Assembly (NCBI GenBank): GCA_964562175.1
Contig: CAZLRV010000007.1
Coordinates: 3,071 to 67,070, forward strand
Direction of reading: 5' to 3'
DNA: 64,000 nucleotides
Source of the DNA: an uncultured Lachnospiraceae bacterium
Lineage (GTDB): Bacteria > Bacillota > Clostridia > Oscillospirales > CAG-272
Shown here: in pieces, positions 1-64,000 of the stretch
How the letters are laid out: every line of letters begins with the position of its first letter
Numbering within the stretch: the stretch's first letter is position 1
Position numbers and translations under genes: made by a program
Notes under the pieces: model-generated
Databases searched by the model: none
What the model was told of the DNA's origin: nothing
What the model saw: the letters and a program-made list of their open reading frames with translations, nothing else

Positions 1-360
1 AAAGGCGATAAAAACAGCAATTATTACGTTACCGACAAAGGCAAATTTGTTGCCGACACGCTGAAAAGCGATATTTACGGATATATCCGCGAACGCGGAC
101 TTCGCAACGCCTTGAAATATCTTTCTTTCAAGGACAGGCATATAAGAATACGCTATTCGGAGGACAAGCAGCCAGACGGCACATACGATCTCACCTGCCG
201 TATGATACAGGACGGCAAAGATATTTTGAGAGTCACCGTAAATGCGGAAACGGAATTTCAAACGACTCGTATGGCTCAAAATTTCGTAGAAAACCCCGAC
301 CATTTGTACAAGCTCGTTTGCTCGTTTTTAGTCGGCGATACGAAATATCCCGATTTTTGA
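1..360 (+). CDS. 3' end of a CDS that enters from the left edge; hypothetical protein
   Basis: Frame 1 is open from base 1 (KGDKNSNYYVTDKGKF...) and runs into the 112..360 track ORF. Stop TGA is at 358-360. No recognisable motif. Confidence 0.5.
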   Translation, partial: KGDKNSNYYVTDKGKFVADTLKSDIYGYIRERGLRNALKYLSFKDRHIRIRYSEDKQPDGTYDLTCRMIQDGKDILRVTVNAETEFQTTRMAQNFVENPDHLYKLVCSFLVGDTKYPDF

Positions 361-362
361 GT

Positions 363-1550
363 TTAGGACTCGCCCTTTATAAGTGAGGCAAGCTCCCGCG
401 CCAACAGCTTTGCGGAATATTTCGCTTCATCGAGCGTATTTCCGTCCGAGCCGAATTCAAGAAGCAGACCCATTGAAGAATAATGTTGATTATACGCCCC
501 TTGCTTTATGCTTATGGGGCGTGTAAAATTTTTATAGCGTGACTCAAGTCTAAGCTGCAGTCTCACCGCAAGTGTCAGGTTATCACGCCACGAATCGTGC
601 TTTTGACCGAGCGTATCGGTGCCAACGACAAAAAGCACCTGTGCGGCGGGCTTACCGTTTATCTTGCATACGACCTTTGCCTTTTCTCCGCTTGACAGCT
701 TAACGCCGTCCCTGTGTACATCGAAAACATATTTTATCGTCGGATACTGCTTAAGCAGTTTTTTTATTTCTTCTGCGGCGTTTGAATACGCATTTGTATA
801 CGATTTTTTATCTATGGCAACATCGTAATGGAGCGTTTTTATACCGCATTTTCCCATTTCCTCGGCAAATACCTTGCCGACGGAAACGACGTTTTTCGTG
901 TTATCGTCGCTTCTTGTTTGGTACGGTTCGCTTATGCTGTCGCTTATTACCCCCTCCGGCGTATATGCCTCCGTACCGTGGGTGTGAATTACGAGAGCGT
1001 AATACGAATCGCCGTCCTTGTCCTCGTCGAATATTTCTTTCAGCTTCGCGTTCTTATAGTCATTAAGCTCAAACGGATACTTTGACGAATTGCTTACGTA
1101 CATAACGCCGTTTTCGGTCGGACGGCTGAGTGACAGAGGAACGATCGCACGGTAGCCCTCGGGGATAAGCGAACGGTCAAGTGCATACAGATCATCGGTC
1201 TGCACATTTTCACTGTAATATTTTGAAAGTATGCTCGATATGTTATTATCCGTATCCGTAATATACTGTACCTCGTCCTCGGGCGGCGCATACACCTCGT
1301 CCTCTTTCGATGTATGCTCGTCCGTTGTTGCCTCGCTCACGTAATCAAGCTCGCCCCCGTTCGGCAGCTCGGCTGTCTTTATTTTTTTCAGTGCGTCCTC
1401 GGCATTAAACAACGCTCCCAAGAGCATACACAATAGTGTAACGGGGCATACAACGAATGAATTAAGCATCGATATAACATACCTGCGACGTGAAAGCGAT
1501 TGATATTTTTCATCGTCGGTGCTTGTAAATTTTGAAAAATCGATCTTCAT
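363..1550 (-). CDS. spoIIP: stage II sporulation protein P (SpoIIP, amidase-like)
   Basis: N-terminal TM helix and a C-terminal core with ALVIHTHGTEAY and VFDVHRDG motifs typical of SpoIIP. It lies immediately downstream of gpr, as in Bacillus and Clostridium. RBS GGAGAGG. Confidence 0.8.
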   Translation of the reverse strand: MKIDFSKFTSTDDEKYQSLSRRRYVISMLNSFVVCPVTLLCMLLGALFNAEDALKKIKTAELPNGGELDYVSEATTDEHTSKEDEVYAPPEDEVQYITDTDNNISSILSKYYSENVQTDDLYALDRSLIPEGYRAIVPLSLSRPTENGVMYVSNSSKYPFELNDYKNAKLKEIFDEDKDGDSYYALVIHTHGTEAYTPEGVISDSISEPYQTRSDDNTKNVVSVGKVFAEEMGKCGIKTLHYDVAIDKKSYTNAYSNAAEEIKKLLKQYPTIKYVFDVHRDGVKLSSGEKAKVVCKINGKPAAQVLFVVGTDTLGQKHDSWRDNLTLAVRLQLRLESRYKNFTRPISIKQGAYNQHYSSMGLLLEFGSDGNTLDEAKYSAKLLARELASLIKGES

Positions 1551-1609
1551 TTTAAAATTCCTCTCCTGCGAATATTCGTTATATCTGTATTCGCAAAAGA
1601 GGAATTTTA

Positions 1610-2512
1610 TTACATATACATCATTTCTTCGTATGAAAGTATTTTATGCACGGCTCGATTTATTGCAAAGCCCACGAGTCTGCCGACCTCCGCCACGGCA
1701 TCGTCGGCATCCTTTATCGTAACGTACATACCTTTATATTTACTTTTTATATTCTCGCCAAGCTCACCCGTACACCCGTCTCCGAGAGCTTGGCAAATAA
1801 GGCTCGATGCATCTATGACCGTCGGCACGCCTATTGCCAGCGTAGGCACGCCGAAGGTCGTTCTCGACAGCTCACCTCTGTTGTTCCCCACCCCACTTCC
1901 GGGACTTATTCCCGTATCGGTGACCTGAACACACGCCGCAAGTGTTTGCGTATCTCTTGCCGCAAGCGCATCTATCACAACAATAATATCGGGCTTTACC
2001 CGCTGTGCTATTCCCTTTATCTGTTCAACGGCTTCAATGCCCGTCTGTCCGAGTACGCCCGGAGCGACCGATACAAGGTCTCCGAGTCCCGATGCATCGT
2101 ATACAGAGCGTTCGCTCTCTTTCAGATGATGTGTTGCGATGATATTCGAACAGGCAAGCGGTCCCACCGCATCGGGTGTGATATATCTGTTTCCGAGTCC
2201 GACGGCAAGCACGCTTGAATTATCCGGTATAAATCGCGATATTATCTTTGACAGCTCATCCGCACAACGCTTGAAACGCTCAAAATCGGTAAGCCAAAGC
2301 CTGCCTATATGCAGTGTACAGTAATTGCCGACGGGCTTTTCAAGCAGCTTCTCGCCACGCTCGTCCGTTATTTTTACATATTCGCATTCAAATCCGCCGC
2401 ATTGCTTTTTCTCGTATTCGATCCCGTCCGGTAAGCCCGAATGTTCCTTTGAATATTCCTTCATATAGTCTTCGTGCAGCTCGCTTGCAAGGTCGGAACG
2501 AAAATATCTCAT
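1610..2512 (-). CDS. gpr: germination protease GPR (spore endopeptidase, A25 family)
   Basis: The N-terminus MRYFRSDLASELHE and a length of 300 aa match GPR. It shows the conserved pairing with spoIIP. RBS GGAGG is 7 nt upstream. Confidence 0.85.
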   Translation of the reverse strand: MRYFRSDLASELHEDYMKEYSKEHSGLPDGIEYEKKQCGGFECEYVKITDERGEKLLEKPVGNYCTLHIGRLWLTDFERFKRCADELSKIISRFIPDNSSVLAVGLGNRYITPDAVGPLACSNIIATHHLKESERSVYDASGLGDLVSVAPGVLGQTGIEAVEQIKGIAQRVKPDIIVVIDALAARDTQTLAACVQVTDTGISPGSGVGNNRGELSRTTFGVPTLAIGVPTVIDASSLICQALGDGCTGELGENIKSKYKGMYVTIKDADDAVAEVGRLVGFAINRAVHKILSYEEMMYM

Positions 2513-2591
2513 CTTATTTCCTCCGCATTTTCATATATTGAGATAATTGACTCAACACTGTTTTTTATGCAAATGCGGATGAAAATATGCT

Positions 2592-3266
2592 TCATTTACA
2601 CAGCTTGTATATCATACACGGTCTGCCGCCCGTTTCGTAGTTTATCTCGCCTACCGCCATTCCGGCAGTTGCGAGGTAGTTCATATAACGCCGCACGGTA
2701 ACGCCCGTCAGACCGACACGCTCCGCTATCTGCTCTCCGGTAAGCCATTTGTCGCCGTTTTTCTTCATTTCGTCCATTATCAGGTGCAAGGTCTTTTCCT
2801 GTATTCCTTTCGGGAAAATATCCTCGCTCTTTTTTCGTGTGTTTTCGACGATAAAATCAATATTCTTTTGGCTCAGTGTTTCAAGCTCTGCCATGGCATT
2901 GCTTTGAGCTATGAATTTTTCAAGAGCCATCTGAAATCTGTCAAACGTAAAGGGCTTGACAAGATAATCGACTATTCCCAGGTGCAGTGCCTCGCCAAGC
3001 GAATCACGGTCGTTTGCCGCCGTGACCATTATGACCTCCGTACAAAGCTTTCGGCTTCTTATCTGCCTGAGCGTTTCAAAGCCGTCCATGTGCGGCATAT
3101 ACACGTCAAGTATGAGCAGGTCCGCCTCGTTATTTTCCAAAAATTCAAGTGCTTCCTCCCCGTCCCTGCATTTGGCTACGACCGTAAAGCTTTTATTTCG
3201 TTCTATATATTGCTCGTTTATCATTGCTACCATGGGGTCGTCCTCGGCTATTAAGACCTTATACAT
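2592..3266 (-). CDS. response regulator, CitB/DcuR family (receiver + C-terminal HTH)
   Basis: Receiver start MYKVLIAEDDPMV, the phospho-acceptor context LLILDVYMPHMDG, and a C-terminal HTH (GEQIAERVGLTGVTVRRYMNYL). It abuts the kinase stop codon. Confidence 0.85.
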   Translation of the reverse strand: MYKVLIAEDDPMVAMINEQYIERNKSFTVVAKCRDGEEALEFLENNEADLLILDVYMPHMDGFETLRQIRSRKLCTEVIMVTAANDRDSLGEALHLGIVDYLVKPFTFDRFQMALEKFIAQSNAMAELETLSQKNIDFIVENTRKKSEDIFPKGIQEKTLHLIMDEMKKNGDKWLTGEQIAERVGLTGVTVRRYMNYLATAGMAVGEINYETGGRPCMIYKLCK

Positions 3267-4859
3267 TTATTCATCCTCCTTTTTCGTAAAGCTTACGGAA
3301 AACGATGTGCCCACGCCGGGCTGTGACTCGACACTTATTTTGCCGCCCAGCGCATCGACCATGGCTTTCACCTGATAAAGCCCCGTGCCTCTGCCCTCGC
3401 CTTTTGTCGAATAGCCGTTTTCAAATATTTTCTTTATGTTTTCTTCGCTTATTCCTCCGCCCGTATCGTCAACCGTTATAAGCACACCGCCCTTGCGTGA
3501 ATAGATTCCGAACAAAAGCTCCTTTGAAGCGTCGTAGCCATCTTTTTCGTTCATCGCCTCAAGTGCGTTTTCTATCAAATTGCCGATTATGGTAACGAGC
3601 ATCTCACTCGGTAAAGCCATATCAGTCGGCGAATATGAGCATGATTGTCTTAACACGAATTTCACATTAAGCTCCGATGCACGTGCCGTTTTGCCTATAA
3701 GCAACGCCGCAATTGCCGGATCGGTAACGGCGTTCATTATCCTGCTTATGGACTCACGCTCTACAAGCGTTATATTTTGAATGTATTCCGTCGCCTCATC
3801 GTACATTTCCATTTGTATAAGTCCGAGTATTACGTGCAATTTATTTGTAAAATCGTGATTGTTTGCACGCATGGAATCGACAAGATATCTCGTTCCCGCA
3901 AGATCCTCCATAAGGCTTGTATATTCAGCTCTGTCGTGTAGTATTCCGACAGCTCCCGTTACCTCGTCATCCTCCTTTATCGGAATGCTGTCAAGCAATA
4001 TATTCGGCGTTCCGACACTTATATTGAATTTCTTTTCGCCGTCGGCGAGCGTTTCAGCCAAAGCGCCGTTGTCCTGCCCGACAATGGCAGAGTAAACGCC
4101 GCCGTTTTCCTTGTCAAGCATTTCCGATGCGGCTTTGTTGATAAATTGAATTTTTCCGTTTTTGTCAAGTGCCACTATTCCCTCGTCAAGCGACTCCAGA
4201 ATATTGTCACGCATTTTATACATTGCCGAAAACACATCCGGCTCATAGCCGAGCAGACTCTTTTTTATACCGCCGAGCAGCTTTGTCGACACAAGAAGCT
4301 CTGCCGCAATCGCCGCAAGCGTTATGAGGGCATATATGAATACAGTTTGGTATATCTCATTATATATGTTTCCTCTGAGCATTATCGCCATAACAAAGCC
4401 TATGTAATTTCCCGATGTGTCGTATACAGATGCATATGCACGCCTCTGAGTACCCGAGGGTCCCGTTTCATCCGTCGTGTAATAATCGCCCTTTTCAAAG
4501 CTCGGCAATCTTCCGTCGTAATAAGTGCCTATAAGCTCATGATTTGAATGGTACAGTCTCTTTCTATCCGCACCGACGACAGATATAACGTCTATATCGT
4601 CAAGCGTATCCATAAGCGAATCGAGATAACGCATTACCGAGACCTCGTCCCCTTCCGCCTCCTCGTCGGTCAAAATAGGTGAATGGGCTATCGTTTGGGC
4701 AACATTCTGCAGGTTTTGATCGCGTTTGACCGTTTCACGGTGTATATCAATGAGCGTGCCGACACCGCCCAAAAATAGCGCAAGCGTTACAATGAGTATA
4801 AGCTGAGTTCTGAAAAACATTTTTTGTATGTTTTTCATCGTATTTCTTTCTTTTTTCAT
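3267..4859 (-). CDS. sensor histidine kinase, CitA/DcuS family
   Basis: Two TM helices flank an extracytoplasmic sensor domain, followed by a PAS-like segment. The H-box NHDFTNKLHVILGLIQ is the DcuS/CitA type, and the ATPase shows N- and G-boxes (NLIENALEA, DDTGGGI, GRGTGL). Start chosen at MKKERN (4859); the ATG at 4838 and the ORF start at 4904 remain possible. Confidence 0.85.
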   Translation of the reverse strand: MKKERNTMKNIQKMFFRTQLILIVTLALFLGGVGTLIDIHRETVKRDQNLQNVAQTIAHSPILTDEEAEGDEVSVMRYLDSLMDTLDDIDVISVVGADRKRLYHSNHELIGTYYDGRLPSFEKGDYYTTDETGPSGTQRRAYASVYDTSGNYIGFVMAIMLRGNIYNEIYQTVFIYALITLAAIAAELLVSTKLLGGIKKSLLGYEPDVFSAMYKMRDNILESLDEGIVALDKNGKIQFINKAASEMLDKENGGVYSAIVGQDNGALAETLADGEKKFNISVGTPNILLDSIPIKEDDEVTGAVGILHDRAEYTSLMEDLAGTRYLVDSMRANNHDFTNKLHVILGLIQMEMYDEATEYIQNITLVERESISRIMNAVTDPAIAALLIGKTARASELNVKFVLRQSCSYSPTDMALPSEMLVTIIGNLIENALEAMNEKDGYDASKELLFGIYSRKGGVLITVDDTGGGISEENIKKIFENGYSTKGEGRGTGLYQVKAMVDALGGKISVESQPGVGTSFSVSFTKKEDE

Positions 4860-5002
4860 TAAGATAATGCCGCCTTTTTTCTTTATCCGAGTACAGTATA
4901 GCATATTTCATCGAAAAATGCAATTTTATTTCTTACGAAAAGACTTTTGAAAGTAAAAAAAACGGAGCTTTTCGGTATTTCATCTTAGTATTTTATGAAT
5001 AA

Positions 5003-5031
5003 TTGCTTTTTTCGCCTCCGTATGCTATCAT
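5003..5031 (+). promoter_or_regulatory. candidate sigma-A promoter for the PQ-loop/SGNH pair
   Basis: TTGCTT (5003-5008), a 17 nt spacer, then TATCAT (5026-5031) preceded by TG at the extended -10 position. Confidence 0.45.
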
Positions 5032-5065
5032 GTCACCACAGAAACAAAACGGGAGTTGAAATAAA

Positions 5066-5341
5066 ATGGGATCTATACTTGAAACGGCGATGCTCATTTG
5101 CTTCGGTTTTTCTTGGCCTCTCAACGTCGTAAAGGCGTACAAAGCCGAGACTGCCAAGGGCATGAGCTTACCCTTTATTCTTTTGATAATCGTGGGCTAT
5201 GTAGCCGGAATAAGCGCAAAAATAATAGCACATCAGGTAAACTATGTGCTTATCGCTTATATTCTCAATCTTGCCATAGTCTCGCTTAACGTAGCGGTAT
5301 ATTTCAGAAATGTCGCTTTGGATAAAAAGCGTGCATCATAA
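5066..5341 (+). CDS. small 3-TM membrane protein, PQ-loop / SemiSWEET-like (paralog 1)
   Basis: 91 aa with three predicted TM helices and a proline motif at the end of TM1 (FSWPLNV) followed by a basic loop, the layout of PQ-loop/SemiSWEET proteins. RBS GGGAG. Paralog at 9066..9344. Confidence 0.6.
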   Translation: MGSILETAMLICFGFSWPLNVVKAYKAETAKGMSLPFILLIIVGYVAGISAKIIAHQVNYVLIAYILNLAIVSLNVAVYFRNVALDKKRAS

Positions 5342-5356
5342 ACGGAGGAAATAAAA

Positions 5357-5953
5357 ATGTTTGATAACGAGATAAAAAAATATCAGGCTCTTAACGAGCT
5401 TGCACAATGCGACGGTATAGCCATAATGGGCAGTGAGGATGATCTGAATATCCCCTTATGTGAGCTTTGTCGGGCATTTTCCATCGAATCCGAGCTTTAT
5501 AACAGAAGCGTAACGGGACTTGATGTAAAAAACGCCGAGGAGATCTATGACACCTGTGTCCGTCCTATAATGCCCGAATGCATTTTTTTGCATATAGGCA
5601 AAAACGATATCGAGTATTTCACAAGCTCGCCGTCCGAATTTGATGAAAAATACCGCTCCTTGATACGTCATATACGAAAGAGCGACAAAAAATGCCGTAT
5701 CGTGATCGTTTCAATGAAAAACTACGACGATGACGCAAGCATTCTCGAAATGAATAAGCACCTAAAATACATAGCACTGCAAGAGCATTGCGAATACGGT
5801 GATATTGCCGCACGCCGCCTTTGGAATCCCGTCGGAATACGCGAAACGATATCCTTTATACACAGCATGGGCTTCGTTTCATCCTTGAAAAACAGACGAC
5901 CCACGTATGACTTGATAAAAATACTGTTCTGCTACGAGCCTTGCTTGGATTAA
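5357..5953 (+). CDS. SGNH/GDSL hydrolase-like protein with degenerate catalytic blocks
   Basis: Block-like motifs IAIMGSEDD (GDS position), NRSVTGL and FLHIGKNDI (GxND). I see no clear DxxH block. RBS GGAGG. It starts 15 nt after the PQ-loop gene. Confidence 0.5.
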   Translation: MFDNEIKKYQALNELAQCDGIAIMGSEDDLNIPLCELCRAFSIESELYNRSVTGLDVKNAEEIYDTCVRPIMPECIFLHIGKNDIEYFTSSPSEFDEKYRSLIRHIRKSDKKCRIVIVSMKNYDDDASILEMNKHLKYIALQEHCEYGDIAARRLWNPVGIRETISFIHSMGFVSSLKNRRPTYDLIKILFCYEPCLD

Positions 5954-5984
5954 GCGGAACGGTTAATTTAAGAAAATTGCACTG

Positions 5985-6138
5985 AAAAAGACTCCTTTGA
6001 ACGGCATGCACGATTAGCGGTAAAATGAAATCCATTTTACGCCGTTTTGAAATATTCCTTGCGGTCTAAGCAACCGCATTCCGCAAGCGGAAACGGAATA
6101 TTTTCAAAACGAAGTGCAGGTCGAAAAGGAGTCTTTTT
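5985..6138. repeat. nested palindromic multi-hairpin element between convergent genes
   Basis: The outer 14-bp perfect inverted repeat AAAAAGACTCCTTT (5985-5998) / AAAGGAGTCTTTTT (6125-6138) is followed by a T-run. It encloses two internal hairpins (6017-6044 and 6043-6111), the second with a 16/17-bp stem. Confidence 0.6.
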
Positions 6139-6143
6139 TTCAC

Positions 6144-7940
6144 TTATGCATTTGTGTTCAGCGGTTCAAAGTCGGAGGCGGGATGCTTGCAGAGCGGGCA
6201 GATGAAATCATCGGGGAGAGTATCTCCCTCATAGACATAGCCGCAGACCTTGCACACGAAGCCTTTTTTGCCTTCCGGCTTGGGCTTGACATTTTTCTGA
6301 TAATATGCATAGGTCATGCTTTCCTCGTCGTTTATAACACGTGCCTCGGTTACGGAGCAAATAAACATTCCGTGTGTGCCCATATCGACGTATTGCTCTA
6401 CCTTAAGTGAAATAAACGAATTTATATATCTCTCAAGGAATACAAGTCCGTTATCCGATCTGTAGGGTGTGCTTGCTGCGAATTTATCCGTATTTCGTCC
6501 GCTTCTGAAGCCGAAGTCCTCGATGAGCTTAAACGGTGCGGAGGTAGTTAAGCAATTCAGGTTCATTATACCCGTTTGCTTTATGATGTGGTGTGAATAA
6601 TTGTCTTTATTTATCGTTACCGCTATTCTGTTAGGCGTATTCGTTACCTGCATCACGGTATTTACTATGAGTCCGTTGTCTTTCTTGCCGTCGTTTGAGG
6701 TAACGACATAAAGACCGTAGCCTATATTGAACAGTGCCGTTGTATCGTGCTTGTTTACGTTTTCGGATGAGCGTGCCGAATATTCCGCACACAGCTCGTC
6801 TGCGAGTGCCGAGAGCTGTTGCTCGTTTTCCTTGCTCATTGCGGAACGTATCGTCACGTTATTCTGTGCAAAGGTAATATTCTTACAGCCCTCAAACATT
6901 TTTTTCATAACATTTGCCGCAACGGGTGCCCAGCTTCCGTTTTCGATAAGTGCTATGGTTCTGTTTTTGTAAGCACGCTCGGTGAGGTGGTTTATAAACT
7001 CCTTCATATACGGGAAGATATCGGCGTTGTACGTAGTTGTCGCAAGCACCGTTTTTCCGTATCTGAATGCATCCTCCACTGCCTCGGAAATATCCGTTCT
7101 TGCCAGATCGTGCAAAACGACCTTGGGACAGCCTTTGTTTTCAAGCAAGGCGGCAAGATATTCGACGGCTTTTTTCGTATTTCCGTATACCGAGGTATAG
7201 GCGATCACTATGCCCTCCGTTTCCACGGCGTAGGACGACCAGATATTATATAAATTCAGATAATATCCGAGGTCTTTTGTCAACACAGGGCCGTGAAGCG
7301 GACATATTTTTTCGATATCCAAGCCGGCCGCCTTTTTCAGAAGTGCCTGAACCTGAGCGCCGTATTTACCGACTATGCCGAAGTAGTATCTGCGAGCCTC
7401 GCACGCCCAATCGTCATTTTCATCAAACGAGCCGAATCTGCCGAAGCCGTCTGCGGAAAACAATACTTTATCGCACGCATCGTGCGTCACCATGACCTCG
7501 GGCCAATGCACCATAGGAGCGGCAACGAACGAAAGCGTGTGCTTGCCGAGAGACAATGTGTCACCCTCCGATATGACGATGCGTCTTTGCTCAAACTCGT
7601 CCCCGAAGAAGTTTTTCATCATTGCAAACGCCTTTTGCGATGAAACTATCGTACATTTCGGGTACAGCTCAAGGAAAGTGACTATATTTGCCGAGTGATC
7701 CGGCTCCATATGTTGAACTATCAAATAATCGGGGCTTTTTTTGCCGAGTGCCTCCGCTATATTATCGAGCCATTGATGTGAAAAATTGCGGTCTACCGTA
7801 TCCATAACGGCTGTCTTCTCGTCAAGTATGACATAGGAATTATACGTAATACCGTCGGGTATCTTATACTGACCCTCAAACAGGTCGGTTTTTGTGTCCC
7901 TTACGCCGACATATGCTATATCATCGGTTATTTTATGCAT
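6144..7940 (-). CDS. multidomain flavodiiron protein (metallo-beta-lactamase diiron + flavodoxin + flavin-reductase-like + rubredoxin)
   Basis: The N-terminus carries the diiron motif HMEPDHS. A flavodoxin segment (IVIAYTSVYGNTKKA) follows, then a flavin-reductase-like segment (GLYVVTSNDGKKDNGLIVNT). The C-terminus is a rubredoxin (CKVCGYVYEG...CPLCKHP). Confidence 0.8.
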   Translation of the reverse strand: MHKITDDIAYVGVRDTKTDLFEGQYKIPDGITYNSYVILDEKTAVMDTVDRNFSHQWLDNIAEALGKKSPDYLIVQHMEPDHSANIVTFLELYPKCTIVSSQKAFAMMKNFFGDEFEQRRIVISEGDTLSLGKHTLSFVAAPMVHWPEVMVTHDACDKVLFSADGFGRFGSFDENDDWACEARRYYFGIVGKYGAQVQALLKKAAGLDIEKICPLHGPVLTKDLGYYLNLYNIWSSYAVETEGIVIAYTSVYGNTKKAVEYLAALLENKGCPKVVLHDLARTDISEAVEDAFRYGKTVLATTTYNADIFPYMKEFINHLTERAYKNRTIALIENGSWAPVAANVMKKMFEGCKNITFAQNNVTIRSAMSKENEQQLSALADELCAEYSARSSENVNKHDTTALFNIGYGLYVVTSNDGKKDNGLIVNTVMQVTNTPNRIAVTINKDNYSHHIIKQTGIMNLNCLTTSAPFKLIEDFGFRSGRNTDKFAASTPYRSDNGLVFLERYINSFISLKVEQYVDMGTHGMFICSVTEARVINDEESMTYAYYQKNVKPKPEGKKGFVCKVCGYVYEGDTLPDDFICPLCKHPASDFEPLNTNA

Positions 7941-8027
7941 TTTATACCTCTTTCTTTTAATCTGATATATTAAGAATAATTATAAACTTATTCGTTTTTT
8001 ATATCAAATACAATATGTAAATTTTTT

Positions 8028-8954
8028 TCAATATCTGTAGCCCGGTTCTGTCTTTTTACGTTTGCTCTCCGTGAGCATGAGCTTTTCAAGCTCCTTTACC
8101 GCCATGCTCATCGGATGATCGGGGTTTTTGAGCAGGCACACCGCACGTTCGATAATTACATTTTTTACCTCAAGCACGCATATGCTCTTTTGGTCGGAAT
8201 CGTTAAGCACGAAGGTCTCAGGTACAAAACCTATTCCGAGATCGCTCTTTACGAGCGGAAGTATCTGGTCCGCAGTTGCAGCCTCCGTATCGGGGGAATA
8301 TTCCAAGCCGTGTTGTGCAAACAGGTCGCTGTAGAAATCATACGTTTTAGTTTGCTTTCCGAGTCCTATTATCTGATTTTCGGCAATCTCCTCAAGTGTC
8401 ATGGCTTTATCGGCAAGTGAGGCGTATGCGCCGCCGCAAACGGCTATTTCACGGAATTTACACAGCTCTTTCAAAGCGAGCTGACCATGGTTTCCCGTCG
8501 GAGTAGTCACAACGCATATATCGACATTGCCGCTTTTCAGAGCGGCAAGTGCCTGCGGAGTGGAATAATTCGCAACCTTTATGCGTATTCCGGGATAATT
8601 CTGCTTAAACTCCTTAAGCACGGGCAGGAGAAAGCAATGCAGTGCAACCTCACTCGCACCTATCGTGACCGAGCCTTTTTTAAGCCCGCGCTCTGCCGAT
8701 ATCTCGTTTTCACCCATCTCTATCCGATCGACGGCAACGGAAATATGCGAAAAAAGGCGTTCGCCCTCCGAGGTCAGCTTAACTCCTTTGTTGGATCTGA
8801 CGAAAAGAGTACAGCCAAGCTCGTTTTCAAGCTTCTTTACGGAGCGTGTTATATTGGGCTGATTATACATCATTATATCCGCCGCTCTTGTAATACTGCC
8901 GTACTTTGCGACATAATAGAATATTTTATAGTAATCGTAGCTTATGTTCATCAT
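8028..8954 (-). CDS. LysR-family transcriptional regulator
   Basis: N-terminal wHTH YYKIFYYVAKYGSITRAADIMMYNQPNITRSVKKLENELG plus a periplasmic-binding-like effector domain. Start moved to the MMNISY ATG pair (8954/8951). Confidence 0.85.
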   Translation of the reverse strand: MMNISYDYYKIFYYVAKYGSITRAADIMMYNQPNITRSVKKLENELGCTLFVRSNKGVKLTSEGERLFSHISVAVDRIEMGENEISAERGLKKGSVTIGASEVALHCFLLPVLKEFKQNYPGIRIKVANYSTPQALAALKSGNVDICVVTTPTGNHGQLALKELCKFREIAVCGGAYASLADKAMTLEEIAENQIIGLGKQTKTYDFYSDLFAQHGLEYSPDTEAATADQILPLVKSDLGIGFVPETFVLNDSDQKSICVLEVKNVIIERAVCLLKNPDHPMSMAVKELEKLMLTESKRKKTEPGYRY

Positions 8955-8967
8955 TTTACCCATATCA

Positions 8968-8984
8968 TTTTGGTATATCCAAAA
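8968..8984. promoter_or_regulatory. candidate LysR-type binding site
   Basis: TTTTGG-TATAT-CCAAAA dyad in the divergent intergenic region. Its centre is about 58 nt upstream of the predicted start site of the 9066 gene. Confidence 0.3.
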
Positions 8985-8998
8985 TATCAAACATACAT

Positions 8999-9027
8999 TT
9001 TACAAATATGCATTTTGATGATATAAT
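8999..9027 (+). promoter_or_regulatory. candidate sigma-A promoter for PQ-loop paralog 2
   Basis: TTTACA (8999-9004), a 17 nt spacer, then TATAAT (9022-9027) with an extended -10 TG. Confidence 0.5.
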
Positions 9028-9065
9028 AGCAACAGTTAAAAACAAACAGGGAAGGTACTTAACAG

Positions 9066-9344
9066 ATGTCCGAAATACTTGAATGTATGATGTTGCTTTG
9101 CTTCGGCTTTTCATGGCCGCTTAACGTATACCGTAATTACAGATCCTGCTCAACGAAGGGCATGAGTTTGATATTCATATTGCTTATCATCGTCGGATAC
9201 GTTGCCGGTATAACCGCTAAGATAATCACACGTAATTTCTCATACGTTCTTATCGTATACTTTTTCAACCTCGCAGTCGTAAGCTTGAATGTATTTATAT
9301 ATTTCAGAAACAAGAAGTTGGAGAAAATGCCGATAAAGATATGA
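9066..9344 (+). CDS. small 3-TM membrane protein, PQ-loop / SemiSWEET-like (paralog 2)
   Basis: 92 aa. By hand count, 58 of 91 aligned residues are identical to the 5066 protein, including CFGFSWPLNV and FILLIIVGYVAGI.AKII. RBS GGGAAGG. Confidence 0.6.
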   Translation: MSEILECMMLLCFGFSWPLNVYRNYRSCSTKGMSLIFILLIIVGYVAGITAKIITRNFSYVLIVYFFNLAVVSLNVFIYFRNKKLEKMPIKI

Positions 9345-9354
9345 TGTCGGTTTT

Positions 9355-9394
9355 GGGCTTGATAAGTCGCAGGGCTTATCAAGCCCGTTTTTTT
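9355..9394 (+). terminator. rho-independent terminator
   Basis: 12-bp perfect stem GGGCTTGATAAG / CTTATCAAGCCC followed by GTTTTTTT. Confidence 0.75.
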
Positions 9395-9400
9395 ATTTTC

Positions 9401-10318
9401 TTATTTTGTCATTGACAGCATTCTGTCGATACATTGCACGGCTTTTTTCTCAAGCCCCTCATCAAGCACTATCTCTTCCCCGCCCTCGCCGATAAGACAG
9501 CGATAAACATCCGAGAGCGTTGTCAGTCTCATGTCCTCGCATACGCATTTTTTCGACAGCGGATAAAACACTTTTTCGGGGCATTCGTATTGAAGATGCT
9601 CGACTATACTGTTATCGGTGCCTATGATAAACTCTTTATTCTCGCTTTGGCGTGCATATTTCATTATTCCCGTCGTACTGCCCACGTAATCGGCAAGCTC
9701 GCTTACTTCTTTTTTGCACTCCGGATGTACAAGCAGCTTTGCTTCGGGATGCTTTGCTCTTGCCGTATGCACATCTGCCGCCGTAAGTCGTGTATGTATC
9801 GGGCAGCAACCGTCTATAAAACGAAAATTCTTTTCGGGAAGCTGTTCGGCTAACCATGTACCGAGGTTACGATCTGGTACAAAAAGAATATTTTTCTCAT
9901 CAAGTCCGCGCACGATATCAAGTGCGGATGCGGAGGTCACGCAAACATCGCATTCCGCCTTCAGCTCCGAGGTCGTGTTTATATATGCGACAACGGCATG
10001 GTCGGGGTATTTCTTTTTCAGCTCGCGCAGCTGCTCCGGACTCAGCATTTCAGCCATGGGACAGCCGGCATCCGGGTGTGCGAGTATTACCTTTTTGTCA
10101 GGCGAAAGGAGCTTTGCCGTTTCCGCCATAAAGCGAACGCCGCACATTAAAAGCGTTTTTTGACTTACGCTTTGAGCTTTTTGGCTGAGTGCGAAGGAAT
10201 CTCCGACAAAGTCCGCTATCTCAAGTATGTTATGTGTTTGATATGCGTGTGCCAAAATACACACGTCTTTTTCTTTTTTCAGCTCGATTATCTTCTTCTG
10301 TAATTGTATCGTATCCAT
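9401..10318 (-). CDS. nadA: quinolinate synthase NadA
   Basis: 305 aa with the N-terminus ...KKEKDVCILAHAYQ and conserved Cys residues. It lies in genomic context with nadB, nadC and niaR. Confidence 0.9.
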   Translation of the reverse strand: MDTIQLQKKIIELKKEKDVCILAHAYQTHNILEIADFVGDSFALSQKAQSVSQKTLLMCGVRFMAETAKLLSPDKKVILAHPDAGCPMAEMLSPEQLRELKKKYPDHAVVAYINTTSELKAECDVCVTSASALDIVRGLDEKNILFVPDRNLGTWLAEQLPEKNFRFIDGCCPIHTRLTAADVHTARAKHPEAKLLVHPECKKEVSELADYVGSTTGIMKYARQSENKEFIIGTDNSIVEHLQYECPEKVFYPLSKKCVCEDMRLTTLSDVYRCLIGEGGEEIVLDEGLEKKAVQCIDRMLSMTK

Positions 10319-10350
10319 TTTCTTTTCTCATTCCACATTTATTTTTCAAT

Positions 10351-10379
10351 ATTATATACCATAATGCAAAATTTGTCAA
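10351..10379 (-). promoter_or_regulatory. consensus sigma-A promoter for nadA
   Basis: On the minus strand: TTGACA (10379-10374), a 17 nt spacer, then TATAAT (10356-10351). Confidence 0.65.
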
Positions 10380-10387
10380 CACCTATA

Positions 10388-10416
10388 TTGACATATGACA
10401 AGACATATGCTATAAT
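10388..10416 (+). promoter_or_regulatory. consensus sigma-A promoter for nadB-nadC-niaR
   Basis: TTGACA (10388-10393), a 17 nt spacer, then TATAAT (10411-10416). The spacer contains CATATGACAAGACATATG. Confidence 0.65.
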
Positions 10417-10445
10417 ATACGCAATATATTTGAAAGGAAATAAAA

Positions 10446-11726
10446 ATGCTTACCGATATACTTATAGTCGGCTCGGGCTGTTCGGGGCTGTACTGTGCCT
10501 TGAATTTGCCGAGGAACAAAAAGATAACGATAATAACGAAATCGGATCTATGCAGTAACGATTCCTTTTTGGCACAGGGCGGCATCTGTGTATTAAAAGA
10601 TGAATCCGATTACGACAGCTTTTTCGAGGACACTCTTAAGGCGGGACATTACGAAAACGACAGGGAGAGCGTCGACATCATGATACGCTCATCAAAGGAT
10701 GTCATTGACGAGCTTATAGGCTACGGCGTGGATTTTTGCCGTGATGAGCAAGGCAATTACGATTACACTCGCGAGGGCGCACATTCGGACAAGCGAATAA
10801 TGTATCACGAGGACATTACGGGCAAGGAGATAACGAGCAAGCTCTTGGCTGCGGTATCCTCGCTTGACAATGTCACACTGCTTGAATACACTACTCTGCT
10901 TGACATTATTGAATGTGACGGCGAATGCCATGGTGCCGTTATTGCTTATTCCGACGGCACGCTCGATACGGTCAGCTGCGAATACACGGTACTTGCCACG
11001 GGCGGTGTCGGCGGTTTATATCGTCATTCCACGAATTACCGTCATTTGACGGGTGACGGTGTGGCAATAGCCATAAAGCACGGCGTCGAGTTAAAGAATG
11101 TCGATTACGTTCAAATACACCCCACGACATTTTATTCCGAGGATGAAAACGACAGAAGCTTTTTGATATCCGAGTCGGTAAGGGGCGAGGGTGCTAAGCT
11201 GTACGACAAGAATATGAACCGTTTCGTATATGAGCTTTTGCCGCGTGACAGGCTTACGGAGGAGATAAAAAAGCAGATGGAGAAGGACGGCACAAAATTT
11301 GTTTGGGAGGATCTGCGTCCCATCGGGCAAGAGGTCTTAAACGAGCATTTTCCGAATATTGTCGAGCATTGCAAGAGCATGGGCTACGACCCGATGAAGG
11401 AATGCATACCCGTTGTACCCGCTCAGCACTATTTTATGGGCGGTATCAAGGTCGACCATAACAGCAAAACATCGATGAAGCGTCTCTATGCGATAGGTGA
11501 AACGGCATGCAACGGTGTTCACGGCAAGAATCGTCTGGCAAGTAACTCCTTGCTTGAAAGTCTTGTTTTCGCCAAGCGTGCCGCAAAAGAAATGGCAAGC
11601 ACGCCCGTTGACTTCGGCAAAGCACCCGATATTGACACGGCGAAATATGCCGACAGGGCGGCTCTGGAGGAGGAATACAAACGCATCGTTAAGGATGCCA
11701 TTGAAAGGAGAGAGGGCAATGTTTGA
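10446..11726 (+). CDS. nadB: L-aspartate oxidase NadB (short clostridial form)
   Basis: FAD-binding N-terminus ILIVGSGCSGLYCAL and the flavoprotein core (HYFMGGIKVD, GETACNGVHGKNRLASNSLLE). It overlaps the nadC start (ATGTTTGA). Confidence 0.9.
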   Translation: MLTDILIVGSGCSGLYCALNLPRNKKITIITKSDLCSNDSFLAQGGICVLKDESDYDSFFEDTLKAGHYENDRESVDIMIRSSKDVIDELIGYGVDFCRDEQGNYDYTREGAHSDKRIMYHEDITGKEITSKLLAAVSSLDNVTLLEYTTLLDIIECDGECHGAVIAYSDGTLDTVSCEYTVLATGGVGGLYRHSTNYRHLTGDGVAIAIKHGVELKNVDYVQIHPTTFYSEDENDRSFLISESVRGEGAKLYDKNMNRFVYELLPRDRLTEEIKKQMEKDGTKFVWEDLRPIGQEVLNEHFPNIVEHCKSMGYDPMKECIPVVPAQHYFMGGIKVDHNSKTSMKRLYAIGETACNGVHGKNRLASNSLLESLVFAKRAAKEMASTPVDFGKAPDIDTAKYADRAALEEEYKRIVKDAIERREGNV

Positions 11727-12573
11727 TAATGCAACGATGAAGCTGAGAGTTGATCCGCTGATATTGTCTGCGCTCGGCGAGGATATCACAAGTGAGGACG
11801 TATCGACAAATGCGATAATGCCTCAGCCGAGGCAAGGAAGCGCCGAGCTGATATGCAAGCAGGACGGTGTGCTGTGCGGCATTGGAGTATTTGAGCGTGT
11901 TTTCACTCTGCTTGATGAAAAAACGGAATTTGAAATGCTTGCGGATGACGGGGACGAGATAAAAAAAGGTCAGCTTATCGGCACACTGAGAGGCGATATA
12001 CGTGTTATGCTATCCGGGGAGCGTGTTGCGCTCAACTATCTGCAAAGAATGAGCGGTATAGCGACATATACAAGACAAGTGGCAAAGCTGCTTGAGGGAA
12101 CGAAAACAAAGCTGCTCGATACAAGAAAAACCACGCCCAACAACAGGATCTTCGAAAAATATGCCGTTGTAGTCGGCGGCGGTCACAACCACAGATATAA
12201 TCTGTCCGACGGTGTGCTTTTGAAGGACAATCACATATCCGCTTCGGGAGGTGTTGAAAACGCAATAAGGCTTGCCAAGGCTTATGCTCCGTTCGTCCGC
12301 AAGATCGAGGTCGAGGTCGAGAATATGGAAATGGTAAAGCAAGCCGTTTTAGCGGGAGCGGACATTATAATGCTCGATAATATGAGCCACGAGGCAATGA
12401 GAGAGGCAATAGCATATATCGACGGCAGAGCCGAGGTAGAGGTATCCGGCAATGTTACCGGTGAGAATATAAAGGCTCTCACGGATCTCGGCGTTGACTA
12501 TATTTCAAGCGGTGCCTTGACACATTCCTCGCCCATACTCGATCTTTCTCTCAAAAACATGAAAGCCATATGA
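11719..12573 (+). CDS. nadC: nicotinate-nucleotide pyrophosphorylase (carboxylating) NadC
   Basis: Start set at MFDNATMKL, with RBS AAAGGAG upstream. QPRTase motifs are present (LDTRKTTP, HRYNLSDGVLLKDNH, IMLDNM). The longer track ORF start lies inside nadB. Confidence 0.9.
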   Translation: MFDNATMKLRVDPLILSALGEDITSEDVSTNAIMPQPRQGSAELICKQDGVLCGIGVFERVFTLLDEKTEFEMLADDGDEIKKGQLIGTLRGDIRVMLSGERVALNYLQRMSGIATYTRQVAKLLEGTKTKLLDTRKTTPNNRIFEKYAVVVGGGHNHRYNLSDGVLLKDNHISASGGVENAIRLAKAYAPFVRKIEVEVENMEMVKQAVLAGADIIMLDNMSHEAMREAIAYIDGRAEVEVSGNVTGENIKALTDLGVDYISSGALTHSSPILDLSLKNMKAI

Positions 12574-12587
12574 CGGGGAGGGCGAAT

Positions 12588-13109
12588 ATGAATTCAAAGC
12601 AACGACGGGAGGATATCGTAGCGCGCTTGAATGCCGCATCGGAACCGATCACCGCAACATATTTCGCCAAGCAATACGGCGTGAGCCGTCAAACCATAGT
12701 ACATGACATAGAGGTAATACGTGCAACGGGTGTTGAGGTCGTATCGCTTGCAAGGGGGTATTTGATACAAAACACAATGCGTGTTTTCAGAATATTCGAG
12801 GTAAAGCACACGGATGAGCAGACACGGGAGGAGCTTGTCGGAATAATAGAGCGCGGGGGCGAGGCCAAGGACGTTTTCGTATACCATAAGGTATACGGAA
12901 GATTGCGAGCCGTGCTTAACGTAAGCTCTTACACGAGCCTGAAAAGATTTATGAACGAGATCGGCTCCGGCAAGGTCACACTGCTGAAAAATCTCACCTC
13001 AAGCAATCATTTTCATACGGTCTTTGCGGAGGATGAGGAAACACTTGATGAAATAGAGGGCTTTTTGAATAGCAAGGGTTTTCTTGTGAGCGTAAAAAAA
13101 GAACAATAG
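12588..13109 (+). CDS. niaR: NiaR (YrxA) niacin-responsive transcriptional repressor, HTH + 3H domain
   Basis: N-terminal HTH (REDIVARLNAASEPITATYFAKQYGVSRQTIVHDI), a C-terminal His-rich 3H-type domain, and a position after nadC. RBS GGGAGGG. Confidence 0.8.
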   Translation: MNSKQRREDIVARLNAASEPITATYFAKQYGVSRQTIVHDIEVIRATGVEVVSLARGYLIQNTMRVFRIFEVKHTDEQTREELVGIIERGGEAKDVFVYHKVYGRLRAVLNVSSYTSLKRFMNEIGSGKVTLLKNLTSSNHFHTVFAEDEETLDEIEGFLNSKGFLVSVKKEQ

Positions 13110-13113
13110 AAAA

Positions 13114-13145
13114 ATACCGCCCAAGCATTGAAGCGAGGGCGGTAT
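13114..13145. terminator. hairpin between convergent genes
   Basis: ATACCGCCC / GGGCGGTAT 9-bp stem with a 14-nt loop and only a modest T-tract. Confidence 0.4.
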
Positions 13146-13152
13146 GATCATT

Positions 13153-15156
13153 TTATTTGCAGTTTTGGAATACGAAGTTCAAACGACCGTGCGGTGCGGA
13201 ATCGCCGCTTGTGTACATTTGCTCCATCGTATTAACGGTGTCCTTACTGTCTACCCATTTGAATGCGAAATTGATATTGTTGTAATCGGTTATGCCAAGC
13301 TCGGAGAGCGGAACGCTTACCATCATCTTGTTGCCCTCAACACGGTAATTTATCTTTGAGACTTCCTCAAACTTAAATTCCTTGCCCTTTTCGGTGCATT
13401 TTGCAAGTGAGGTCTCGCCGTTGCCCGTTGCCTTGTAGTTTACGATATAATCGTATCCGTACCAACCGGTAGTGTCGTTATCTATGTTTATAAACAGCTG
13501 CATCCAAGTCGAATTCGCATCCGGCTCGGTTATATCTATGGCTTTTCCGTCATCATCCGTTGCACATTCAACATAGAAATAGATATTTTGCGTATCGTAA
13601 ACTATCTTCATCTTGCTCAGGTCATTTCTGCCCGACTTATCACTGACCTTTATCTTTCCGAATGTGTTTGCGCTTCTGTTTACCGTATCGCCCATATAAT
13701 CGGAATAGGTAACGAGAATATCGTTCCATTGGTCAAAGGAGCCGTTTATGTCTATCTTCTTTCTTGTATTCTGCACAAGCGTCGGTGCGGTGCCTTTATA
13801 CTTACGGATATTCGATATAAGCTGCATATAATAGTTGTCGAAATATCCGCCCTTCATCATTTCAACGTCACGGCTGAATTCCGTTGTACAGCAGTCAACG
13901 AACTTTACTCTGTCTATATCGCCGGGTTCTTGTCTTTGAGCTACCCACTCGTTCCAACCCGTTACCAAAACTACGGGCACGTCGCTCTTTATAGCGGCAT
14001 CCCATTGGTCTTGGAAATTATAGCCGTACAGATATGAGTCTGCCGTGATATTCTGTCTGCCGTTTCTGAACGAACGGCCGTGGTCGCTTCTGTTGCCGTA
14101 TATCGCCGACTCGGAGAAGCATACGGTGCCGCAGTGCTGAGCCACGGAAACGCTTATAGCCTCCGCCTGTCCCTTATCGTTATAGAATATATCGCTGTCC
14201 CAATAATTCTTTTCATTTCTCGACAGCTCTTTTTCGGTACGTGTGAAGCTCATCCAAGGCCAGCCGTTTACTTCCTTTGTTTCATTGGGCCACTGTGCAA
14301 CACGGTAGGTAAAGAAATCGGCGTTTTTACCGAGTGTCGCTTTCATATCGTCAACATTGCCTATTATAACGGGCTTGCCGTCCATCTTAAACCATGTGTC
14401 CTCGTAAAGACCCTTTTTGTAAATGTTGTCGTACAGCTGTTTTGCCACATTACCGGAGGAGCTATGCGTATAGAACACCACCTGCGGTGCATCATAGCCC
14501 TGCTCGTTGAAGCTGCTCAATATACGCATCATGCTCTTTGCGTTGTTGAGATAGGGGAAACCGTTCGTAACATCGAAATACAGGAAGTCAACGCCTGCGT
14601 TTGTCAGCTCCTCTGCGTGCTTTCTCATTACCCATTTATCCGATGAGTAATAATAGCCGTACAGAGGCTCGCCCCAGTGGTGCATTGCTCCCTGCGGACC
14701 CCATTCGCTGTAGCTTGCCAGCTTTGCGTTGTTCTGATTTGCTTCATCGCCGTTTGCGTAGAGTATTTCCGTTATATTAAACGCTCCGCTGTCGCCATGC
14801 TCGCCGAGCCAGAGAAAATAGAATATTCCCACGGACTTGCTCTCGTCGTATGCCTTTGTTTCCTCAACCTTGGGCAGCTTACGATCGAGGTCATCAGTCG
14901 CAACGAGCGGACCGCAATTGAAGTTTTTGTTGTTTGGGTACTTTACGCCGTCAACCACTATATAGTCACCCTCAACGGTATATGCAGGTGTACCCGCAAA
15001 ATCATCCGTGCCGGGATCGTTGCTTGTCGGCGCACCTGTCGTCTGCGAGCTGTCTGTCGCACCCGTATCGTCGGTCTTGTTGTCACCGCAGGAGGAAAGA
15101 AATGCGGAGGATATCATCAGCAATGCGAGAAGTGATGAAATAATTCTTTTTTTCAT
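13153..15156 (-). CDS. secreted lipoprotein, putative TIM-barrel glycoside hydrolase (GH99/GH71-like by motif pattern) with a C-terminal beta-sandwich extension
   Basis: Lipobox MKKRIISSLLALLMISSAFLSSCG. Motifs GIFYFLWLG, WGEPLYGYYYSSDKWV, VDFLYFDVTNG, GWPWMSF, VSVAQH and VLVTGWNEW are shared with the 19591..21126 paralog. Start moved to 15156 (RBS AAGGG). Confidence 0.55.
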   Translation of the reverse strand: MKKRIISSLLALLMISSAFLSSCGDNKTDDTGATDSSQTTGAPTSNDPGTDDFAGTPAYTVEGDYIVVDGVKYPNNKNFNCGPLVATDDLDRKLPKVEETKAYDESKSVGIFYFLWLGEHGDSGAFNITEILYANGDEANQNNAKLASYSEWGPQGAMHHWGEPLYGYYYSSDKWVMRKHAEELTNAGVDFLYFDVTNGFPYLNNAKSMMRILSSFNEQGYDAPQVVFYTHSSSGNVAKQLYDNIYKKGLYEDTWFKMDGKPVIIGNVDDMKATLGKNADFFTYRVAQWPNETKEVNGWPWMSFTRTEKELSRNEKNYWDSDIFYNDKGQAEAISVSVAQHCGTVCFSESAIYGNRSDHGRSFRNGRQNITADSYLYGYNFQDQWDAAIKSDVPVVLVTGWNEWVAQRQEPGDIDRVKFVDCCTTEFSRDVEMMKGGYFDNYYMQLISNIRKYKGTAPTLVQNTRKKIDINGSFDQWNDILVTYSDYMGDTVNRSANTFGKIKVSDKSGRNDLSKMKIVYDTQNIYFYVECATDDDGKAIDITEPDANSTWMQLFINIDNDTTGWYGYDYIVNYKATGNGETSLAKCTEKGKEFKFEEVSKINYRVEGNKMMVSVPLSELGITDYNNINFAFKWVDSKDTVNTMEQMYTSGDSAPHGRLNFVFQNCK

Positions 15157-15215
15157 AATTTTACCCTTTCGGACAAGAAGGGATCCGGAAATAATATTCC
15201 GAATCCCATCGTTTC

Positions 15216-16328
15216 TCAGTGTATAATGCACTCTTCGGTTTCTTTGTCGAATATGTGCATACGTGTAACGTCAATAGCCACCTGTATCTTCTCGCCTGCC
15301 TTGGCCTGTGAACGAGGTGATACACGTGCGATAAGATTCTGTTCGTCGCTTGACAGATACAGATATATCTCCGCACCCATAAGCTCGGTAACGTCAACGT
15401 CTGCGGAAATGGTGGAATCCGCAAACTGTGTTAAGTACATAGGCTCGTCATGGATACACTCGGGACGAATGCCGGCGATAACTTCCTTGCCGATATAATC
15501 CTTAAGTGCGGGATTGGTTGCCTTGTCTGCGGGAAGCTTCAATGCGTTCTCGCCGAACTTAACGAATACATCCTCGCCTACCTTTTCAAGCTTTGCATCG
15601 ATAAAGTTCATTTGAGGAGTTCCGATAAAGCCCGCAACGAATACCTTGTTGGGCTTGTCGTAGAGGTTTTGAGGCGTATCTACCTGCTGGATCTTACCGT
15701 CCTTCATAACGACGATTCTCGATGCCATCGTCATAGCCTCTACCTGGTCATGCGTTACGTATACAAATGTTGTTTCGAGTCTCTTATGAAGCTTTGTAAG
15801 CTCTGTTCTCATCGCCGCACGAAGCTTTGCGTCAAGGTTTGACAAAGGCTCATCCAAAAGGAAGACCTTAGGATTACGAACTATCGCACGTCCGAGTGCA
15901 ACACGCTGCTTCTGACCACCGGACAATGCCTTGGGGCGACGATCGAGCAAATGCTCGATATCAAGTATACGAGCCGCCTCTTCAACTCTGCGCTTGATCT
16001 CCTCTTTGGGAGTCTTACGGAGCTTCAGACCGAACGCCATGTTCTCGAACACCGTCATGTGAGGGTACAGAGCGTAGTTCTGGAACACCATCGCTATATC
16101 TCTGTCCTTGGGCGCAACGTCGTTTACGAGCCTATCACCGATAAAAAGTTCACCCTCGGTAATTTCCTCAAGACCTGCTATCATACGAAGGGTTGTGGAT
16201 TTACCGCAACCGGAAGGACCGACGAAAACGATAAACTCTTTGTCCTTTATTTCAAGACAAAAGTCGGATACCGCAACGACTCCGCCGGGATACTTTTTGT
16301 AAATGTGTTTAAGTGATAAGCTTGCCAT
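15216..16328 (-). CDS. sugar ABC importer ATPase, MsmK/MsmX/MalK type
   Basis: Walker [10 protein letters not shown], signature LSGGQKQRV, Walker [12 protein letters not shown] and a C-terminal MalK-like regulatory domain. No cognate permease genes are adjacent. RBS GGAGG. Confidence 0.85.
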
Positions 16329-16569
16329 TATTTTCCTCCAAAATTAAATACAATTATAATAGATAAGTGTATCGCTCAGCCGCGACGGCAAGATCGGGTA
16401 AAACGAAACGCACTTACACGATGTATATTATAGCAGAAATAAATGAATTTTTAAAGAGTTTATTTTCCCAAAATTTCAGTTTATTGTTTGTGTATTATGT
16501 ACAATAATGCATATGTATCTTTATCCGTGTAAAAAAAGATTAACATTATTCTCTAATTTATTAGAACGG

Positions 16570-18732
16570 TCATTTTGCCCTTTTCATCGTCAACTCGATA
16601 CGTTTTTTTGCCTCATCGACTCGCAACACCCGAACGGTGACATTATCACCGACGCTCAGCACCTCGGACGGATGCTTTATAAACCTGCCGTCCGACATTT
16701 GCGATATATGTACAAGCCCGTCAACATGAACACCGATATCGACAAACGCCCCGAAATCTATGACGTTACGCACTACGCCGGTCAGCTCCATGCCCTCTCT
16801 CAGGTCGGCAATATCAAGCAGATCCTCACGCAGTATCGGAGGTGCAAAGTCGTTACGTATATCGCGTCCCGGCTTTTGCAATTCCTTTACTATATCGTTT
16901 AGCGTCGGCTCACCTATACCGAGCCTCTCGCACACCTCTGAGGTACCGTCGCTCTTTACCTTATCGCCGAGTTGGGACAGCTTGCCCTCCTTGACATCCT
17001 CGTCGGTATATCCGTATTGTTTGAGTAATGCCCGTGCCGCCTCATACGATTCGGGATGCACGCCCGTATTGTCAAGTATCTCCTCCGAGTCCGGCACACG
17101 CAAAAAGCCGGCACACTGCTCGTAAGCCTTGGCGCCTATTCTCGGAACCTTCAAAAGCTCGGCACGTGAGGTAAATTCGCCGTTTTCCTCTCTGTATTTA
17201 ACGATATTTTTCGCACTTGTCGCATTTATGCCGGCGACGTAGGAGAGCAGTGCGTGCGATGCGGTATTCAGATCCACTCCGACTGAGTTTACGCAATACT
17301 CGATAACGCCCGTCAATGCCTCGTCAAGCCTTGCCGGCTTCATATCATGCTGATACTGTCCCACGCCTATCGACTTGGGATCTATCTTCACCAGCTCGGC
17401 AAGAGGGTCCTGCAATCTTCTCGCTATAGACACCGCACTTCTCTGCGTTACGTCAAAGTCGGGAAATTCCTCTGCCGCAAGCTTGGATGCCGAGTAAACG
17501 CTCGCACCCGCCTCACTTACGATAGTATACTTACAGCCGCAACCCATATCCTTAAGCAAGCCCGAAATGAATATCTCGCTTTCTTTCGATGCCGTGCCGT
17601 TTCCTATGGCAACCACATCGACACCGTAACGCTTTATCAGCCCTCTCACGATCTTGTCCGCCTCAGCGTTCTTGTACTCGCTCTTTATCGTCGGAAATAT
17701 AACTGCCGTATCAAGCACCTTTCCCGTTTTATCGACAACGGCAAGCTTACATCCCGTCCTGTAGCCGGGGTCAAGTCCCATAACAGTGCTTCCCTTAAGG
17801 GCGGGGGTAAGAAGCAAATGCTTAAGGTTGTCCGAAAATACTTTTATAGCCCCCTCCGATGCTTTATCGAACATATCTCCGCGCAGCTCTCTTTCTATCG
17901 ACGGAGCTATGAGTCTTTCATAGCTGTCCCTGCAGGCTTCTTCGATATATTTTGCCGCCTCGCTGTTTTTCTTTTTTATGAGCATTGACAGTATGCCGTT
18001 TATTATAAAATCCGTCGGTGCTTTGACGGTTACCTTAAGAAAGCCCTCTTTTTCACCGCGGTTCACGGCAAGTACTCTGTGCGGCGGCATACTTTTTACC
18101 GCACCGCTGTAGTCATAATACGTTGCGTATACGGAATCCTCTTCCTTTGCCCGAGTGCATTCCAGCATTCCTTTTTCAAATGTATGGTAACGTACCTTTT
18201 TACGTATTGCCGCATTGTCGGAAATATCCTCGGCTATGATATCCAATGCGCCCTTTAGCGCATCCTCCGCACTCGGTACGCCCTTTTCCTCGCTTACGTA
18301 TTCGGCAGCCGCATCCGGAATGCTCTTTTCGTAATGCTCGTATTGCTTCTTTATCAACGCCGCCAGCGGCTCGAGTCCCTTTTCACGTGCAACGGAGGCT
18401 CTCGTTTTACGCTTCGGCTTAAACGGGCGATAAATGTCCTCCACCTCGGCGAGCGTTTGCGCCGCATCGAGTGCTTTGCTTATCGTATCGTTCAGCTTAC
18501 CCTGCTCATCTATCGAGCCTTTTACCTCGTCCTTGCGTTTCTGCAAGCTCCTTAAGTAATTTAATCTTTCGTACAGCCCTCTGAGTACCGTATCGTCAAG
18601 GCTTCCCGTCACCTCTTTTCGGTAACGTGCGATAAACGGTATCGTATTGCCCTCGTCTATCATTTCGACCGTCTTTTTGACCTGCTCCGCTTTCAAGCCA
18701 AGCTCAGCGGCTAATCTTTCTATTATGTCCAT
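16570..18732 (-). CDS. tex: Tex transcription accessory protein (YqgF/HhH/S1 domains)
   Basis: N-terminus MDIIERLAAELGLKAEQVKKTVEMIDEGNTIPFIARYRKE, a C-terminal S1 domain (GVVRNVIDFGAFVDIGVHVDGLVHISQM), and a length of 720 aa. Confidence 0.9.
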   Translation of the reverse strand: MDIIERLAAELGLKAEQVKKTVEMIDEGNTIPFIARYRKEVTGSLDDTVLRGLYERLNYLRSLQKRKDEVKGSIDEQGKLNDTISKALDAAQTLAEVEDIYRPFKPKRKTRASVAREKGLEPLAALIKKQYEHYEKSIPDAAAEYVSEEKGVPSAEDALKGALDIIAEDISDNAAIRKKVRYHTFEKGMLECTRAKEEDSVYATYYDYSGAVKSMPPHRVLAVNRGEKEGFLKVTVKAPTDFIINGILSMLIKKKNSEAAKYIEEACRDSYERLIAPSIERELRGDMFDKASEGAIKVFSDNLKHLLLTPALKGSTVMGLDPGYRTGCKLAVVDKTGKVLDTAVIFPTIKSEYKNAEADKIVRGLIKRYGVDVVAIGNGTASKESEIFISGLLKDMGCGCKYTIVSEAGASVYSASKLAAEEFPDFDVTQRSAVSIARRLQDPLAELVKIDPKSIGVGQYQHDMKPARLDEALTGVIEYCVNSVGVDLNTASHALLSYVAGINATSAKNIVKYREENGEFTSRAELLKVPRIGAKAYEQCAGFLRVPDSEEILDNTGVHPESYEAARALLKQYGYTDEDVKEGKLSQLGDKVKSDGTSEVCERLGIGEPTLNDIVKELQKPGRDIRNDFAPPILREDLLDIADLREGMELTGVVRNVIDFGAFVDIGVHVDGLVHISQMSDGRFIKHPSEVLSVGDNVTVRVLRVDEAKKRIELTMKRAK

Positions 18733-19426
18733 TTACAAACAGCTCCTCCTCGTCCTCGGTAAGATAACGCCATTGCCCCTCTTTAAGCGAAGCATCGAGC
18801 GATATTCCCCCGAACGATATTCTTTTAAGATATATTATTTTGTTTCCGCGTGATGCAAGCATCCGTTTGATCTGATGATATTTTCCCTCGTCAAGTGTTA
18901 TACGACCCGATACGCCGTCGTGCATTTGTACCTCGCACGGGTGTGTCCTGTAGCCGTCCGCAAGCTCTACGCCTGAAGAAAGTGCCGCCACATCGTTTCC
19001 CGTCACCTCGTCGGCACATTTAAATTCGTACACCTTCTTGACATGGTGCTTCGGTGAAAGCGCATTATGAGTGCTTTCGCCGTCGTTTGTCAAAATCAAG
19101 AGTCCGACCGTATCTTTATCAAGTCTTCCGCAGGGAAAAAGACCCATTCTTTGCAATCGCTCGTCCAACAGCTCCGTAACGGGCTTCTGCCCCGGCTCGT
19201 CCGTCGTAGATACGTAGCCGGACGGCTTATTCATCATAATGTATATAAACTTTTTATATTCGATGACCTTGTTGTCAAGCTCTATTCTGTCCGCTCTCTC
19301 ATCTATATGCACGTCGACTTTTTTCACCGTCGTGCCGTTTACCTTTATTCTGCCGCATCTTGCCGCCTTTGCACATTCGGTGCGCGACATAAGACCGCAT
19401 GAGGTAAAAAACTTGTCTATTCTCAT
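18704..19426 (-). CDS. rRNA pseudouridine synthase, RsuA/RluB family (S4 domain + catalytic domain)
   Basis: S4 start MRIDKFFTSCGLMSRTECAKAARCGRIKVNG and the catalytic motif GRLDKDTVGLLILTNDG. It overlaps the tex start by 29 nt. It has no SD of its own. Confidence 0.85.
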   Translation of the reverse strand: MRIDKFFTSCGLMSRTECAKAARCGRIKVNGTTVKKVDVHIDERADRIELDNKVIEYKKFIYIMMNKPSGYVSTTDEPGQKPVTELLDERLQRMGLFPCGRLDKDTVGLLILTNDGESTHNALSPKHHVKKVYEFKCADEVTGNDVAALSSGVELADGYRTHPCEVQMHDGVSGRITLDEGKYHQIKRMLASRGNKIIYLKRISFGGISLDASLKEGQWRYLTEDEEELFVNGHNRKISR

Positions 19427-19427
19427 A

Positions 19428-19526
19428 TCAAGTGTAGAAGGCGAAAATTACGAATGCGGCGAGAATAAAGCAAACGGTAAGCCCAAGCGTGAAGCCGAGC
19501 AGATATTTAAAAGCAAAGCCTTTCAT
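19428..19526 (-). CDS. unannotated 32-aa hydrophobic peptide, translationally coupled to the pseudouridine synthase gene
   Basis: ATG at 19526 follows a strong RBS (AAGAGGAAACAAAATG). It encodes MKGFAFKYLLGFTLGLTVCFILAAFVIFAFYT. The stop TGA at 19428-19430 is one base from the downstream ATG (TGATATG). It is below the track's 60-aa cutoff. Confidence 0.5.
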   Translation of the reverse strand: MKGFAFKYLLGFTLGLTVCFILAAFVIFAFYT

Positions 19527-19590
19527 TTTGTTTCCTCTTAAATTTCAATATTTATTTCGTTTACTTTATTTTCGGCTTTATCGTGCGATA

Positions 19591-21126
19591 TTATTCCGTT
19601 ATGCCTTTATATACGAAATTAAATCTTCCGAGCGGACAAACATCGCCGACATCGTAAAAGTCCTCGACCCTTTCATATTTTTTCGTTCCGTCACAGCACT
19701 TTATAAGCGCCGTGAATTCGCCGTTTTTCACAGCCTCACCGAGCGGTATCTCGTATGCCGCGCCGCTCTTGTCAAAGCGTGTACATTCGGGTGAGTTGAT
19801 ATCGTACATTCTGCTTTGACCCGACATTTCAAGCATCAGCCCGAGAGTCTGTCCGCTGTGCTTCACGGCATCGTTATTTGTCTTAACGGTGACAAAAAGC
19901 TTTCCGTCCCCATGGCTCACCGTGATGCTCGCTATTGAGTTCACGCCCGTTTTGTTCACATAATGCGTACCCGCTCCGTCGCAGTCACGTTCAAACGTGC
20001 CGTCGGAGGTATTGTAAAACACGGCTGTCTGTCCCTCTTTATGAAGCGGCGTTTTTTCACAACCCTTATACCGTCTGACAAAGGAAACGAGCTGACAAAA
20101 ATAATTGTCGAAATATCCGCCCCTCATCATTTCAATATCACGGCTGTACTCGTAATTTGCGCAATCAACGAACATAATGGGACGTTCGGGAATGCCCTCC
20201 CATCTGCCTGCTATCCATTCGTTCCAGCCCGTGACAAGCACAACGGGCACATCCGCTTCAATGGCACGTTCAAATTGCTCGGCAAAATTATAGCCGTACA
20301 GATAAGCGTCCTTATCGGGATCGTTGTGTCCGTTATGATACGCTCTGCCGCAATTACCGTCCTCGCCGTAAAGTACGGAGTCACCGAAACGAAGCTGAGG
20401 ATGCTGAGCGACGGAAACATTTATTACCTCGTCAACACCGTCCTCGTTTTTGAAAACTCTCTGCGGGCGGGTAAAGTCCATCCAAGGCCAGCCGCCGATC
20501 TTATCCGGCTCATTCGGCCATTGCGATTTTTTTATATTGAAGAAGCTCACACACTCCTCGGAGCATTCCTCACGTTTTGCTATTATCAAGGGTCTGCCCT
20601 CGTAATAAAACCACGTGTCCTTGCAATACTCGGGCTTATATATCGTATCGTATATTCTTTGAACCGTATCACCGGATACCGAATTGGTATAAAACATGAC
20701 TTTAGGTATCTTAAAGCCCTCGTTATGATATTCTTCAAGCACACGCATTACTTTTTTTGCATTTTCCTCGTATATGGGTCCGTTTGTCACGTCGAAAAAC
20801 AAAAAATCAATATCCGCCTGCATGAGCAGCTTCATATGTTTTCTTATTACCCATTCGTCCTCGGAAAAATAGTAGCCGTAGAACGGCTCGCCCCAATAAT
20901 GCATCGTACCTATACCGCCCCATACCTCGGAGGACGGTTTATAGCCGGCATCGGGGTCTGCCGATGTTATTTTGCTTATATCGTACGGCTTATGCCGCCA
21001 ACCTTTATCGGCACCGCACCACAAAAAATAAAACATTCCGACATATCTGCCGCCGCGTCTGCCCTCACATTCGGCACTTTGCCGTCCGAGTGCGTCCGTG
21101 CATTTCAAGCCATCAAAGCTTTTCAT
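19591..21126 (-). CDS. cytoplasmic paralog of the 13153 protein (putative TIM-barrel glycoside hydrolase, no signal peptide)
   Basis: It shares GMFYFLWCG, WGEPFYGYYFSEDEWV, IDFLFFDVTNG, GWPWMDF, VSVAQH, VLVTGWNEW and the C-terminal GD.CPLGRFNFVY. RBS GAGAGG. Confidence 0.55.
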   Translation of the reverse strand: MKSFDGLKCTDALGRQSAECEGRRGGRYVGMFYFLWCGADKGWRHKPYDISKITSADPDAGYKPSSEVWGGIGTMHYWGEPFYGYYFSEDEWVIRKHMKLLMQADIDFLFFDVTNGPIYEENAKKVMRVLEEYHNEGFKIPKVMFYTNSVSGDTVQRIYDTIYKPEYCKDTWFYYEGRPLIIAKREECSEECVSFFNIKKSQWPNEPDKIGGWPWMDFTRPQRVFKNEDGVDEVINVSVAQHPQLRFGDSVLYGEDGNCGRAYHNGHNDPDKDAYLYGYNFAEQFERAIEADVPVVLVTGWNEWIAGRWEGIPERPIMFVDCANYEYSRDIEMMRGGYFDNYFCQLVSFVRRYKGCEKTPLHKEGQTAVFYNTSDGTFERDCDGAGTHYVNKTGVNSIASITVSHGDGKLFVTVKTNNDAVKHSGQTLGLMLEMSGQSRMYDINSPECTRFDKSGAAYEIPLGEAVKNGEFTALIKCCDGTKKYERVEDFYDVGDVCPLGRFNFVYKGITE

Positions 21127-21242
21127 AAAAAACCTCTCGTTTTAGTGGGTTTGATTTAGATTATACCTTACTTGAGCGAGTTTGTCAATGCGTTTTAAGT
21201 TAATTCGGCAGCCGAAAATATAACTTTTTTACTTTCGGTGAC

Positions 21243-21271
21243 TTGACAAAACGAGCGCGGGATATTATAAT
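21243..21271 (+). promoter_or_regulatory. consensus sigma-A promoter for pheA
   Basis: TTGACA (21243-21248), a 17 nt spacer, then TATAAT (21266-21271). Confidence 0.6.
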
Positions 21272-21301
21272 CTATTTATATTAACCTAAGAGGTCGTTGT
21301 G

Positions 21302-22390
21302 ATGAATAAGCTTGAGGAAGCAAGAGAGATAATAAATGAGGTCGATGCCGAAATGGCACGCCTTTTCGAAAAAAGAATGGCGGCGGTCAAAGCCGTTGCC
21401 GAATATAAGAAGGAAAACGGAATGTCCGTGCTTGATACCTCACGTGAGGACGAGGTGATACGCAAGGGTGCCATGCGCATATCGGACGAGCTGCTTCGTT
21501 CGTACTATGTAATGTATATAAAAAACAATATGAGTGTCTCCCGTCTGTACCAACACAGACTGCTTGAGGGTATGCGTGTCGCATACAGCGGCACGGAGGG
21601 GGCTTTTGCGCATATTGCATCGGGCAAGCTGTTTCCATATGCTCAAAGAGTCGGCTACCCCGATTTTCGTGCCGCATACAACGCCGTTGAGGGCGGCGAA
21701 TGCGATTGTGCCGTCCTGCCGATCGAAAACAGCAATAACGGCGAGGTCGGTGCGGTAACGGATCTTATGTTTTCCGGTACTCTGTACATAAACGATGTGT
21801 TTGCTCTTGCCGTCGAACAAAGTCTGCTTGCCAAAAAAGGAACGAAGCTTGACGATATAAAAGAGGTCGTCAGCCATCCGCAGGCACTCGGTCAATGCTC
21901 GGAATACATACGCTCGCACGGCTGGTTGAGCCATGAATACGCAAATACCGCTCTTGCGGCAAAATACGTTGCCGAGTCGGACAGGCGTGACATTGCCGCA
22001 ATAGCCTCGCATGAAAGTGCGGAAATATTCTCTCTGGACACACTCGACGAACGCATAAACACAGACAGAACGAACACAACACGCTTTGCGGTATTCTCCC
22101 GTTCGGAAAACAGAATGATATCATCACGCATGGGCGCTCATTTTATTCTCGTGTTCACGGTCAAGAACGAGGCAGGCTCGCTCGCCCGTGCAATAGATGT
22201 AATAGGTAATTACGGCTTTAATATGCGTACACTGCGTTCCCGTCCGATGAAAGAGCTTTTATGGAGCTACTACTTCTATGTCGAATGCGAGGGCAATATA
22301 CATTCCGAAAACGGCGAGAGGATGATGGCAGCCCTGTCTCCGCTCTGCGACAAGCTCAAGCTTGTCGGCGCATATGCGCAGAACAACTGA
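21302..22390 (+). CDS. pheA: bifunctional chorismate mutase / prephenate dehydratase (P-protein) with ACT domain
   Basis: AroQ-type CM N-terminus (LEEAREIINEVDAEMARLFEKRMAAV), a PDT core (MRVAYSGTEGAFAHIA, TRF motif NTTRFAVF), and a C-terminal ACT domain. ATG at 21302 lies after RBS AAGAGG. Confidence 0.85.
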   Translation: MNKLEEAREIINEVDAEMARLFEKRMAAVKAVAEYKKENGMSVLDTSREDEVIRKGAMRISDELLRSYYVMYIKNNMSVSRLYQHRLLEGMRVAYSGTEGAFAHIASGKLFPYAQRVGYPDFRAAYNAVEGGECDCAVLPIENSNNGEVGAVTDLMFSGTLYINDVFALAVEQSLLAKKGTKLDDIKEVVSHPQALGQCSEYIRSHGWLSHEYANTALAAKYVAESDRRDIAAIASHESAEIFSLDTLDERINTDRTNTTRFAVFSRSENRMISSRMGAHFILVFTVKNEAGSLARAIDVIGNYGFNMRTLRSRPMKELLWSYYFYVECEGNIHSENGERMMAALSPLCDKLKLVGAYAQNN

Positions 22391-22395
22391 AAAAT

Positions 22396-22432
22396 AAGGT
22401 CAGGCTCGTTTTTTCGGGCTTGACCTTTTTAT
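22396..22432. terminator. bidirectional terminator between pheA and the ABC operon
   Basis: AAGGTCAGGC / GCTTGACCTT stem flanked by an A-run and a T-run. Confidence 0.6.
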
Positions 22433-22437
22433 ATAAA

Positions 22438-23181
22438 TCACTTAGACAAAAACGCCTTTGTTTTGGGACTTACGGGAGAACCGAAGACACGGCTCGGTGT
22501 TCCCATTTCCTCTATTATGCCGTCTGCCATAAATATGACCTTATCCGCGACGTTTCTCGCAAATTCCATTTCGTGCGTTACGACGAGCATGGTAGTGTTT
22601 GTTTCCTTCAGCTCTTTCATTACCTTAAGCACCTCCGCCGTCAGCTCGGGGTCAAGTGCCGAGGTAGGTTCATCAAAGCACAAAATATCGGGGGAGAGAG
22701 CCAAGGCACGGGCTATGGCAACTCTCTGTTGCTGTCCGCCGGAGAGCCGGCACGGGTAGCTACCCGATTTTTCGGTGAGTCCCACGCGTGCTATAAGCTC
22801 ATGGGCACGTGACATTATGATATCGGGTGTATCTATTTTAAGAAGCTTCGGGGCAAGCGTTACGTTTTCGAATACGGTGTATTGCGGAAACAGATTAAAC
22901 GATTGGAACACAAGCCCGAAGTGAAGTCTGTTGAGTCTTATCCGCTCATCCGTCATTTTTTTGCGTGTTGCTCCGTCAAACAGCACCTCGCCGTTTACCG
23001 AGATAGTGCCGCCGTCGGCAAATTCAAGAAAATTCAAGCATCTGAGCAAGGTCGTTTTGCCGCCGCCGGAGGAGCCGATTACCGCCAGCACCTCGCCCTT
23101 TTCAAGTGTAAACGATATACCCTTAAGCACCTCGGTCTTGCCGAAGCTCTTACGTAAATTATTAACTTCAAGTACAGACAT
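22438..23181 (-). CDS. polar amino-acid ABC transporter ATPase (GlnQ/ArtP type)
   Basis: Walker A GSSGGGKTT, signature LSGGQQQRV, Walker B ILCFDEPTSALD. RBS GGAGGG. Confidence 0.9.
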   Translation of the reverse strand: MSVLEVNNLRKSFGKTEVLKGISFTLEKGEVLAVIGSSGGGKTTLLRCLNFLEFADGGTISVNGEVLFDGATRKKMTDERIRLNRLHFGLVFQSFNLFPQYTVFENVTLAPKLLKIDTPDIIMSRAHELIARVGLTEKSGSYPCRLSGGQQQRVAIARALALSPDILCFDEPTSALDPELTAEVLKVMKELKETNTTMLVVTHEMEFARNVADKVIFMADGIIEEMGTPSRVFGSPVSPKTKAFLSK

Positions 23182-23193
23182 GATCGCCCTCCG

Positions 23194-23850
23194 TTAATTT
23201 AAGTAAGCGAGCTTCTTTTCCACACGGGAAAAGACCACGGTCAGAATGCCGCTGAACAGCAGATAGAACACGCCCGTAAAGAAGAGCGGCCATATTATTC
23301 CCTGCAGCTTTATGTATCTTTCGCCCGCGAAAATAAGCTCTTGAACGGCGATTATTCTCGATAAAGACGTATCCTTGACGAGCGTTATTATTTCGTTGCT
23401 CATCGGCGGTATTATTCTTTTTACCACCTGAAGCAATATCACCTTGAAAAATATTTGACTCTTTGTCATACCGAGAACCTGACCCGCCTCGTATTGTCCC
23501 CTTGAAATGCTCTCGATACCGCCTCTGTATATTTCGGAAAAATAGCAAGAATAATTCAATACAAATGCCACTATCGTTGCGATAAAACGCGAGCTGTCGC
23601 CCGTACCCCATATATTAACATGAAATATTAAGGACGGTCCGTAGAATATCAGCATAAGCTGCAACATAAGAGGCGTGCCTCTTATCACCCACACAAAGCC
23701 GCGAATCAAATATTTCAGCGGCTTGAAGCGGCTCATTGAGCCTAAGCATATCAAAAGTCCGAGAGGTATGGCACCTAACAATGTCAGCGAAAATATCTCA
23801 AGAGTTACCAAAAAGCCGTCGGAAAGCGAGGCTAATATTTTAAAATCCAT
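23194..23850 (-). CDS. amino-acid ABC transporter permease (HisM/GlnP type)
   Basis: 218 aa with about 5 TM helices and an EAA-like loop (SRGQYEAGQVLGMTKSQIFFKVILLQ). Confidence 0.85.
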   Translation of the reverse strand: MDFKILASLSDGFLVTLEIFSLTLLGAIPLGLLICLGSMSRFKPLKYLIRGFVWVIRGTPLMLQLMLIFYGPSLIFHVNIWGTGDSSRFIATIVAFVLNYSCYFSEIYRGGIESISRGQYEAGQVLGMTKSQIFFKVILLQVVKRIIPPMSNEIITLVKDTSLSRIIAVQELIFAGERYIKLQGIIWPLFFTGVFYLLFSGILTVVFSRVEKKLAYLN

Positions 23851-23945
23851 TATCTGTTTATTTGTTCCTTAACAATAATCATAAAACACATTAAGACCTG
23901 CCCCGAAATACGCTTTCGAGGCAGGTGCTTTAAGCTGTTTTCAGC

Positions 23946-24794
23946 TTATTTTTGTTCGATCAAAGATTCTTGAACGCCGTACTTTTGAGCGAGAGTTTGC
24001 ATTTTGCCATCTGCATAGTACTTCTTCATAAACTCGTTAAGCTCGGCGGCAAGGGGTGAATCTTTTCTGAAGCCTACGCCGTACTGCTCTTTCTGATCCT
24101 CGTTGAGTGCAACGGAGAGTGCAAGGTCGGAGTAAGATGTACCCTCACCTATCATAGCTCCCGCCATGAGCAGGTCTATAACGGCAGCCTCGGATGTACC
24201 CGCCTTTACGTTGGTAAGTGCATCGGCTTGGCTCTCAACGGGTGTTACGTCCATATTAAGTGCGGTAAGCACCTTTTCTCCGGCAGAACCGCCCTCTGCG
24301 GCGAATTTAAGACCCTTAACGTCATCTATCGTCTTGTATTGATCTGCTTTTGCGGCGGGAACAACAACGACCTGCATATTCGTGCAATAGGGGTTTGAGG
24401 TCTCCATCGCATTTTTAATAGCGTCATCAAGCGTCATACCGTTCCATACGCAATCTATGTTTTTGCTGTTAAGCTCCAATATCTTCTTGTCCCAGTTGAT
24501 AACGACGAACTCTGCCTTAACGCCTATGCTCTCGGCAAACGCCTTTGCCATTTCCGCGTCAAAGCCTATCCACTCGTCACTGCCCTCTTCCTTGTAATCC
24601 ATGGGCGCGAACTCGGTTATACCGATAACGAGCTTGCCTTTATTCTTCACATAATCGAGATCCGTGTTTTCTTTCTTTTCTTCTCCCGAATCAAGGTCGT
24701 TTCCCTTTTTGTCCGAGCAACCCGTAAATGCGATGCACGCAACGCTCATGAGTACTGCCAATACCAATGCAAGTATTCTTGCCGATTTTTTCAT
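23946..24794 (-). CDS. amino-acid ABC substrate-binding lipoprotein (family 3)
   Basis: Lipobox LMSVACIAFTGCS and an SBP_bac_3-like core. Start moved to MKKSARIL, because the track's GTG start contains the RBS AAGGAG. Confidence 0.85.
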   Translation of the reverse strand: MKKSARILALVLAVLMSVACIAFTGCSDKKGNDLDSGEEKKENTDLDYVKNKGKLVIGITEFAPMDYKEEGSDEWIGFDAEMAKAFAESIGVKAEFVVINWDKKILELNSKNIDCVWNGMTLDDAIKNAMETSNPYCTNMQVVVVPAAKADQYKTIDDVKGLKFAAEGGSAGEKVLTALNMDVTPVESQADALTNVKAGTSEAAVIDLLMAGAMIGEGTSYSDLALSVALNEDQKEQYGVGFRKDSPLAAELNEFMKKYYADGKMQTLAQKYGVQESLIEQK

Positions 24795-24837
24795 AATATT
24801 TTTCTCCTTTATCACTTTAGTTTGCTAAAGTGGTGAC

Positions 24838-24866
24838 ATTATACCACACAAAAGCCGTTTTGTCAA
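24838..24866 (-). promoter_or_regulatory. consensus sigma-A promoter for the amino-acid ABC operon
   Basis: On the minus strand: TTGACA (24866-24861), a 17 nt spacer, then TATAAT (24843-24838) with an extended -10 TG. Confidence 0.6.
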
Positions 24867-24945
24867 TAGCTTTTCGAAAATAATTTCAAATATTTTCAAA
24901 AAGCCCGTTGACTGCTAAGCGACCCCGCTTATATGCTAAGCGAAT

Positions 24946-24984
24946 AATTGAAAATGCGGCGGAAAGCTATCTGCTTTCCGCCGC
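24946..24984 (-). terminator. rho-independent terminator of ugd
   Basis: 12-bp perfect stem GCGGCGGAAAGC / GCTTTCCGCCGC, followed on the minus strand by ATTTTCAATTATT. Confidence 0.7.
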
Positions 24985-25018
24985 AATATGCAAATATTAC
25001 GGAATTTGTTACTGTATG

Positions 25019-26203
25019 TCAATCTCTGAAATAGATATCTCTTGTATAGACTTTATCAATCACGTCTTTAAGATCGTCGCTGTTTCTGTTTGCGATTATC
25101 ACGTCGCACAGCGACTTGAATTCGTCGATATCCTCGATGACATGGCTGTTGAAAAACGTGCTTTCCTTGAGAGTCGGCTCAAAGACAACGACCTCAATGC
25201 CCTTTGCCTTGATACGCTTCATTACGCCCTGTATCGACGATTGACGGAAATTATCGCTGTTTGCTTTCATCGTAAGACGGAATATACCGACGGTCTTGGG
25301 CTTTTTCGCGATTATTTGATCGGCTATAAAATCCTTTCGTGTGCTGTTTGAGTCAACTATAGCCGAAATAAGATTCTGCGGCACGTCCGCATAGTTTGCT
25401 CTGAGCTGCTTCGTGTCCTTGGGCAGGCAGTAGCCGCCGTAGCCGAAGGACGGATTGTTATAGAAATTACCGATACGTCCGTCAAGGCATACGCCCTCGA
25501 TTATCGCCCGTGTGTCGAGTCCCTTTGTTGCCGCATACGTATCAAGCTCATTGAAATACGCAACACGCAGAGCAAGATATGTATTCGCAAAAAGCTTTAT
25601 CGCCTCCGCTTCCGTAAGTCCGGGGAAAAGAACCTCGATATCTTCTTTTAATGCACCCTCTTTAAGCAGTGATGCGAATGTCCTTGCTCTCTCTGCAAGC
25701 TTCTCATCGTCCTTCGGGCAGCCCACGATTATACGGTCGGGATACAGATTATCCTCAAGCGCATGACCCTCTCGCAAGAATTCGGGGGAAAAGATTATTC
25801 TGTCACAATTATATTTTTTTCTTATATTAAGCGTGTATCCGACGGGAACCGTGGATTTAATGACCATCGTTGCGTTTTCGTTTACTCGCATTACCTGTTC
25901 TATAACGCTTTCGACTGCCGAGGTATCGAAATAATTCTTCTCCGGGTCGTAATTTGTCGGAGCGGCTATTATAACGAAATCCGCATCGGCATAAGCCTTA
26001 TCCCCGTCCGTCGTTGCGGTCAGCTTCAACGGTCTGTTTACCAGATATTCCTCTATTTTTTCATCCGCTATGGGCGAATGACCGATATTTATCATATCTA
26101 CTTTTTCTTTTATTATATCGACCGCCTTGACGGTATTCTTCTGTGCCAAAAGCACCGCCATGGACAAACCGACGTAGCCTGTTCCCGCAACCGCAATTTT
26201 CAT
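25019..26203 (-). CDS. ugd: UDP-glucose 6-dehydrogenase
   Basis: Rossmann start [14 protein letters not shown] and the catalytic region [23 protein letters not shown] is 8 nt upstream of the ATG at 26203. Confidence 0.9.
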
Positions 26204-26428
26204 TTTACACACTCCTTAACGTGGTAACGTATAACACAAGCTAATTTTAGCAAAAAAAGCGGCTCTTGTTGTTAATAATGATGATGAATATTGTGAACTT
26301 ATATATTTTTTTGATTATTTTTACAAAACGAGGTATTTTGCGTGCCGATGCGTCGAAAATAGATAATAATATTTTCGGCACAATCGGCTCTGTGAGAAAA
26401 AAATTCACAAATTATACTAAATATCTCC

Positions 26429-26457
26429 TTGAATTTACAGGCATTCAATGGTATATT
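26429..26457 (+). promoter_or_regulatory. candidate sigma-A promoter of the hrcA operon
   Basis: TTGAAT, a 17 nt spacer, then TATATT with an extended -10 TG. It lies 11 nt upstream of CIRCE. Confidence 0.55.
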
Positions 26458-26468
26458 TTATCCATAAG

Positions 26469-26495
26469 TTAGCACTCAAAGACGTAAAGTGCTAA
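26469..26495 (+). promoter_or_regulatory. CIRCE operator (HrcA binding site)
   Basis: TTAGCACTC-N9-AAGTGCTAA, one mismatch from the consensus TTAGCACTC-N9-GAGTGCTAA. It sits directly upstream of hrcA. Confidence 0.85.
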
Positions 26496-26510
26496 AGAAA
26501 GGGGTTTTCA

Positions 26511-27607
26511 ATGGGTGTAGGCGACGAGCTTTCGTCAAGAAAAAAGCAAATACTGAAGGCTCTCATCGATGCACACATCGAAAACGGAGAGCCGGTCGGC
26601 TCGAAATACCTGACCTCTGAGGGCGGTATAAGATATTCGTCTGCGACGGTACGCAACGAAATGAGCGAGCTTGAGGAAATGGGCTACCTTCTTCAGCCAC
26701 ACACCTCGGCGGGCAGAGTGCCGTCAAAGCTTGGCTATAGGTTTTATGTAGATGCCTTGATGCAGGCTTATTCCCTGACGACGAAGGAGCTTGAGGAGCT
26801 TAATCATATGCAATCCATGCGTATGGCAGAGCTTGACAAGATACTCAATGCGGCAGGTAAGCTGATAGCTTCGATGACAAACTACACGACGCTTGCCGTC
26901 AAGCCCAGACCCTCGCAAGGTACGGTATCGTGCTTCAAGACCGTGTTTGTTGACGAACGGAACTACGTTTTGAGCATGATAATGAGCGATCGGACGGTTA
27001 AATCAAAATATATCCATACGCCGTTTGACATAAACGATGACATACTCAATCGGCTGTGCGGAGTATTGAACAACACCATTGCCTCGGTCACCTCGGATAA
27101 GATAACGCTTCCCTTGATAATGAAGATGGAAAATGACATGGGCGTACATGACCATCTCATTTCACCGGTCATAAAGGCAGTTTACGAGGTATGCAACAGC
27201 ACGGACGAGGGTGAGCTTAAGCTTGAGGGAGTCGACAAGCTTCTCGAATATCCCGAATTCACCGATATCAAAAAGCTCAGAAAGCTGCTTTCGGCGCTTG
27301 AAAACAAGGACGATATAATGCAGCTTGTCGAAAGCTCGGAGAGCGAGGACATGAGTATATATATCGGCGGAGAGGAGAATGCCTCGATAGTTGCCGATTC
27401 GTCCATGATATTGCAAAAGCTGACCGTGGGCGGGCGTGTTGTCGGAGCGATAGGTGTTATCGGTCCGAGAAGAATGGAATACTCACGAGTGGTGGCAATG
27501 GTCAAATATCTTGCCGATTGCATATCGGGTATGATGGAGGACGAAACAGTTCGGCAGCTTAAGCCTCCGAACGACGTAACGGATAATAAAGGAGATAATA
27601 ACGGCGA

Positions 27608-27611
<4 letters not shown>
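26511..27611 (+). CDS. hrcA: heat-inducible transcription repressor HrcA
   Basis: N-terminus LSSRKKQILKALIDAHIENGEPVGSKYL, a length of 366 aa, and the first position in the hrcA-grpE-dnaK-dnaJ order. Confidence 0.9.
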
Positions 27612-30080
<2,469 letters not shown>

Positions 30081-30125
30081 GCATTAAAACGCGCTGAGCT
30101 TGCGTTGAGTGCGAAATGTATAAAT

Positions 30126-30175
30126 ACACAAAAAATACCTGCATTTTACAAAATTACCGCAGGTAGTTTTTGTGT
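30126..30175 (+). terminator. long hairpin / partial terminator between dnaK and dnaJ
   Basis: 17-bp stem with one mismatch (ACACAAAAAATACCTGC / GCAGGTAGTTTTTGTGT). The 3' arm itself carries a T-run. Confidence 0.5.
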
Positions 30176-30262
30176 ATTGAGGGAAATTGAATTTTATACT
30201 ATACACTTACATATTTGTCATCATATGTAAATTGACGAAATCAAAGTGAAAAGAGATTTGTT

Positions 30263-31399
30263 ATGGCAGAAACCAAACGTGATTATTACGAGGTACTCGG
30301 AGTTGAAAAGGGTGCCTCGGATGCCGACATAAAAAAAGCCTACAGGACGATAGCGAAAAAATATCACCCCGACCTTCATCCGGGCGATGCGGAGTGTGAA
30401 AAAAAATTCAAGGAAGCAAACGAGGCGTATGAGGTGCTTTCCGACAGCGAAAAGCGTTCGAAATACGATCGCTTCGGTCATGCCGGTGTTGACCCCAACG
30501 CTTCATACGGTGGTGGCGGCTTCGGCGGCGGCTTCAGTGATTTCGGCGTGGATCTGGGCGATATATTCGGCTCGTTCTTCGGTTCGTCCTCCGGCTCCGG
30601 CTCAAGACGCGGCTCGGACGGTGCGGATATATTTCAGCGTGTGTATTTGACCTTTGAGGAAGCGGCATTCGGCTGTAAAAAAGAGGTCAAGTACGCAAGG
30701 GTGGAAAAATGTCCCGATTGCTCCGGAAGCGGAGCGGCTAAGGACAGCGAGGTAAAAACGTGCGATAAGTGCGGCGGACGAGGTCAGATAAATACCACTC
30801 AAAGAACATTTTTGGGAATGATGCAATCTACCGTCGTTTGCGACAAGTGCGGCGGCAAGGGCAAAATAATCTCAAGTCCGTGCAAAAACTGCCGCGGCAA
30901 GGGCTATATACGCATAAACAAGAAGATAGAGGTAAACATCCCGGCGGGCATCGACGAGGGACAGCGTTTATCGGTACGCGGTCAGGGCGATGTCAGCACG
31001 AGCGGAATGAATCCGGGCGACCTCATAATAGAGGTATCCGTGCGTCCTCACAGTATGTTTACACGTGACGGAGCGGACATATACTGCGAGGTACCGATAA
31101 CCTTTGTTGAGGCGGCACTTGGAGCGGAGCTTGACATACCGACGCTTGAGGGTAATATCAAGTACAAGATTCCCGAGGGTACTCAAACGGGTACGGAATT
31201 TACCGTTAAAGGCTCCGGCATAGTGAATATAAGCACGGGCAGACGCGGAAATTTGATATTCAGAGTAGTTATCGAAACGCCTAAGAATCTGAGTGATAAA
31301 CAAAAACAGCTTTTGCGTGATTTTGCGCAATCGTGCGGAAAGGGCAATTTCAAGAATCGCCAAACCTTTTTCGATAAAATATTCAAGGATAAAAAATAA
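30263..31399 (+). CDS. dnaJ: co-chaperone DnaJ (J domain, G/F region, four CxxCxGxG zinc motifs)
   Basis: YYEVLGV...KKYHPD, a Gly/Phe-rich linker, and the motifs [24 protein letters not shown] and CKNCRGKG. Confidence 0.95.
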
Positions 31400-32316
31400 T
31401 GGAATACAAACAGATCAAGGCGACGTGTAAGATCGAATATCTCGACGAGGTATGTGCGATAATGAGCATGGTCGATAACGGACTTATGATAGAGGATTAC
31501 AGCGATGCGGACGAAAATCTAAAGACCGTTTACGGCGATCTTCTTGACGAAAAGCTGTTGAATGCAGACAGGACGATAGGCTGTGTAAGCGTATTTATTC
31601 CCGATGAACGCAACCCCGACGAGGCACTACGCTTCATCAAAGACAGATTTTCGGTGCTCGGAATACCTGCGGATATTACGGTAGACGGCGTTGCCGATGA
31701 GGATTGGGCAAGCAGCTGGAAAAAATATTACAAGCCCACACCTATCGGTGAGCATATCGTAGTCGTACCGGCATGGGAAAAATACGATAAAAAGCCCGAT
31801 GAGCTTATAGTAAAAATGGATCCGGGCATGGCTTTCGGCACAGGCTCGCACGAAACGACACGGTTAGTCGGTGCGTTTATAGAAAAGTATCTTAAACGCG
31901 GCGACATGGTGCTTGATGTCGGAACGGGCAGCGGAATACTCGCTATAATCGCCTCCCTGCTCGGTGCAAAGCAAGTCGATGCTTACGATATCGACCCCGT
32001 AGCCGTTAAAGTTGCACGTGAGAATATCAAGGATAACGGCAGGGATAACATAACGTGCGAGGTCTCCGATCTGCTCAAGGACGTAGACAAAGCAAAAAAA
32101 TACGAGCTTATAAGTGCCAATATAGTTGCGGATATTATCATACGCATGAGCGGTGAGCTATCGGAGTACGCCTCGGACGGTTGTATCTTTTTAGCCTCCG
32201 GTATAATAAACAGCCGTGCGGATGAGGTCATTGAGGCTATGAATAAAACACCGTTCAAGCTTATCGACAAGGGAGAGGACAAAGACTGGGTGTGCCTTGC
32301 ATTCGTAAAGGAATGA
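31399..32316 (+). CDS. prmA: ribosomal protein L11 methyltransferase PrmA
   Basis: PGMAFGTGSHETT and the SAM motif VLDVGTGSGILAI. It follows dnaJ with a TAATG overlap, as in many Firmicutes. Confidence 0.9.
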   Translation: MEYKQIKATCKIEYLDEVCAIMSMVDNGLMIEDYSDADENLKTVYGDLLDEKLLNADRTIGCVSVFIPDERNPDEALRFIKDRFSVLGIPADITVDGVADEDWASSWKKYYKPTPIGEHIVVVPAWEKYDKKPDELIVKMDPGMAFGTGSHETTRLVGAFIEKYLKRGDMVLDVGTGSGILAIIASLLGAKQVDAYDIDPVAVKVARENIKDNGRDNITCEVSDLLKDVDKAKKYELISANIVADIIIRMSGELSEYASDGCIFLASGIINSRADEVIEAMNKTPFKLIDKGEDKDWVCLAFVKE

Positions 32317-32361
32317 CCGATTTGCCGGTGTAGTATTCGCCGCTGAAAGGAACGGAATATA

Positions 32362-33294
32362 ATGAAAAAAACGATATGCCTGTTGCTTATTCTTACCCTG
32401 CTTTTTTCGCTCGTTTCCTGCGATTTGGGAAACGGCGAGGGGACAAGCACCGACACGGGTGATAATACGTCGAAAACGGTGCAGATAACCGATTTTGACT
32501 CACGTCATTATACGCTCACCTCACCTCCCACACGGATATATTGCGCCTCCCCTATAGCCGCAGAGATAATTTACTCGCTCGGTTCGTCAAAATACGTCAA
32601 GGCGCTCAACGCAAATTGCGAAAAGCTTGACGGCGCACCGATGGGAGCGGAAATATTTGAGATAGATCCGCAGCTGCAATCGAGGCTTGCACTGCTTGAG
32701 ATCGATGCGATGTTTTTTGAGGACGATGTTGACGAGCAGCTACTAAACGCCGTCAACAATGCGGGGATAAAGACCTTTCGCATACGCTCCACGGGCGGCG
32801 TATCTGTTGCACAATCCAATATTCGCCTTATATCCTCTATAATGTTTAAGCAGGACAGCGGCGAAAAGCTCATTTCATCAATGCGTGAGGAAATAGACCA
32901 TGTAAAAAATATGGCACAAGCATTGCTTGAGAGAAAAAAAGTCGTGATAGAGGGCGGTACGCTTTCACAACGTATCGTTTACGGCGGCGATACGCTTGTC
33001 GGTGAGCTGGTAGAGCTGGCAGGTGCCGATAACGCTTACACGACGACCTCCCCCGCCAATGATACGGATATTATCGGCAAAAATCCGGACGTTTTCATAT
33101 CATTGATAAATGATGAAAAATGCACCGTAACGAGCATACGTCAAAGAAACGGTTACGATATGACAAACGCCTACAAGCGCGGACAGGTCTATGTTTTCGA
33201 TTCCTCTCTCTCACTCAGACCCGCACCGTCCATGACCGAAGCTTTGTACGAATTTGCCTACATTTTAGGCACGATAAACGAGGAAAACAAATGA
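32362..33294 (+). CDS. lipoprotein, periplasmic-binding-protein type (siderophore/B12 class-8-like), orphan
   Basis: Lipobox LLFSLVSCD. The layout resembles FecB/BtuF-type binding proteins (PTRIYCASPIAAEIIYSLG). No permease or ATPase is adjacent. Confidence 0.55.
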   Translation: MKKTICLLLILTLLFSLVSCDLGNGEGTSTDTGDNTSKTVQITDFDSRHYTLTSPPTRIYCASPIAAEIIYSLGSSKYVKALNANCEKLDGAPMGAEIFEIDPQLQSRLALLEIDAMFFEDDVDEQLLNAVNNAGIKTFRIRSTGGVSVAQSNIRLISSIMFKQDSGEKLISSMREEIDHVKNMAQALLERKKVVIEGGTLSQRIVYGGDTLVGELVELAGADNAYTTTSPANDTDIIGKNPDVFISLINDEKCTVTSIRQRNGYDMTNAYKRGQVYVFDSSLSLRPAPSMTEALYEFAYILGTINEENK

Positions 33295-34184
33295 AACACG
33301 AAATCAGCTCCTACAAGAATTTCGGACGTGTGCTTTTCTGCACAAAGGGTTCTCTTACTCTCGGCTTCACGCTCGATATAGGGCCGAGAATAATATATGC
33401 CGCACTTGAGGACGGGGACAACATTTTTTACAACGATGTCGAGCGTTTGACCTCGCAGGTAGGCGAGCAAATGGAAAATAAATTTGGGGTCGGCAAATGC
33501 TGGCAGCTCTTCGGCGGTCACAGAGTTTGGCTCTCGCCCGAAAAATTTCCCGATACATACCGTCCCGACAGCGATAAGGTTGAGTATTCGATAGAGGGCG
33601 ATGTGGTGACGGTCATCGGTCAACAGTATTGCGGAATTCGAACAAAGCTTGAGGTCAAGCTTCTTGACAACGCCACAGCGGAAGTTTCAAATATAATTAT
33701 AAATAACACACCGGATGATATTTACGGCAGTGTATGGGCACTTTCCGTTATGGATAAGGACGGTGTCGCATTCACTCCGCAAAATATGTCCGATGCGGGT
33801 CTGCTCAATAACCGCACGCTTTCCCTTTGGTCTTATACGGATATTCACGACGGTAGGTTGGATCTGCAAAATGACGGTATAACCGTTACACAATCCTCAC
33901 AGTACACCTCCCCGTTCAAGATCGGCGTCAACAACACGCTCGGCGTATGTGCGTACCGCAACAGAGGCAAGCTGTTTATAAAGCGTTTCGCACCGTCGGA
34001 GCTTACGCTTCCCTACCCCGACGGCGGTGTAAACTGCGAGATATATACCTGCAAGCATTTTACGGAGCTTGAAACACTTTCTCCGTTGCAGAACATTAAG
34101 TCCGGATCTCAGGCACTTCATAAAGAGCATTGGACACTTAAGTATTCCGAAGGCGATGACGATATGCTATCTCTTGTAAAATAA
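33291..34184 (+). CDS. hypothetical protein (297 aa), translationally coupled to the lipoprotein gene
   Basis: The ATG at 33291 overlaps the upstream stop (ATGA). RBS GAGGA. I recognise no motif. The longer track ORF start lies inside the upstream gene. Confidence 0.6.
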   Translation: MKHEISSYKNFGRVLFCTKGSLTLGFTLDIGPRIIYAALEDGDNIFYNDVERLTSQVGEQMENKFGVGKCWQLFGGHRVWLSPEKFPDTYRPDSDKVEYSIEGDVVTVIGQQYCGIRTKLEVKLLDNATAEVSNIIINNTPDDIYGSVWALSVMDKDGVAFTPQNMSDAGLLNNRTLSLWSYTDIHDGRLDLQNDGITVTQSSQYTSPFKIGVNNTLGVCAYRNRGKLFIKRFAPSELTLPYPDGGVNCEIYTCKHFTELETLSPLQNIKSGSQALHKEHWTLKYSEGDDDMLSLVK

Positions 34185-34344
34185 GGGCATCGTTTCCACT
34201 TAATCACTTTTGTAAATATTTTGTGCATATTCCAATATATTTTTCATTTTGCTATTTACTTTTTGGTGAATTTGTGTTATAATACAATTGCAGTAAAGGA
34301 AAGCTATTGCCTAAGCTGTAATACATCGCAAAGGTGGTAATATT

Positions 34345-34878
34345 GTGAAAACATTGATAGTGGCTAAACAGGTTGAGGTAACTTGTGATCTCAAGGAAAC
34401 GATCGAGAAGAAGCTTTGCAAGTTCGACAAATTCTTCGATACGAGCGCAGAGGCGTGTGTCATGCTATCTCGCAAAAGAGGCAGAGAGAACCTTGAAGTA
34501 ACGATTACCGTTCATGGGATGATGTTACGTGCCGAGGAAGAAGCCGATACGTTCCGTAACGCTCTCGATGCGGCTATAGAAGTGCTTGAGGGTCAGATAA
34601 GAAAGCATAAAACAAAGCTGCAGAAGCGTCTGCGCAGCGGCACGTTTGATAAGGGCGTGTACGATGTGTCGGCAATTGACGAGCAGGACGAGGAAGCATT
34701 CAAGGTAAGGGTGAAGGAGTTTGTAATAAAGCCCATGTCCGTTGAGGAGGCAATACTTGAAATGAACCTCTTGAACCATGAGTTTTTCGTGTTTGTAAAC
34801 GATGAGACAAGTGCGACAAATGTCGTATACAAGCGTAAAAGCGGCGATTACGGCTTGATAGTTCCCAAAAACGATTAA
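34345..34878 (+). CDS. hpf: ribosome hibernation promoting factor (long HPF)
   Basis: The S30AE/RaiA N-domain (VEVTCDLKETIEKKLCKFDKFF) is followed by a C-terminal dimerisation domain (KPMSVEEAILEMNLLNHEFFVFVN). GTG start after RBS AGGTGG. Confidence 0.85.
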   Translation: MKTLIVAKQVEVTCDLKETIEKKLCKFDKFFDTSAEACVMLSRKRGRENLEVTITVHGMMLRAEEEADTFRNALDAAIEVLEGQIRKHKTKLQKRLRSGTFDKGVYDVSAIDEQDEEAFKVRVKEFVIKPMSVEEAILEMNLLNHEFFVFVNDETSATNVVYKRKSGDYGLIVPKND

Positions 34879-34884
34879 ATTTCA

Positions 34885-34911
34885 CAGTCCCGTGCAAATT
34901 GCACGGGACTG
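34885..34911 (+). terminator. hairpin after hpf
   Basis: 11-bp perfect stem CAGTCCCGTGC / GCACGGGACTG. The U-tract is weak. Confidence 0.4.
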
Positions 34912-34963
34912 TTCGTCATCATATAGCTCGGACGGATGATATATCATCCGCCCGCTTGTTATT

Positions 34964-37900
34964 TTATTGCTCTCTCATTCTTGCCGTAAATGCCGAACAT
35001 TCCTCGGGGGAGAGTGTACCGTCATTGTCTATATCCGCAGCTCTGAAATATCCTTTGCCCTTGCCTATGGAAAGTGCATCGGCTACCAAAATATCTTTTA
35101 TAGTCAACATTCCGTCGCCGTCAACATCGCCGGTAACGATTACGGTATATGTTTCCCTAACGGTTTCGCCTTCATAGCCTATTACCTTGTAGCCGGATGC
35201 GAGTTTGCCGCTCGTTACGACATTACCTGCCGCATCGGTTACCGTGCCGTGGCTCAGTTGAGCCTTAAGAGTCTCGACGGTGGTTCCCGCCTTGATATTG
35301 ACTATATCTTTTTCGGTCTTATCAAGCGTTGCCGTACCGGAGGTTACTTTTATCACCTTGTAGGTCGGCTCTTTTACATTCAGGGTTATCGTTGCAAAAT
35401 CGTAATATGTTTGAAACTTGGTCTCCATTCTCAGCTTGATCGTGTGGTTACCTGCGCTGAGTGAGCCTACCGGAATACCCTCATCGAATGCGTTTACCGT
35501 AGTGCAATTTGTGTAATTCGGCATTGCAATTGACACATCGGAACGGAATTTTCCTTCAAGTGCCGTCCATGCGCCGCCGTCGATGCTGTACTGATAGCCC
35601 GTTACGCCTTCATCGCACAAAGCCCAGCCTCTTACTTGATAATACGTTTCAATATCGGAATCGGAGTTCTTCGTCACGCTGTCGGTTGCCGTGATCACCT
35701 CATTATTGCCCGTCTTGGAAAGAGAATCCAGTGTCGCTGCATATGAGTTGGGATTTATGGTCAGCTTCATGTTCGCTATAGTATAGTAATAGTTCTGCTT
35801 TGTCAAGCCTCTTATCGTTATGTTATGATCGCCCACGGAAAGACCGTTCAAGGGGATATCTTCCTCAAATGCATTTATATCCGTGCAATTCGTATAGGAG
35901 GGTTGAGCTGCGGCAACATCGGCACGATATGAAGCGGTGAGTGTCTTCCATGCGCCGCCGTCAATGTTGTACTGATAGCCGGCTATACCGTCATCGTGAA
36001 CGCTCCAGCCCTTCAGCTTATAGGTCTGACCGACATAAGCCACCTTGCGGAAATCTTCTAAGCTGAATACTGTATTCTTTGCCACCGTTTCCGAGGGAGA
36101 ATCAAATGCGGTCGTAAAGCTCGGGGTCGTTACATTAAGCGTTATTTTGGCTATAACGTAATTGGCACCCTTTTTCGTAAGTCCGCCTATTCTGAGCGTG
36201 TGAGAGCCTATCGAAATATCGCCGAGTGATATATCATCCTCGAATGCGTTAAGCGTCGTGCATTCGGTGTATGAAGAATTAGCCGCGGCAACATCTGCTC
36301 TGTAAGTACCCTTTATTGCCGTCCAATTGCCGTTATCAAGGCTGTATCTGAATTCGGATATACCGTATTCGTGAACGCTCCAGCCCTTTACATGATATGT
36401 CACATCTCCGCGCTTGAGTACATTGTCGGTAAATGTCGATACGATATTCTTGCCACCCTCGCCGTCGGGCACATCAAGCTCAACAACATACGAGGGTGCG
36501 GTAACATTAAGCGTAATTACAGATACGAGATAGTAATCATTTTTCTTTGTCTTTGCACGTATAGCTATATTGTGCGCACCTGTCGCAAGCTCGGCTATAT
36601 CAATACTACCCTCAAACGCATTCAGCGTCGTGCAATTTGTATACGATGACGTTGCCGAGGCAACATCCGCACGGTATTTGCCGTTAAGTGCGGAGAATGC
36701 ATTTCCGTCTACGGAATATTGGTAAGCCGCTACACCGTCGGTATGTACACTCCAGCCCGATACGGTAAGTGTGGAGCTGCTTGCGGTGTTAATGCTTGTG
36801 CTTATGTTTACCGGTGCTTTAGTTGCGCCGCCGGAGGTGGGAACATCTATTGTATTCTGCCACTTCTCGCTGTCCTTGCCTGCGAAAAATCCGCCGGGGT
36901 CGGAATAAGAGGAGGGCATACCAGAATATACGGGAATTGCAAAGGTAAAGGGAAGGTCAAGAAGGTCGGTATTGCGGTAAGCCTCTTGAACCTTACGGCT
37001 CTCGCTCCATGCCGCAGATACGTTCTGCATATACTGACCCCAGAAGTTTCTGCTTGAGGAGGGGTGTACGTTGAACTTTTGATAATATATCGTGTGCTGA
37101 TAGTCGTTTATGTATTTCTCGGCGATCTTTGTCGCACCGCCGCGAAGTGCCGCCTTACGGGTAGTCCAGCCGCCCGTCTTGGCTTCCTGCATACCTGTCA
37201 GGTAAATGTTGAATTTACCCGTACCCGTCGCACCTATGTTAAAATAGTTGTAATAGCCGTTGTACTGTTTAAGTGATGACTCCGAGTAGCCCGATGAGGG
37301 TGCGCCGTTTGTTTTGTTGCTGTAATAAGACCACAGCGTATCGCCGCACTTACCGGAGATAAGCGGGCTTGTACCCGTTCCCTGCTCTTGTCTAACTCTC
37401 GATGCTATCTGCACAGGGCTTATGTTAAGCTCCTTGCCGAGCTGCACGAAGAATTGAGCATACGTCTGGCTGTTTCCGCTGTCGGGAATTACCGCGTGCG
37501 CCATAAAGCTTCCCTGAAGCACCGCCTCAACGACGCTCTCGCTCATTATCGACGAATAGCTGAGCTTTTCAAATTGGAATACGTTATCCTCATTGAGGAA
37601 GTTACGGGGATCCGAAAAATATGCGATACAGGAGTTACTTGCTCTCAGCCATGAGCCGGATTCGACTGCCTGCTGATTTCTTGCATATACGGGATATTTG
37701 TTTCCGTAAGCCTTATCAATAAGGTTACGCTGATAATCGTTTCCCGCAGCCTGCTCCTGCGTTTGCACATAGCTCCACGTATATGTACTTTTCATCGCCG
37801 TTATGTTGTCACACTCAAACACCCAGTTGGGATGTACGTCGTGAAGCTTGCTCAACAACGGAATGTACGAGTCCGGAAAGCCGAGGCTTTTCAAATGCTT

Positions 37901-37999
37901 CTCGTACTCACTGCTTGCCGAGCTTGCCGTAAACACGAAGCAAGACATTATCGTGCATACCGCCAAGGCACAGGCAAGTATCTTTTTGAAGGTTTTCAT
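34964..37999 (-). CDS. secreted GH73-like peptidoglycan hydrolase with four ~125-aa repeats, a beta-rich spacer and a C-terminal type I dockerin
   Basis: There is a signal peptide. The glucosaminidase-like core shows ASRVRQEQGTGTSPLISG and YYNYFNIGATG. Four repeats are marked by GWSVH..G...Y.YS.DG. The dockerin carries two Ca-loop segments, GDVDGDGMLTIKDIL and ADIDNDGTLSPEEC. Confidence 0.7.
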   Translation of the reverse strand: MKTFKKILACALAVCTIMSCFVFTASSASSEYEKHLKSLGFPDSYIPLLSKLHDVHPNWVFECDNITAMKSTYTWSYVQTQEQAAGNDYQRNLIDKAYGNKYPVYARNQQAVESGSWLRASNSCIAYFSDPRNFLNEDNVFQFEKLSYSSIMSESVVEAVLQGSFMAHAVIPDSGNSQTYAQFFVQLGKELNISPVQIASRVRQEQGTGTSPLISGKCGDTLWSYYSNKTNGAPSSGYSESSLKQYNGYYNYFNIGATGTGKFNIYLTGMQEAKTGGWTTRKAALRGGATKIAEKYINDYQHTIYYQKFNVHPSSSRNFWGQYMQNVSAAWSESRKVQEAYRNTDLLDLPFTFAIPVYSGMPSSYSDPGGFFAGKDSEKWQNTIDVPTSGGATKAPVNISTSINTASSSTLTVSGWSVHTDGVAAYQYSVDGNAFSALNGKYRADVASATSSYTNCTTLNAFEGSIDIAELATGAHNIAIRAKTKKNDYYLVSVITLNVTAPSYVVELDVPDGEGGKNIVSTFTDNVLKRGDVTYHVKGWSVHEYGISEFRYSLDNGNWTAIKGTYRADVAAANSSYTECTTLNAFEDDISLGDISIGSHTLRIGGLTKKGANYVIAKITLNVTTPSFTTAFDSPSETVAKNTVFSLEDFRKVAYVGQTYKLKGWSVHDDGIAGYQYNIDGGAWKTLTASYRADVAAAQPSYTNCTDINAFEEDIPLNGLSVGDHNITIRGLTKQNYYYTIANMKLTINPNSYAATLDSLSKTGNNEVITATDSVTKNSDSDIETYYQVRGWALCDEGVTGYQYSIDGGAWTALEGKFRSDVSIAMPNYTNCTTVNAFDEGIPVGSLSAGNHTIKLRMETKFQTYYDFATITLNVKEPTYKVIKVTSGTATLDKTEKDIVNIKAGTTVETLKAQLSHGTVTDAAGNVVTSGKLASGYKVIGYEGETVRETYTVIVTGDVDGDGMLTIKDILVADALSIGKGKGYFRAADIDNDGTLSPEECSAFTARMREQ
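35361..36820 (-). repeat. four tandem coding repeats (~375 bp each) inside the GH73-dockerin gene (approximate bounds)
   Basis: The GWSVH/GWALC codons recur at about 36746-36760, 36371-36385, 35996-36010 and 35615-35629. Each is followed by YRADVA...YT.CT..NAFE. Confidence 0.7.
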
Positions 38000-38081
38000 A
38001 AATACCTCTCTATGTATTTTTTTTCGGCACTGACCGTCTGCATCTGATATGCTCGCCTCTCACAGTACCCCATTCCCTTTT

Positions 38082-38110
38082 ATTTTACACCTTTATTTTC
38101 TATAAATCAA
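38082..38110 (-). promoter_or_regulatory. candidate sigma-A promoter for the GH73-dockerin gene
   Basis: On the minus strand: TTGATT (38110-38105), a 17 nt spacer, then TAAAAT (38087-38082). Confidence 0.45.
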
Positions 38111-38283
38111 GTCTTTTTTTGTTATTTTCTTTTTTTCTGCCATATTACACAAATTCGCACGTCGATTTTTGTGCATTTTGCCCTCTTATTTTGCGGTTTT
38201 TGAAGCTCTTATCCGTATTTCGGCTTATTTCCACTCCGTATATTCGCATTTTGTGTTGTTCGACAAGCCCCGCCTAACACCTC

Positions 38284-38328
38284 ACGAAAAATATTATCCC
38301 GTTTACTCGTTATGAGTAAACGGGATAA
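38284..38328 (-). terminator. rho-independent terminator of the giant surface-protein gene
   Basis: 15-bp perfect stem TTATCCCGTTTACTC / GAGTAAACGGGATAA, followed on the minus strand by TATTTTT. Confidence 0.75.
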
Positions 38329-38350
38329 CTTATTTGTGCTGTGCTTTGAC

Positions 38351-41300
38351 TTATTTTGCGAAATGCTTTCTCTTTTTGCCGTAAGCTACTGTACCTGCCA
38401 ATGCGCCGCCGCTGACAACGAGCAGTGCAAACCAAATTACCATATGGCTGTTATCGCCGGTTTCGGGAACTTTGCTATCGCTCGGCTTTGAAACGATGGT
38501 GTCCGCAAGGGTGATCTCGTTGTTGCAATCCTTGTCACCGAAGTACTTGTTGCAATCCTCACAGTGCCAATACTCAATGTTGCCGTCGGCTTCGGCGGTT
38601 GCCGCCTTTGCTTCGACGTGCTTCAGCTTTCTGTGATTTTTGCCGTCACGTTCCCCGTACTTCTCACCGCAGATACCGCACACCGCTTCTTCGTTGCAGC
38701 TTGCTTCTCCGCCGCTGTGAGAATTTACGTTCTGACCGCAATAGTCGCAAGTATGCTTGCCCTCTGCCGCCTCATGCACTCCCATAGGTGCGCCGCAATC
38801 ATCGCATTTGTGGTCTTTGTTTTTGTCCTCGCACTGACTTGCATTCTTGCCGCAGTAATCACAGGTATGCTTGCCCTCTGCCGCTTCATGCACTCCCATA
38901 GGTGCGTCACAGTCGTCACATTTGTGGTCTTTGTTCTCGTCCGTACACGTCGATGCCGTCTTGCCACAGTAATCGCAAGTATGCTTGCCCTCTGCCGCCT
39001 CATGCACTCCCATAGGTGCGCCGCAGTCATCGCATTTGTGGTCTTTGTTTTTGTCCTCGCACTGACTTGCATTCTCGCCGCAGTAGTCGCAAGTATGCTT
39101 GCCCTCTGCCGCTTCATGCACTCCCATAGGTGCGCCGCAATCATCGCATTTGTGGTCTTTGTTTTTGTCTATACACGTCGATACCGTCTTACCGCAGTAA
39201 TCGCAAGTATGCTTGCCCTCTGCCGCTTCATGCACTCCCATGGTTGCTCCGCACACGTCGCACTCATGGTTCTTGTTTTTGTCTATACACGTTGATACCG
39301 TCTTACCGCAGTAATCGCAAGTATGCTTGCCCTCTGCCGCTTCATGCACTCCCATGGTTGCTCCGCACACGTCGCACTCATGGTTCTTGTTTTTATCTAT
39401 ACACGTTGATGCTGTCTCACCGCAGTAATCGCACTTATGGTCTTTGCTTCCGTCAACACAATCCGTTTCAATGAAACGAGAATTTGCTTTGTCGTAGTGG
39501 TATACTTTTTCTTCACCGTCTCCGATCTTCACCGTATGACGTCCGTCTGTCAGATATGCGTAAAGATTTGTGTCTGCCGCATCTCCCGCCGTATGGTTGG
39601 ACGGGGTATGTTTTACTCCGTCAATGTATACATCCTTACCGCTCGGATTCGCTATAACTAACAGATATACCTCTTTAGCTCCCTCGCCCTTTCCGTTTTT
39701 CGGAATGCACACGTTAAGCTTACGTGACGGTTCGCTGCTGCTTTCTCCTCCCGTTCCGATGAGAGGTGTTATTCTGCCGTTGGTATTCACCGGTTCGGCA
39801 ATACGTATCGAGCCGCCCGAAATGACTACTTCGATCTGCGCATTATTGTAGTATCCGGCTCCGATTCCCGATCCGTTCTTCGACGTAACAGTAATCGTTC
39901 CTCCCGAAATCGTGATGTTTTCGGGTTCGGTGGCGGCACCTCCGATTGCGGATGCATTATCTCCGCCGTTGGCATTGACGACTCCTCCCGTGATCGTGAT
40001 ACCGTCGATAATATCGCTGTTAAATCCTCCGCCGATGCCGGCTCCGAAATTTCCGCCGGTTGCGGTGACTTTTCCGCCCGATATGGTAATGTCTTCGATA
40101 TTGCTTTTATATCCTCCGCCGATTCCGGCTCCGGAGTTTCCTCCGAGTGCGGTAACGTCTCCGCCCTTTATCGTGATGTTCGACACGCTGCCCCAATTTC
40201 CGCCGCCGATTCCGGCACAGTTGACTCCGCCCTGCGCCTTAACGATTCCGCCTTCGATGGTGATATTCGATGCGATGAGCTTATCATGCGAGTATTCGGC
40301 GACGCCGTAACCGCTTCCGATTCCGGCTCCCCAGGCTCCGCCGATCGCGGTAACATTTCCGCCTTTTATCGTGATGTTCGATGCGCCTCCGCCGAGGTAG
40401 TTTTCGCCGTTGACATCACCGTAATTATAACCTCCGCCGATTCCGGCAGAGTAGATTCCTCCCTGTGCAACTATCGTTCCGTCAAGAATGATGATGTTGC
40501 TCGTATTGCAACGGTAGCCGCTTCCGATTCCGGCTCCGCAATTTTCTCCCGTTGCGTTGAGCGTTCCACGTCCCGTGATCGTCAGCTTTCCGCTTCCGCT
40601 TCCTTTCTGAAGTGCCGCAACTCCGAAGCCGCCACGGAGGGTGTTGACGCTTCCGTTTGCAAGCGTTATCGTTACATTCTCTCCGTTTCCGTCCGCAACT
40701 GCGATCGGTGCATAGCCGACAGTACTGTTTTCAGCATTTCCCGTTTCGGAAGTGTCGATATTCACTCCCGAAAGTGTGATATTCGCATTCACTCCCGCCG
40801 CCGTCACGATTCTATCCGCCGTCCTCGCCACTCCGTTTCTCATACCGACAGTCATAGACTTGTCGCTGAGTATCGTGAGTACTCCGAGAGCGTAGCTGTA
40901 GTCTGTTCCCTCAACTGCCGCCTCCGATGTGTTTGACGTGATCGTCAGGTCACGTTCACGGTCAAATTTTCCGTTTTTATAGCTGTATACATACTCGATT
41001 CCGTCCTCTCCCACCTTCACCGTGTGACTGCCGGTTGTCGTAAGCCACAGATAGAGGTTGGTGTCTTTCGCATCTGCCGCCGTGTGGTTCGACGGAATGT
41101 ATTTCACTCCGTCAACATACACGTCATCTCCGCGCGGATTCTCAATGATAAGCGATGCGACAGGGTTTTCCGATGCACCGACAACAGGTTCGCTTACCGT
41201 TCCCGCCTTGACAGAGCCGCCGAGAATGTGTATCTTACCTGCCATGTTTTTGCCTTGGCAACCGATATCATCTTGAACTCCTCCGCCTATTGCGGTGACC

Positions 41301-43804
41301 GTTCCCGAGTATATGTATATATTCTTTGCAACGTAGGCGCTGCCGATGCCGGGAGAGTTGTCACCGACAGCTGTCACAACAGGACCGTTTTTATCCACAC
41401 CCGTTTCGTCACCTATTACGATATTATCGCAAACTCCGCTGTCGCCGGAACCGATTCCCGGTGCATTTTCACCGCCGTATGCGGTGATATGACCTTTCAG
41501 TATCGTTATGTTTTGGGCATCAACATCGTTGCCGATTCCGGGTGCTCCGCTTCCGCCGCGTACCGTAAGCGATACTTTTGCGTTCGGAGATGTGAGTTCT
41601 TCGGTGATGACAAGAGCCCAGGATTCAATAGATGGCGTTTGAATACCCGCACAGTTCTTGCCGCTTATCAGGCGGTTTTCATATGTACCGGTGCCCGAGT
41701 TGGTTATCGTCAGCGTGACGGCGCCGTGACCGCCACGTTCTATCATGAAAGCCGCTTTGTTATCAAACTCCGACACGTCGATGTAGACGTTGCACAGCCT
41801 GATGTTCGCAATCACATCCTTCGCCACGACGATCCTGTCGGTCGCCGCCTCGGCGGGATTCTTATTCGATATCGTCATCGTCTTGCTCGACAGTATTGTC
41901 AGCACTCCGTCTCCGCTGTAGCTGTAGTCGGTTCCTTCGACTATCCCGTCGCCCGTGATGCTCAGCTCTCGCGTCTTGAACTCCGCATAGACATCTACCC
42001 ACGGGTCCCCACCTACGATGCCGATCGCATCGGCTATGTCACTCAGCTTCGCATTGCGACCGATGACTACCTTCTTGCCGTCCTTTTCATAGTACCAATG
42101 CTTGAACGATCTGCCGGATATTTGCGGCTCATCGACAAGCTCATATATTTTTGCGTCGGGTGAAACATGTGCGATCTCACGATATGTACTGCTCTCTTTC
42201 TTGAAACACACGAACGTTCTCTCGTCGTCGCTTCCGCAGTCTTTGCACTTGAAATTCTCAAAGTTGTGTGTCGTCTTGTTTTGTGCAAGACCGCATCCCG
42301 ACACCGTACACCTATCCTCGTGATAACGGTATCCGTCATTTCCACTGCAGGGCACACATTTCATGGTATCGGTAGTTATCTTACCGTCCACTATATGAAA
42401 GTGTACCGCATTTCCCTGATTATCTTTCAGCACGTCTCCCTCGGCAAGATAAAGATACAGATTTGTATCGCCGTCGATTGCCTTGCTGTTGCGCGGTGTA
42501 TACTCAACGCCGTTTACAAGATACGCCTTTTCATCCGGGTTTGAGATAGTCATGAGCGCAACGCTCTGACCTTTTGCGTTCACCGCCTGACAACCGTGCT
42601 TCGGCGCATTCACCGAGCCACCTGTGATCTTTATGTTCGTGCAGTCGCCGGAATTGCCATCTTCTTTCGTACCACTGCCGATGTCGTCGGCCTTATAATT
42701 TTTGGTGGTAGCACCAACAGCCTTCACAGTGCCGCCCGAGATGGTAACATTGTCGACATTTCCCGGTTTAGAGAATCTCGTAGAACCACCGCTACCTATA
42801 CCCGCGCCAGCATTAAAAGGATCATTATCATAGGCTGAACCAAAAGCCCGAACAACGCCGCCCGAGATGGTAATGCCGTCTACATTTGTACTATGTCCGT
42901 TCGCATCATTTTGCAGACCTGAACCGATGCCGGCACCGCCAAAGTTGCCGTAAGCTGTAACGTCGCCGTCTTTTATTATAATATTTTTTGCTTCGCCATT
43001 CATTCCGCCTCCGATACCGGCTGATTTTTTACCGCCCGTTGCTTTAACGGTACCGCCTTCGATGGTGATGCCGTCTACACGACCACTATCTCCACAGCCG
43101 ATGCCGGCAGCATTTTCACCACCATTCGCTATGACGGTGCCGCTTTTTATGACAATATTCGAGGCGGTACCATCGAGGCAACTGCCGATACCGGGAGCAT
43201 AATTGCCTCCCGTAGCATAGATCGTCGGACCGTCAATATATATGTTGCTTACATTTCTATTATACGGTCCACCGCCAATACCGGCACCACCTGCTACACT
43301 GGCGTCTGAAGATTCGCCGGTTGTATAGAGCGTGCCATTGCCGATGAACGTCAGCGTTCCGGTATATTCGCCAATAGCTCCGTACAAGATACCCGGGTAG
43401 TTCCGTCCGGCGACGCGGTTGACCGTACCTTCTACAACCTCTATTGTGACGTTAGCCGTGCTGTTTGCCGCAACTTTTATAGCAGCGGTACCGATAATAT
43501 TTTGCGTGTTAATGTTGACGCCCTCAAGATTGAGCCTGACATCGATGTTCGCATTTATCTCGATCCTCCAGCTGGTCGCCGTGTTCGGATCCTTGTTTTT
43601 AACGGAGAACAAACCGTGGTTGATGATTTTGATGACCTTGTTCGTCTCGTCCCGAGTCCATCCGCTGCCCTCATTTTCGTCACTTTTGAAGTAGAAATCT
43701 CCCACTTCTACATAGCCTGCCGCACGCACCATACGTGCCACAAGCGGCAGGGAGCACAGCAGCATACACAAAGCAAGCACCATACTTAAATGCCGTTTTT
43801 TCAT
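38351..43804 (-). CDS. 1817-aa cell-wall-anchored surface protein: signal peptide, three parallel-beta-helix-like modules, Cys-rich linker, six zinc-knuckle repeats, VPETG sortase signal
   Basis: Signal peptide MKKRHLSMVLALCMLLCSLPLVA. There are dozens of G..(A/S)GIG(G/S)G turns. The module end motif DGV.Y.P.N....D.DTNLY.YL occurs three times. The 38-aa HTCDYCG...C...CD.CG repeats come next. The C-terminus has VPETG, a hydrophobic helix and KKRKH. RBS GGAGG. Confidence 0.85.
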   Translation of the reverse strand: MKKRHLSMVLALCMLLCSLPLVARMVRAAGYVEVGDFYFKSDENEGSGWTRDETNKVIKIINHGLFSVKNKDPNTATSWRIEINANIDVRLNLEGVNINTQNIIGTAAIKVAANSTANVTIEVVEGTVNRVAGRNYPGILYGAIGEYTGTLTFIGNGTLYTTGESSDASVAGGAGIGGGPYNRNVSNIYIDGPTIYATGGNYAPGIGSCLDGTASNIVIKSGTVIANGGENAAGIGCGDSGRVDGITIEGGTVKATGGKKSAGIGGGMNGEAKNIIIKDGDVTAYGNFGGAGIGSGLQNDANGHSTNVDGITISGGVVRAFGSAYDNDPFNAGAGIGSGGSTRFSKPGNVDNVTISGGTVKAVGATTKNYKADDIGSGTKEDGNSGDCTNIKITGGSVNAPKHGCQAVNAKGQSVALMTISNPDEKAYLVNGVEYTPRNSKAIDGDTNLYLYLAEGDVLKDNQGNAVHFHIVDGKITTDTMKCVPCSGNDGYRYHEDRCTVSGCGLAQNKTTHNFENFKCKDCGSDDERTFVCFKKESSTYREIAHVSPDAKIYELVDEPQISGRSFKHWYYEKDGKKVVIGRNAKLSDIADAIGIVGGDPWVDVYAEFKTRELSITGDGIVEGTDYSYSGDGVLTILSSKTMTISNKNPAEAATDRIVVAKDVIANIRLCNVYIDVSEFDNKAAFMIERGGHGAVTLTITNSGTGTYENRLISGKNCAGIQTPSIESWALVITEELTSPNAKVSLTVRGGSGAPGIGNDVDAQNITILKGHITAYGGENAPGIGSGDSGVCDNIVIGDETGVDKNGPVVTAVGDNSPGIGSAYVAKNIYIYSGTVTAIGGGVQDDIGCQGKNMAGKIHILGGSVKAGTVSEPVVGASENPVASLIIENPRGDDVYVDGVKYIPSNHTAADAKDTNLYLWLTTTGSHTVKVGEDGIEYVYSYKNGKFDRERDLTITSNTSEAAVEGTDYSYALGVLTILSDKSMTVGMRNGVARTADRIVTAAGVNANITLSGVNIDTSETGNAENSTVGYAPIAVADGNGENVTITLANGSVNTLRGGFGVAALQKGSGSGKLTITGRGTLNATGENCGAGIGSGYRCNTSNIIILDGTIVAQGGIYSAGIGGGYNYGDVNGENYLGGGASNITIKGGNVTAIGGAWGAGIGSGYGVAEYSHDKLIASNITIEGGIVKAQGGVNCAGIGGGNWGSVSNITIKGGDVTALGGNSGAGIGGGYKSNIEDITISGGKVTATGGNFGAGIGGGFNSDIIDGITITGGVVNANGGDNASAIGGAATEPENITISGGTITVTSKNGSGIGAGYYNNAQIEVVISGGSIRIAEPVNTNGRITPLIGTGGESSSEPSRKLNVCIPKNGKGEGAKEVYLLVIANPSGKDVYIDGVKHTPSNHTAGDAADTNLYAYLTDGRHTVKIGDGEEKVYHYDKANSRFIETDCVDGSKDHKCDYCGETASTCIDKNKNHECDVCGATMGVHEAAEGKHTCDYCGKTVSTCIDKNKNHECDVCGATMGVHEAAEGKHTCDYCGKTVSTCIDKNKDHKCDDCGAPMGVHEAAEGKHTCDYCGENASQCEDKNKDHKCDDCGAPMGVHEAAEGKHTCDYCGKTASTCTDENKDHKCDDCDAPMGVHEAAEGKHTCDYCGKNASQCEDKNKDHKCDDCGAPMGVHEAAEGKHTCDYCGQNVNSHSGGEASCNEEAVCGICGEKYGERDGKNHRKLKHVEAKAATAEADGNIEYWHCEDCNKYFGDKDCNNEITLADTIVSKPSDSKVPETGDNSHMVIWFALLVVSGGALAGTVAYGKKRKHFAK
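38735..39441 (-). repeat. tandem 114-bp in-frame repeat array (about 6.2 copies)
   Basis: CATGCACTCCCAT recurs at 38773, 38887, 39001, 39115, 39229 and 39343, an exact 114-nt period. The units are a mosaic of shared sub-blocks. Confidence 0.9.
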
Positions 43805-43845
43805 AAGAACATACCTCCATATTTTTTAGTGGTGAATGAAAAATG

Positions 43846-43866
43846 CATAATGCAGAATGCATAATG
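43846..43866. promoter_or_regulatory. candidate operator (near-palindrome) between the TetR gene and the giant gene
   Basis: CATAATGCA-GAA-TGCATAATG: 9-nt arms with one non-complementary pair. It lies about 40 nt upstream of the giant gene ATG. Confidence 0.35.
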
Positions 43867-43886
43867 TATAATTATGTTGATCTTAT

Positions 43887-44600
43887 CTAAGTTCGGGATC
43901 TTGCTGTCGTGTTAATGTCGGAAAAATCGCTTTCAAAGTAATTTCCCAGCTGTTCAAACAACTGTTGCATAACGCCGTCGGCTAATTTGTTTATGTCAAG
44001 GCTGCGAACAAAGGTAAGTATCTGTTCGATTTCTTCTTCACCGACACGGTAAATGCGCAAGGAGGCGGTTAAGAACCTCTCTATCTTTCTGTGCAACGGA
44101 AAATGCACATCACAGGGCTTTGCCATATAGCCTCGCATCAGTGCCGCAGAGCCAATCTCCATTTCGTAAAACTCGCTTTCCTCGTAATCGGGAAAACGGT
44201 CACCGAAAATGGCTTTCAGCTCCCTCGCCATATTCTGATAGATGTATTCCACCGTATCCGGCATGGTGTAAGCCTCGGTGTACAGCTCACGCAGATTTTC
44301 GTTCCGCTCCGTCAGAACGATTTGAATGACTGTTTCCACCGCATAAGTATATGTGGGCGGAAGTGATGCTTCTGCGGATTGCTTTGCCGCACTGAACTGA
44401 CCGGAAAACATAAGCTTAACCAGCTCGGCAATCAAGCCCTCCTTGTTGCGGAAAAAGTTCTGCACACTGCAAACAGCTACACCTGCTGTGCTTGCAATTT
44501 GCTTCATGGTAGTGTCCCGATAGCCCTGCTCCAACAGCAGTCTCGCACTGACTGCAAGAATATGATTTTTGGTCGGCATACTGGATTTTCGTATTGCCAA
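43887..44600 (-). CDS. TetR/AcrR-family transcriptional regulator
   Basis: N-terminal HTH (ILAVSARLLLEQGYRDTTMKQIASTAGVAVCSVQNFF). TTG start preceded by GGAGG at 9 nt; an alternative ATG is at 44579. Confidence 0.8.
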   Translation of the reverse strand: MAIRKSSMPTKNHILAVSARLLLEQGYRDTTMKQIASTAGVAVCSVQNFFRNKEGLIAELVKLMFSGQFSAAKQSAEASLPPTYTYAVETVIQIVLTERNENLRELYTEAYTMPDTVEYIYQNMARELKAIFGDRFPDYEESEFYEMEIGSAALMRGYMAKPCDVHFPLHRKIERFLTASLRIYRVGEEEIEQILTFVRSLDINKLADGVMQQLFEQLGNYFESDFSDINTTARSRT

Positions 44601-45225
44601 ACGTCCTCGCCTCCGTTCTTTTATCGGTATCTGTACTAATTATACCACGTTTGCACCGAAATTGCAATACGTTTAGCAAGAAAACACAGGAAATATTGTA
44701 ACTTTTTTGTGTACATATCTCACTGTCAAGCGAAAAGCTTGTAATATACAAGACAGCACTTAAAAAGTATACGATCGAGAACTTTCAAAGGTAGAAAGGT
44801 CGCAAATGAATGGCAGAGTTACCTCCTATTAAATGTAATATAATTGCCTAAAGCAACACATTCCAAAGCAACGGGAATTGCGGTCTTTCCTAAGTAAATA
44901 ATTGCTTGCGGTGACATACCGCTTTTGCGGATCGTAAAGCATTCAAGCACAACACTTATAGTTGAAGTAATACCGAAAACAAGGATATCTTCAACCGAAG
45001 TGGATAAGAATGCTGTATGGGAATAGATGCTGACAAATTCCGGTTTGTACAAGTAATAAATTTGACTTTATATCAAAATCAAGACCACTTACCGATAACG
45101 GTAGGTGGTCTTTCATTTTACATATACAATATTTTATCATCTGCCTTTTAGCAATTGTCAGCTTAAAAACATCATCAACTCTGCCCGTGCATTTGCCTTT
45201 TGCAATGCGGAAGTTAAGCTGTTCT

Positions 45226-45273
45226 GCAAAAACAAAGAAAACCGAAAGCACTTACAAGATCAAGTGATTTCGG
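45226..45273 (-). terminator. rho-independent terminator downstream of tRNA-Arg
   Basis: The stem CCGAAATCACTT / AAGTGCTTTCGG pairs 11 of 12 positions. On the minus strand it is followed by TTTTCTTTGTTTTT. Confidence 0.65.
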
Positions 45274-45280
45274 CGTTGTG

Positions 45281-45355
45281 TGGCACCCCCTGCGAGAATC
45301 GAACTCACAACTAACCCTTAGGAGGGGTTTATTATATCCATTTAACTAAGGGGGC
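45281..45355 (-). tRNA. tRNA-Arg (anticodon CCT)
   Basis: The 75-nt cloverleaf was folded by hand. Acceptor GCCCCCT/AGGGGGT with discriminator G and an encoded CCA. Anticodon stem AACCC/GGGTT with loop CTCCTAA. T arm GTGAG-TTCGATT-CTCGC. Confidence 0.85.
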
Positions 45356-45548
45356 GAACAATATTTTATTGAAAAAAGGAAATGTGTTTTGCAAATGTTC
45401 ATCCTTAAGTAAATTATGTATGCTATTATAAAGTTCGTGGGACGAAGTTTACACTTTGATATTATACATTAAATGTGTGAATAATTCAAACTGAAAAAAA
45501 GAATAATTATATTTATGCGTTAGCGCATTAAATCGAAAGGATCTTAAA

Positions 45549-48194
45549 ATGAGAATCGTTAATCTTACGTGTGAGCATATGCCATGCACAGGTGATTTTG
45601 CTCACTGTATCGACAGTGTACATCCCGTATTCGGCTTTGCCGTTGAGGACAGGGACGGGGTAGATGTTGACTATTACAAAATAGTTGTCGCATCGAGTCC
45701 GGAGAAGCTCACCAACCGTAATGCGGACATATGGGACAGTGGGATCGTGCGCGATTCCGATACGACCTGCATTCGTTACACGGGAAAGGAGCTTGAAAGC
45801 CGCAAGACGTATTATTTTGCCGTATATGTTGCCGCAGGAGACAAAAAGGTAAGAAGCGATATAGGAAGCTTCACCACGGGCTTGCTTTATTCCTCGGATT
45901 GGAAATGCGGATTTATAGGTCTTAACAGGGAGTTTTTGCCCAAATGTGCGGGACCGGAGGCGGACATATCCGGTCGTCCTGCGCCGTATTTCCGCAAGTG
46001 CTTTACCGTTGCGTCGGGACTTGTTTCAGCCAAGGCATATGCAAGTGCGTTCGGAATATACGAGCTTTACGTAAACGGTGAGGATGCGGGTGCTTACAGG
46101 CTTGCTCCGGAATGGACGGAATACAAAAAATCACTTCAATATCAATATTACGATATTACCGACAAGCTGGTCGAGGGTGAAAACTGTATCGGTGCAATTG
46201 TCGGCGACGGCTGGTTCAAGAGCAATTTGAATGCGGTCGGTCGTGACCAATACGGTGAGGACGTTGCTTTTATTATGAATCTCGCCCTTGAATATTCCGA
46301 CGGTTCGGTCGATTATATCGTTACGGACAAGAGCTGGAAGGCTTCAAGCGGCGGCGTGCTTTATTCCGACAATCAAAACGGCGAATATTTCGATGCACGC
46401 CTTGAGGATGAAAACTGGTGCCGTGCTGGCTTTGACGATTCGTCATGGCACGATGCGATACATTCCATGCCGCTTGAATGCACGTGGACGAGAATGAAAG
46501 CATCGATCGGTATGCAGGTAAAGGAGAATATCATTCTTTCGGCTCAGAGCGTTACCGTTGACAAAAACGGCTCTGTAATAGTCGATATGGGTCAAAATAT
46601 GGTCGGAAACGCTTCGGTGCTGATACACGGAGCTGTCCCCGGCACGACTGTAACGGTACGTCACGGTGAAATGCTCAAGGACGACGGCACACTTTACACC
46701 GAAAATCTGCGTTCGGCACTTCAAACGGACACTTACATTTGCCGAGGCGGCGAGGAAAAATACGAGCCTCGTTTTACGTTCCACGGCTTCAGATTTTTGG
46801 AGATAACGGGACTCGGCTACATACCTCAAAAGGAAGATATCAAGGGACACGTTATATTCTCCGCTTGCACTCGCACCGGCTACGTTCAAACGGAGTCGCC
46901 TCTTGTAAACAAGCTGTTTGAAAATGCGCTGTGGGGTCAACGCGGAAATTTTGTGGGAATTCCCACCGACTGCCCTCAGCGTGACGAGCGTCTCGGTTGG
47001 ACGGGCGATACGCAGATATTCTGCCGTTCGGCGTGCTACAATATGGATTGCTACGGCTTTTTCGATAAATATATGGAGGATCTGCGTGAATCGCAAAAGC
47101 CTAACGGTTCGGTTACCGATATCGTTCCGATGATACGTCACAGCTCGGGCAAGGGTCCCGATCTTGTCGGAAACGGAAATGCGGCATGGGGCGATGCGGT
47201 ATTCGTAATTCCCTACACCGTTTACTCGATGTACGGTGATATTGCAATAATAGCCCGCTCATACGACAGCATGAGCAGATATTTCAAGTACCTGCTCGGC
47301 ACAACAACAGGTCTGCTTCGTCCCGCTCACGGTTACGGAGATTGGCTCTCTATCGATGACACGACACCGCTTGATGTTTTGTCAACGGCTTATTTCGCAT
47401 ACGATGCTTATATCATGGCAAAGTGCGCAAAGCTGCTTTGTCGCGATTACGATTACGAATACTACTCGGATATGTTTGAGCGTATAAGAGAAGCGTGGTG
47501 TGATGAATACGTTTCGGCTGATGTTACGATAAAGGGCGATACGCAATGCTGTTATGTTTTGGCTCTTAAGATGAAGCTTTTGCCCACCGAGCTTGAAAAG
47601 GCGGCGGCGGAGCATCTCGTAAGAACGATACGACGCAAGGATTATCATCTTTCCACGGGCTTTGTCGGTGTTTCGTATCTGTTGCCCGTGCTTTGCGATC
47701 ACGGTCATTCCGATATCGCATACAGGCTTCTTTTGAACGATACTTATCCCTCTTGGGGATATTCGATAAAGAACGGCGCCACGACTATTTGGGAGAGATG
47801 GAACTCTTATACGAAGGAAAACGGCTTCGGCGATGTCGGAATGAACTCGTTCAACCATTATTCTCTCGGCAGTGTCGTTGAATGGATGTACGCTTATATG
47901 GGCGGTATCAAGCCGTATAAGCCCGGCTTTAAGGAGTTTTTCGTAAGACCCTATTTCAACGAAGCCGTAGGCGAGACCAAGGTCACATACGACAGCATTT
48001 CGGGTAAGATAATTTCAAGCTGGAAAAAGAGTGAGGACGGCTATATACTCAAGCTCACCGTGCCGTCAAATACAAAGGCTCATCTTATGTTCCCACCCTC
48101 AAGGGTCGAGGTGCTTTCGGGCAAGCGTTGCAAGGCAAAAAGCAACAGTATTATCTGCGGCGGCGGAGAATATAAGTTTTTGATAAAAGAATAA
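45549..48194 (+). CDS. alpha-L-rhamnosidase (GH78), no signal peptide
   Basis: The hallmark segment GIPTDCPQRDERLGWTGDTQIF, the six-hairpin catalytic region (GDWLSIDD, WERWNSY), and a length of 881 aa. Confidence 0.9.
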   Translation: MRIVNLTCEHMPCTGDFAHCIDSVHPVFGFAVEDRDGVDVDYYKIVVASSPEKLTNRNADIWDSGIVRDSDTTCIRYTGKELESRKTYYFAVYVAAGDKKVRSDIGSFTTGLLYSSDWKCGFIGLNREFLPKCAGPEADISGRPAPYFRKCFTVASGLVSAKAYASAFGIYELYVNGEDAGAYRLAPEWTEYKKSLQYQYYDITDKLVEGENCIGAIVGDGWFKSNLNAVGRDQYGEDVAFIMNLALEYSDGSVDYIVTDKSWKASSGGVLYSDNQNGEYFDARLEDENWCRAGFDDSSWHDAIHSMPLECTWTRMKASIGMQVKENIILSAQSVTVDKNGSVIVDMGQNMVGNASVLIHGAVPGTTVTVRHGEMLKDDGTLYTENLRSALQTDTYICRGGEEKYEPRFTFHGFRFLEITGLGYIPQKEDIKGHVIFSACTRTGYVQTESPLVNKLFENALWGQRGNFVGIPTDCPQRDERLGWTGDTQIFCRSACYNMDCYGFFDKYMEDLRESQKPNGSVTDIVPMIRHSSGKGPDLVGNGNAAWGDAVFVIPYTVYSMYGDIAIIARSYDSMSRYFKYLLGTTTGLLRPAHGYGDWLSIDDTTPLDVLSTAYFAYDAYIMAKCAKLLCRDYDYEYYSDMFERIREAWCDEYVSADVTIKGDTQCCYVLALKMKLLPTELEKAAAEHLVRTIRRKDYHLSTGFVGVSYLLPVLCDHGHSDIAYRLLLNDTYPSWGYSIKNGATTIWERWNSYTKENGFGDVGMNSFNHYSLGSVVEWMYAYMGGIKPYKPGFKEFFVRPYFNEAVGETKVTYDSISGKIISSWKKSEDGYILKLTVPSNTKAHLMFPPSRVEVLSGKRCKAKSNSIICGGGEYKFLIKE

Positions 48195-48224
48195 AAGCTT
48201 ACACCGTAAGGGTGCAAGCTCCAA

Positions 48225-48272
48225 AAAACGCTCTGCGGATATTTCGGTCTACCGCAGAGCGTTTTGTTTTTT
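48225..48272. terminator. bidirectional rho-independent terminator
   Basis: 14-bp perfect stem AAAACGCTCTGCGG / CCGCAGAGCGTTTT flanked by an A-run and a T-run. It lies between convergent genes. Confidence 0.75.
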
Positions 48273-48573
48273 AGAAGAGCATACTTCCGAGCAAGCTGCC
48301 GATAATTGCGGAGTATATCACCGAGAATACCACGCTCACAATAAAGCCGATAAGCGCACCCTTTCCCGCCGATTTAGCCTTGAGAGGCGTTTTGTCCTTA
48401 TATACCAAATAGAGGATAAGACCTACGAGCGGAATAAAGAAACCAAGCACGGCAAAGCCCATATTAGGCGCATCCGCCTCGGCAGCAGGGCTATTGGTAA
48501 CCGCACAGCCGCAGTGAGGGCATATAGCCGCCTCGTCCATTATTTCCTTGCCGCATTTTGAGCAAAATTTCAT
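48271..48573 (-). CDS. zinc-ribbon domain membrane protein (100 aa, 2 TM)
   Basis: MKFCSKCGKEI...CPHCG zinc ribbon followed by two hydrophobic helices. RBS AAGGAG. Confidence 0.75.
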   Translation of the reverse strand: MKFCSKCGKEIMDEAAICPHCGCAVTNSPAAEADAPNMGFAVLGFFIPLVGLILYLVYKDKTPLKAKSAGKGALIGFIVSVVFSVIYSAIIGSLLGSMLF

Positions 48574-48802
48574 AATTTCGATCTCCTTAACGAAAATAAA
48601 AAGTACGCCGACCGAAATCGACGTACCGAAAAACGCAAATTCCGATCGTTGCTACACAAAACCGATAAATGCGATAATATACCGTACCATTATCAGTTGA
48701 AATCTGCGTTTTTACCAAATTTAATCGATAACGGCACGACGAAAAAAGGGTATACTTCCATACGGAACCCAATTATCGCATAAGTATTCGGTTTTGTGTA
48801 GC
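48574..48802 (-). promoter_or_regulatory. structured ~229-nt 5' leader with long-range helices and a terminator (candidate cis-regulatory RNA)
   Basis: The leader starts at the predicted TSS. A 25-bp interrupted helix pairs 48802-48772 with 48678-48651. A competing 15-nt complementarity (13/15) pairs 48714-48700 with 48645-48629. A terminator hairpin lies directly before the RBS. Confidence 0.45.
48590..48626 (-). terminator. intrinsic terminator inside the leader, upstream of the RBS
   Basis: On the minus strand: GTACGTCGA-TTTCGG-TCGGCGTAC, a 9 bp stem with one G-U pair. It is followed by TTTTTATTTTCG and then AAGGAG. Confidence 0.55.
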
Positions 48803-48808
48803 ACCCTT

Positions 48809-48837
48809 ATTGTATCATATATTCATTGTCTTGTCAA
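48809..48837 (-). promoter_or_regulatory. near-consensus sigma-A promoter driving the leader and zinc-ribbon gene
   Basis: On the minus strand: TTGACA (48837-48832), a 17 nt spacer, then TACAAT (48814-48809). The predicted start falls at the first base of the long helix. Confidence 0.6.
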
Positions 48838-48950
48838 CACAATTTTTCAAAAAAATAAAATTTTATAATGGAAAAGCGGGAATCCAATGATACGTTGTCG
48901 ATATAATAGAATATTTTTTTATAAATTCACTCAAAAAAGTGCGATTCTTA

Positions 48951-48979
48951 TTGATTTTTTTGCATTTGTATGGTATTAT
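48951..48979 (+). promoter_or_regulatory. candidate sigma-A promoter for ahcY
   Basis: TTGATT, a 17 nt spacer, then TATTAT with an extended -10 TG. This leaves a leader of only about 23 nt. Confidence 0.5.
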
Positions 48980-49008
48980 TACATTGAGAAATAGTATGGA
49001 GCGAAATT

Positions 49009-50244
49009 ATGAGTGAAATAAAGGATATTTCCCTTGCCCAATCGGGCAGAGATAAAATAGCGTGGGTTGCGGACCATATGCCCGTGCTCAACATAATTAA
49101 AGAAGATTTCGAAAAAACAAAGCCGTTTGACGGCGTTAAGATATCAATGTCAATACATCTTGAGGCAAAGACCGCATATCTTGCGAGGGTATTGCGTGCC
49201 GGCGGTGCAAGCGTGTGCGTTACGGGCTGTAATCCTCTTTCGACTCAGGACGATGTAGCCGCCGCACTTGCCGATGAGGGCTTTGAGGTGAATGCTTACC
49301 GAGGGGTTGACGAAAAAACATATCAAAAGCATCTTATCGCCACACTTGAACATAAGCCGGAGCTTATAATCGACGACGGCGGTGATTTTACACAGCTGCT
49401 TCATTCCTCATGTAAGCACCTCGCAGATGACATTATCGGCGGTTGCGAGGAAACGACTACGGGTATACGCCGTCTTGCCGCAAGAGAACGTCGCGGAGAG
49501 CTTAATTACACCATGATAGACGTAAACGATGCCGACTGCAAGCACCTTTTCGATAACAGATACGGCACGGGACAATCGACGCTCGACGGAATAATGAACA
49601 GCACAAATCTTATGATAGCCGGCAAGACCGTTGTCGTTGCGGGCTACGGCTGGTGCGGCAAGGGCTTTGCAATGCGTGCAAGAGGTATGGGCGGTATAGT
49701 AATCGTTACCGAGATAGACCCGGTGCGTGCAATTGAGGCTCGTATGGACGGCTTTTCGGTAATGACCATGGACGATGCCGCACCGCTCGGCGATATATTC
49801 GTTACCTTGACAGGTTGTTGCGATGTTATAAGCAAGCGTCATTTTGAGGTGATGAAAAACGGTGTTCTGCTTGCAAACTCCGGACACTTTGACGTTGAGA
49901 TAGACAGGGAGGCATTGACACAGCTTGCCGATGAGGTATTTTACAGAAAGCCCAATATCATGGGCTACAGAATGAAAGACGGGCGAGTGCTTAATCTTTT
50001 GGCAGAGGGACGGCTCGTAAATCTTGCCGCCGGCAACGGGCACCCGGCTGAAATTATGGATATGTCGTTTTCAATACAATCAAAGAGCCTTGAATATTTG
50101 ATAAAAACAAAGGGTACGCTTGAAAACAAGCTCTACCCCGTTCCCCGTGAGGCGGATCTGTTCGTTGCACGTGCGAAGCTTAGTGCAATGGGCTCAACGA
50201 TAGACGAGCTTACCGAAAAACAACGTGCGTATTATTTCGGTTGA
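49009..50244 (+). CDS. ahcY: adenosylhomocysteinase (S-adenosyl-L-homocysteine hydrolase, short form)
   Basis: Motifs CNPLSTQDDVAAAL, the NAD-binding VVVAGYGWCGKG and GHFDVEID. Length 411 aa. Confidence 0.9.
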   Translation: MSEIKDISLAQSGRDKIAWVADHMPVLNIIKEDFEKTKPFDGVKISMSIHLEAKTAYLARVLRAGGASVCVTGCNPLSTQDDVAAALADEGFEVNAYRGVDEKTYQKHLIATLEHKPELIIDDGGDFTQLLHSSCKHLADDIIGGCEETTTGIRRLAARERRGELNYTMIDVNDADCKHLFDNRYGTGQSTLDGIMNSTNLMIAGKTVVVAGYGWCGKGFAMRARGMGGIVIVTEIDPVRAIEARMDGFSVMTMDDAAPLGDIFVTLTGCCDVISKRHFEVMKNGVLLANSGHFDVEIDREALTQLADEVFYRKPNIMGYRMKDGRVLNLLAEGRLVNLAAGNGHPAEIMDMSFSIQSKSLEYLIKTKGTLENKLYPVPREADLFVARAKLSAMGSTIDELTEKQRAYYFG

Positions 50245-50245
50245 T

Positions 50246-50896
50246 ATGACAAAGGAAGAAAAAGCGATACATATATGTCGGCTCTTGAAAGATATCTACC
50301 CGAATGCCGAATGCACCTTGCAGTACGGCTCAGACCCGTGGCGTTTGCTTGTAATGGGTATTCTCTCGGCACAATGCACCGACAAGCGTGTAAACGAGGT
50401 ATGCATTGAGCTGTTTAAAAGCTTTCCCACCCCCGAGCGTATGTCATGCGGTGATATCTCCGAAATAGAACGGCTTATATTCGCCTGCGGACTTTACAAG
50501 ACAAAGGCAAAAAACATCAAGGAAGCCTCATATCGCATATGCAATACGTTCGGCGGCAAGGTTCCGGACACCATGGAGCAGCTGCTTACCTTGCCCGGAG
50601 TCGGCAGGAAGATCGCAAATTTGATACTCGGCGATATATACGGCAAGCCAGCCATAGTCGCTGATACGCATTGTATCAGGATATCCGCTCGTCTTGGGCT
50701 GAGCAGTGACGACGGGGAACGTGCTTCCGCACTTTTGACAGAACGCCGTCTTGCCGCACTTGTTCCGCCGAGTGAGAGCAGTGAGCTCTGCCACAGGATA
50801 GTGCAGTTCGGACGTGACATATGTTCATCGGCAGACCCAAAATGCGAAAAATGCCCGTTTTCAAATATTTGTATATATTATAAGCATATTTCTTAA
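50246..50896 (+). CDS. nth: endonuclease III (Nth), HhH-GPD with 4Fe-4S loop
   Basis: HhH motif LLTLPGVGRKIANLILG and the C-terminal Cys cluster C-X6-C-X2-C-X5-C (CSSADPKCEKCPFSNIC). Start set at MTKEEK, 1 nt after the ahcY stop. Confidence 0.85.
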   Translation: MTKEEKAIHICRLLKDIYPNAECTLQYGSDPWRLLVMGILSAQCTDKRVNEVCIELFKSFPTPERMSCGDISEIERLIFACGLYKTKAKNIKEASYRICNTFGGKVPDTMEQLLTLPGVGRKIANLILGDIYGKPAIVADTHCIRISARLGLSSDDGERASALLTERRLAALVPPSESSELCHRIVQFGRDICSSADPKCEKCPFSNICIYYKHIS

Positions 50897-50923
50897 ACGA
50901 TAAGAAAGGAACGGTAAAGGACA

Positions 50924-52180
50924 ATGCTGATACGTCCTCTCGCCGACAGGCTTCGCCCGACGGAATTTGATGATATTGCCGGTCAAAAAAAGCTATTCGG
51001 CAAAAACGGTTCTCTCAGGCGCATGGTCGAATCGGGTCATATCACAAATATGATATTTTACGGCCCGCCCGGAACGGGAAAAACGACCGCCGCAAATATT
51101 ATTGCTCAAAAATCCAATATGGTACTGCACAAGCTAAACGCAACTACGGCATCAATATCCGACATTAAAGAAATAACCTCGCAGACCGACAGCTTTTTAG
51201 GCTCCGGCGGTATACTGCTCTATTTGGATGAGATACAATATTTTAACAAGAAACAACAGCAAACTCTGCTTGAATACATGGAGGACGGCAGAATAACGCT
51301 TATAGCCTCCACCACCGAAAATCCGTTTTTCAGCATTTACGGTGCTATTATCTCCCGTTCTGCCGTATTCGAATTTCGTCCCGTTCAGCCGAAAGACTGT
51401 GTACCGTGTCTGCGGCGTGCATTGTCAGTGCTTAACAACGAGAACGGAAAGAATATCAAGTGTGAGGACGATGTATTTGAGTATATAGCCAAGCTGTGCG
51501 GCGGTGATGTTCGCCACTCTATGGGTCTGCTTGAGCATATGTATTTTGCCTCCGACGGTGAGATCACCGTTTCTCTCGCAAACGAGTTTATTCCCGAAGC
51601 GATGCGCGGAATAAGCACGTTTTCGAAAGAGGGCGACGACCATTACGACCTGCTCTCCGCACTTCAAAAATCAATACGCGGCTCCGATCCCGATGCGACG
51701 GTGTTTTATTTGGCACGCCTGTTGTGTGCCGGCGAGCTTCTGTCGGTATGCCGTCGCCTTCAGGTCATAGCCTCCGAGGATATCGGCTTGGCGTATCCCA
51801 TGGCGGCTGCTATAGTGCGTGCGTGCTGTGAGTCGGCACTCGACCTCGGTCTGCCCGAGGCGAGAATACCGTTGGCAAACGCCGCCGTTACTCTTGCAAC
51901 CGCACCTAAATCGGTAACGGCACTTGAGGCACTCGACCTTGCCATGGAGGATGTAAAAGCGGGACGCGGCAAGGATATTCCGGCACACCTGCGTGACAGT
52001 CATTACGAGGGTGCCTCGACTCTCGGTCACGGCACGAGCTATAAATATCCGCACGCATACAAGAACGATTATGTTGCTCAAAGGTATCTGCCGGAGGACG
52101 TGGCAAACAGACAGTACTATAAATACGGCACGAACAAAACGGAGCAAAGTGCCAAAGCATATTGGGATAAGATCAAATAA
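50924..52180 (+). CDS. rarA: replication-associated recombination protein A (RarA/MgsA AAA+ ATPase)
   Basis: LRPTEFDDIAGQ, Walker A GPPGTGKTT, Walker B ILLYLDEIQYFNK, and the C-terminal MgsA domain (HYDLLSALQKSIRGSDPDA). Confidence 0.9.
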   Translation: MLIRPLADRLRPTEFDDIAGQKKLFGKNGSLRRMVESGHITNMIFYGPPGTGKTTAANIIAQKSNMVLHKLNATTASISDIKEITSQTDSFLGSGGILLYLDEIQYFNKKQQQTLLEYMEDGRITLIASTTENPFFSIYGAIISRSAVFEFRPVQPKDCVPCLRRALSVLNNENGKNIKCEDDVFEYIAKLCGGDVRHSMGLLEHMYFASDGEITVSLANEFIPEAMRGISTFSKEGDDHYDLLSALQKSIRGSDPDATVFYLARLLCAGELLSVCRRLQVIASEDIGLAYPMAAAIVRACCESALDLGLPEARIPLANAAVTLATAPKSVTALEALDLAMEDVKAGRGKDIPAHLRDSHYEGASTLGHGTSYKYPHAYKNDYVAQRYLPEDVANRQYYKYGTNKTEQSAKAYWDKIK

Positions 52181-52192
52181 AGGAGATATGAT

Positions 52193-52777
52193 ATGCCGTC
52201 GGCTATGATACACTTAAAAACGGCACTCGAATACAAAAGCGACGCTTCCCCTCTTTTTCTGATAGGAAACCTCGCTCCGGATTGTCGTGATATACGTGAG
52301 CTTAAGGACGTATCGCACTTCAGAAGCTCGCCCGACCGCACGGGAGATCTGCGCCGTTTGCGTGATCGAACAGACAAAAGCGACCCGTTCGATTTCGGAA
52401 TACTTTTACATTTATTTTTGGATTACAAATGGGACTATATAACGGAGCATGATTACAGATCGGTGTTTTTCAAGGACGGTACATTTGCTTTTCTGTATTA
52501 CAGAGAGCAGATAACACGTGCGACATCGTACATTTACAACCACACGCAAGGCTCCGATGAGCTGTGGCGCACCTTATGCTCGGTATCCGAAGCCGATTAC
52601 GATACACACCCCGAATTTCCTTCCTCCGATATCAGAGAGTTTCTTTTGAGAAACGCAAAATGGAATGCGGAAACGAAGCTACCCGCCTCCGATATATTCA
52701 CCCCCGAATACGTCGATGAGTTTATCAAAAGATCGGCACTTGCCTTTGCCGATTTTCTGCAATACGATATATTATAA
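52193..52777 (+). CDS. hypothetical protein (194 aa)
   Basis: Good RBS (AAGGAG) and normal coding composition. No motif I can name with confidence. Confidence 0.6.
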   Translation: MPSAMIHLKTALEYKSDASPLFLIGNLAPDCRDIRELKDVSHFRSSPDRTGDLRRLRDRTDKSDPFDFGILLHLFLDYKWDYITEHDYRSVFFKDGTFAFLYYREQITRATSYIYNHTQGSDELWRTLCSVSEADYDTHPEFPSSDIREFLLRNAKWNAETKLPASDIFTPEYVDEFIKRSALAFADFLQYDIL

Positions 52778-52791
52778 TACGATATATTATA
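52762..52791 (+). repeat. perfect 15-bp tandem duplication spanning a stop codon
   Basis: ATACGATATATTATA occurs twice. The first copy ends the 52193 CDS (YDIL-stop) and the second repeats it. Confidence 0.9.
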
Positions 52792-52836
52792 AAGCAATCT
52801 CGCCGATACGATGTCAGCGTATCGGCGAGATTGCTT
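52792..52836. terminator. bidirectional terminator hairpin
   Basis: 19-bp perfect stem AAGCAATCTCGCCGATACG / CGTATCGGCGAGATTGCTT between convergent genes. Confidence 0.7.
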
Positions 52837-52838
52837 AT

Positions 52839-53960
52839 TTACAGGCTGTCAAGCTCAGCCTCAAGCCTTTTCAGGTCATCCGTTATCTTTATCTTTTGCG
52901 GACATAGTGCTTCACATCTGCCGCAGGCGATACAGTTTTTCGGCTTTGTGCTTTCATCCGTATCGTTTTGCCATTTGCTTTTCGTTGCCGCCTTGTTATC
53001 GAACATTCCGTACTTGTTCCACAGTGCAAAGCTCGACGGAATATTTACACCCTGCGGGCACGGCATACAATATCCACAGCCCGTACAGCCGTTTTTAACA
53101 CGTGACAAGAACATACGCTTTGCCTCATCTATCACCGCATGCTCCGTGTCATCAAGCGGCTTGAAATCGGCAAAGGTCGATACATTCTCCTCCACCTGCT
53201 CCATGGTAGACATACCCGACAGAACCGTCAGCACTCCGTCAAGACTGCCCGCCCATCTTATGGCAAGGCTCGGTGCGGTGCTTGAGGCTTTTTCGGCAAA
53301 CAGCCTTGATATTTCATCGGGTACGCTCGCAAGCGTGCCGCCCTTTATCGGTTCCATTACGATAACCGGCGTGTTTCTGCTTCGAGCAAGCTCATAGCCG
53401 CGCAGACCCGCCTGAATATCCGTATCCATATAATTCAGCTGTAGCTGGCAAAAATCCCAATCCTTATAGGTTATTATCTTTTCAAACGCCTCATAGGAAT
53501 CGTGGAACGAAAAGCCAAGATATTTTATAAGCCCGCGGCGCTTGTATTCCTCAAGCAGCTCAAGCACGCCGAGGGTGACCATTTTTTCGAATTTCGCTCC
53601 GCTGAGTGAATGGAGCAGATAAAGATCCACATAGCCGCATTTCAGCTTTTCAAGCTGTTGTGCGAATATGCGCTTTGCATCCTCAACGCTCTCGACCTGC
53701 CAGCAAGGGAGCTTTGTCGCAATATTGTATGTTTCCCTATCGTATTTTGACAGGTACTCGCCCATAAATTCCTCGCTTTCCCCGTTATGATACGGGTGAG
53801 CGGTATCAAAATAGTTCACACCGCAACGGTATGCGTGGTCGAGCATTGCCGTTGCCTTCTCTCGGTCTATTTTACCCTCGCCGTTCAGCGGAAAACGCAT
53901 ACAGCCGAAGCCGAGCAGTGATATCTGCCGTTTTATTTTATCAAATCCTCTGTAATACAT
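52839..53960 (-). CDS. aldo/keto reductase with C-terminal 4Fe-4S ferredoxin-type domain
   Basis: AKR start ISLLGFGCMRFP and DTAHPYHNGESE. Two C-terminal Cys clusters: CTGCGYCMPCP and CIACGRCEALCP. Start moved to the ATG at 53960, after GAGG. Confidence 0.85.
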   Translation of the reverse strand: MYYRGFDKIKRQISLLGFGCMRFPLNGEGKIDREKATAMLDHAYRCGVNYFDTAHPYHNGESEEFMGEYLSKYDRETYNIATKLPCWQVESVEDAKRIFAQQLEKLKCGYVDLYLLHSLSGAKFEKMVTLGVLELLEEYKRRGLIKYLGFSFHDSYEAFEKIITYKDWDFCQLQLNYMDTDIQAGLRGYELARSRNTPVIVMEPIKGGTLASVPDEISRLFAEKASSTAPSLAIRWAGSLDGVLTVLSGMSTMEQVEENVSTFADFKPLDDTEHAVIDEAKRMFLSRVKNGCTGCGYCMPCPQGVNIPSSFALWNKYGMFDNKAATKSKWQNDTDESTKPKNCIACGRCEALCPQKIKITDDLKRLEAELDSL

Positions 53961-54163
53961 ATCATACCTCACTTTTTCATATATATTACCATAAATACGG
54001 ATTTTTGTCTATAGTATTCGGGTAAAAAAATCAAATTGATATTTTTTAATATTTTCGGAGAAAACTGTTGAAATTTGCTCGGTTTTATGGTATACTGTAT
54101 TTTATAGTACAAAATCAATGCTTTTAAGCTATGACGCAAATAAACATAAAGGAAGCTATGCCA

Positions 54164-55006
54164 ATGAGACGGGACGGAAAAAGAATCAAGAACGCAGATC
54201 CGATGTATACGGTAGCGGCTTATGTAATGGACAAACGAGTAGATGCAATGAATTACATAACGGTGGATATACCCGTTGAGCCTATGCAGAACTATATAAA
54301 CGCCAAGCGAAAGGACGATATCATAATATCGCACATGGCGCTTATCATTTGTGCATATCTCCGCACCTCTACCGAGTTCCCCGCTTTGAACAGATTCGTC
54401 GTAAACAAAAAGATATATACCAGAAACGAGTTTTGTGTCGGAATGGTCGTGCTTAAGCCGGGAGATACGGAGGGCCACGGCACGATGTCAAAGGTATATT
54501 TCGAGCCGACGGATACGATATTCGATGTTCAGAGAAAAATAGACGAATATATTGAAAAGAACCGTGCCGCAGGTTCAACAAACTCGACCGATAATATGAT
54601 AAAAACACTGCTGAAAATACCCGGTCTGTGCAACTTCGGTGTCGGATTTTTCAAGTTTTTAGATAAGCACGGACTCATGCCGAAATCCGTTATCGATCTC
54701 AGTCCCTTTCATGCTACCTTCTCGATAACCAATTTGGCAAGCATAAGAACAAATCATATTTATCACCACATATACGAATTCGGCACGACGAGCTTATTTA
54801 TCTCCATGGGCAACATGAGATATGTTCCGAAGCTCCACCACGGCGAGATAATGCTTGAAAAATGTCTGCCTCTCGGTATAGTTATGGATGAAAGAATATG
54901 CTCAGGCTCGTATTTTGCCGCCGTTTTCAAGAAACTAAGCTCCTATTTGAAGGACCCGACCTTGCTTGAGGTACCGCCGGAAAAAATACTGCATGACGAG
55001 GTATAA
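54164..55006 (+). CDS. stand-alone acyltransferase-like protein (2-oxoacid dehydrogenase E2 / CAT fold)
   Basis: It has the size and layout of E2 catalytic-domain homologs, with the motif MDERICSG at the position of DHRxxDG. Start chosen 8 nt after AAGGAAG. Confidence 0.5.
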   Translation: MRRDGKRIKNADPMYTVAAYVMDKRVDAMNYITVDIPVEPMQNYINAKRKDDIIISHMALIICAYLRTSTEFPALNRFVVNKKIYTRNEFCVGMVVLKPGDTEGHGTMSKVYFEPTDTIFDVQRKIDEYIEKNRAAGSTNSTDNMIKTLLKIPGLCNFGVGFFKFLDKHGLMPKSVIDLSPFHATFSITNLASIRTNHIYHHIYEFGTTSLFISMGNMRYVPKLHHGEIMLEKCLPLGIVMDERICSGSYFAAVFKKLSSYLKDPTLLEVPPEKILHDEV

Positions 55007-55007
55007 A

Positions 55008-55637
55008 ATGAAAGCTTTAAAGGATCTTCTATATGCCGTTTTGGCAGGTGTGTTTATAAGCATCGGCGGCTGTGTGTTTCTCAGCTGCGAAAACAAGGTC
55101 GTGGGCGCACTGCTATTTACGATAGGTCTGTTTGTTATCGTCACAAACGGCTTTAATCTGTTCACCGGCAAGGTCTGCTACGTTTTCGATAATCCCGTAT
55201 CATACATATTCACCTGTGCGTTGATATGGCTCGGAAATCTTATCGGTACATTTGCCGCCGCCGAAGCTCTTTTGCTCACACGCATCGGCAATGTTATAAG
55301 CGAGAAAGCGAAAACGATATGTAACGCAAAGACCGATGACGGTTATTTGAGTCTGTTTATTCTCGGTTTTTTCTGCAATATACTGATATATGTTGCCGTT
55401 GACGGCTACAAGAACAACAAAAGCGACCTCGGCAAATATCTGTCGCTGTTTTTCGGAGTTTCCGTATTTATATTATGCTCCTTTGAGCATTGCGTTGCGG
55501 ATATGTTCTATTTCACCGTGGCGCGTGCATGGGATGTGGATTCTCTGCTCGCACTGCTTGTGATAACGCTCGGCAACATACTCGGCGGTATATTCATTCC
55601 TCTTTGCAAAAAATTGCACGATACAAAAAGTAAATAA
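55008..55637 (+). CDS. formate/nitrite transporter (FNT) family channel, compact 209-aa form
   Basis: Six TM helices with the FNT signatures NLFTGKV and FEHCVADMFY. The start is 1 nt after the upstream stop. Confidence 0.75.
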   Translation: MKALKDLLYAVLAGVFISIGGCVFLSCENKVVGALLFTIGLFVIVTNGFNLFTGKVCYVFDNPVSYIFTCALIWLGNLIGTFAAAEALLLTRIGNVISEKAKTICNAKTDDGYLSLFILGFFCNILIYVAVDGYKNNKSDLGKYLSLFFGVSVFILCSFEHCVADMFYFTVARAWDVDSLLALLVITLGNILGGIFIPLCKKLHDTKSK

Positions 55638-55644
55638 AGGTCTC

Positions 55645-55671
55645 GCCCGTTTACGTAAAACGCAAACGGGC
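55645..55671. terminator. hairpin between convergent genes
   Basis: GCCCGTTT / AAACGGGC stem. The flanks are weakly U-rich. Confidence 0.35.
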
Positions 55672-55677
55672 AATTCT

Positions 55678-56673
55678 TTAATCAAAATAATACTCTTTGT
55701 ACCATTCGGCAAACCTTGCAAGTCCGACACGCAAAGGCGTTGAGGGCTTAAAACCGAAATCACGCTCAAGCTCGGAGGTGTCGGCATACGTTTGGTATAC
55801 ATCACCGGGTTGCATCGGCAAAAGCTCCTTTTCGGCAGGGGCTTTTATTATTCCCTCTTTCATCAAGCATTCCTCAAGAATACTTACGAAATTCATCAGA
55901 TCCTCCGGGCTGTTGTTTCCTATGTTATAGACCTTATATCTTACCCCGTCCTCTGTCACATCGGGTACTTTGCCCATAACATTCACTATTCCGGTAACTA
56001 TATCATCGATATATGTAAAATCTCGCTTCATGTCGCCGTAGTTGAATATCTGAATTTTCTCACCCTTGACAAGCTTATTTGTGAAGCCGAAATATGCCAT
56101 GTCGGGTCTGCCATACGGTCCGTACACCGTGAAAAATCTTAAGCCGGTGCATGGAATACCGTAAAGCTTTGAATAAGCGTGAGCCATAAGCTCGTTGGAT
56201 TTTTTCGTTGCGGCGTAAAGGCTGACCGGATTATCGACCTTATCCTCCGTCGAATACGGAACTTTTTTATTCGTACCGTAAACGGATGAAGATGAAGCAT
56301 ATACCAAATGCCCGACGGGATAATGGCGGCAAGCCTCAAGAATATTAAAAAAACCGATAATATTAGAGCTGATGTACGCCTGCGGATTCGTTATAGAATA
56401 TCTGACACCTGCCTGTGCCGCCAAATTGACAACGACATCAAAGCCGCCCTCTTGCTCAAATACGCCGTCAAGCTCGGCTTTATTTGATATATCGAGCTTA
56501 ATAAACTCAAATTTTTCATATTTCTCCAAGGTCTTGAGTCTGGCATATTTCAAATTAACGTCATAATAGTCGTTCAAATTGTCAACTCCGATAACACACT
56601 GCCCGTCATCAAGAAGGCGTCGGCAAAGGTACGAGCCTATAAACCCCGCCGCACCTGTTACAAGTATCTTCAT
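55678..56673 (-). CDS. NAD-dependent nucleotide-sugar epimerase (UDP-glucuronate 4-epimerase-like SDR)
   Basis: MKILVTGAAGFIGSYL, the catalytic YAATKKSNE (YxxxK), and a length of 331 aa. RBS GGAGG. Confidence 0.8.
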   Translation of the reverse strand: MKILVTGAAGFIGSYLCRRLLDDGQCVIGVDNLNDYYDVNLKYARLKTLEKYEKFEFIKLDISNKAELDGVFEQEGGFDVVVNLAAQAGVRYSITNPQAYISSNIIGFFNILEACRHYPVGHLVYASSSSVYGTNKKVPYSTEDKVDNPVSLYAATKKSNELMAHAYSKLYGIPCTGLRFFTVYGPYGRPDMAYFGFTNKLVKGEKIQIFNYGDMKRDFTYIDDIVTGIVNVMGKVPDVTEDGVRYKVYNIGNNSPEDLMNFVSILEECLMKEGIIKAPAEKELLPMQPGDVYQTYADTSELERDFGFKPSTPLRVGLARFAEWYKEYYFD

Positions 56674-56740
56674 ATTTGCCTCCTTATATTTAATTTGTGT
56701 ACTTAAAGCACTGCTTTTGAATATCTCATTTGTTTGTCGG

Positions 56741-57691
56741 TCATATATATTTTTTCAGCTTCATAAACAGCTTTGGCGAAATTTTGTATATCAGCACGTA
56801 GATCCTCGAACGCATTGGAAAATGCTTATTTGTTCTGTTCCTTTTGGATATATCAAATATCAGCTCATCAAGCACACCGTTATAGCGTACCGAAAGCTTT
56901 GCGGCGTTTCTTACCGTGTAATTAAACCATATTCTTGCAAGCTTCGCCTCGCCTATTTGCCCTAAAAATTCCGCTCTTTCGGCAAATGCCAAAAATCTGT
57001 CTCTCTCCCTCAATGGGTCTTTACTGTGCATGATACTGTCCGGCCTTTGATAATATGCATACATAACACTGTCCGAGATCACGACCTTATTTGCCTCATA
57101 CAGCATTTTATGTGCCACAGCCTCATCCTCACGGACTCTTCCCACGGGAAACGGAAAACTTGCGGCTATCCCGCGTTTTATTAGCTTAGCATATGCTTCA
57201 ACAAAAGCACATTTTGTCGGTTTGAAATTGCACAGCTTCAAGCAAGCTTCATATCCACTAAGCACCTCTACGGTCTCGCCACAACTTCTCGAAAACTCCG
57301 CATCGTCACCGTGCGTAATTACATATCTACATATACTTATATCGGCATTATATTCCTTTACCGCTTGATATAAACATTCAATGTAGTCGGATGAAATATA
57401 GTCATCGGAATCGACAAATGCTATCCACTCACCGCATGAATGCTCAACACCCGTGTTTCTTGCCGAAGAAAGTCCGCCGTTTTCTTTATGTATTACAAGT
57501 ACCCTGCTGTCTGCTTTTGCGTACTCATCACACATTTCCCCGCAGTTATCGGGTGAGCCGTCATCGACAAGTATGATTTCAATGTTTTCGTATGTTTGGG
57601 CTATGACGCTGTCAACGCACCTTTTCAGATATTTTTCTACCTTATATACCGGGATTATTACCGAAATGAGCGATTCTTCTTTGTTTTTCAT
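56741..57691 (-). CDS. family 2 glycosyltransferase (tandem paralog 1 of 3)
   Basis: ISVIIPVYKVEKYLKRCVDSV, VDDGSPD and VDSDD (DxD). Confidence 0.9.
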   Translation of the reverse strand: MKNKEESLISVIIPVYKVEKYLKRCVDSVIAQTYENIEIILVDDGSPDNCGEMCDEYAKADSRVLVIHKENGGLSSARNTGVEHSCGEWIAFVDSDDYISSDYIECLYQAVKEYNADISICRYVITHGDDAEFSRSCGETVEVLSGYEACLKLCNFKPTKCAFVEAYAKLIKRGIAASFPFPVGRVREDEAVAHKMLYEANKVVISDSVMYAYYQRPDSIMHSKDPLRERDRFLAFAERAEFLGQIGEAKLARIWFNYTVRNAAKLSVRYNGVLDELIFDISKRNRTNKHFPMRSRIYVLIYKISPKLFMKLKKYI

Positions 57692-57697
57692 TGCGAC

Positions 57698-58648
57698 CTA
57701 TTGTATGACCTTCTTTATTCTTCTAAACAATTTAGGCGATATCTTATATGAGATAACATATATCCTCGCACGTGATGAGAAATATTTGCTCCGCCATTTT
57801 TTCTTTGCGGTATCGTATATCAACTCATCCGAGCGTCCCGAGCATCTTATCGAATCATTTATCAAATATCTGATAAGACGTTTATACGATATACGTGCAA
57901 GCTTAACCTCACCTCTGCTTTCAAAAAACTCATTACGTTCCGTCATCGTTTTGTACAGATCCGTTTTGAAATATTTACCGGAGGTATTTAAATAGCTTGT
58001 CGGGTTATTATAGTAAGCGTAGATTTTTTTGTCCGAGCAGACGACCCTTTGAACTTGATAATATATCTTGTACATAAGCGCCTCATCCTCATGCCGTTGC
58101 CCTACGGGAAATGGGTGTTCGAGAGCCGTTCGACGTTTGAAGAGCTTTGCAACCGGTGTGACAAATTGCATAAACAATGAAGTATCGAGCATTTTCACAC
58201 ATGCCTCTTTTCCGTCAAGCATCTTCACGTTTGTCTCTTTGTCAAATGTGAAATCGTAGCTATTCTCCGAGGTCTTTTTAAAATCAGCTATAGCAACATC
58301 TGCATCGTTGTCGGAAAGCAATGAATACAGATACTCAACATAATCAGGTGATATATAATCGTCCGAATCGACAAATGTCACATACTCGCCATGCGACCTC
58401 TCCACGCCGATATTGCGTGCCGCCGATACACCGCCGTTTTCTTTATGTATTACAACTACCCTGCTGTCCGCTCTTGCGTACTCATCACACATTTCCCCGC
58501 AGTTATCGGGTGAGCCGTCATCGACAAGAATAATCTCAATATTTTCGTATGTTTGAGCTAAGACGCTGTCAACACATCTTTTCAGGTACTTCTCTACCTT
58601 ATATACGGGTATTATTACCGAAATGAGCGGTTCTTCTTTGCTTTTCAT
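57698..58648 (-). CDS. family 2 glycosyltransferase (tandem paralog 2 of 3)
   Basis: Same GT-A motifs. Residues 21-111 are identical to paralog 3. Confidence 0.9.
   Translation of the reverse strand: MKSKEEPLISVIIPVYKVEKYLKRCVDSVLAQTYENIEIILVDDGSPDNCGEMCDEYARADSRVVVIHKENGGVSAARNIGVERSHGEYVTFVDSDDYISPDYVEYLYSLLSDNDADVAIADFKKTSENSYDFTFDKETNVKMLDGKEACVKMLDTSLFMQFVTPVAKLFKRRTALEHPFPVGQRHEDEALMYKIYYQVQRVVCSDKKIYAYYNNPTSYLNTSGKYFKTDLYKTMTERNEFFESRGEVKLARISYKRLIRYLINDSIRCSGRSDELIYDTAKKKWRSKYFSSRARIYVISYKISPKLFRRIKKVIQ
58316..58588 (-). repeat. near-identical DNA tract shared with 59273..59545
   Basis: It encodes the 91 residues that are identical in GT2 paralogs 2 and 3, with only a few synonymous differences by eye. 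Confidence 0.8.
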
Positions 58649-58657
58649 GTTGACCTA

Positions 58658-59605
58658 TTATATAACTTTCTTTATTTTCCCAAACAATTTCGGTGATATC
58701 TTATATGAGATAACATATATCCTTGCACATGACGGAAAATACTTGCTATGCCATTTTTTCTTTGCGATATCATACAGCAACTCATCACTTCTTCGTTTAT
58801 AATTCAAAGAATCATTGGCAAGATATCTTATCAATATTTTATAAGCTCTTCTGCTCAGTTTTTTCTCGTTATTAGCGGCAAAAAACTCTGCTCGCTCATA
58901 CATAACCGAAAACCAGTCTTTTTTAAATTCGCCGCCTCTTGTATTCATATAGCTACTCAAGTTGTCGTAATATGCGTACAGCACTTTGTCGGAATAAGCG
59001 ACCCGACACGCAGAATAATAGATTTTGTACAAAGTAGCCTCATCCTCATAGCGTCGTCCCACCGGAAAAGGATATTTATGTATAATTTTGCGTTTGAACA
59101 GCTTTACCCACGGCGTGACAAATTGCATAAACCGCATACCGTCAAGAAGCTTTTCGCACGCCTCCTTACCATTGATTATTTTTACGTTGTTCTCACTATC
59201 GGAGGCAAAATCACAGCTGTCATCTGAGGTCTTGTTAAAACCCGCTATTGCAACATCGGCATCGTTGTCGAAAAGCAGCGAATACAGATACTCAACATAA
59301 TCGGGCGATATATAATCGTCCGAATCGACAAATGTCACATACTCGCCATGCGACCTCTCCACGCCGATATTGCGTGCCGCCGATACACCGCCGTTTTCTT
59401 TATGTATTACAACTACCCTGCTGTCCGCTCTTGCGTACTCATCACACATTTCCCCGCAGTTATCGGGTGAGCCGTCATCGACAAGAATAATCTCAATATT
59501 TTCATATGTTTGAGCTAAGACACTGTCAACACATCTTTTCAGGTAATTCTCTACCTTATATACGGGAATAATTACAGATACCAACGGGAACTTTTCTTTT
59601 TCCAT
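58658..59605 (-). CDS. family 2 glycosyltransferase (tandem paralog 3 of 3)
   Basis: Same GT-A motifs. The C-terminal tail IYVISYKISPKLF is shared with the other two paralogs. Confidence 0.9.
   Translation of the reverse strand: MEKEKFPLVSVIIPVYKVENYLKRCVDSVLAQTYENIEIILVDDGSPDNCGEMCDEYARADSRVVVIHKENGGVSAARNIGVERSHGEYVTFVDSDDYISPDYVEYLYSLLFDNDADVAIAGFNKTSDDSCDFASDSENNVKIINGKEACEKLLDGMRFMQFVTPWVKLFKRKIIHKYPFPVGRRYEDEATLYKIYYSACRVAYSDKVLYAYYDNLSSYMNTRGGEFKKDWFSVMYERAEFFAANNEKKLSRRAYKILIRYLANDSLNYKRRSDELLYDIAKKKWHSKYFPSCARIYVISYKISPKLFGKIKKVI
59273..59545 (-). repeat. near-identical DNA tract shared with 58316..58588
   Basis: See the partner tract. The offset is 957 nt. Confidence 0.8.
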
Positions 59606-59611
59606 TTTATT

Positions 59612-60487
59612 TTACCTATCATGAAATTTATCCGAAAGCTTGTTTTTTACATACAAGACGCCGCTTATGAGGGTATATATGGGTTTGCTTTGAATAAGCT
59701 TAGCCGACGCTCTCTTGTTTTTGCACATAAGTCGTGCCGCCTTTGCCTGACACACGTACAGACCGTACCGCGTTTTATTGGTTGAGAAATGCAAGATATT
59801 ACACTGCGTAAACTCATCGACATCAAGTCTGCCGGATACCATATTCGCCTTGACCTTTTTTGCCGACGGATACGCCATGCATTTACCGTATCTCGGCTTT
59901 ATCGCACATTTAAATCCGTTTATCTCCATTCCCAAAATCAAAACGGGATCGTCACGCAATCTGCCATTCAAGAAAACAAGCTTTTGCTCTTCCTTGTTTT
60001 CCTCCAAATAGTCGCAGATCTCCATACAATCGTCATACATTTTCGCACATTTTTCGCCGTTTCTGATGAACATATATCCGGGATTGAATATCGGTATCTT
60101 ATCCACCGGATATTTTTCTTTTATCTTGTCGGAATACCAAACGCCGAGCCGACCGTCATTCCAGCCGAATGCGGTAAAATCGTCCTCGCCCGATAGCATA
60201 TCCCAAAACTCGGATATATTTCTGTATACCAAGCAATCGGGTTCGATAAAAATGTTTTCATCATATGGGCAATCGACAAGAAGCCTGAGCTTGTCTCTAT
60301 AACCCGAAAACGTATTCGCCAGCACGACCACATCGTCAAATTCTCTTGTGTATTCGTTTTCCCTATCGCAAAGTATTGCCATTCTCTCATCGGGATTTCG
60401 CAGCTTAAACGAGTACAGCAAATTAAGTGCCATTTTGTAATACTTGACATCCCCGACCGCAAGAGTGACGAAGCCGCGTTTAATCAT
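59612..60487 (-). CDS. putative GT-A fold glycosyltransferase (GT8-like)
   Basis: N-terminus FVTLAVGDVKYYKMALNLLYS and an acidic IEPDCLV motif resemble nucleotide-diphospho-sugar transferases. It overlaps the upstream ABC ATPase stop by 8 nt. Confidence 0.45.
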   Translation of the reverse strand: MIKRGFVTLAVGDVKYYKMALNLLYSFKLRNPDERMAILCDRENEYTREFDDVVVLANTFSGYRDKLRLLVDCPYDENIFIEPDCLVYRNISEFWDMLSGEDDFTAFGWNDGRLGVWYSDKIKEKYPVDKIPIFNPGYMFIRNGEKCAKMYDDCMEICDYLEENKEEQKLVFLNGRLRDDPVLILGMEINGFKCAIKPRYGKCMAYPSAKKVKANMVSGRLDVDEFTQCNILHFSTNKTRYGLYVCQAKAARLMCKNKRASAKLIQSKPIYTLISGVLYVKNKLSDKFHDR

Positions 60488-61745
60488 TGCCCTGCCTCAA
60501 ACACGGCAACACCGCATATCCCCAGTTGCTGAACCAATGGTTAAGATGCTTTGAATTGTCCCCATGCTCAACCGAAAACCTCATACACGTTGCTCTGTCA
60601 TGGAAGAGTATATTGCCGCTGTTATCCTCATCGTAAAGTATGAAATCCACCGTATATTTGCCTGGAACGAGGAAAGAAGTATCAAACGTCAAATACGCTT
60701 CGTTTTCGCCGCACTTATGCTCAAGCTCCCCCGCAAATGTAACTCCCACGTCATCCGTTTGAAGCGTGTTGACTATCGCCTTAAGCATTACACGTTCTGT
60801 GCTGTCCTCGCTCGTCCAATTCATCCTCAGCTTCATTACCTCGCCGTACTCGAAAACATTTACTTCTTTTCCGAGCATTTCGACGCTTTTAATCAAATGC
60901 CGGCAACTGCATTTTCTATGACGCTTGAAACTTGATACATCGAAAAATGTTCTGTCATCAAGTGCGTTGTTTGCCATATAAACACGTATCGCATTATCAA
61001 CGTCACCGTCGTATATAAGCTTGCCGTGCGACAGCACTATGCATCTTTGACAAAGATTTTTTATAGTACTCATGTTATGACTGACATACAGTATCGTCCG
61101 TCCGCCCTCCTCGGAGAGCTGTTTCATACGGTTTATGCATTTATTTTGGAAATTTACGTCACCTACGGCAAGCACCTCGTCCATTATCATTATCTCGCTG
61201 TTAAGGTGCGAAGCGACCGAAAATGCCAGCTTGACGAACATACCGCTTGAATAACGCTTAACGGGCGTATCTATAAACTGTCCGACCTCCGAAAACTCCA
61301 CGATCTCGTCAAAGCGCTCCGTGATTTCCGCCTTAGTCATACCGAGTATGGCACCGTTGAGATAAACATTTTCACGTCCCGTAAGCTCATGGTGAAATCC
61401 CGTTCCGACCTCAAGCATACTCGTTATTCTGCCATTCATGTATATGGCACCCTCTGTAGGTGTCGTAACACGCGATATCAGCTTCAAAAGTGTGGATTTT
61501 CCCGCACCGTTGTGACCGATAATACCGAGTGCCTCACCTTTTTTTACCTCAAAGGAAACACCGTCAAGTGCCATGAATTTTTCATTTTTGGCATACACCT
61601 TTTGACCTATTTTGAGGTTAGGGTCTTCTTTATGTCTGACTCTTGCATACCAGCTTTGCAGATCTCCCTTAAGCGTGGCGCCGCCTATGGCACCCAAGCG
61701 GTATTGCTTTTTTACGTTTTCAACCTTTAAACTTAACTCATTCAT
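60480..61745 (-). CDS. polysaccharide/teichoic-acid export ABC ATPase (Wzt/TagH type) with C-terminal substrate-binding-like domain
   Basis: Walker A GHNGAGKST, signature YSSGMFVKL, Walker B IMIMDEVLAVGD, and a ~170-aa beta-rich C-terminal extension. ATG at 61745 follows GAGGTG. Confidence 0.85.
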   Translation of the reverse strand: MNELSLKVENVKKQYRLGAIGGATLKGDLQSWYARVRHKEDPNLKIGQKVYAKNEKFMALDGVSFEVKKGEALGIIGHNGAGKSTLLKLISRVTTPTEGAIYMNGRITSMLEVGTGFHHELTGRENVYLNGAILGMTKAEITERFDEIVEFSEVGQFIDTPVKRYSSGMFVKLAFSVASHLNSEIMIMDEVLAVGDVNFQNKCINRMKQLSEEGGRTILYVSHNMSTIKNLCQRCIVLSHGKLIYDGDVDNAIRVYMANNALDDRTFFDVSSFKRHRKCSCRHLIKSVEMLGKEVNVFEYGEVMKLRMNWTSEDSTERVMLKAIVNTLQTDDVGVTFAGELEHKCGENEAYLTFDTSFLVPGKYTVDFILYDEDNSGNILFHDRATCMRFSVEHGDNSKHLNHWFSNWGYAVLPCLRQGND

Positions 61746-61763
61746 TACACTCACCTCTGCCGA

Positions 61764-62633
61764 TCAAACGGTATCCATAAATGTTTTTTCCGTTTTCGAG
61801 AACAGAATAACTCCGAAAAACAGAAAAACAAGGGTGGTGATCCAGCTTATTCCGTAATACATCCAATCTATTTTTCCACAGCCGATATATGCGTATCTGA
61901 AAATATTGATAATAGGGGTCACGGGATTGAGCATATAAATACCATACAGCGTGGCGTTGTCCATGATAGCGGATCTTGAAAACATATCATATGCAACGGG
62001 TGAGCAATACGACCACAGAGAAACACCGAAGCCCACAAGCATTACAAGGTCCCTGTATTTCGTTGTAAGCGAGGAAATTATCGTACCGATGCCGAGACCG
62101 AGCAATGCCATTTGTATAAGCAAGATCGGTGTCATCAGAATAAACCAATTCGGATGGACATTTTCCCCGGTAAATACGAAAAATACCAAAGCACATACCA
62201 AAAATACGAATTGTATAAAAAATGATATAAATTGTGACAGTGTCGATGCTATCGGCATTACAAGGCGAGGGAAATATACCTTGCCCATAATTCCGGAATT
62301 TGAGGTAAATGTGCTTGCCGAATTATTCAAGCAACCCGAAAAGAGATGCCACATTATGTTACCGGAAAGATAAAATACGAAATTAGGTATTCCGTTTGCT
62401 CCGAGTCCGGCAATATCGCCGAAGAACAGCGAATACACCACCGTCGACATGAACGGCTGTATTATCGCCCAAGCCGGTCCCAATATCGTTTGCTTGTACG
62501 CCGCAACGAATGTTCTGCGAACAAACAGCATTATCAAGTCTTTATACTTCCACAGTCCCTTGATATCAACATCGAACCATCCGGTCGAAGGCTTTATCGT
62601 CACATCCCAATTTTTTACTTCGTTCTTTTGCAT
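61764..62633 (-). CDS. ABC-2 type polysaccharide export permease (Wzm/TagG type)
   Basis: 289 aa with 6 TM helices, and the typical N-terminal cytoplasmic segment FVRRTFVAAYKQTILGPAWAIIQP. RBS GGAGAG. Confidence 0.85.
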   Translation of the reverse strand: MQKNEVKNWDVTIKPSTGWFDVDIKGLWKYKDLIMLFVRRTFVAAYKQTILGPAWAIIQPFMSTVVYSLFFGDIAGLGANGIPNFVFYLSGNIMWHLFSGCLNNSASTFTSNSGIMGKVYFPRLVMPIASTLSQFISFFIQFVFLVCALVFFVFTGENVHPNWFILMTPILLIQMALLGLGIGTIISSLTTKYRDLVMLVGFGVSLWSYCSPVAYDMFSRSAIMDNATLYGIYMLNPVTPIINIFRYAYIGCGKIDWMYYGISWITTLVFLFFGVILFSKTEKTFMDTV

Positions 62634-62663
62634 TTACTCTCCGTTAAATGATATTTCTTATTT

Positions 62664-63941
62664 TCAATTATCTGTTTCGCTTGCAGAATAACGCTTGACG
62701 ATTTTTGCCGGATTGCCTGCTATCAGCACATTGCTCTCGCTAAAGCTATGCGTTACAACGGCTCCCGCACCAATTATCACATTACTGCCGGTTATGTGTA
62801 CATTCGGCAATATGATCGCTCCGGCACAGATCCAACAATTATCGTAAATGCATATACATCCGCTTTCCAAATGCACCCGTTCGCCCGTTTTCATAAATCT
62901 TTCAACATCGTAACCGGCAGAGACAATCATCGCATTAGCCGATATCGTCACGTTATCACCGATAATTACCGATTGTCGTGAATTTATATACACACCTTCG
63001 TTTATACAGCATTTGTTTCCTATCGTAAGATTTTCAATACCGATTATCTTAGGCTTTCCGAATACGGAAAGGTTACCGGCACAATACTTACATTTTTTGG
63101 CAACCGTTCGCGCCTCGGCTACATTTGCTCTGTATATCCTTGAATTCTCTATATTTTTTCTTATTTTTTCAAAGATTGATATTTTTTGCTTTTTTTGATG
63201 CACAGACGTGCCGTCAACCGACTCATCGTACACTCCCAAGTTATCAAAATCAACTTCGATTCCGTATTTATCAAAAAGCTCCTTGTTTTTCGGTAGCCAC
63301 TTTCGTTTTGTTATTCCATACCCTCTTTCAATAGCATCATAATACTCAAATATTATCGGATAGGCGTTATTGTACTGCAAGACCTTCTGAGGAAATTTTC
63401 GAGAGCGTTTTGAGGCATTGACCTCAAATTCCCATATACTTTCATTATCATCGATAATATTCAATAAATAATTTTTTCGATATATAGCCGCCATGGCTAC
63501 TATTCTCACAGTTCCGGTAACGCAATCTCGGGAAAAGTACTTTTCATCAAATGCCGTTTTTTGTTTTTCCGTATGCCTGCAAATAATTACGCCTACATCG
63601 TCGTTCTCTTTCATATATTCAAGCATCTCGTAAAATGAATCGGAATTTACTTTTGATTGCAGAAAGCAATCCTCAAGCATAAAAACAACATAGTCGCTTT
63701 GTATCGTATTCAAGGCATATTTGATTCGCTTTCCCCACGGCATTTTTTCGTCAGGATGTACCGCTCTAACATCAAACAGCTCGGTTTTATAGTCCTTACT
63801 CTCGGTGTTAAGTACAAATCTATACGGACAATCCGACCACTGTATCTTAAAGAGTTTAAAGAACGGATCCCACGCATCCTCATACATATCGCAGGTATTT
63901 ACCAATATTGTAACGTCATCACGGCAATTGTAATTCTTCAT
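62664..63941 (-). CDS. fusion protein: N-terminal nucleotide-sugar-transferase-like domain + C-terminal hexapeptide-repeat (LbH) acetyltransferase
   Basis: The N-terminal half (VTILVNTCDMYEDAWDPFF..., MLEDCF) is GT-A-like. The C-terminal ~140 aa show imperfect hexapeptide periodicity (IGDNVTISANAMIV, ICAGAIILPNVHITGSNVIIGAGAVV). Confidence 0.6.
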   Translation of the reverse strand: MKNYNCRDDVTILVNTCDMYEDAWDPFFKLFKIQWSDCPYRFVLNTESKDYKTELFDVRAVHPDEKMPWGKRIKYALNTIQSDYVVFMLEDCFLQSKVNSDSFYEMLEYMKENDDVGVIICRHTEKQKTAFDEKYFSRDCVTGTVRIVAMAAIYRKNYLLNIIDDNESIWEFEVNASKRSRKFPQKVLQYNNAYPIIFEYYDAIERGYGITKRKWLPKNKELFDKYGIEVDFDNLGVYDESVDGTSVHQKKQKISIFEKIRKNIENSRIYRANVAEARTVAKKCKYCAGNLSVFGKPKIIGIENLTIGNKCCINEGVYINSRQSVIIGDNVTISANAMIVSAGYDVERFMKTGERVHLESGCICIYDNCWICAGAIILPNVHITGSNVIIGAGAVVTHSFSESNVLIAGNPAKIVKRYSASETDN

Positions 63942-64000
63942 TTATTTTCAACCATAAAATATATTATTTGCGCAAAACAATGTACGGCATATGCATATTA

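Follow-up and report, generated by a model that had tools for sequence, protein, structure and literature searches.

A sortase-type surface protein of a Clostridia-type bacterium with three beta-solenoid modules on a stalk of 19-residue Cys/His units

Results

A large secreted protein with a C-terminal sorting signal

The window, that is, the whole 64,000-nucleotide stretch of DNA analyzed here, derives from a Clostridia-type bacterium of the gut or rumen that has not been cultured, and encodes an 1817-amino-acid (aa) protein on its reverse strand. The reading frame at 38351–43804 is confirmed as a real gene with the parts that had been listed for it in an original prediction made from the DNA letters. 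The following features were assigned (evidence in brackets):

38293..38329 (-): hairpin resembling an intrinsic terminator, with a 16-bp stem and then a T-run, 22 nt past the stop codon (consensus scan)
38351..43804 (-): complete coding sequence of the surface protein, 1817 aa, ATG start (ORF list and translation)
38354..38470 (-): cell-wall sorting signal, aa 1779-1817, with VPETG, hydrophobic helix and KKRKHFAK (translation)
38489..38695 (-): terminal Cys-rich domain, aa 1704-1772 (AlphaFold2, conservation, IgA protease profile match)
38696..39460 (-): stalk, aa 1449-1703, 13 tandem 19-aa units (Tandem Repeats Finder, unit scan)
39470..40939 (-): beta-solenoid module 3, aa 956-1445 (AlphaFold2 model, Beta_helix_3, 4PEU profile match)
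40940..41959 (-): beta-solenoid module 2, aa 616-955, shortened, with three clear GIG turns (BLASTP against the other two modules)
41960..42394 (-): inter-module linker, aa 471-615 (Cys positions; weak Flg_new-like match)
42395..43720 (-): beta-solenoid module 1, aa 29-470, ending in NGVEYTPRN...DTNLYLYL (Beta_helix_3 in six stretches, 85.8 bits)
43721..43804 (-): signal peptide, aa 1 to ~28, with KKRH, hydrophobic core and ARMVRA/AG (read from the translation)
43814..43818 (-): ribosome-binding site GGAGG, 10 nt before the ATG (DNA sequence)
43887..44600 (-): TetR-family regulator gene, immediately upstream in the same orientation across an 82-nt gap (Pfam TetR_N, E=7e-11)

The protein forms a singleton cluster at 90% identity and is carried by one 97-kb contig. 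Its signal-peptide-like N-terminus (MKKRHLSMVLALCMLLCSLPLVARMVRAAG) is of the same type as that of stalk-bearing relatives (MKKRILSILL.LCMVLC..P...FA). At the other end, VPETG (aa 1779-1783) precedes a hydrophobic stretch (aa 1788-1808) and the basic tail KKRKHFAK, so that both termini read as originally described. Hence, the full set of sortase-type characters, namely an xPxTG pentapeptide, a hydrophobic helix, a positive tail and an N-terminal signal peptide, is found in this protein. The pentapeptide starts with V, not L, and the sole NCBIfam match at E≤1, to the curated LPXTG anchor model NF033073, reaches 14 of the 48 bits required. Relatives end in SPQTG, SPKTG, PPKTG, VPRTG or TPETG, followed by a transmembrane (TM) helix and a K/R tail; these pentapeptides represent the (S/P)PxTG class, which we take to be recognized by clostridial sortase B. 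No sortase gene was found among the 20 neighboring window ORFs scanned.

A consensus scan detected no terminator in the 82-nt gap between the TetR gene and the surface-protein gene, and placed a promoter-like site at 44667-44639. The TetR gene product is a possible regulator of the surface-protein gene, with which it may alternatively be co-transcribed. Pfam assignments of neighboring genes include a GH78 rhamnosidase and a dockerin-bearing protein. A Peripla_BP_2-type binding protein is encoded at 32362-33294, near the surface-protein gene.

Three homologous beta-solenoid modules

Pairwise BLASTP comparison indicates that the three large modules are mutually homologous. Module 1 aligns over its whole length with module 3 (34% identity over 490 columns, E=2e-60), while module 2 is 38% identical to module 3 (E=1e-31) and 32% to module 1 (E=1e-22). 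The Pfam model PF18889 (Beta_helix_3) matches the whole protein in 16 stretches (E=2e-49, 164.8 bits versus a cut-off of 27) and, in scans of single modules, yields 85.8 bits for module 1, 99.5 bits for module 3, there in eight stretches, and 20.5 bits for module 2, which by itself falls under the cut-off of 27. AlphaFold2 models module 3 as a confident beta-solenoid (pLDDT 88, pTM 0.91) and, together with the Beta_helix_3 match, bears out the early reading of three beta-helix modules. The turns themselves had been given as 20-24 aa; this value does not hold, because GIG motifs are spaced ~29 aa apart (some 37-43) and the period of the AlphaFold model is likewise ~29 aa. The proposed module size of ~430-450 aa does not apply to module 2, which comprises ~310-340 aa.

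Module 3 is composed of an N-cap (EGTDYSY..GVLTILS), ~9 turns of ~29 aa and a small C-terminal beta-sandwich. As had been noticed, the opening motif EGTDYSY..GVLTILS.K.MT is present in modules 2 and 3 (aa 622 and 965), and all three modules carry the closing segment (D/N)GV.(Y/H).P.N....D.DTNLY.(Y/W)L (aa 431, 898 and 1395), which in modules 2 and 3 continues with H.VK.G. Module 1 closes with NGVEYTPRN...DTNLYLYL as its beta-sandwich segment.

A profile of the module family, built from 20 module sequences, matches PDB 4PEU_A with E=8.7e-11 in the region of the N-cap and first turns. PF14262 (Cthe_2159), annotated as ‘carbohydrate-binding domain-containing protein’, recognizes the 4PEU fragment with 190 bits. 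Neither the whole protein nor any single module matches PF14262 at E≤1, and among the query's close relatives some (P0002) score above threshold on PF14262 as well as on PF18889. At the level of profiles, a distant relationship to Cthe_2159 is shown, and not family membership. Ca2+-dependent polysaccharide binding counts as a trait of the PF14262 family; Cthe_2159, the one solved relative, binds polysaccharide, and we know of no lyase activity found for it.

Right-handed beta-helices of this kind could also act as enzymes. If the modules were polysaccharide lyases, glycoside hydrolases or epimerases of the pectate-lyase superfamily, the protein would be a wall-anchored depolymerase, and the structural neighbors of the module model (tailspike depolymerases, a galacturonidase, alginate epimerases/lyases and NosD), the adjoining GH78 rhamnosidase gene and the dockerins that relatives bear, like cellulosomal enzymes, would fit such a role. 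These Foldseek neighbors are, however, weak, generic beta-helix matches, with TM-scores of ~0.2 and a best PDB hit at E=0.015, hence none at E<0.01 (BFVD similar), and no PL, GH or CE family of Pfam or NCBIfam matches the protein or its modules. Moreover, conservation across the module family falls on structural residues, namely G, I, A, L, V and T (columns: 40 Gly, 22 Ile, 13 Ala), with no conserved Asp/Glu/Arg/Lys cluster in the solenoid body and no conserved catalytic residues visible in the modules, and the solved relative Cthe_2159 is the one that Pfam names carbohydrate-binding. We consider an enzymatic function unlikely.

A survey of fibrillar-adhesin-like proteins in Firmicutes classed Beta_helix_3 as a stalk domain of unknown function, one of those that do not co-occur with known adhesive domains (Monzon et al. 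2021, PMC8286594). The query shares with these proteins the Beta_helix_3 repeat (164.8 bits) and the build of a large multidomain surface protein. Its solenoids might accordingly be read as stalk elements and the whole protein as a passive spacer or coat, forming a surface layer or lacking a specific ligand-binding tip, and the very regular, Gly-rich repeats with little conserved surface chemistry, as well as the threefold reiteration of the module, are compatible with this. Unlike in that scheme, every module here, bounded by an N-cap and a C-terminal beta-sandwich of its own, is a closed, distal unit, whereas a separate element forms the stalk. In addition, the loops between GIGGG and the next strand vary from turn to turn, the pattern expected of a binding face, and relatives place the modules N-terminally and distally, before recognized stalk domains and anchors. 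A purely passive role is, in our estimate, rather unlikely. Judged by their kinship with Cthe_2159, by the dockerin, Big_2, FN3 and CHB_HEX_C domains that relatives carry, by the GH78 rhamnosidase and dockerin-bearing neighbors and by the lack of a conserved acidic or basic cluster in the solenoid body, the modules are probably sugar-binding; the original prediction was rightly cautious about their function.

The stalk is built of 19-residue Cys/His units

Tandem Repeats Finder reports a 114-nt unit in 6.1 copies (87% match, 38736-39433), in agreement with the six 38-aa Cys/His repeats noticed before. Each 38-aa repeat contains five Cys and is a pair of diverged 19-aa units, so that the basic unit is 19 rather than 38 aa long and the stalk comprises six A/B pairs plus one terminal unit, 13 units altogether. 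Correspondingly, 13 CxxC motifs recur at a constant 19-aa spacing between aa 1458 and 1686. Instead of classical CxxCG zinc-ribbon knuckles, as first proposed, the units follow the pattern C-x2-C-x6-[H/C]-x6-[H/C], with all four ligand positions filled in 13 of 13. The six 38-aa repeats show pairwise nucleotide identities of 76-96.5%, yet their ligand residues are all unchanged.

Pfam and NCBIfam hold no model that covers the stalk repeats, and no named family spans the whole protein including them. On the whole protein, six partial matches to the Pfam model PF11781 (Zn_ribbon_RRN7), at positions 6-28 of its 32, add up to 45.9 bits. As an identity for the stalk this model was rejected, since two 38-aa repeats alone score 22.3 bits against a cut-off of 27.1; such a two-repeat segment weakly matches 48 different zinc-finger families. 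AlphaFold2 predictions of the 19-aa units are of low confidence (pLDDT 40-55), with no confident metal-site geometry.

Among relatives, the tetrad is complete in 90% of 405 units, and a logo of 292 distinct units from 118 proteins shows 100% conservation of C1 and C4, 95% of His(-1), and either His (53%) or Cys (40%) at position 11. About half of all units in relatives contain only two Cys and two His. A position that alternates between His and Cys is what metal ligands typically show and does not suit a disulfide partner; the swap at position 11 therefore favors metal sites over disulfides. With five Cys per 38 aa, the cysteines cannot all pair inside one repeat. Position 18 probably belongs with the preceding knuckle, because 60 of 89 arrays keep Cys18 in their last unit, where a CxxC at +19 is lacking. 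On the strength of these patterns, the stalk units are predicted to bind zinc and probably do so.

A ZBD1-like terminal domain and a widespread surface cassette

Between the unit array and the sorting signal lies a zinc-ribbon-like domain (CGICG ... GNIEYWHCEDCNKYF), which AlphaFold2 predicts with pLDDT >90 and which is nearly invariant among relatives. Positions 96-152 of profile A1 match residues 844-900 of 9QA6_A (E=7.2e-8), which makes the terminal domain a homologue of subdomain I of ZBD1 in the IgA protease of Thomasclavelia ramosa. The 19-aa units gave no significant match to the IgA protease (6.5 bits, E=73).

The IgA protease (M64; UniProt Q9AES2; PDB 9QA6 construct) contains ZBD1 and ZBD2, also named CTD2 and CTD4. 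Two papers of 2025 regard ZBD1, located beside an SPQTG anchor, as a ‘periscope’ stalk fold that may be novel and is predicted to bind zinc, with a putative structural role for the metal (PMC12237041, PMC12415215). No disulfides were seen in the protease despite 24 Cys, its sites were predicted as 2His+2Cys or 3Cys+1His, these zinc sites being themselves predictions ‘pending experimental validation’ (PMC12237041), and the isolated domain was a fully extended rod by SAXS (PMC12415215). The query resembles ZBD1/2 in having an extracellular Cys/His stalk right before an SPQTG-type signal, TM helix and charged tail, and in its predicted 2Cys+2His or 3Cys+1His sites, with tetrads of the IgA-protease type complete in all 13 units; the findings of no disulfides and an extended rod belong to the IgA protease. 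The two differ in that the five sites predicted for the C-terminal part of the protease lie in subdomains that measure ~35-55 aa, contain a three-stranded sheet each and are interleaved with other domains, whereas the query has 13 head-to-tail units of 19 aa, too short for such sheets, and in their passengers, a metallopeptidase versus beta-solenoids.

The cassette of Cys/His unit array, zinc-ribbon-like domain and SPxTG signal occurs in at least 13,114 protein clusters (50% identity) and, in representative gut-Clostridia genomes, at no fewer than 578 loci, usually with the array and domain right before the sorting signal. It is joined to many unrelated passenger domains, and other proteins also combine it with the same beta-helix modules. 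Its copy number varies: 0-16 units were counted in genome loci and up to 32 among the best representative matches, the 13 units of the query being the longest array among the best 120 stalk matches. In databases the cassette is mislabeled with eukaryotic or archaeal zinc-finger names (RRN7, zf-BED, zf-C2H2, TRASH). The original statement that the stalk fits no named adhesin or S-layer architecture accordingly holds as far as Pfam and NCBIfam families for the repeats are concerned, and is overstated in view of these at least 13,114 clusters and of the ZBD1 homology (E=7e-8).

The Cys-rich linker predicted between modules 1 and 2 is present, with seven Cys within aa 483-533. Its Cys/His-rich segment (C483...C533), which reads ‘YHEDRCTVSGCG...H...CKDCG’, is followed by a ~80-aa segment where a Listeria/Bacteroides-type repeat (SFKHWYY) had been suggested; this assignment could not be upheld, as Pfam PF09479 (Flg_new) matches only partially and below threshold (E=0.042, 14.4 bits versus 27). 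By eye, the linker motif ‘H..RCT..GCG’ (H..RCTVSGCG) is similar to ‘HWHECTVAGCG’ of IgA protease ZBD1 and to ‘THTRTCTVDGCS’ of stalk relatives.

Discussion

The architecture first proposed for this protein, secreted, anchored in sortase fashion and composed of three beta-solenoid modules on a Cys/His-rich stalk, is supported by our analysis. As a whole, it is in our judgment fairly likely that the locus encodes a sortase-anchored protein in which a rod of zinc sites displays glycan-binding beta-solenoids. Following secretion, sortase would join VPETG covalently to peptidoglycan, and we infer that the wall-proximal ~320 residues adopt the shape of a thin rod. In each 19-aa unit, the CxxC Cys pair, a His/Cys 7 residues on and another His/Cys 7 further would coordinate a single structural metal ion, in all likelihood zinc, in tetrahedral geometry, and the zinc-ribbon-like terminal domain would close the rod. 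Because the sites are separated by a single residue, metal would staple the core-less chain into an extended spacer, which may cross the wall and push the rest of the protein outward. Metal sites could in this way stand in for disulfides and hydrophobic cores, which would be unreliable in the extracellular stalk of an anaerobe. The distal part would consist of the three homologous solenoids, each with an N-cap, 3-9 turns of ~29 aa bearing a G-x-G-I-G-G-G loop, and a C-terminal beta-sandwich. As members of a Beta_helix_3 and Cthe_2159-like lineage, we infer, they would present non-catalytic glycan-binding (adhesin) surfaces, with plant fibre or other polysaccharides as the most likely ligands.

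A bolder version of this model would make the 19-aa unit the smallest known tandem extracellular metal-binding module, and arrays of 2-32 units a zinc-stapled, core-less, wall-spanning rod of adjustable length used by thousands of gut-Clostridia surface proteins, folding only with metal and with a reach set by zinc supply. We regard this generalization as doubtful. Were it true, a fold confined to the metal-bound state would tie the reach of surface proteins to the zinc supply, and zinc withholding by the host in the gut could collapse or expose the stalks.

The Cys/His array, with ~14 predicted sites on a single surface-exposed chain, might instead serve as a metal store, scavenger or sensor, comparable to polyhistidine-triad proteins, or as a stalk whose length or stiffness is switched by zinc; for the related domain, a possible dependence of its function on zinc in the surroundings, and regulation by it, has been suggested (PMC12415215). 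Full four-ligand Cys/His coordination is nevertheless typical of tight structural rather than exchangeable sites, as the same study points out (PMC12415215), the cassette accompanies many unrelated passengers in variable copy number, as stalks do, and zinc-uptake genes were not identified as such among the neighboring ORFs scanned, with a Peripla_BP_2-type binding protein encoded nearby; on balance, such a role is quite improbable. Least probable of all, and by our estimate very improbable, is that the Cys-rich repeats are metal-free, disulfide-stabilized extracellular modules of EGF or granulin type: disulfides are the usual use of Cys outside the cell and AlphaFold gave the units no confident metal-site geometry, but the odd number of five Cys per 38-aa repeat, the His/Cys alternation at position 11 and the conserved His(-1), the two Cys and two His of about half of relatives' units, which allow one local CxxC disulfide at most, the strictly anaerobic gut hosts and the absence of disulfides from the Cys-rich IgA protease (PMC12237041) all speak against it.

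The proposed metal rod invites comparison with the G5-E stalks of SasG and Aap in staphylococci and with ‘Periscope Proteins’, which likewise are sortase-anchored tandem-repeat rods without a hydrophobic core, with zinc and variable copy number. As to the Periscope Protein traits, repeat pairs here share 76-96.5% DNA identity, and 0-32 units were counted across relatives. In Aap, the zinc sites join two protomers and involve acidic residues but no Cys (PMC12415215), whereas those of the query are predicted to be Cys/His sites, fully coordinated and within one chain, in units of 19 aa. Should zinc binding be confirmed, such stalks would constitute an anaerobic alternative to disulfides and Ig-like cores for rigid extracellular stalks, and surface display could be coupled to metal availability. 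Surface proteins of dominant gut and rumen Clostridia largely lack annotation, and a family definition for the stalk cassette would improve that of many adhesins, enzymes and scaffold proteins.

The modules are abundant, uncharacterized relatives of Cthe_2159 and candidates for fibre or glycan adhesion. Cthe_2159 of Clostridium thermocellum (PF14262; PDB 4PEU/4PHB) is a polysaccharide-lyase-like, carbohydrate-binding right-handed beta-helix of cellulolytic Clostridia, whose N-cap and first turns are those aligned with our module-family profile (E=8.7e-11). In contrast to this single free domain, the query has three modules, each with a C-terminal beta-sandwich, on a wall-anchored stalk, and its turns bear the Beta_helix_3 GxGIGGG loop at a ~29-aa period; the query itself gives no match to PF14262. 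Another wall-anchored adhesin of a gut Firmicute, the serine-rich repeat protein of Lactobacillus reuteri, has a binding region (PDB 5NY0) that we take to be a right-handed beta-solenoid for pectin-like polyanions. Unlike the query, it combines a single solenoid with a glycosylated Ser-rich stalk; 5NY0 is among the weak Foldseek neighbors of the module model (rank 28, E=1.5), without sequence relationship.

Architecture of a sortase-type surface protein with three beta-solenoid modules

The surface protein is encoded by a single uninterrupted reading frame of 1817 codons, with a GGAGG sequence 10 nt 5' of the ATG and a 16-bp hairpin followed by a T-run 3' of the stop codon. The gene and the protein layout, where the signal peptide, linker and all segments from the stalk onwards were read from the translation, are as follows.

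Layout of the surface-protein gene and its product
38351-43804, minus strand: surface-protein ORF
aa 1-28: typical signal peptide
aa 29-470: module 1, homologous to modules 2 and 3
aa 471-615: linker with seven Cys
aa 616-955: module 2, homologous to modules 1 and 3
aa 956-1445: module 3, homologous to modules 1 and 2
aa 1449-1703: stalk, CxxC motifs spaced by exactly 19 residues
aa 1704-1772: terminal Cys-rich domain
aa 1779-1817: VPETG, hydrophobic helix and KKRKHFAK

The original prediction of three homologous modules on a Cys-rich repeat stalk ending in a sorting signal describes a real architecture, since it is borne out by this translation layout, by the tandem repeats at the DNA level (114-nt unit, 6.1 copies, 87% match, Tandem Repeats Finder) and by inter-module BLASTP homology (E=2e-60 for modules 1 and 3, 1e-31 for modules 2 and 3, and 1e-22 for modules 1 and 2). 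Several details had to be corrected. Module 2 spans ~330 aa rather than the 430-450 aa assigned to every module, and successive GIG motifs are ~29 aa apart instead of 20-24 aa. Reading SFKHWYY as a Listeria/Bacteroides-type repeat was rejected, as the Flg_new match is sub-threshold (E=0.042). Plus-strand ORFs at 38564-39295, 39912-40310, 40286-40936 and 41024-42163 (132-379 aa) were discarded as genes because they are of low complexity and mirror the repetitive coding sequence on the opposite strand.

The stalk is built of 19-residue Cys/His units

Six 38-aa repeats had been proposed for the stalk; they are present, but the true unit is 19 aa long (C-x2-C-x6-[H/C]-x6-[H/C]) and 38 aa corresponds to a pair of A- and B-units. 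A unit logo was derived from 292 distinct units of 118 proteins. Both knuckle Cys are invariant, a His precedes the first Cys by two residues in 95% of units, and position 11 is occupied by His (53%) or Cys (40%), the query carrying Cys in its A-units and His in its B-units. The complete C1/C4/X11/X18 set is found in all 13 query units and in 90% of 405 units from 89 arrays. The six repeats of the query have 76-96% nucleotide identity to each other, with every ligand residue intact. In 60 of the 89 arrays the last unit retains Cys at position 18 without a knuckle at +19, which suggests that position 18 completes the site of the knuckle before it, a grouping of ligands into sites that we infer from sequence logic at array ends; H(-1)/C1/C4/X11 would be the alternative ligand set. 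The interchange of His and Cys, the odd Cys count per repeat and the existence of two-Cys units are hard to reconcile with disulfide modules and favour putative metal sites.

AlphaFold2 predicted the terminal domain with confidence (pLDDT >90), but the 19-aa units reached only 40-55. Foldseek searches of the stalk/tail model against the PDB returned nothing significant, probably due to the low-confidence repeat part of the query model. The Zn_ribbon_RRN7 label of the query stalk was rejected as a summation artefact, and it is, like the zf-BED, zf-C2H2 and TRASH labels of relatives, a generic knuckle match that is sub-threshold on single repeats. No stalk model was found in NCBIfam.

A profile-sequence search, not Foldseek, linked the stalk profile to PDB chain 9QA6_A, the Thomasclavelia ramosa IgA protease, with E=7.2e-8 across the terminal domain. 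[quoted passage not shown] By SAXS, one such zinc-binding domain is a fully extended rod (PMC12415215). The inter-module linker of the query (YHEDRCTVSGCG...) resembles by eye the HWHECTVAGCG motif of ZBD1. Alignment of the 19-aa tandem unit with the IgA protease gave no significant match (6.5 bits). The literature yielded no description of the 19-aa unit, the relevant papers being those on the IgA protease only.

The stalk is an abundant cassette with exchangeable passengers

A search with aa 1445-1777 retrieved 1,307 stalk relatives, and the stalk profile matched 13,114 cluster representatives among 1.84 billion at E<=1e-3, 1,493 of them at E<=1e-30. Species-representative genomes contain at least 599 matching stretches, at least 578 of which were confirmed as stalk relatives. 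The uniqueness originally attributed to the stalk is therefore not upheld: the cassette is abundant, and a related stalk domain has been in the literature since 2025. Among the matches listed, hosts are almost all gut Clostridia and include Ruminococcaceae, Oscillospiraceae, Lachnospiraceae, R. bromii, Blautia and Christensenellaceae. Cultured carriers include R. bromii, Blautia sp. Marseille-P3087 and Yeguia hominis. One stalk locus (L059) lies beyond Clostridia, in an uncultured Coriobacteriaceae bin (Actinomycetota); horizontal transfer or faulty binning could explain it.

Relatives typically share the query's type of signal peptide, and their C-terminal part runs from the array through the conserved domain and SPxTG to a transmembrane helix and a K/R tail. 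Passenger domains vary (Listeria-Bacteroides repeats, LRR and others), arrays comprise 0-32 units, and the A/B alternation of the query recurs in other proteins such as P0287. Of the 119 top beta-helix relatives, 10 contain stalk units or the terminal domain. P0012 (1986 aa) and P0014 (1815 aa), the closest among the full-length relatives, combine the same beta-solenoid modules with stalk-type CxxC units, two of them at 19-aa spacing in P0014, and carry a type-I dockerin in place of the sorting signal; the same passenger appears to be displayed either on the wall, as in the query, or on a cellulosome-like scaffold, as in P0012 and P0014. Given the varied passengers and array lengths, the shared modules and stalk, and the dockerin ends, the query architecture is, as judged from sequence comparison, a recurrent combination of mobile parts and no one-off.

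The terminal-type domain also acts independently as a long stalk repeat, since in P0241 (2220 aa) a ~50-aa version, H.L.K..A.AATC...GNI.YW.C..C...F.D, occurs in ~30 tandem copies (32 matched stretches). P0242 (2497 aa) displays 37 such stretches. The C-terminus of P0241 shows by eye SLH-like repeats, not a sortase signal.

The modules are distant relatives of Cthe_2159

Pfam Beta_helix_3 (PF18889) matches the modules in 16 stretches (E=2e-49). More than 3,000 module relatives with 27-41% identity were found by database search, the few with names coming from Oscillospiraceae or Ruminiclostridium metagenome bins, and many also contain dockerin, Big_2, FN3 or CHB_HEX_C domains. An alignment of 20 family members yielded a confident AlphaFold2 beta-solenoid model of module 3 (pLDDT 88, pTM 0.91), comprising the N-terminal cap EGTDYSY..GVLTILS, ~9 turns of ~29 residues and, at the C-terminus, a ~65-residue beta-sandwich, which corresponds to the conserved closing segment of the original prediction. 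Foldseek placed the model among right-handed beta-helices of the PDB (tailspikes, NosD, alginate epimerases, pertactin and L. reuteri SRRP), but these matches are weak and generic (best E=0.015, TM ~0.2), and the viral BFVD gave the same kind of neighbours. For the closing beta-sandwich, the matches were small domains of CBM-like or PEGA-like type.

Sequence searches of the whole query against PDB chains gave chance matches alone (asparaginyl endopeptidase, E=0.3). The module-family profile matches one solved structure, Cthe_2159 (4PEU/4PHB), with E=8.7e-11 in an alignment that spans the cap and the first turns. The Pfam family Cthe_2159, named "carbohydrate-binding domain-containing protein", has the 4PEU/4PHB sequence as its founder. 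The query itself, scanned as whole protein and as single modules, stays below the reach of the Pfam Cthe_2159 model, and the relationship is therefore one of distant kinship, not membership.

We identified 117 module columns conserved at >=80%, including 40 Gly, 22 Ile and 13 Ala, and these columns form no conserved acidic or basic cluster in the solenoid body. As the modules likewise match no PL, GH or CE family, non-catalytic glycan binding is the favored function. Catalysis and a purely structural role, the latter in line with a published view of Beta_helix_3 (PMC8286594), are the less likely rivals.

Genomic setting and proposed function

Neighbouring genes in the window
28251-32316, plus strand: dnaK-dnaJ-prmA housekeeping cluster
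34964-37999, minus strand: 1011-aa secreted protein, next gene downstream
43887-44600, minus strand: TetR-family regulator gene, 82 nt upstream of the surface-protein gene and on the same strand
45549-48194, plus strand: complete GH78 alpha-L-rhamnosidase, five Pfam domains with E down to 6e-117

No terminator-like site was found in the gap between the TetR and surface-protein genes, and the TetR gene may be co-transcribed with the surface-protein gene or encode its regulator. The GH78 gene is divergent from this pair and may point to a setting with pectin or rhamnogalacturonan. The 1011-aa protein, a singleton cluster at 90% identity, contains four ~130-aa internal repeats (GWSVH..G...YQYS.DG..W...YRADVA...YTNCT..NAF) and ends in two EF-hand loops that together resemble a dockerin; Pfam returned weak EF-hand matches and no other family.

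We propose that sortase would anchor the protein at VPETG, as its motifs indicate; no sortase gene was detected among the 20 window ORFs scanned. The ~320-residue Cys/His region beside the anchor would form a zinc-stapled rod that crosses the wall and projects the three solenoid modules, which in turn would bind polysaccharide. Rough extrapolation from ZBD1 (129 residues, ~110 Angstrom) would give the stalk a length of ~27 nm. The neighbouring rhamnosidase and dockerin-bearing secreted protein, together with the dockerins on relatives, weakly support a plant-fibre setting. Two aspects are new: the recognition that the 19-aa tetrad forms a separate tandem module without a database family, and the pairing of its array with Cthe_2159-like solenoids.

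The presence of the dnaK-dnaJ-prmA cluster identifies the window as chromosomal DNA. At 90% identity, no other member of a collection of 15 billion proteins clusters with its DnaK.
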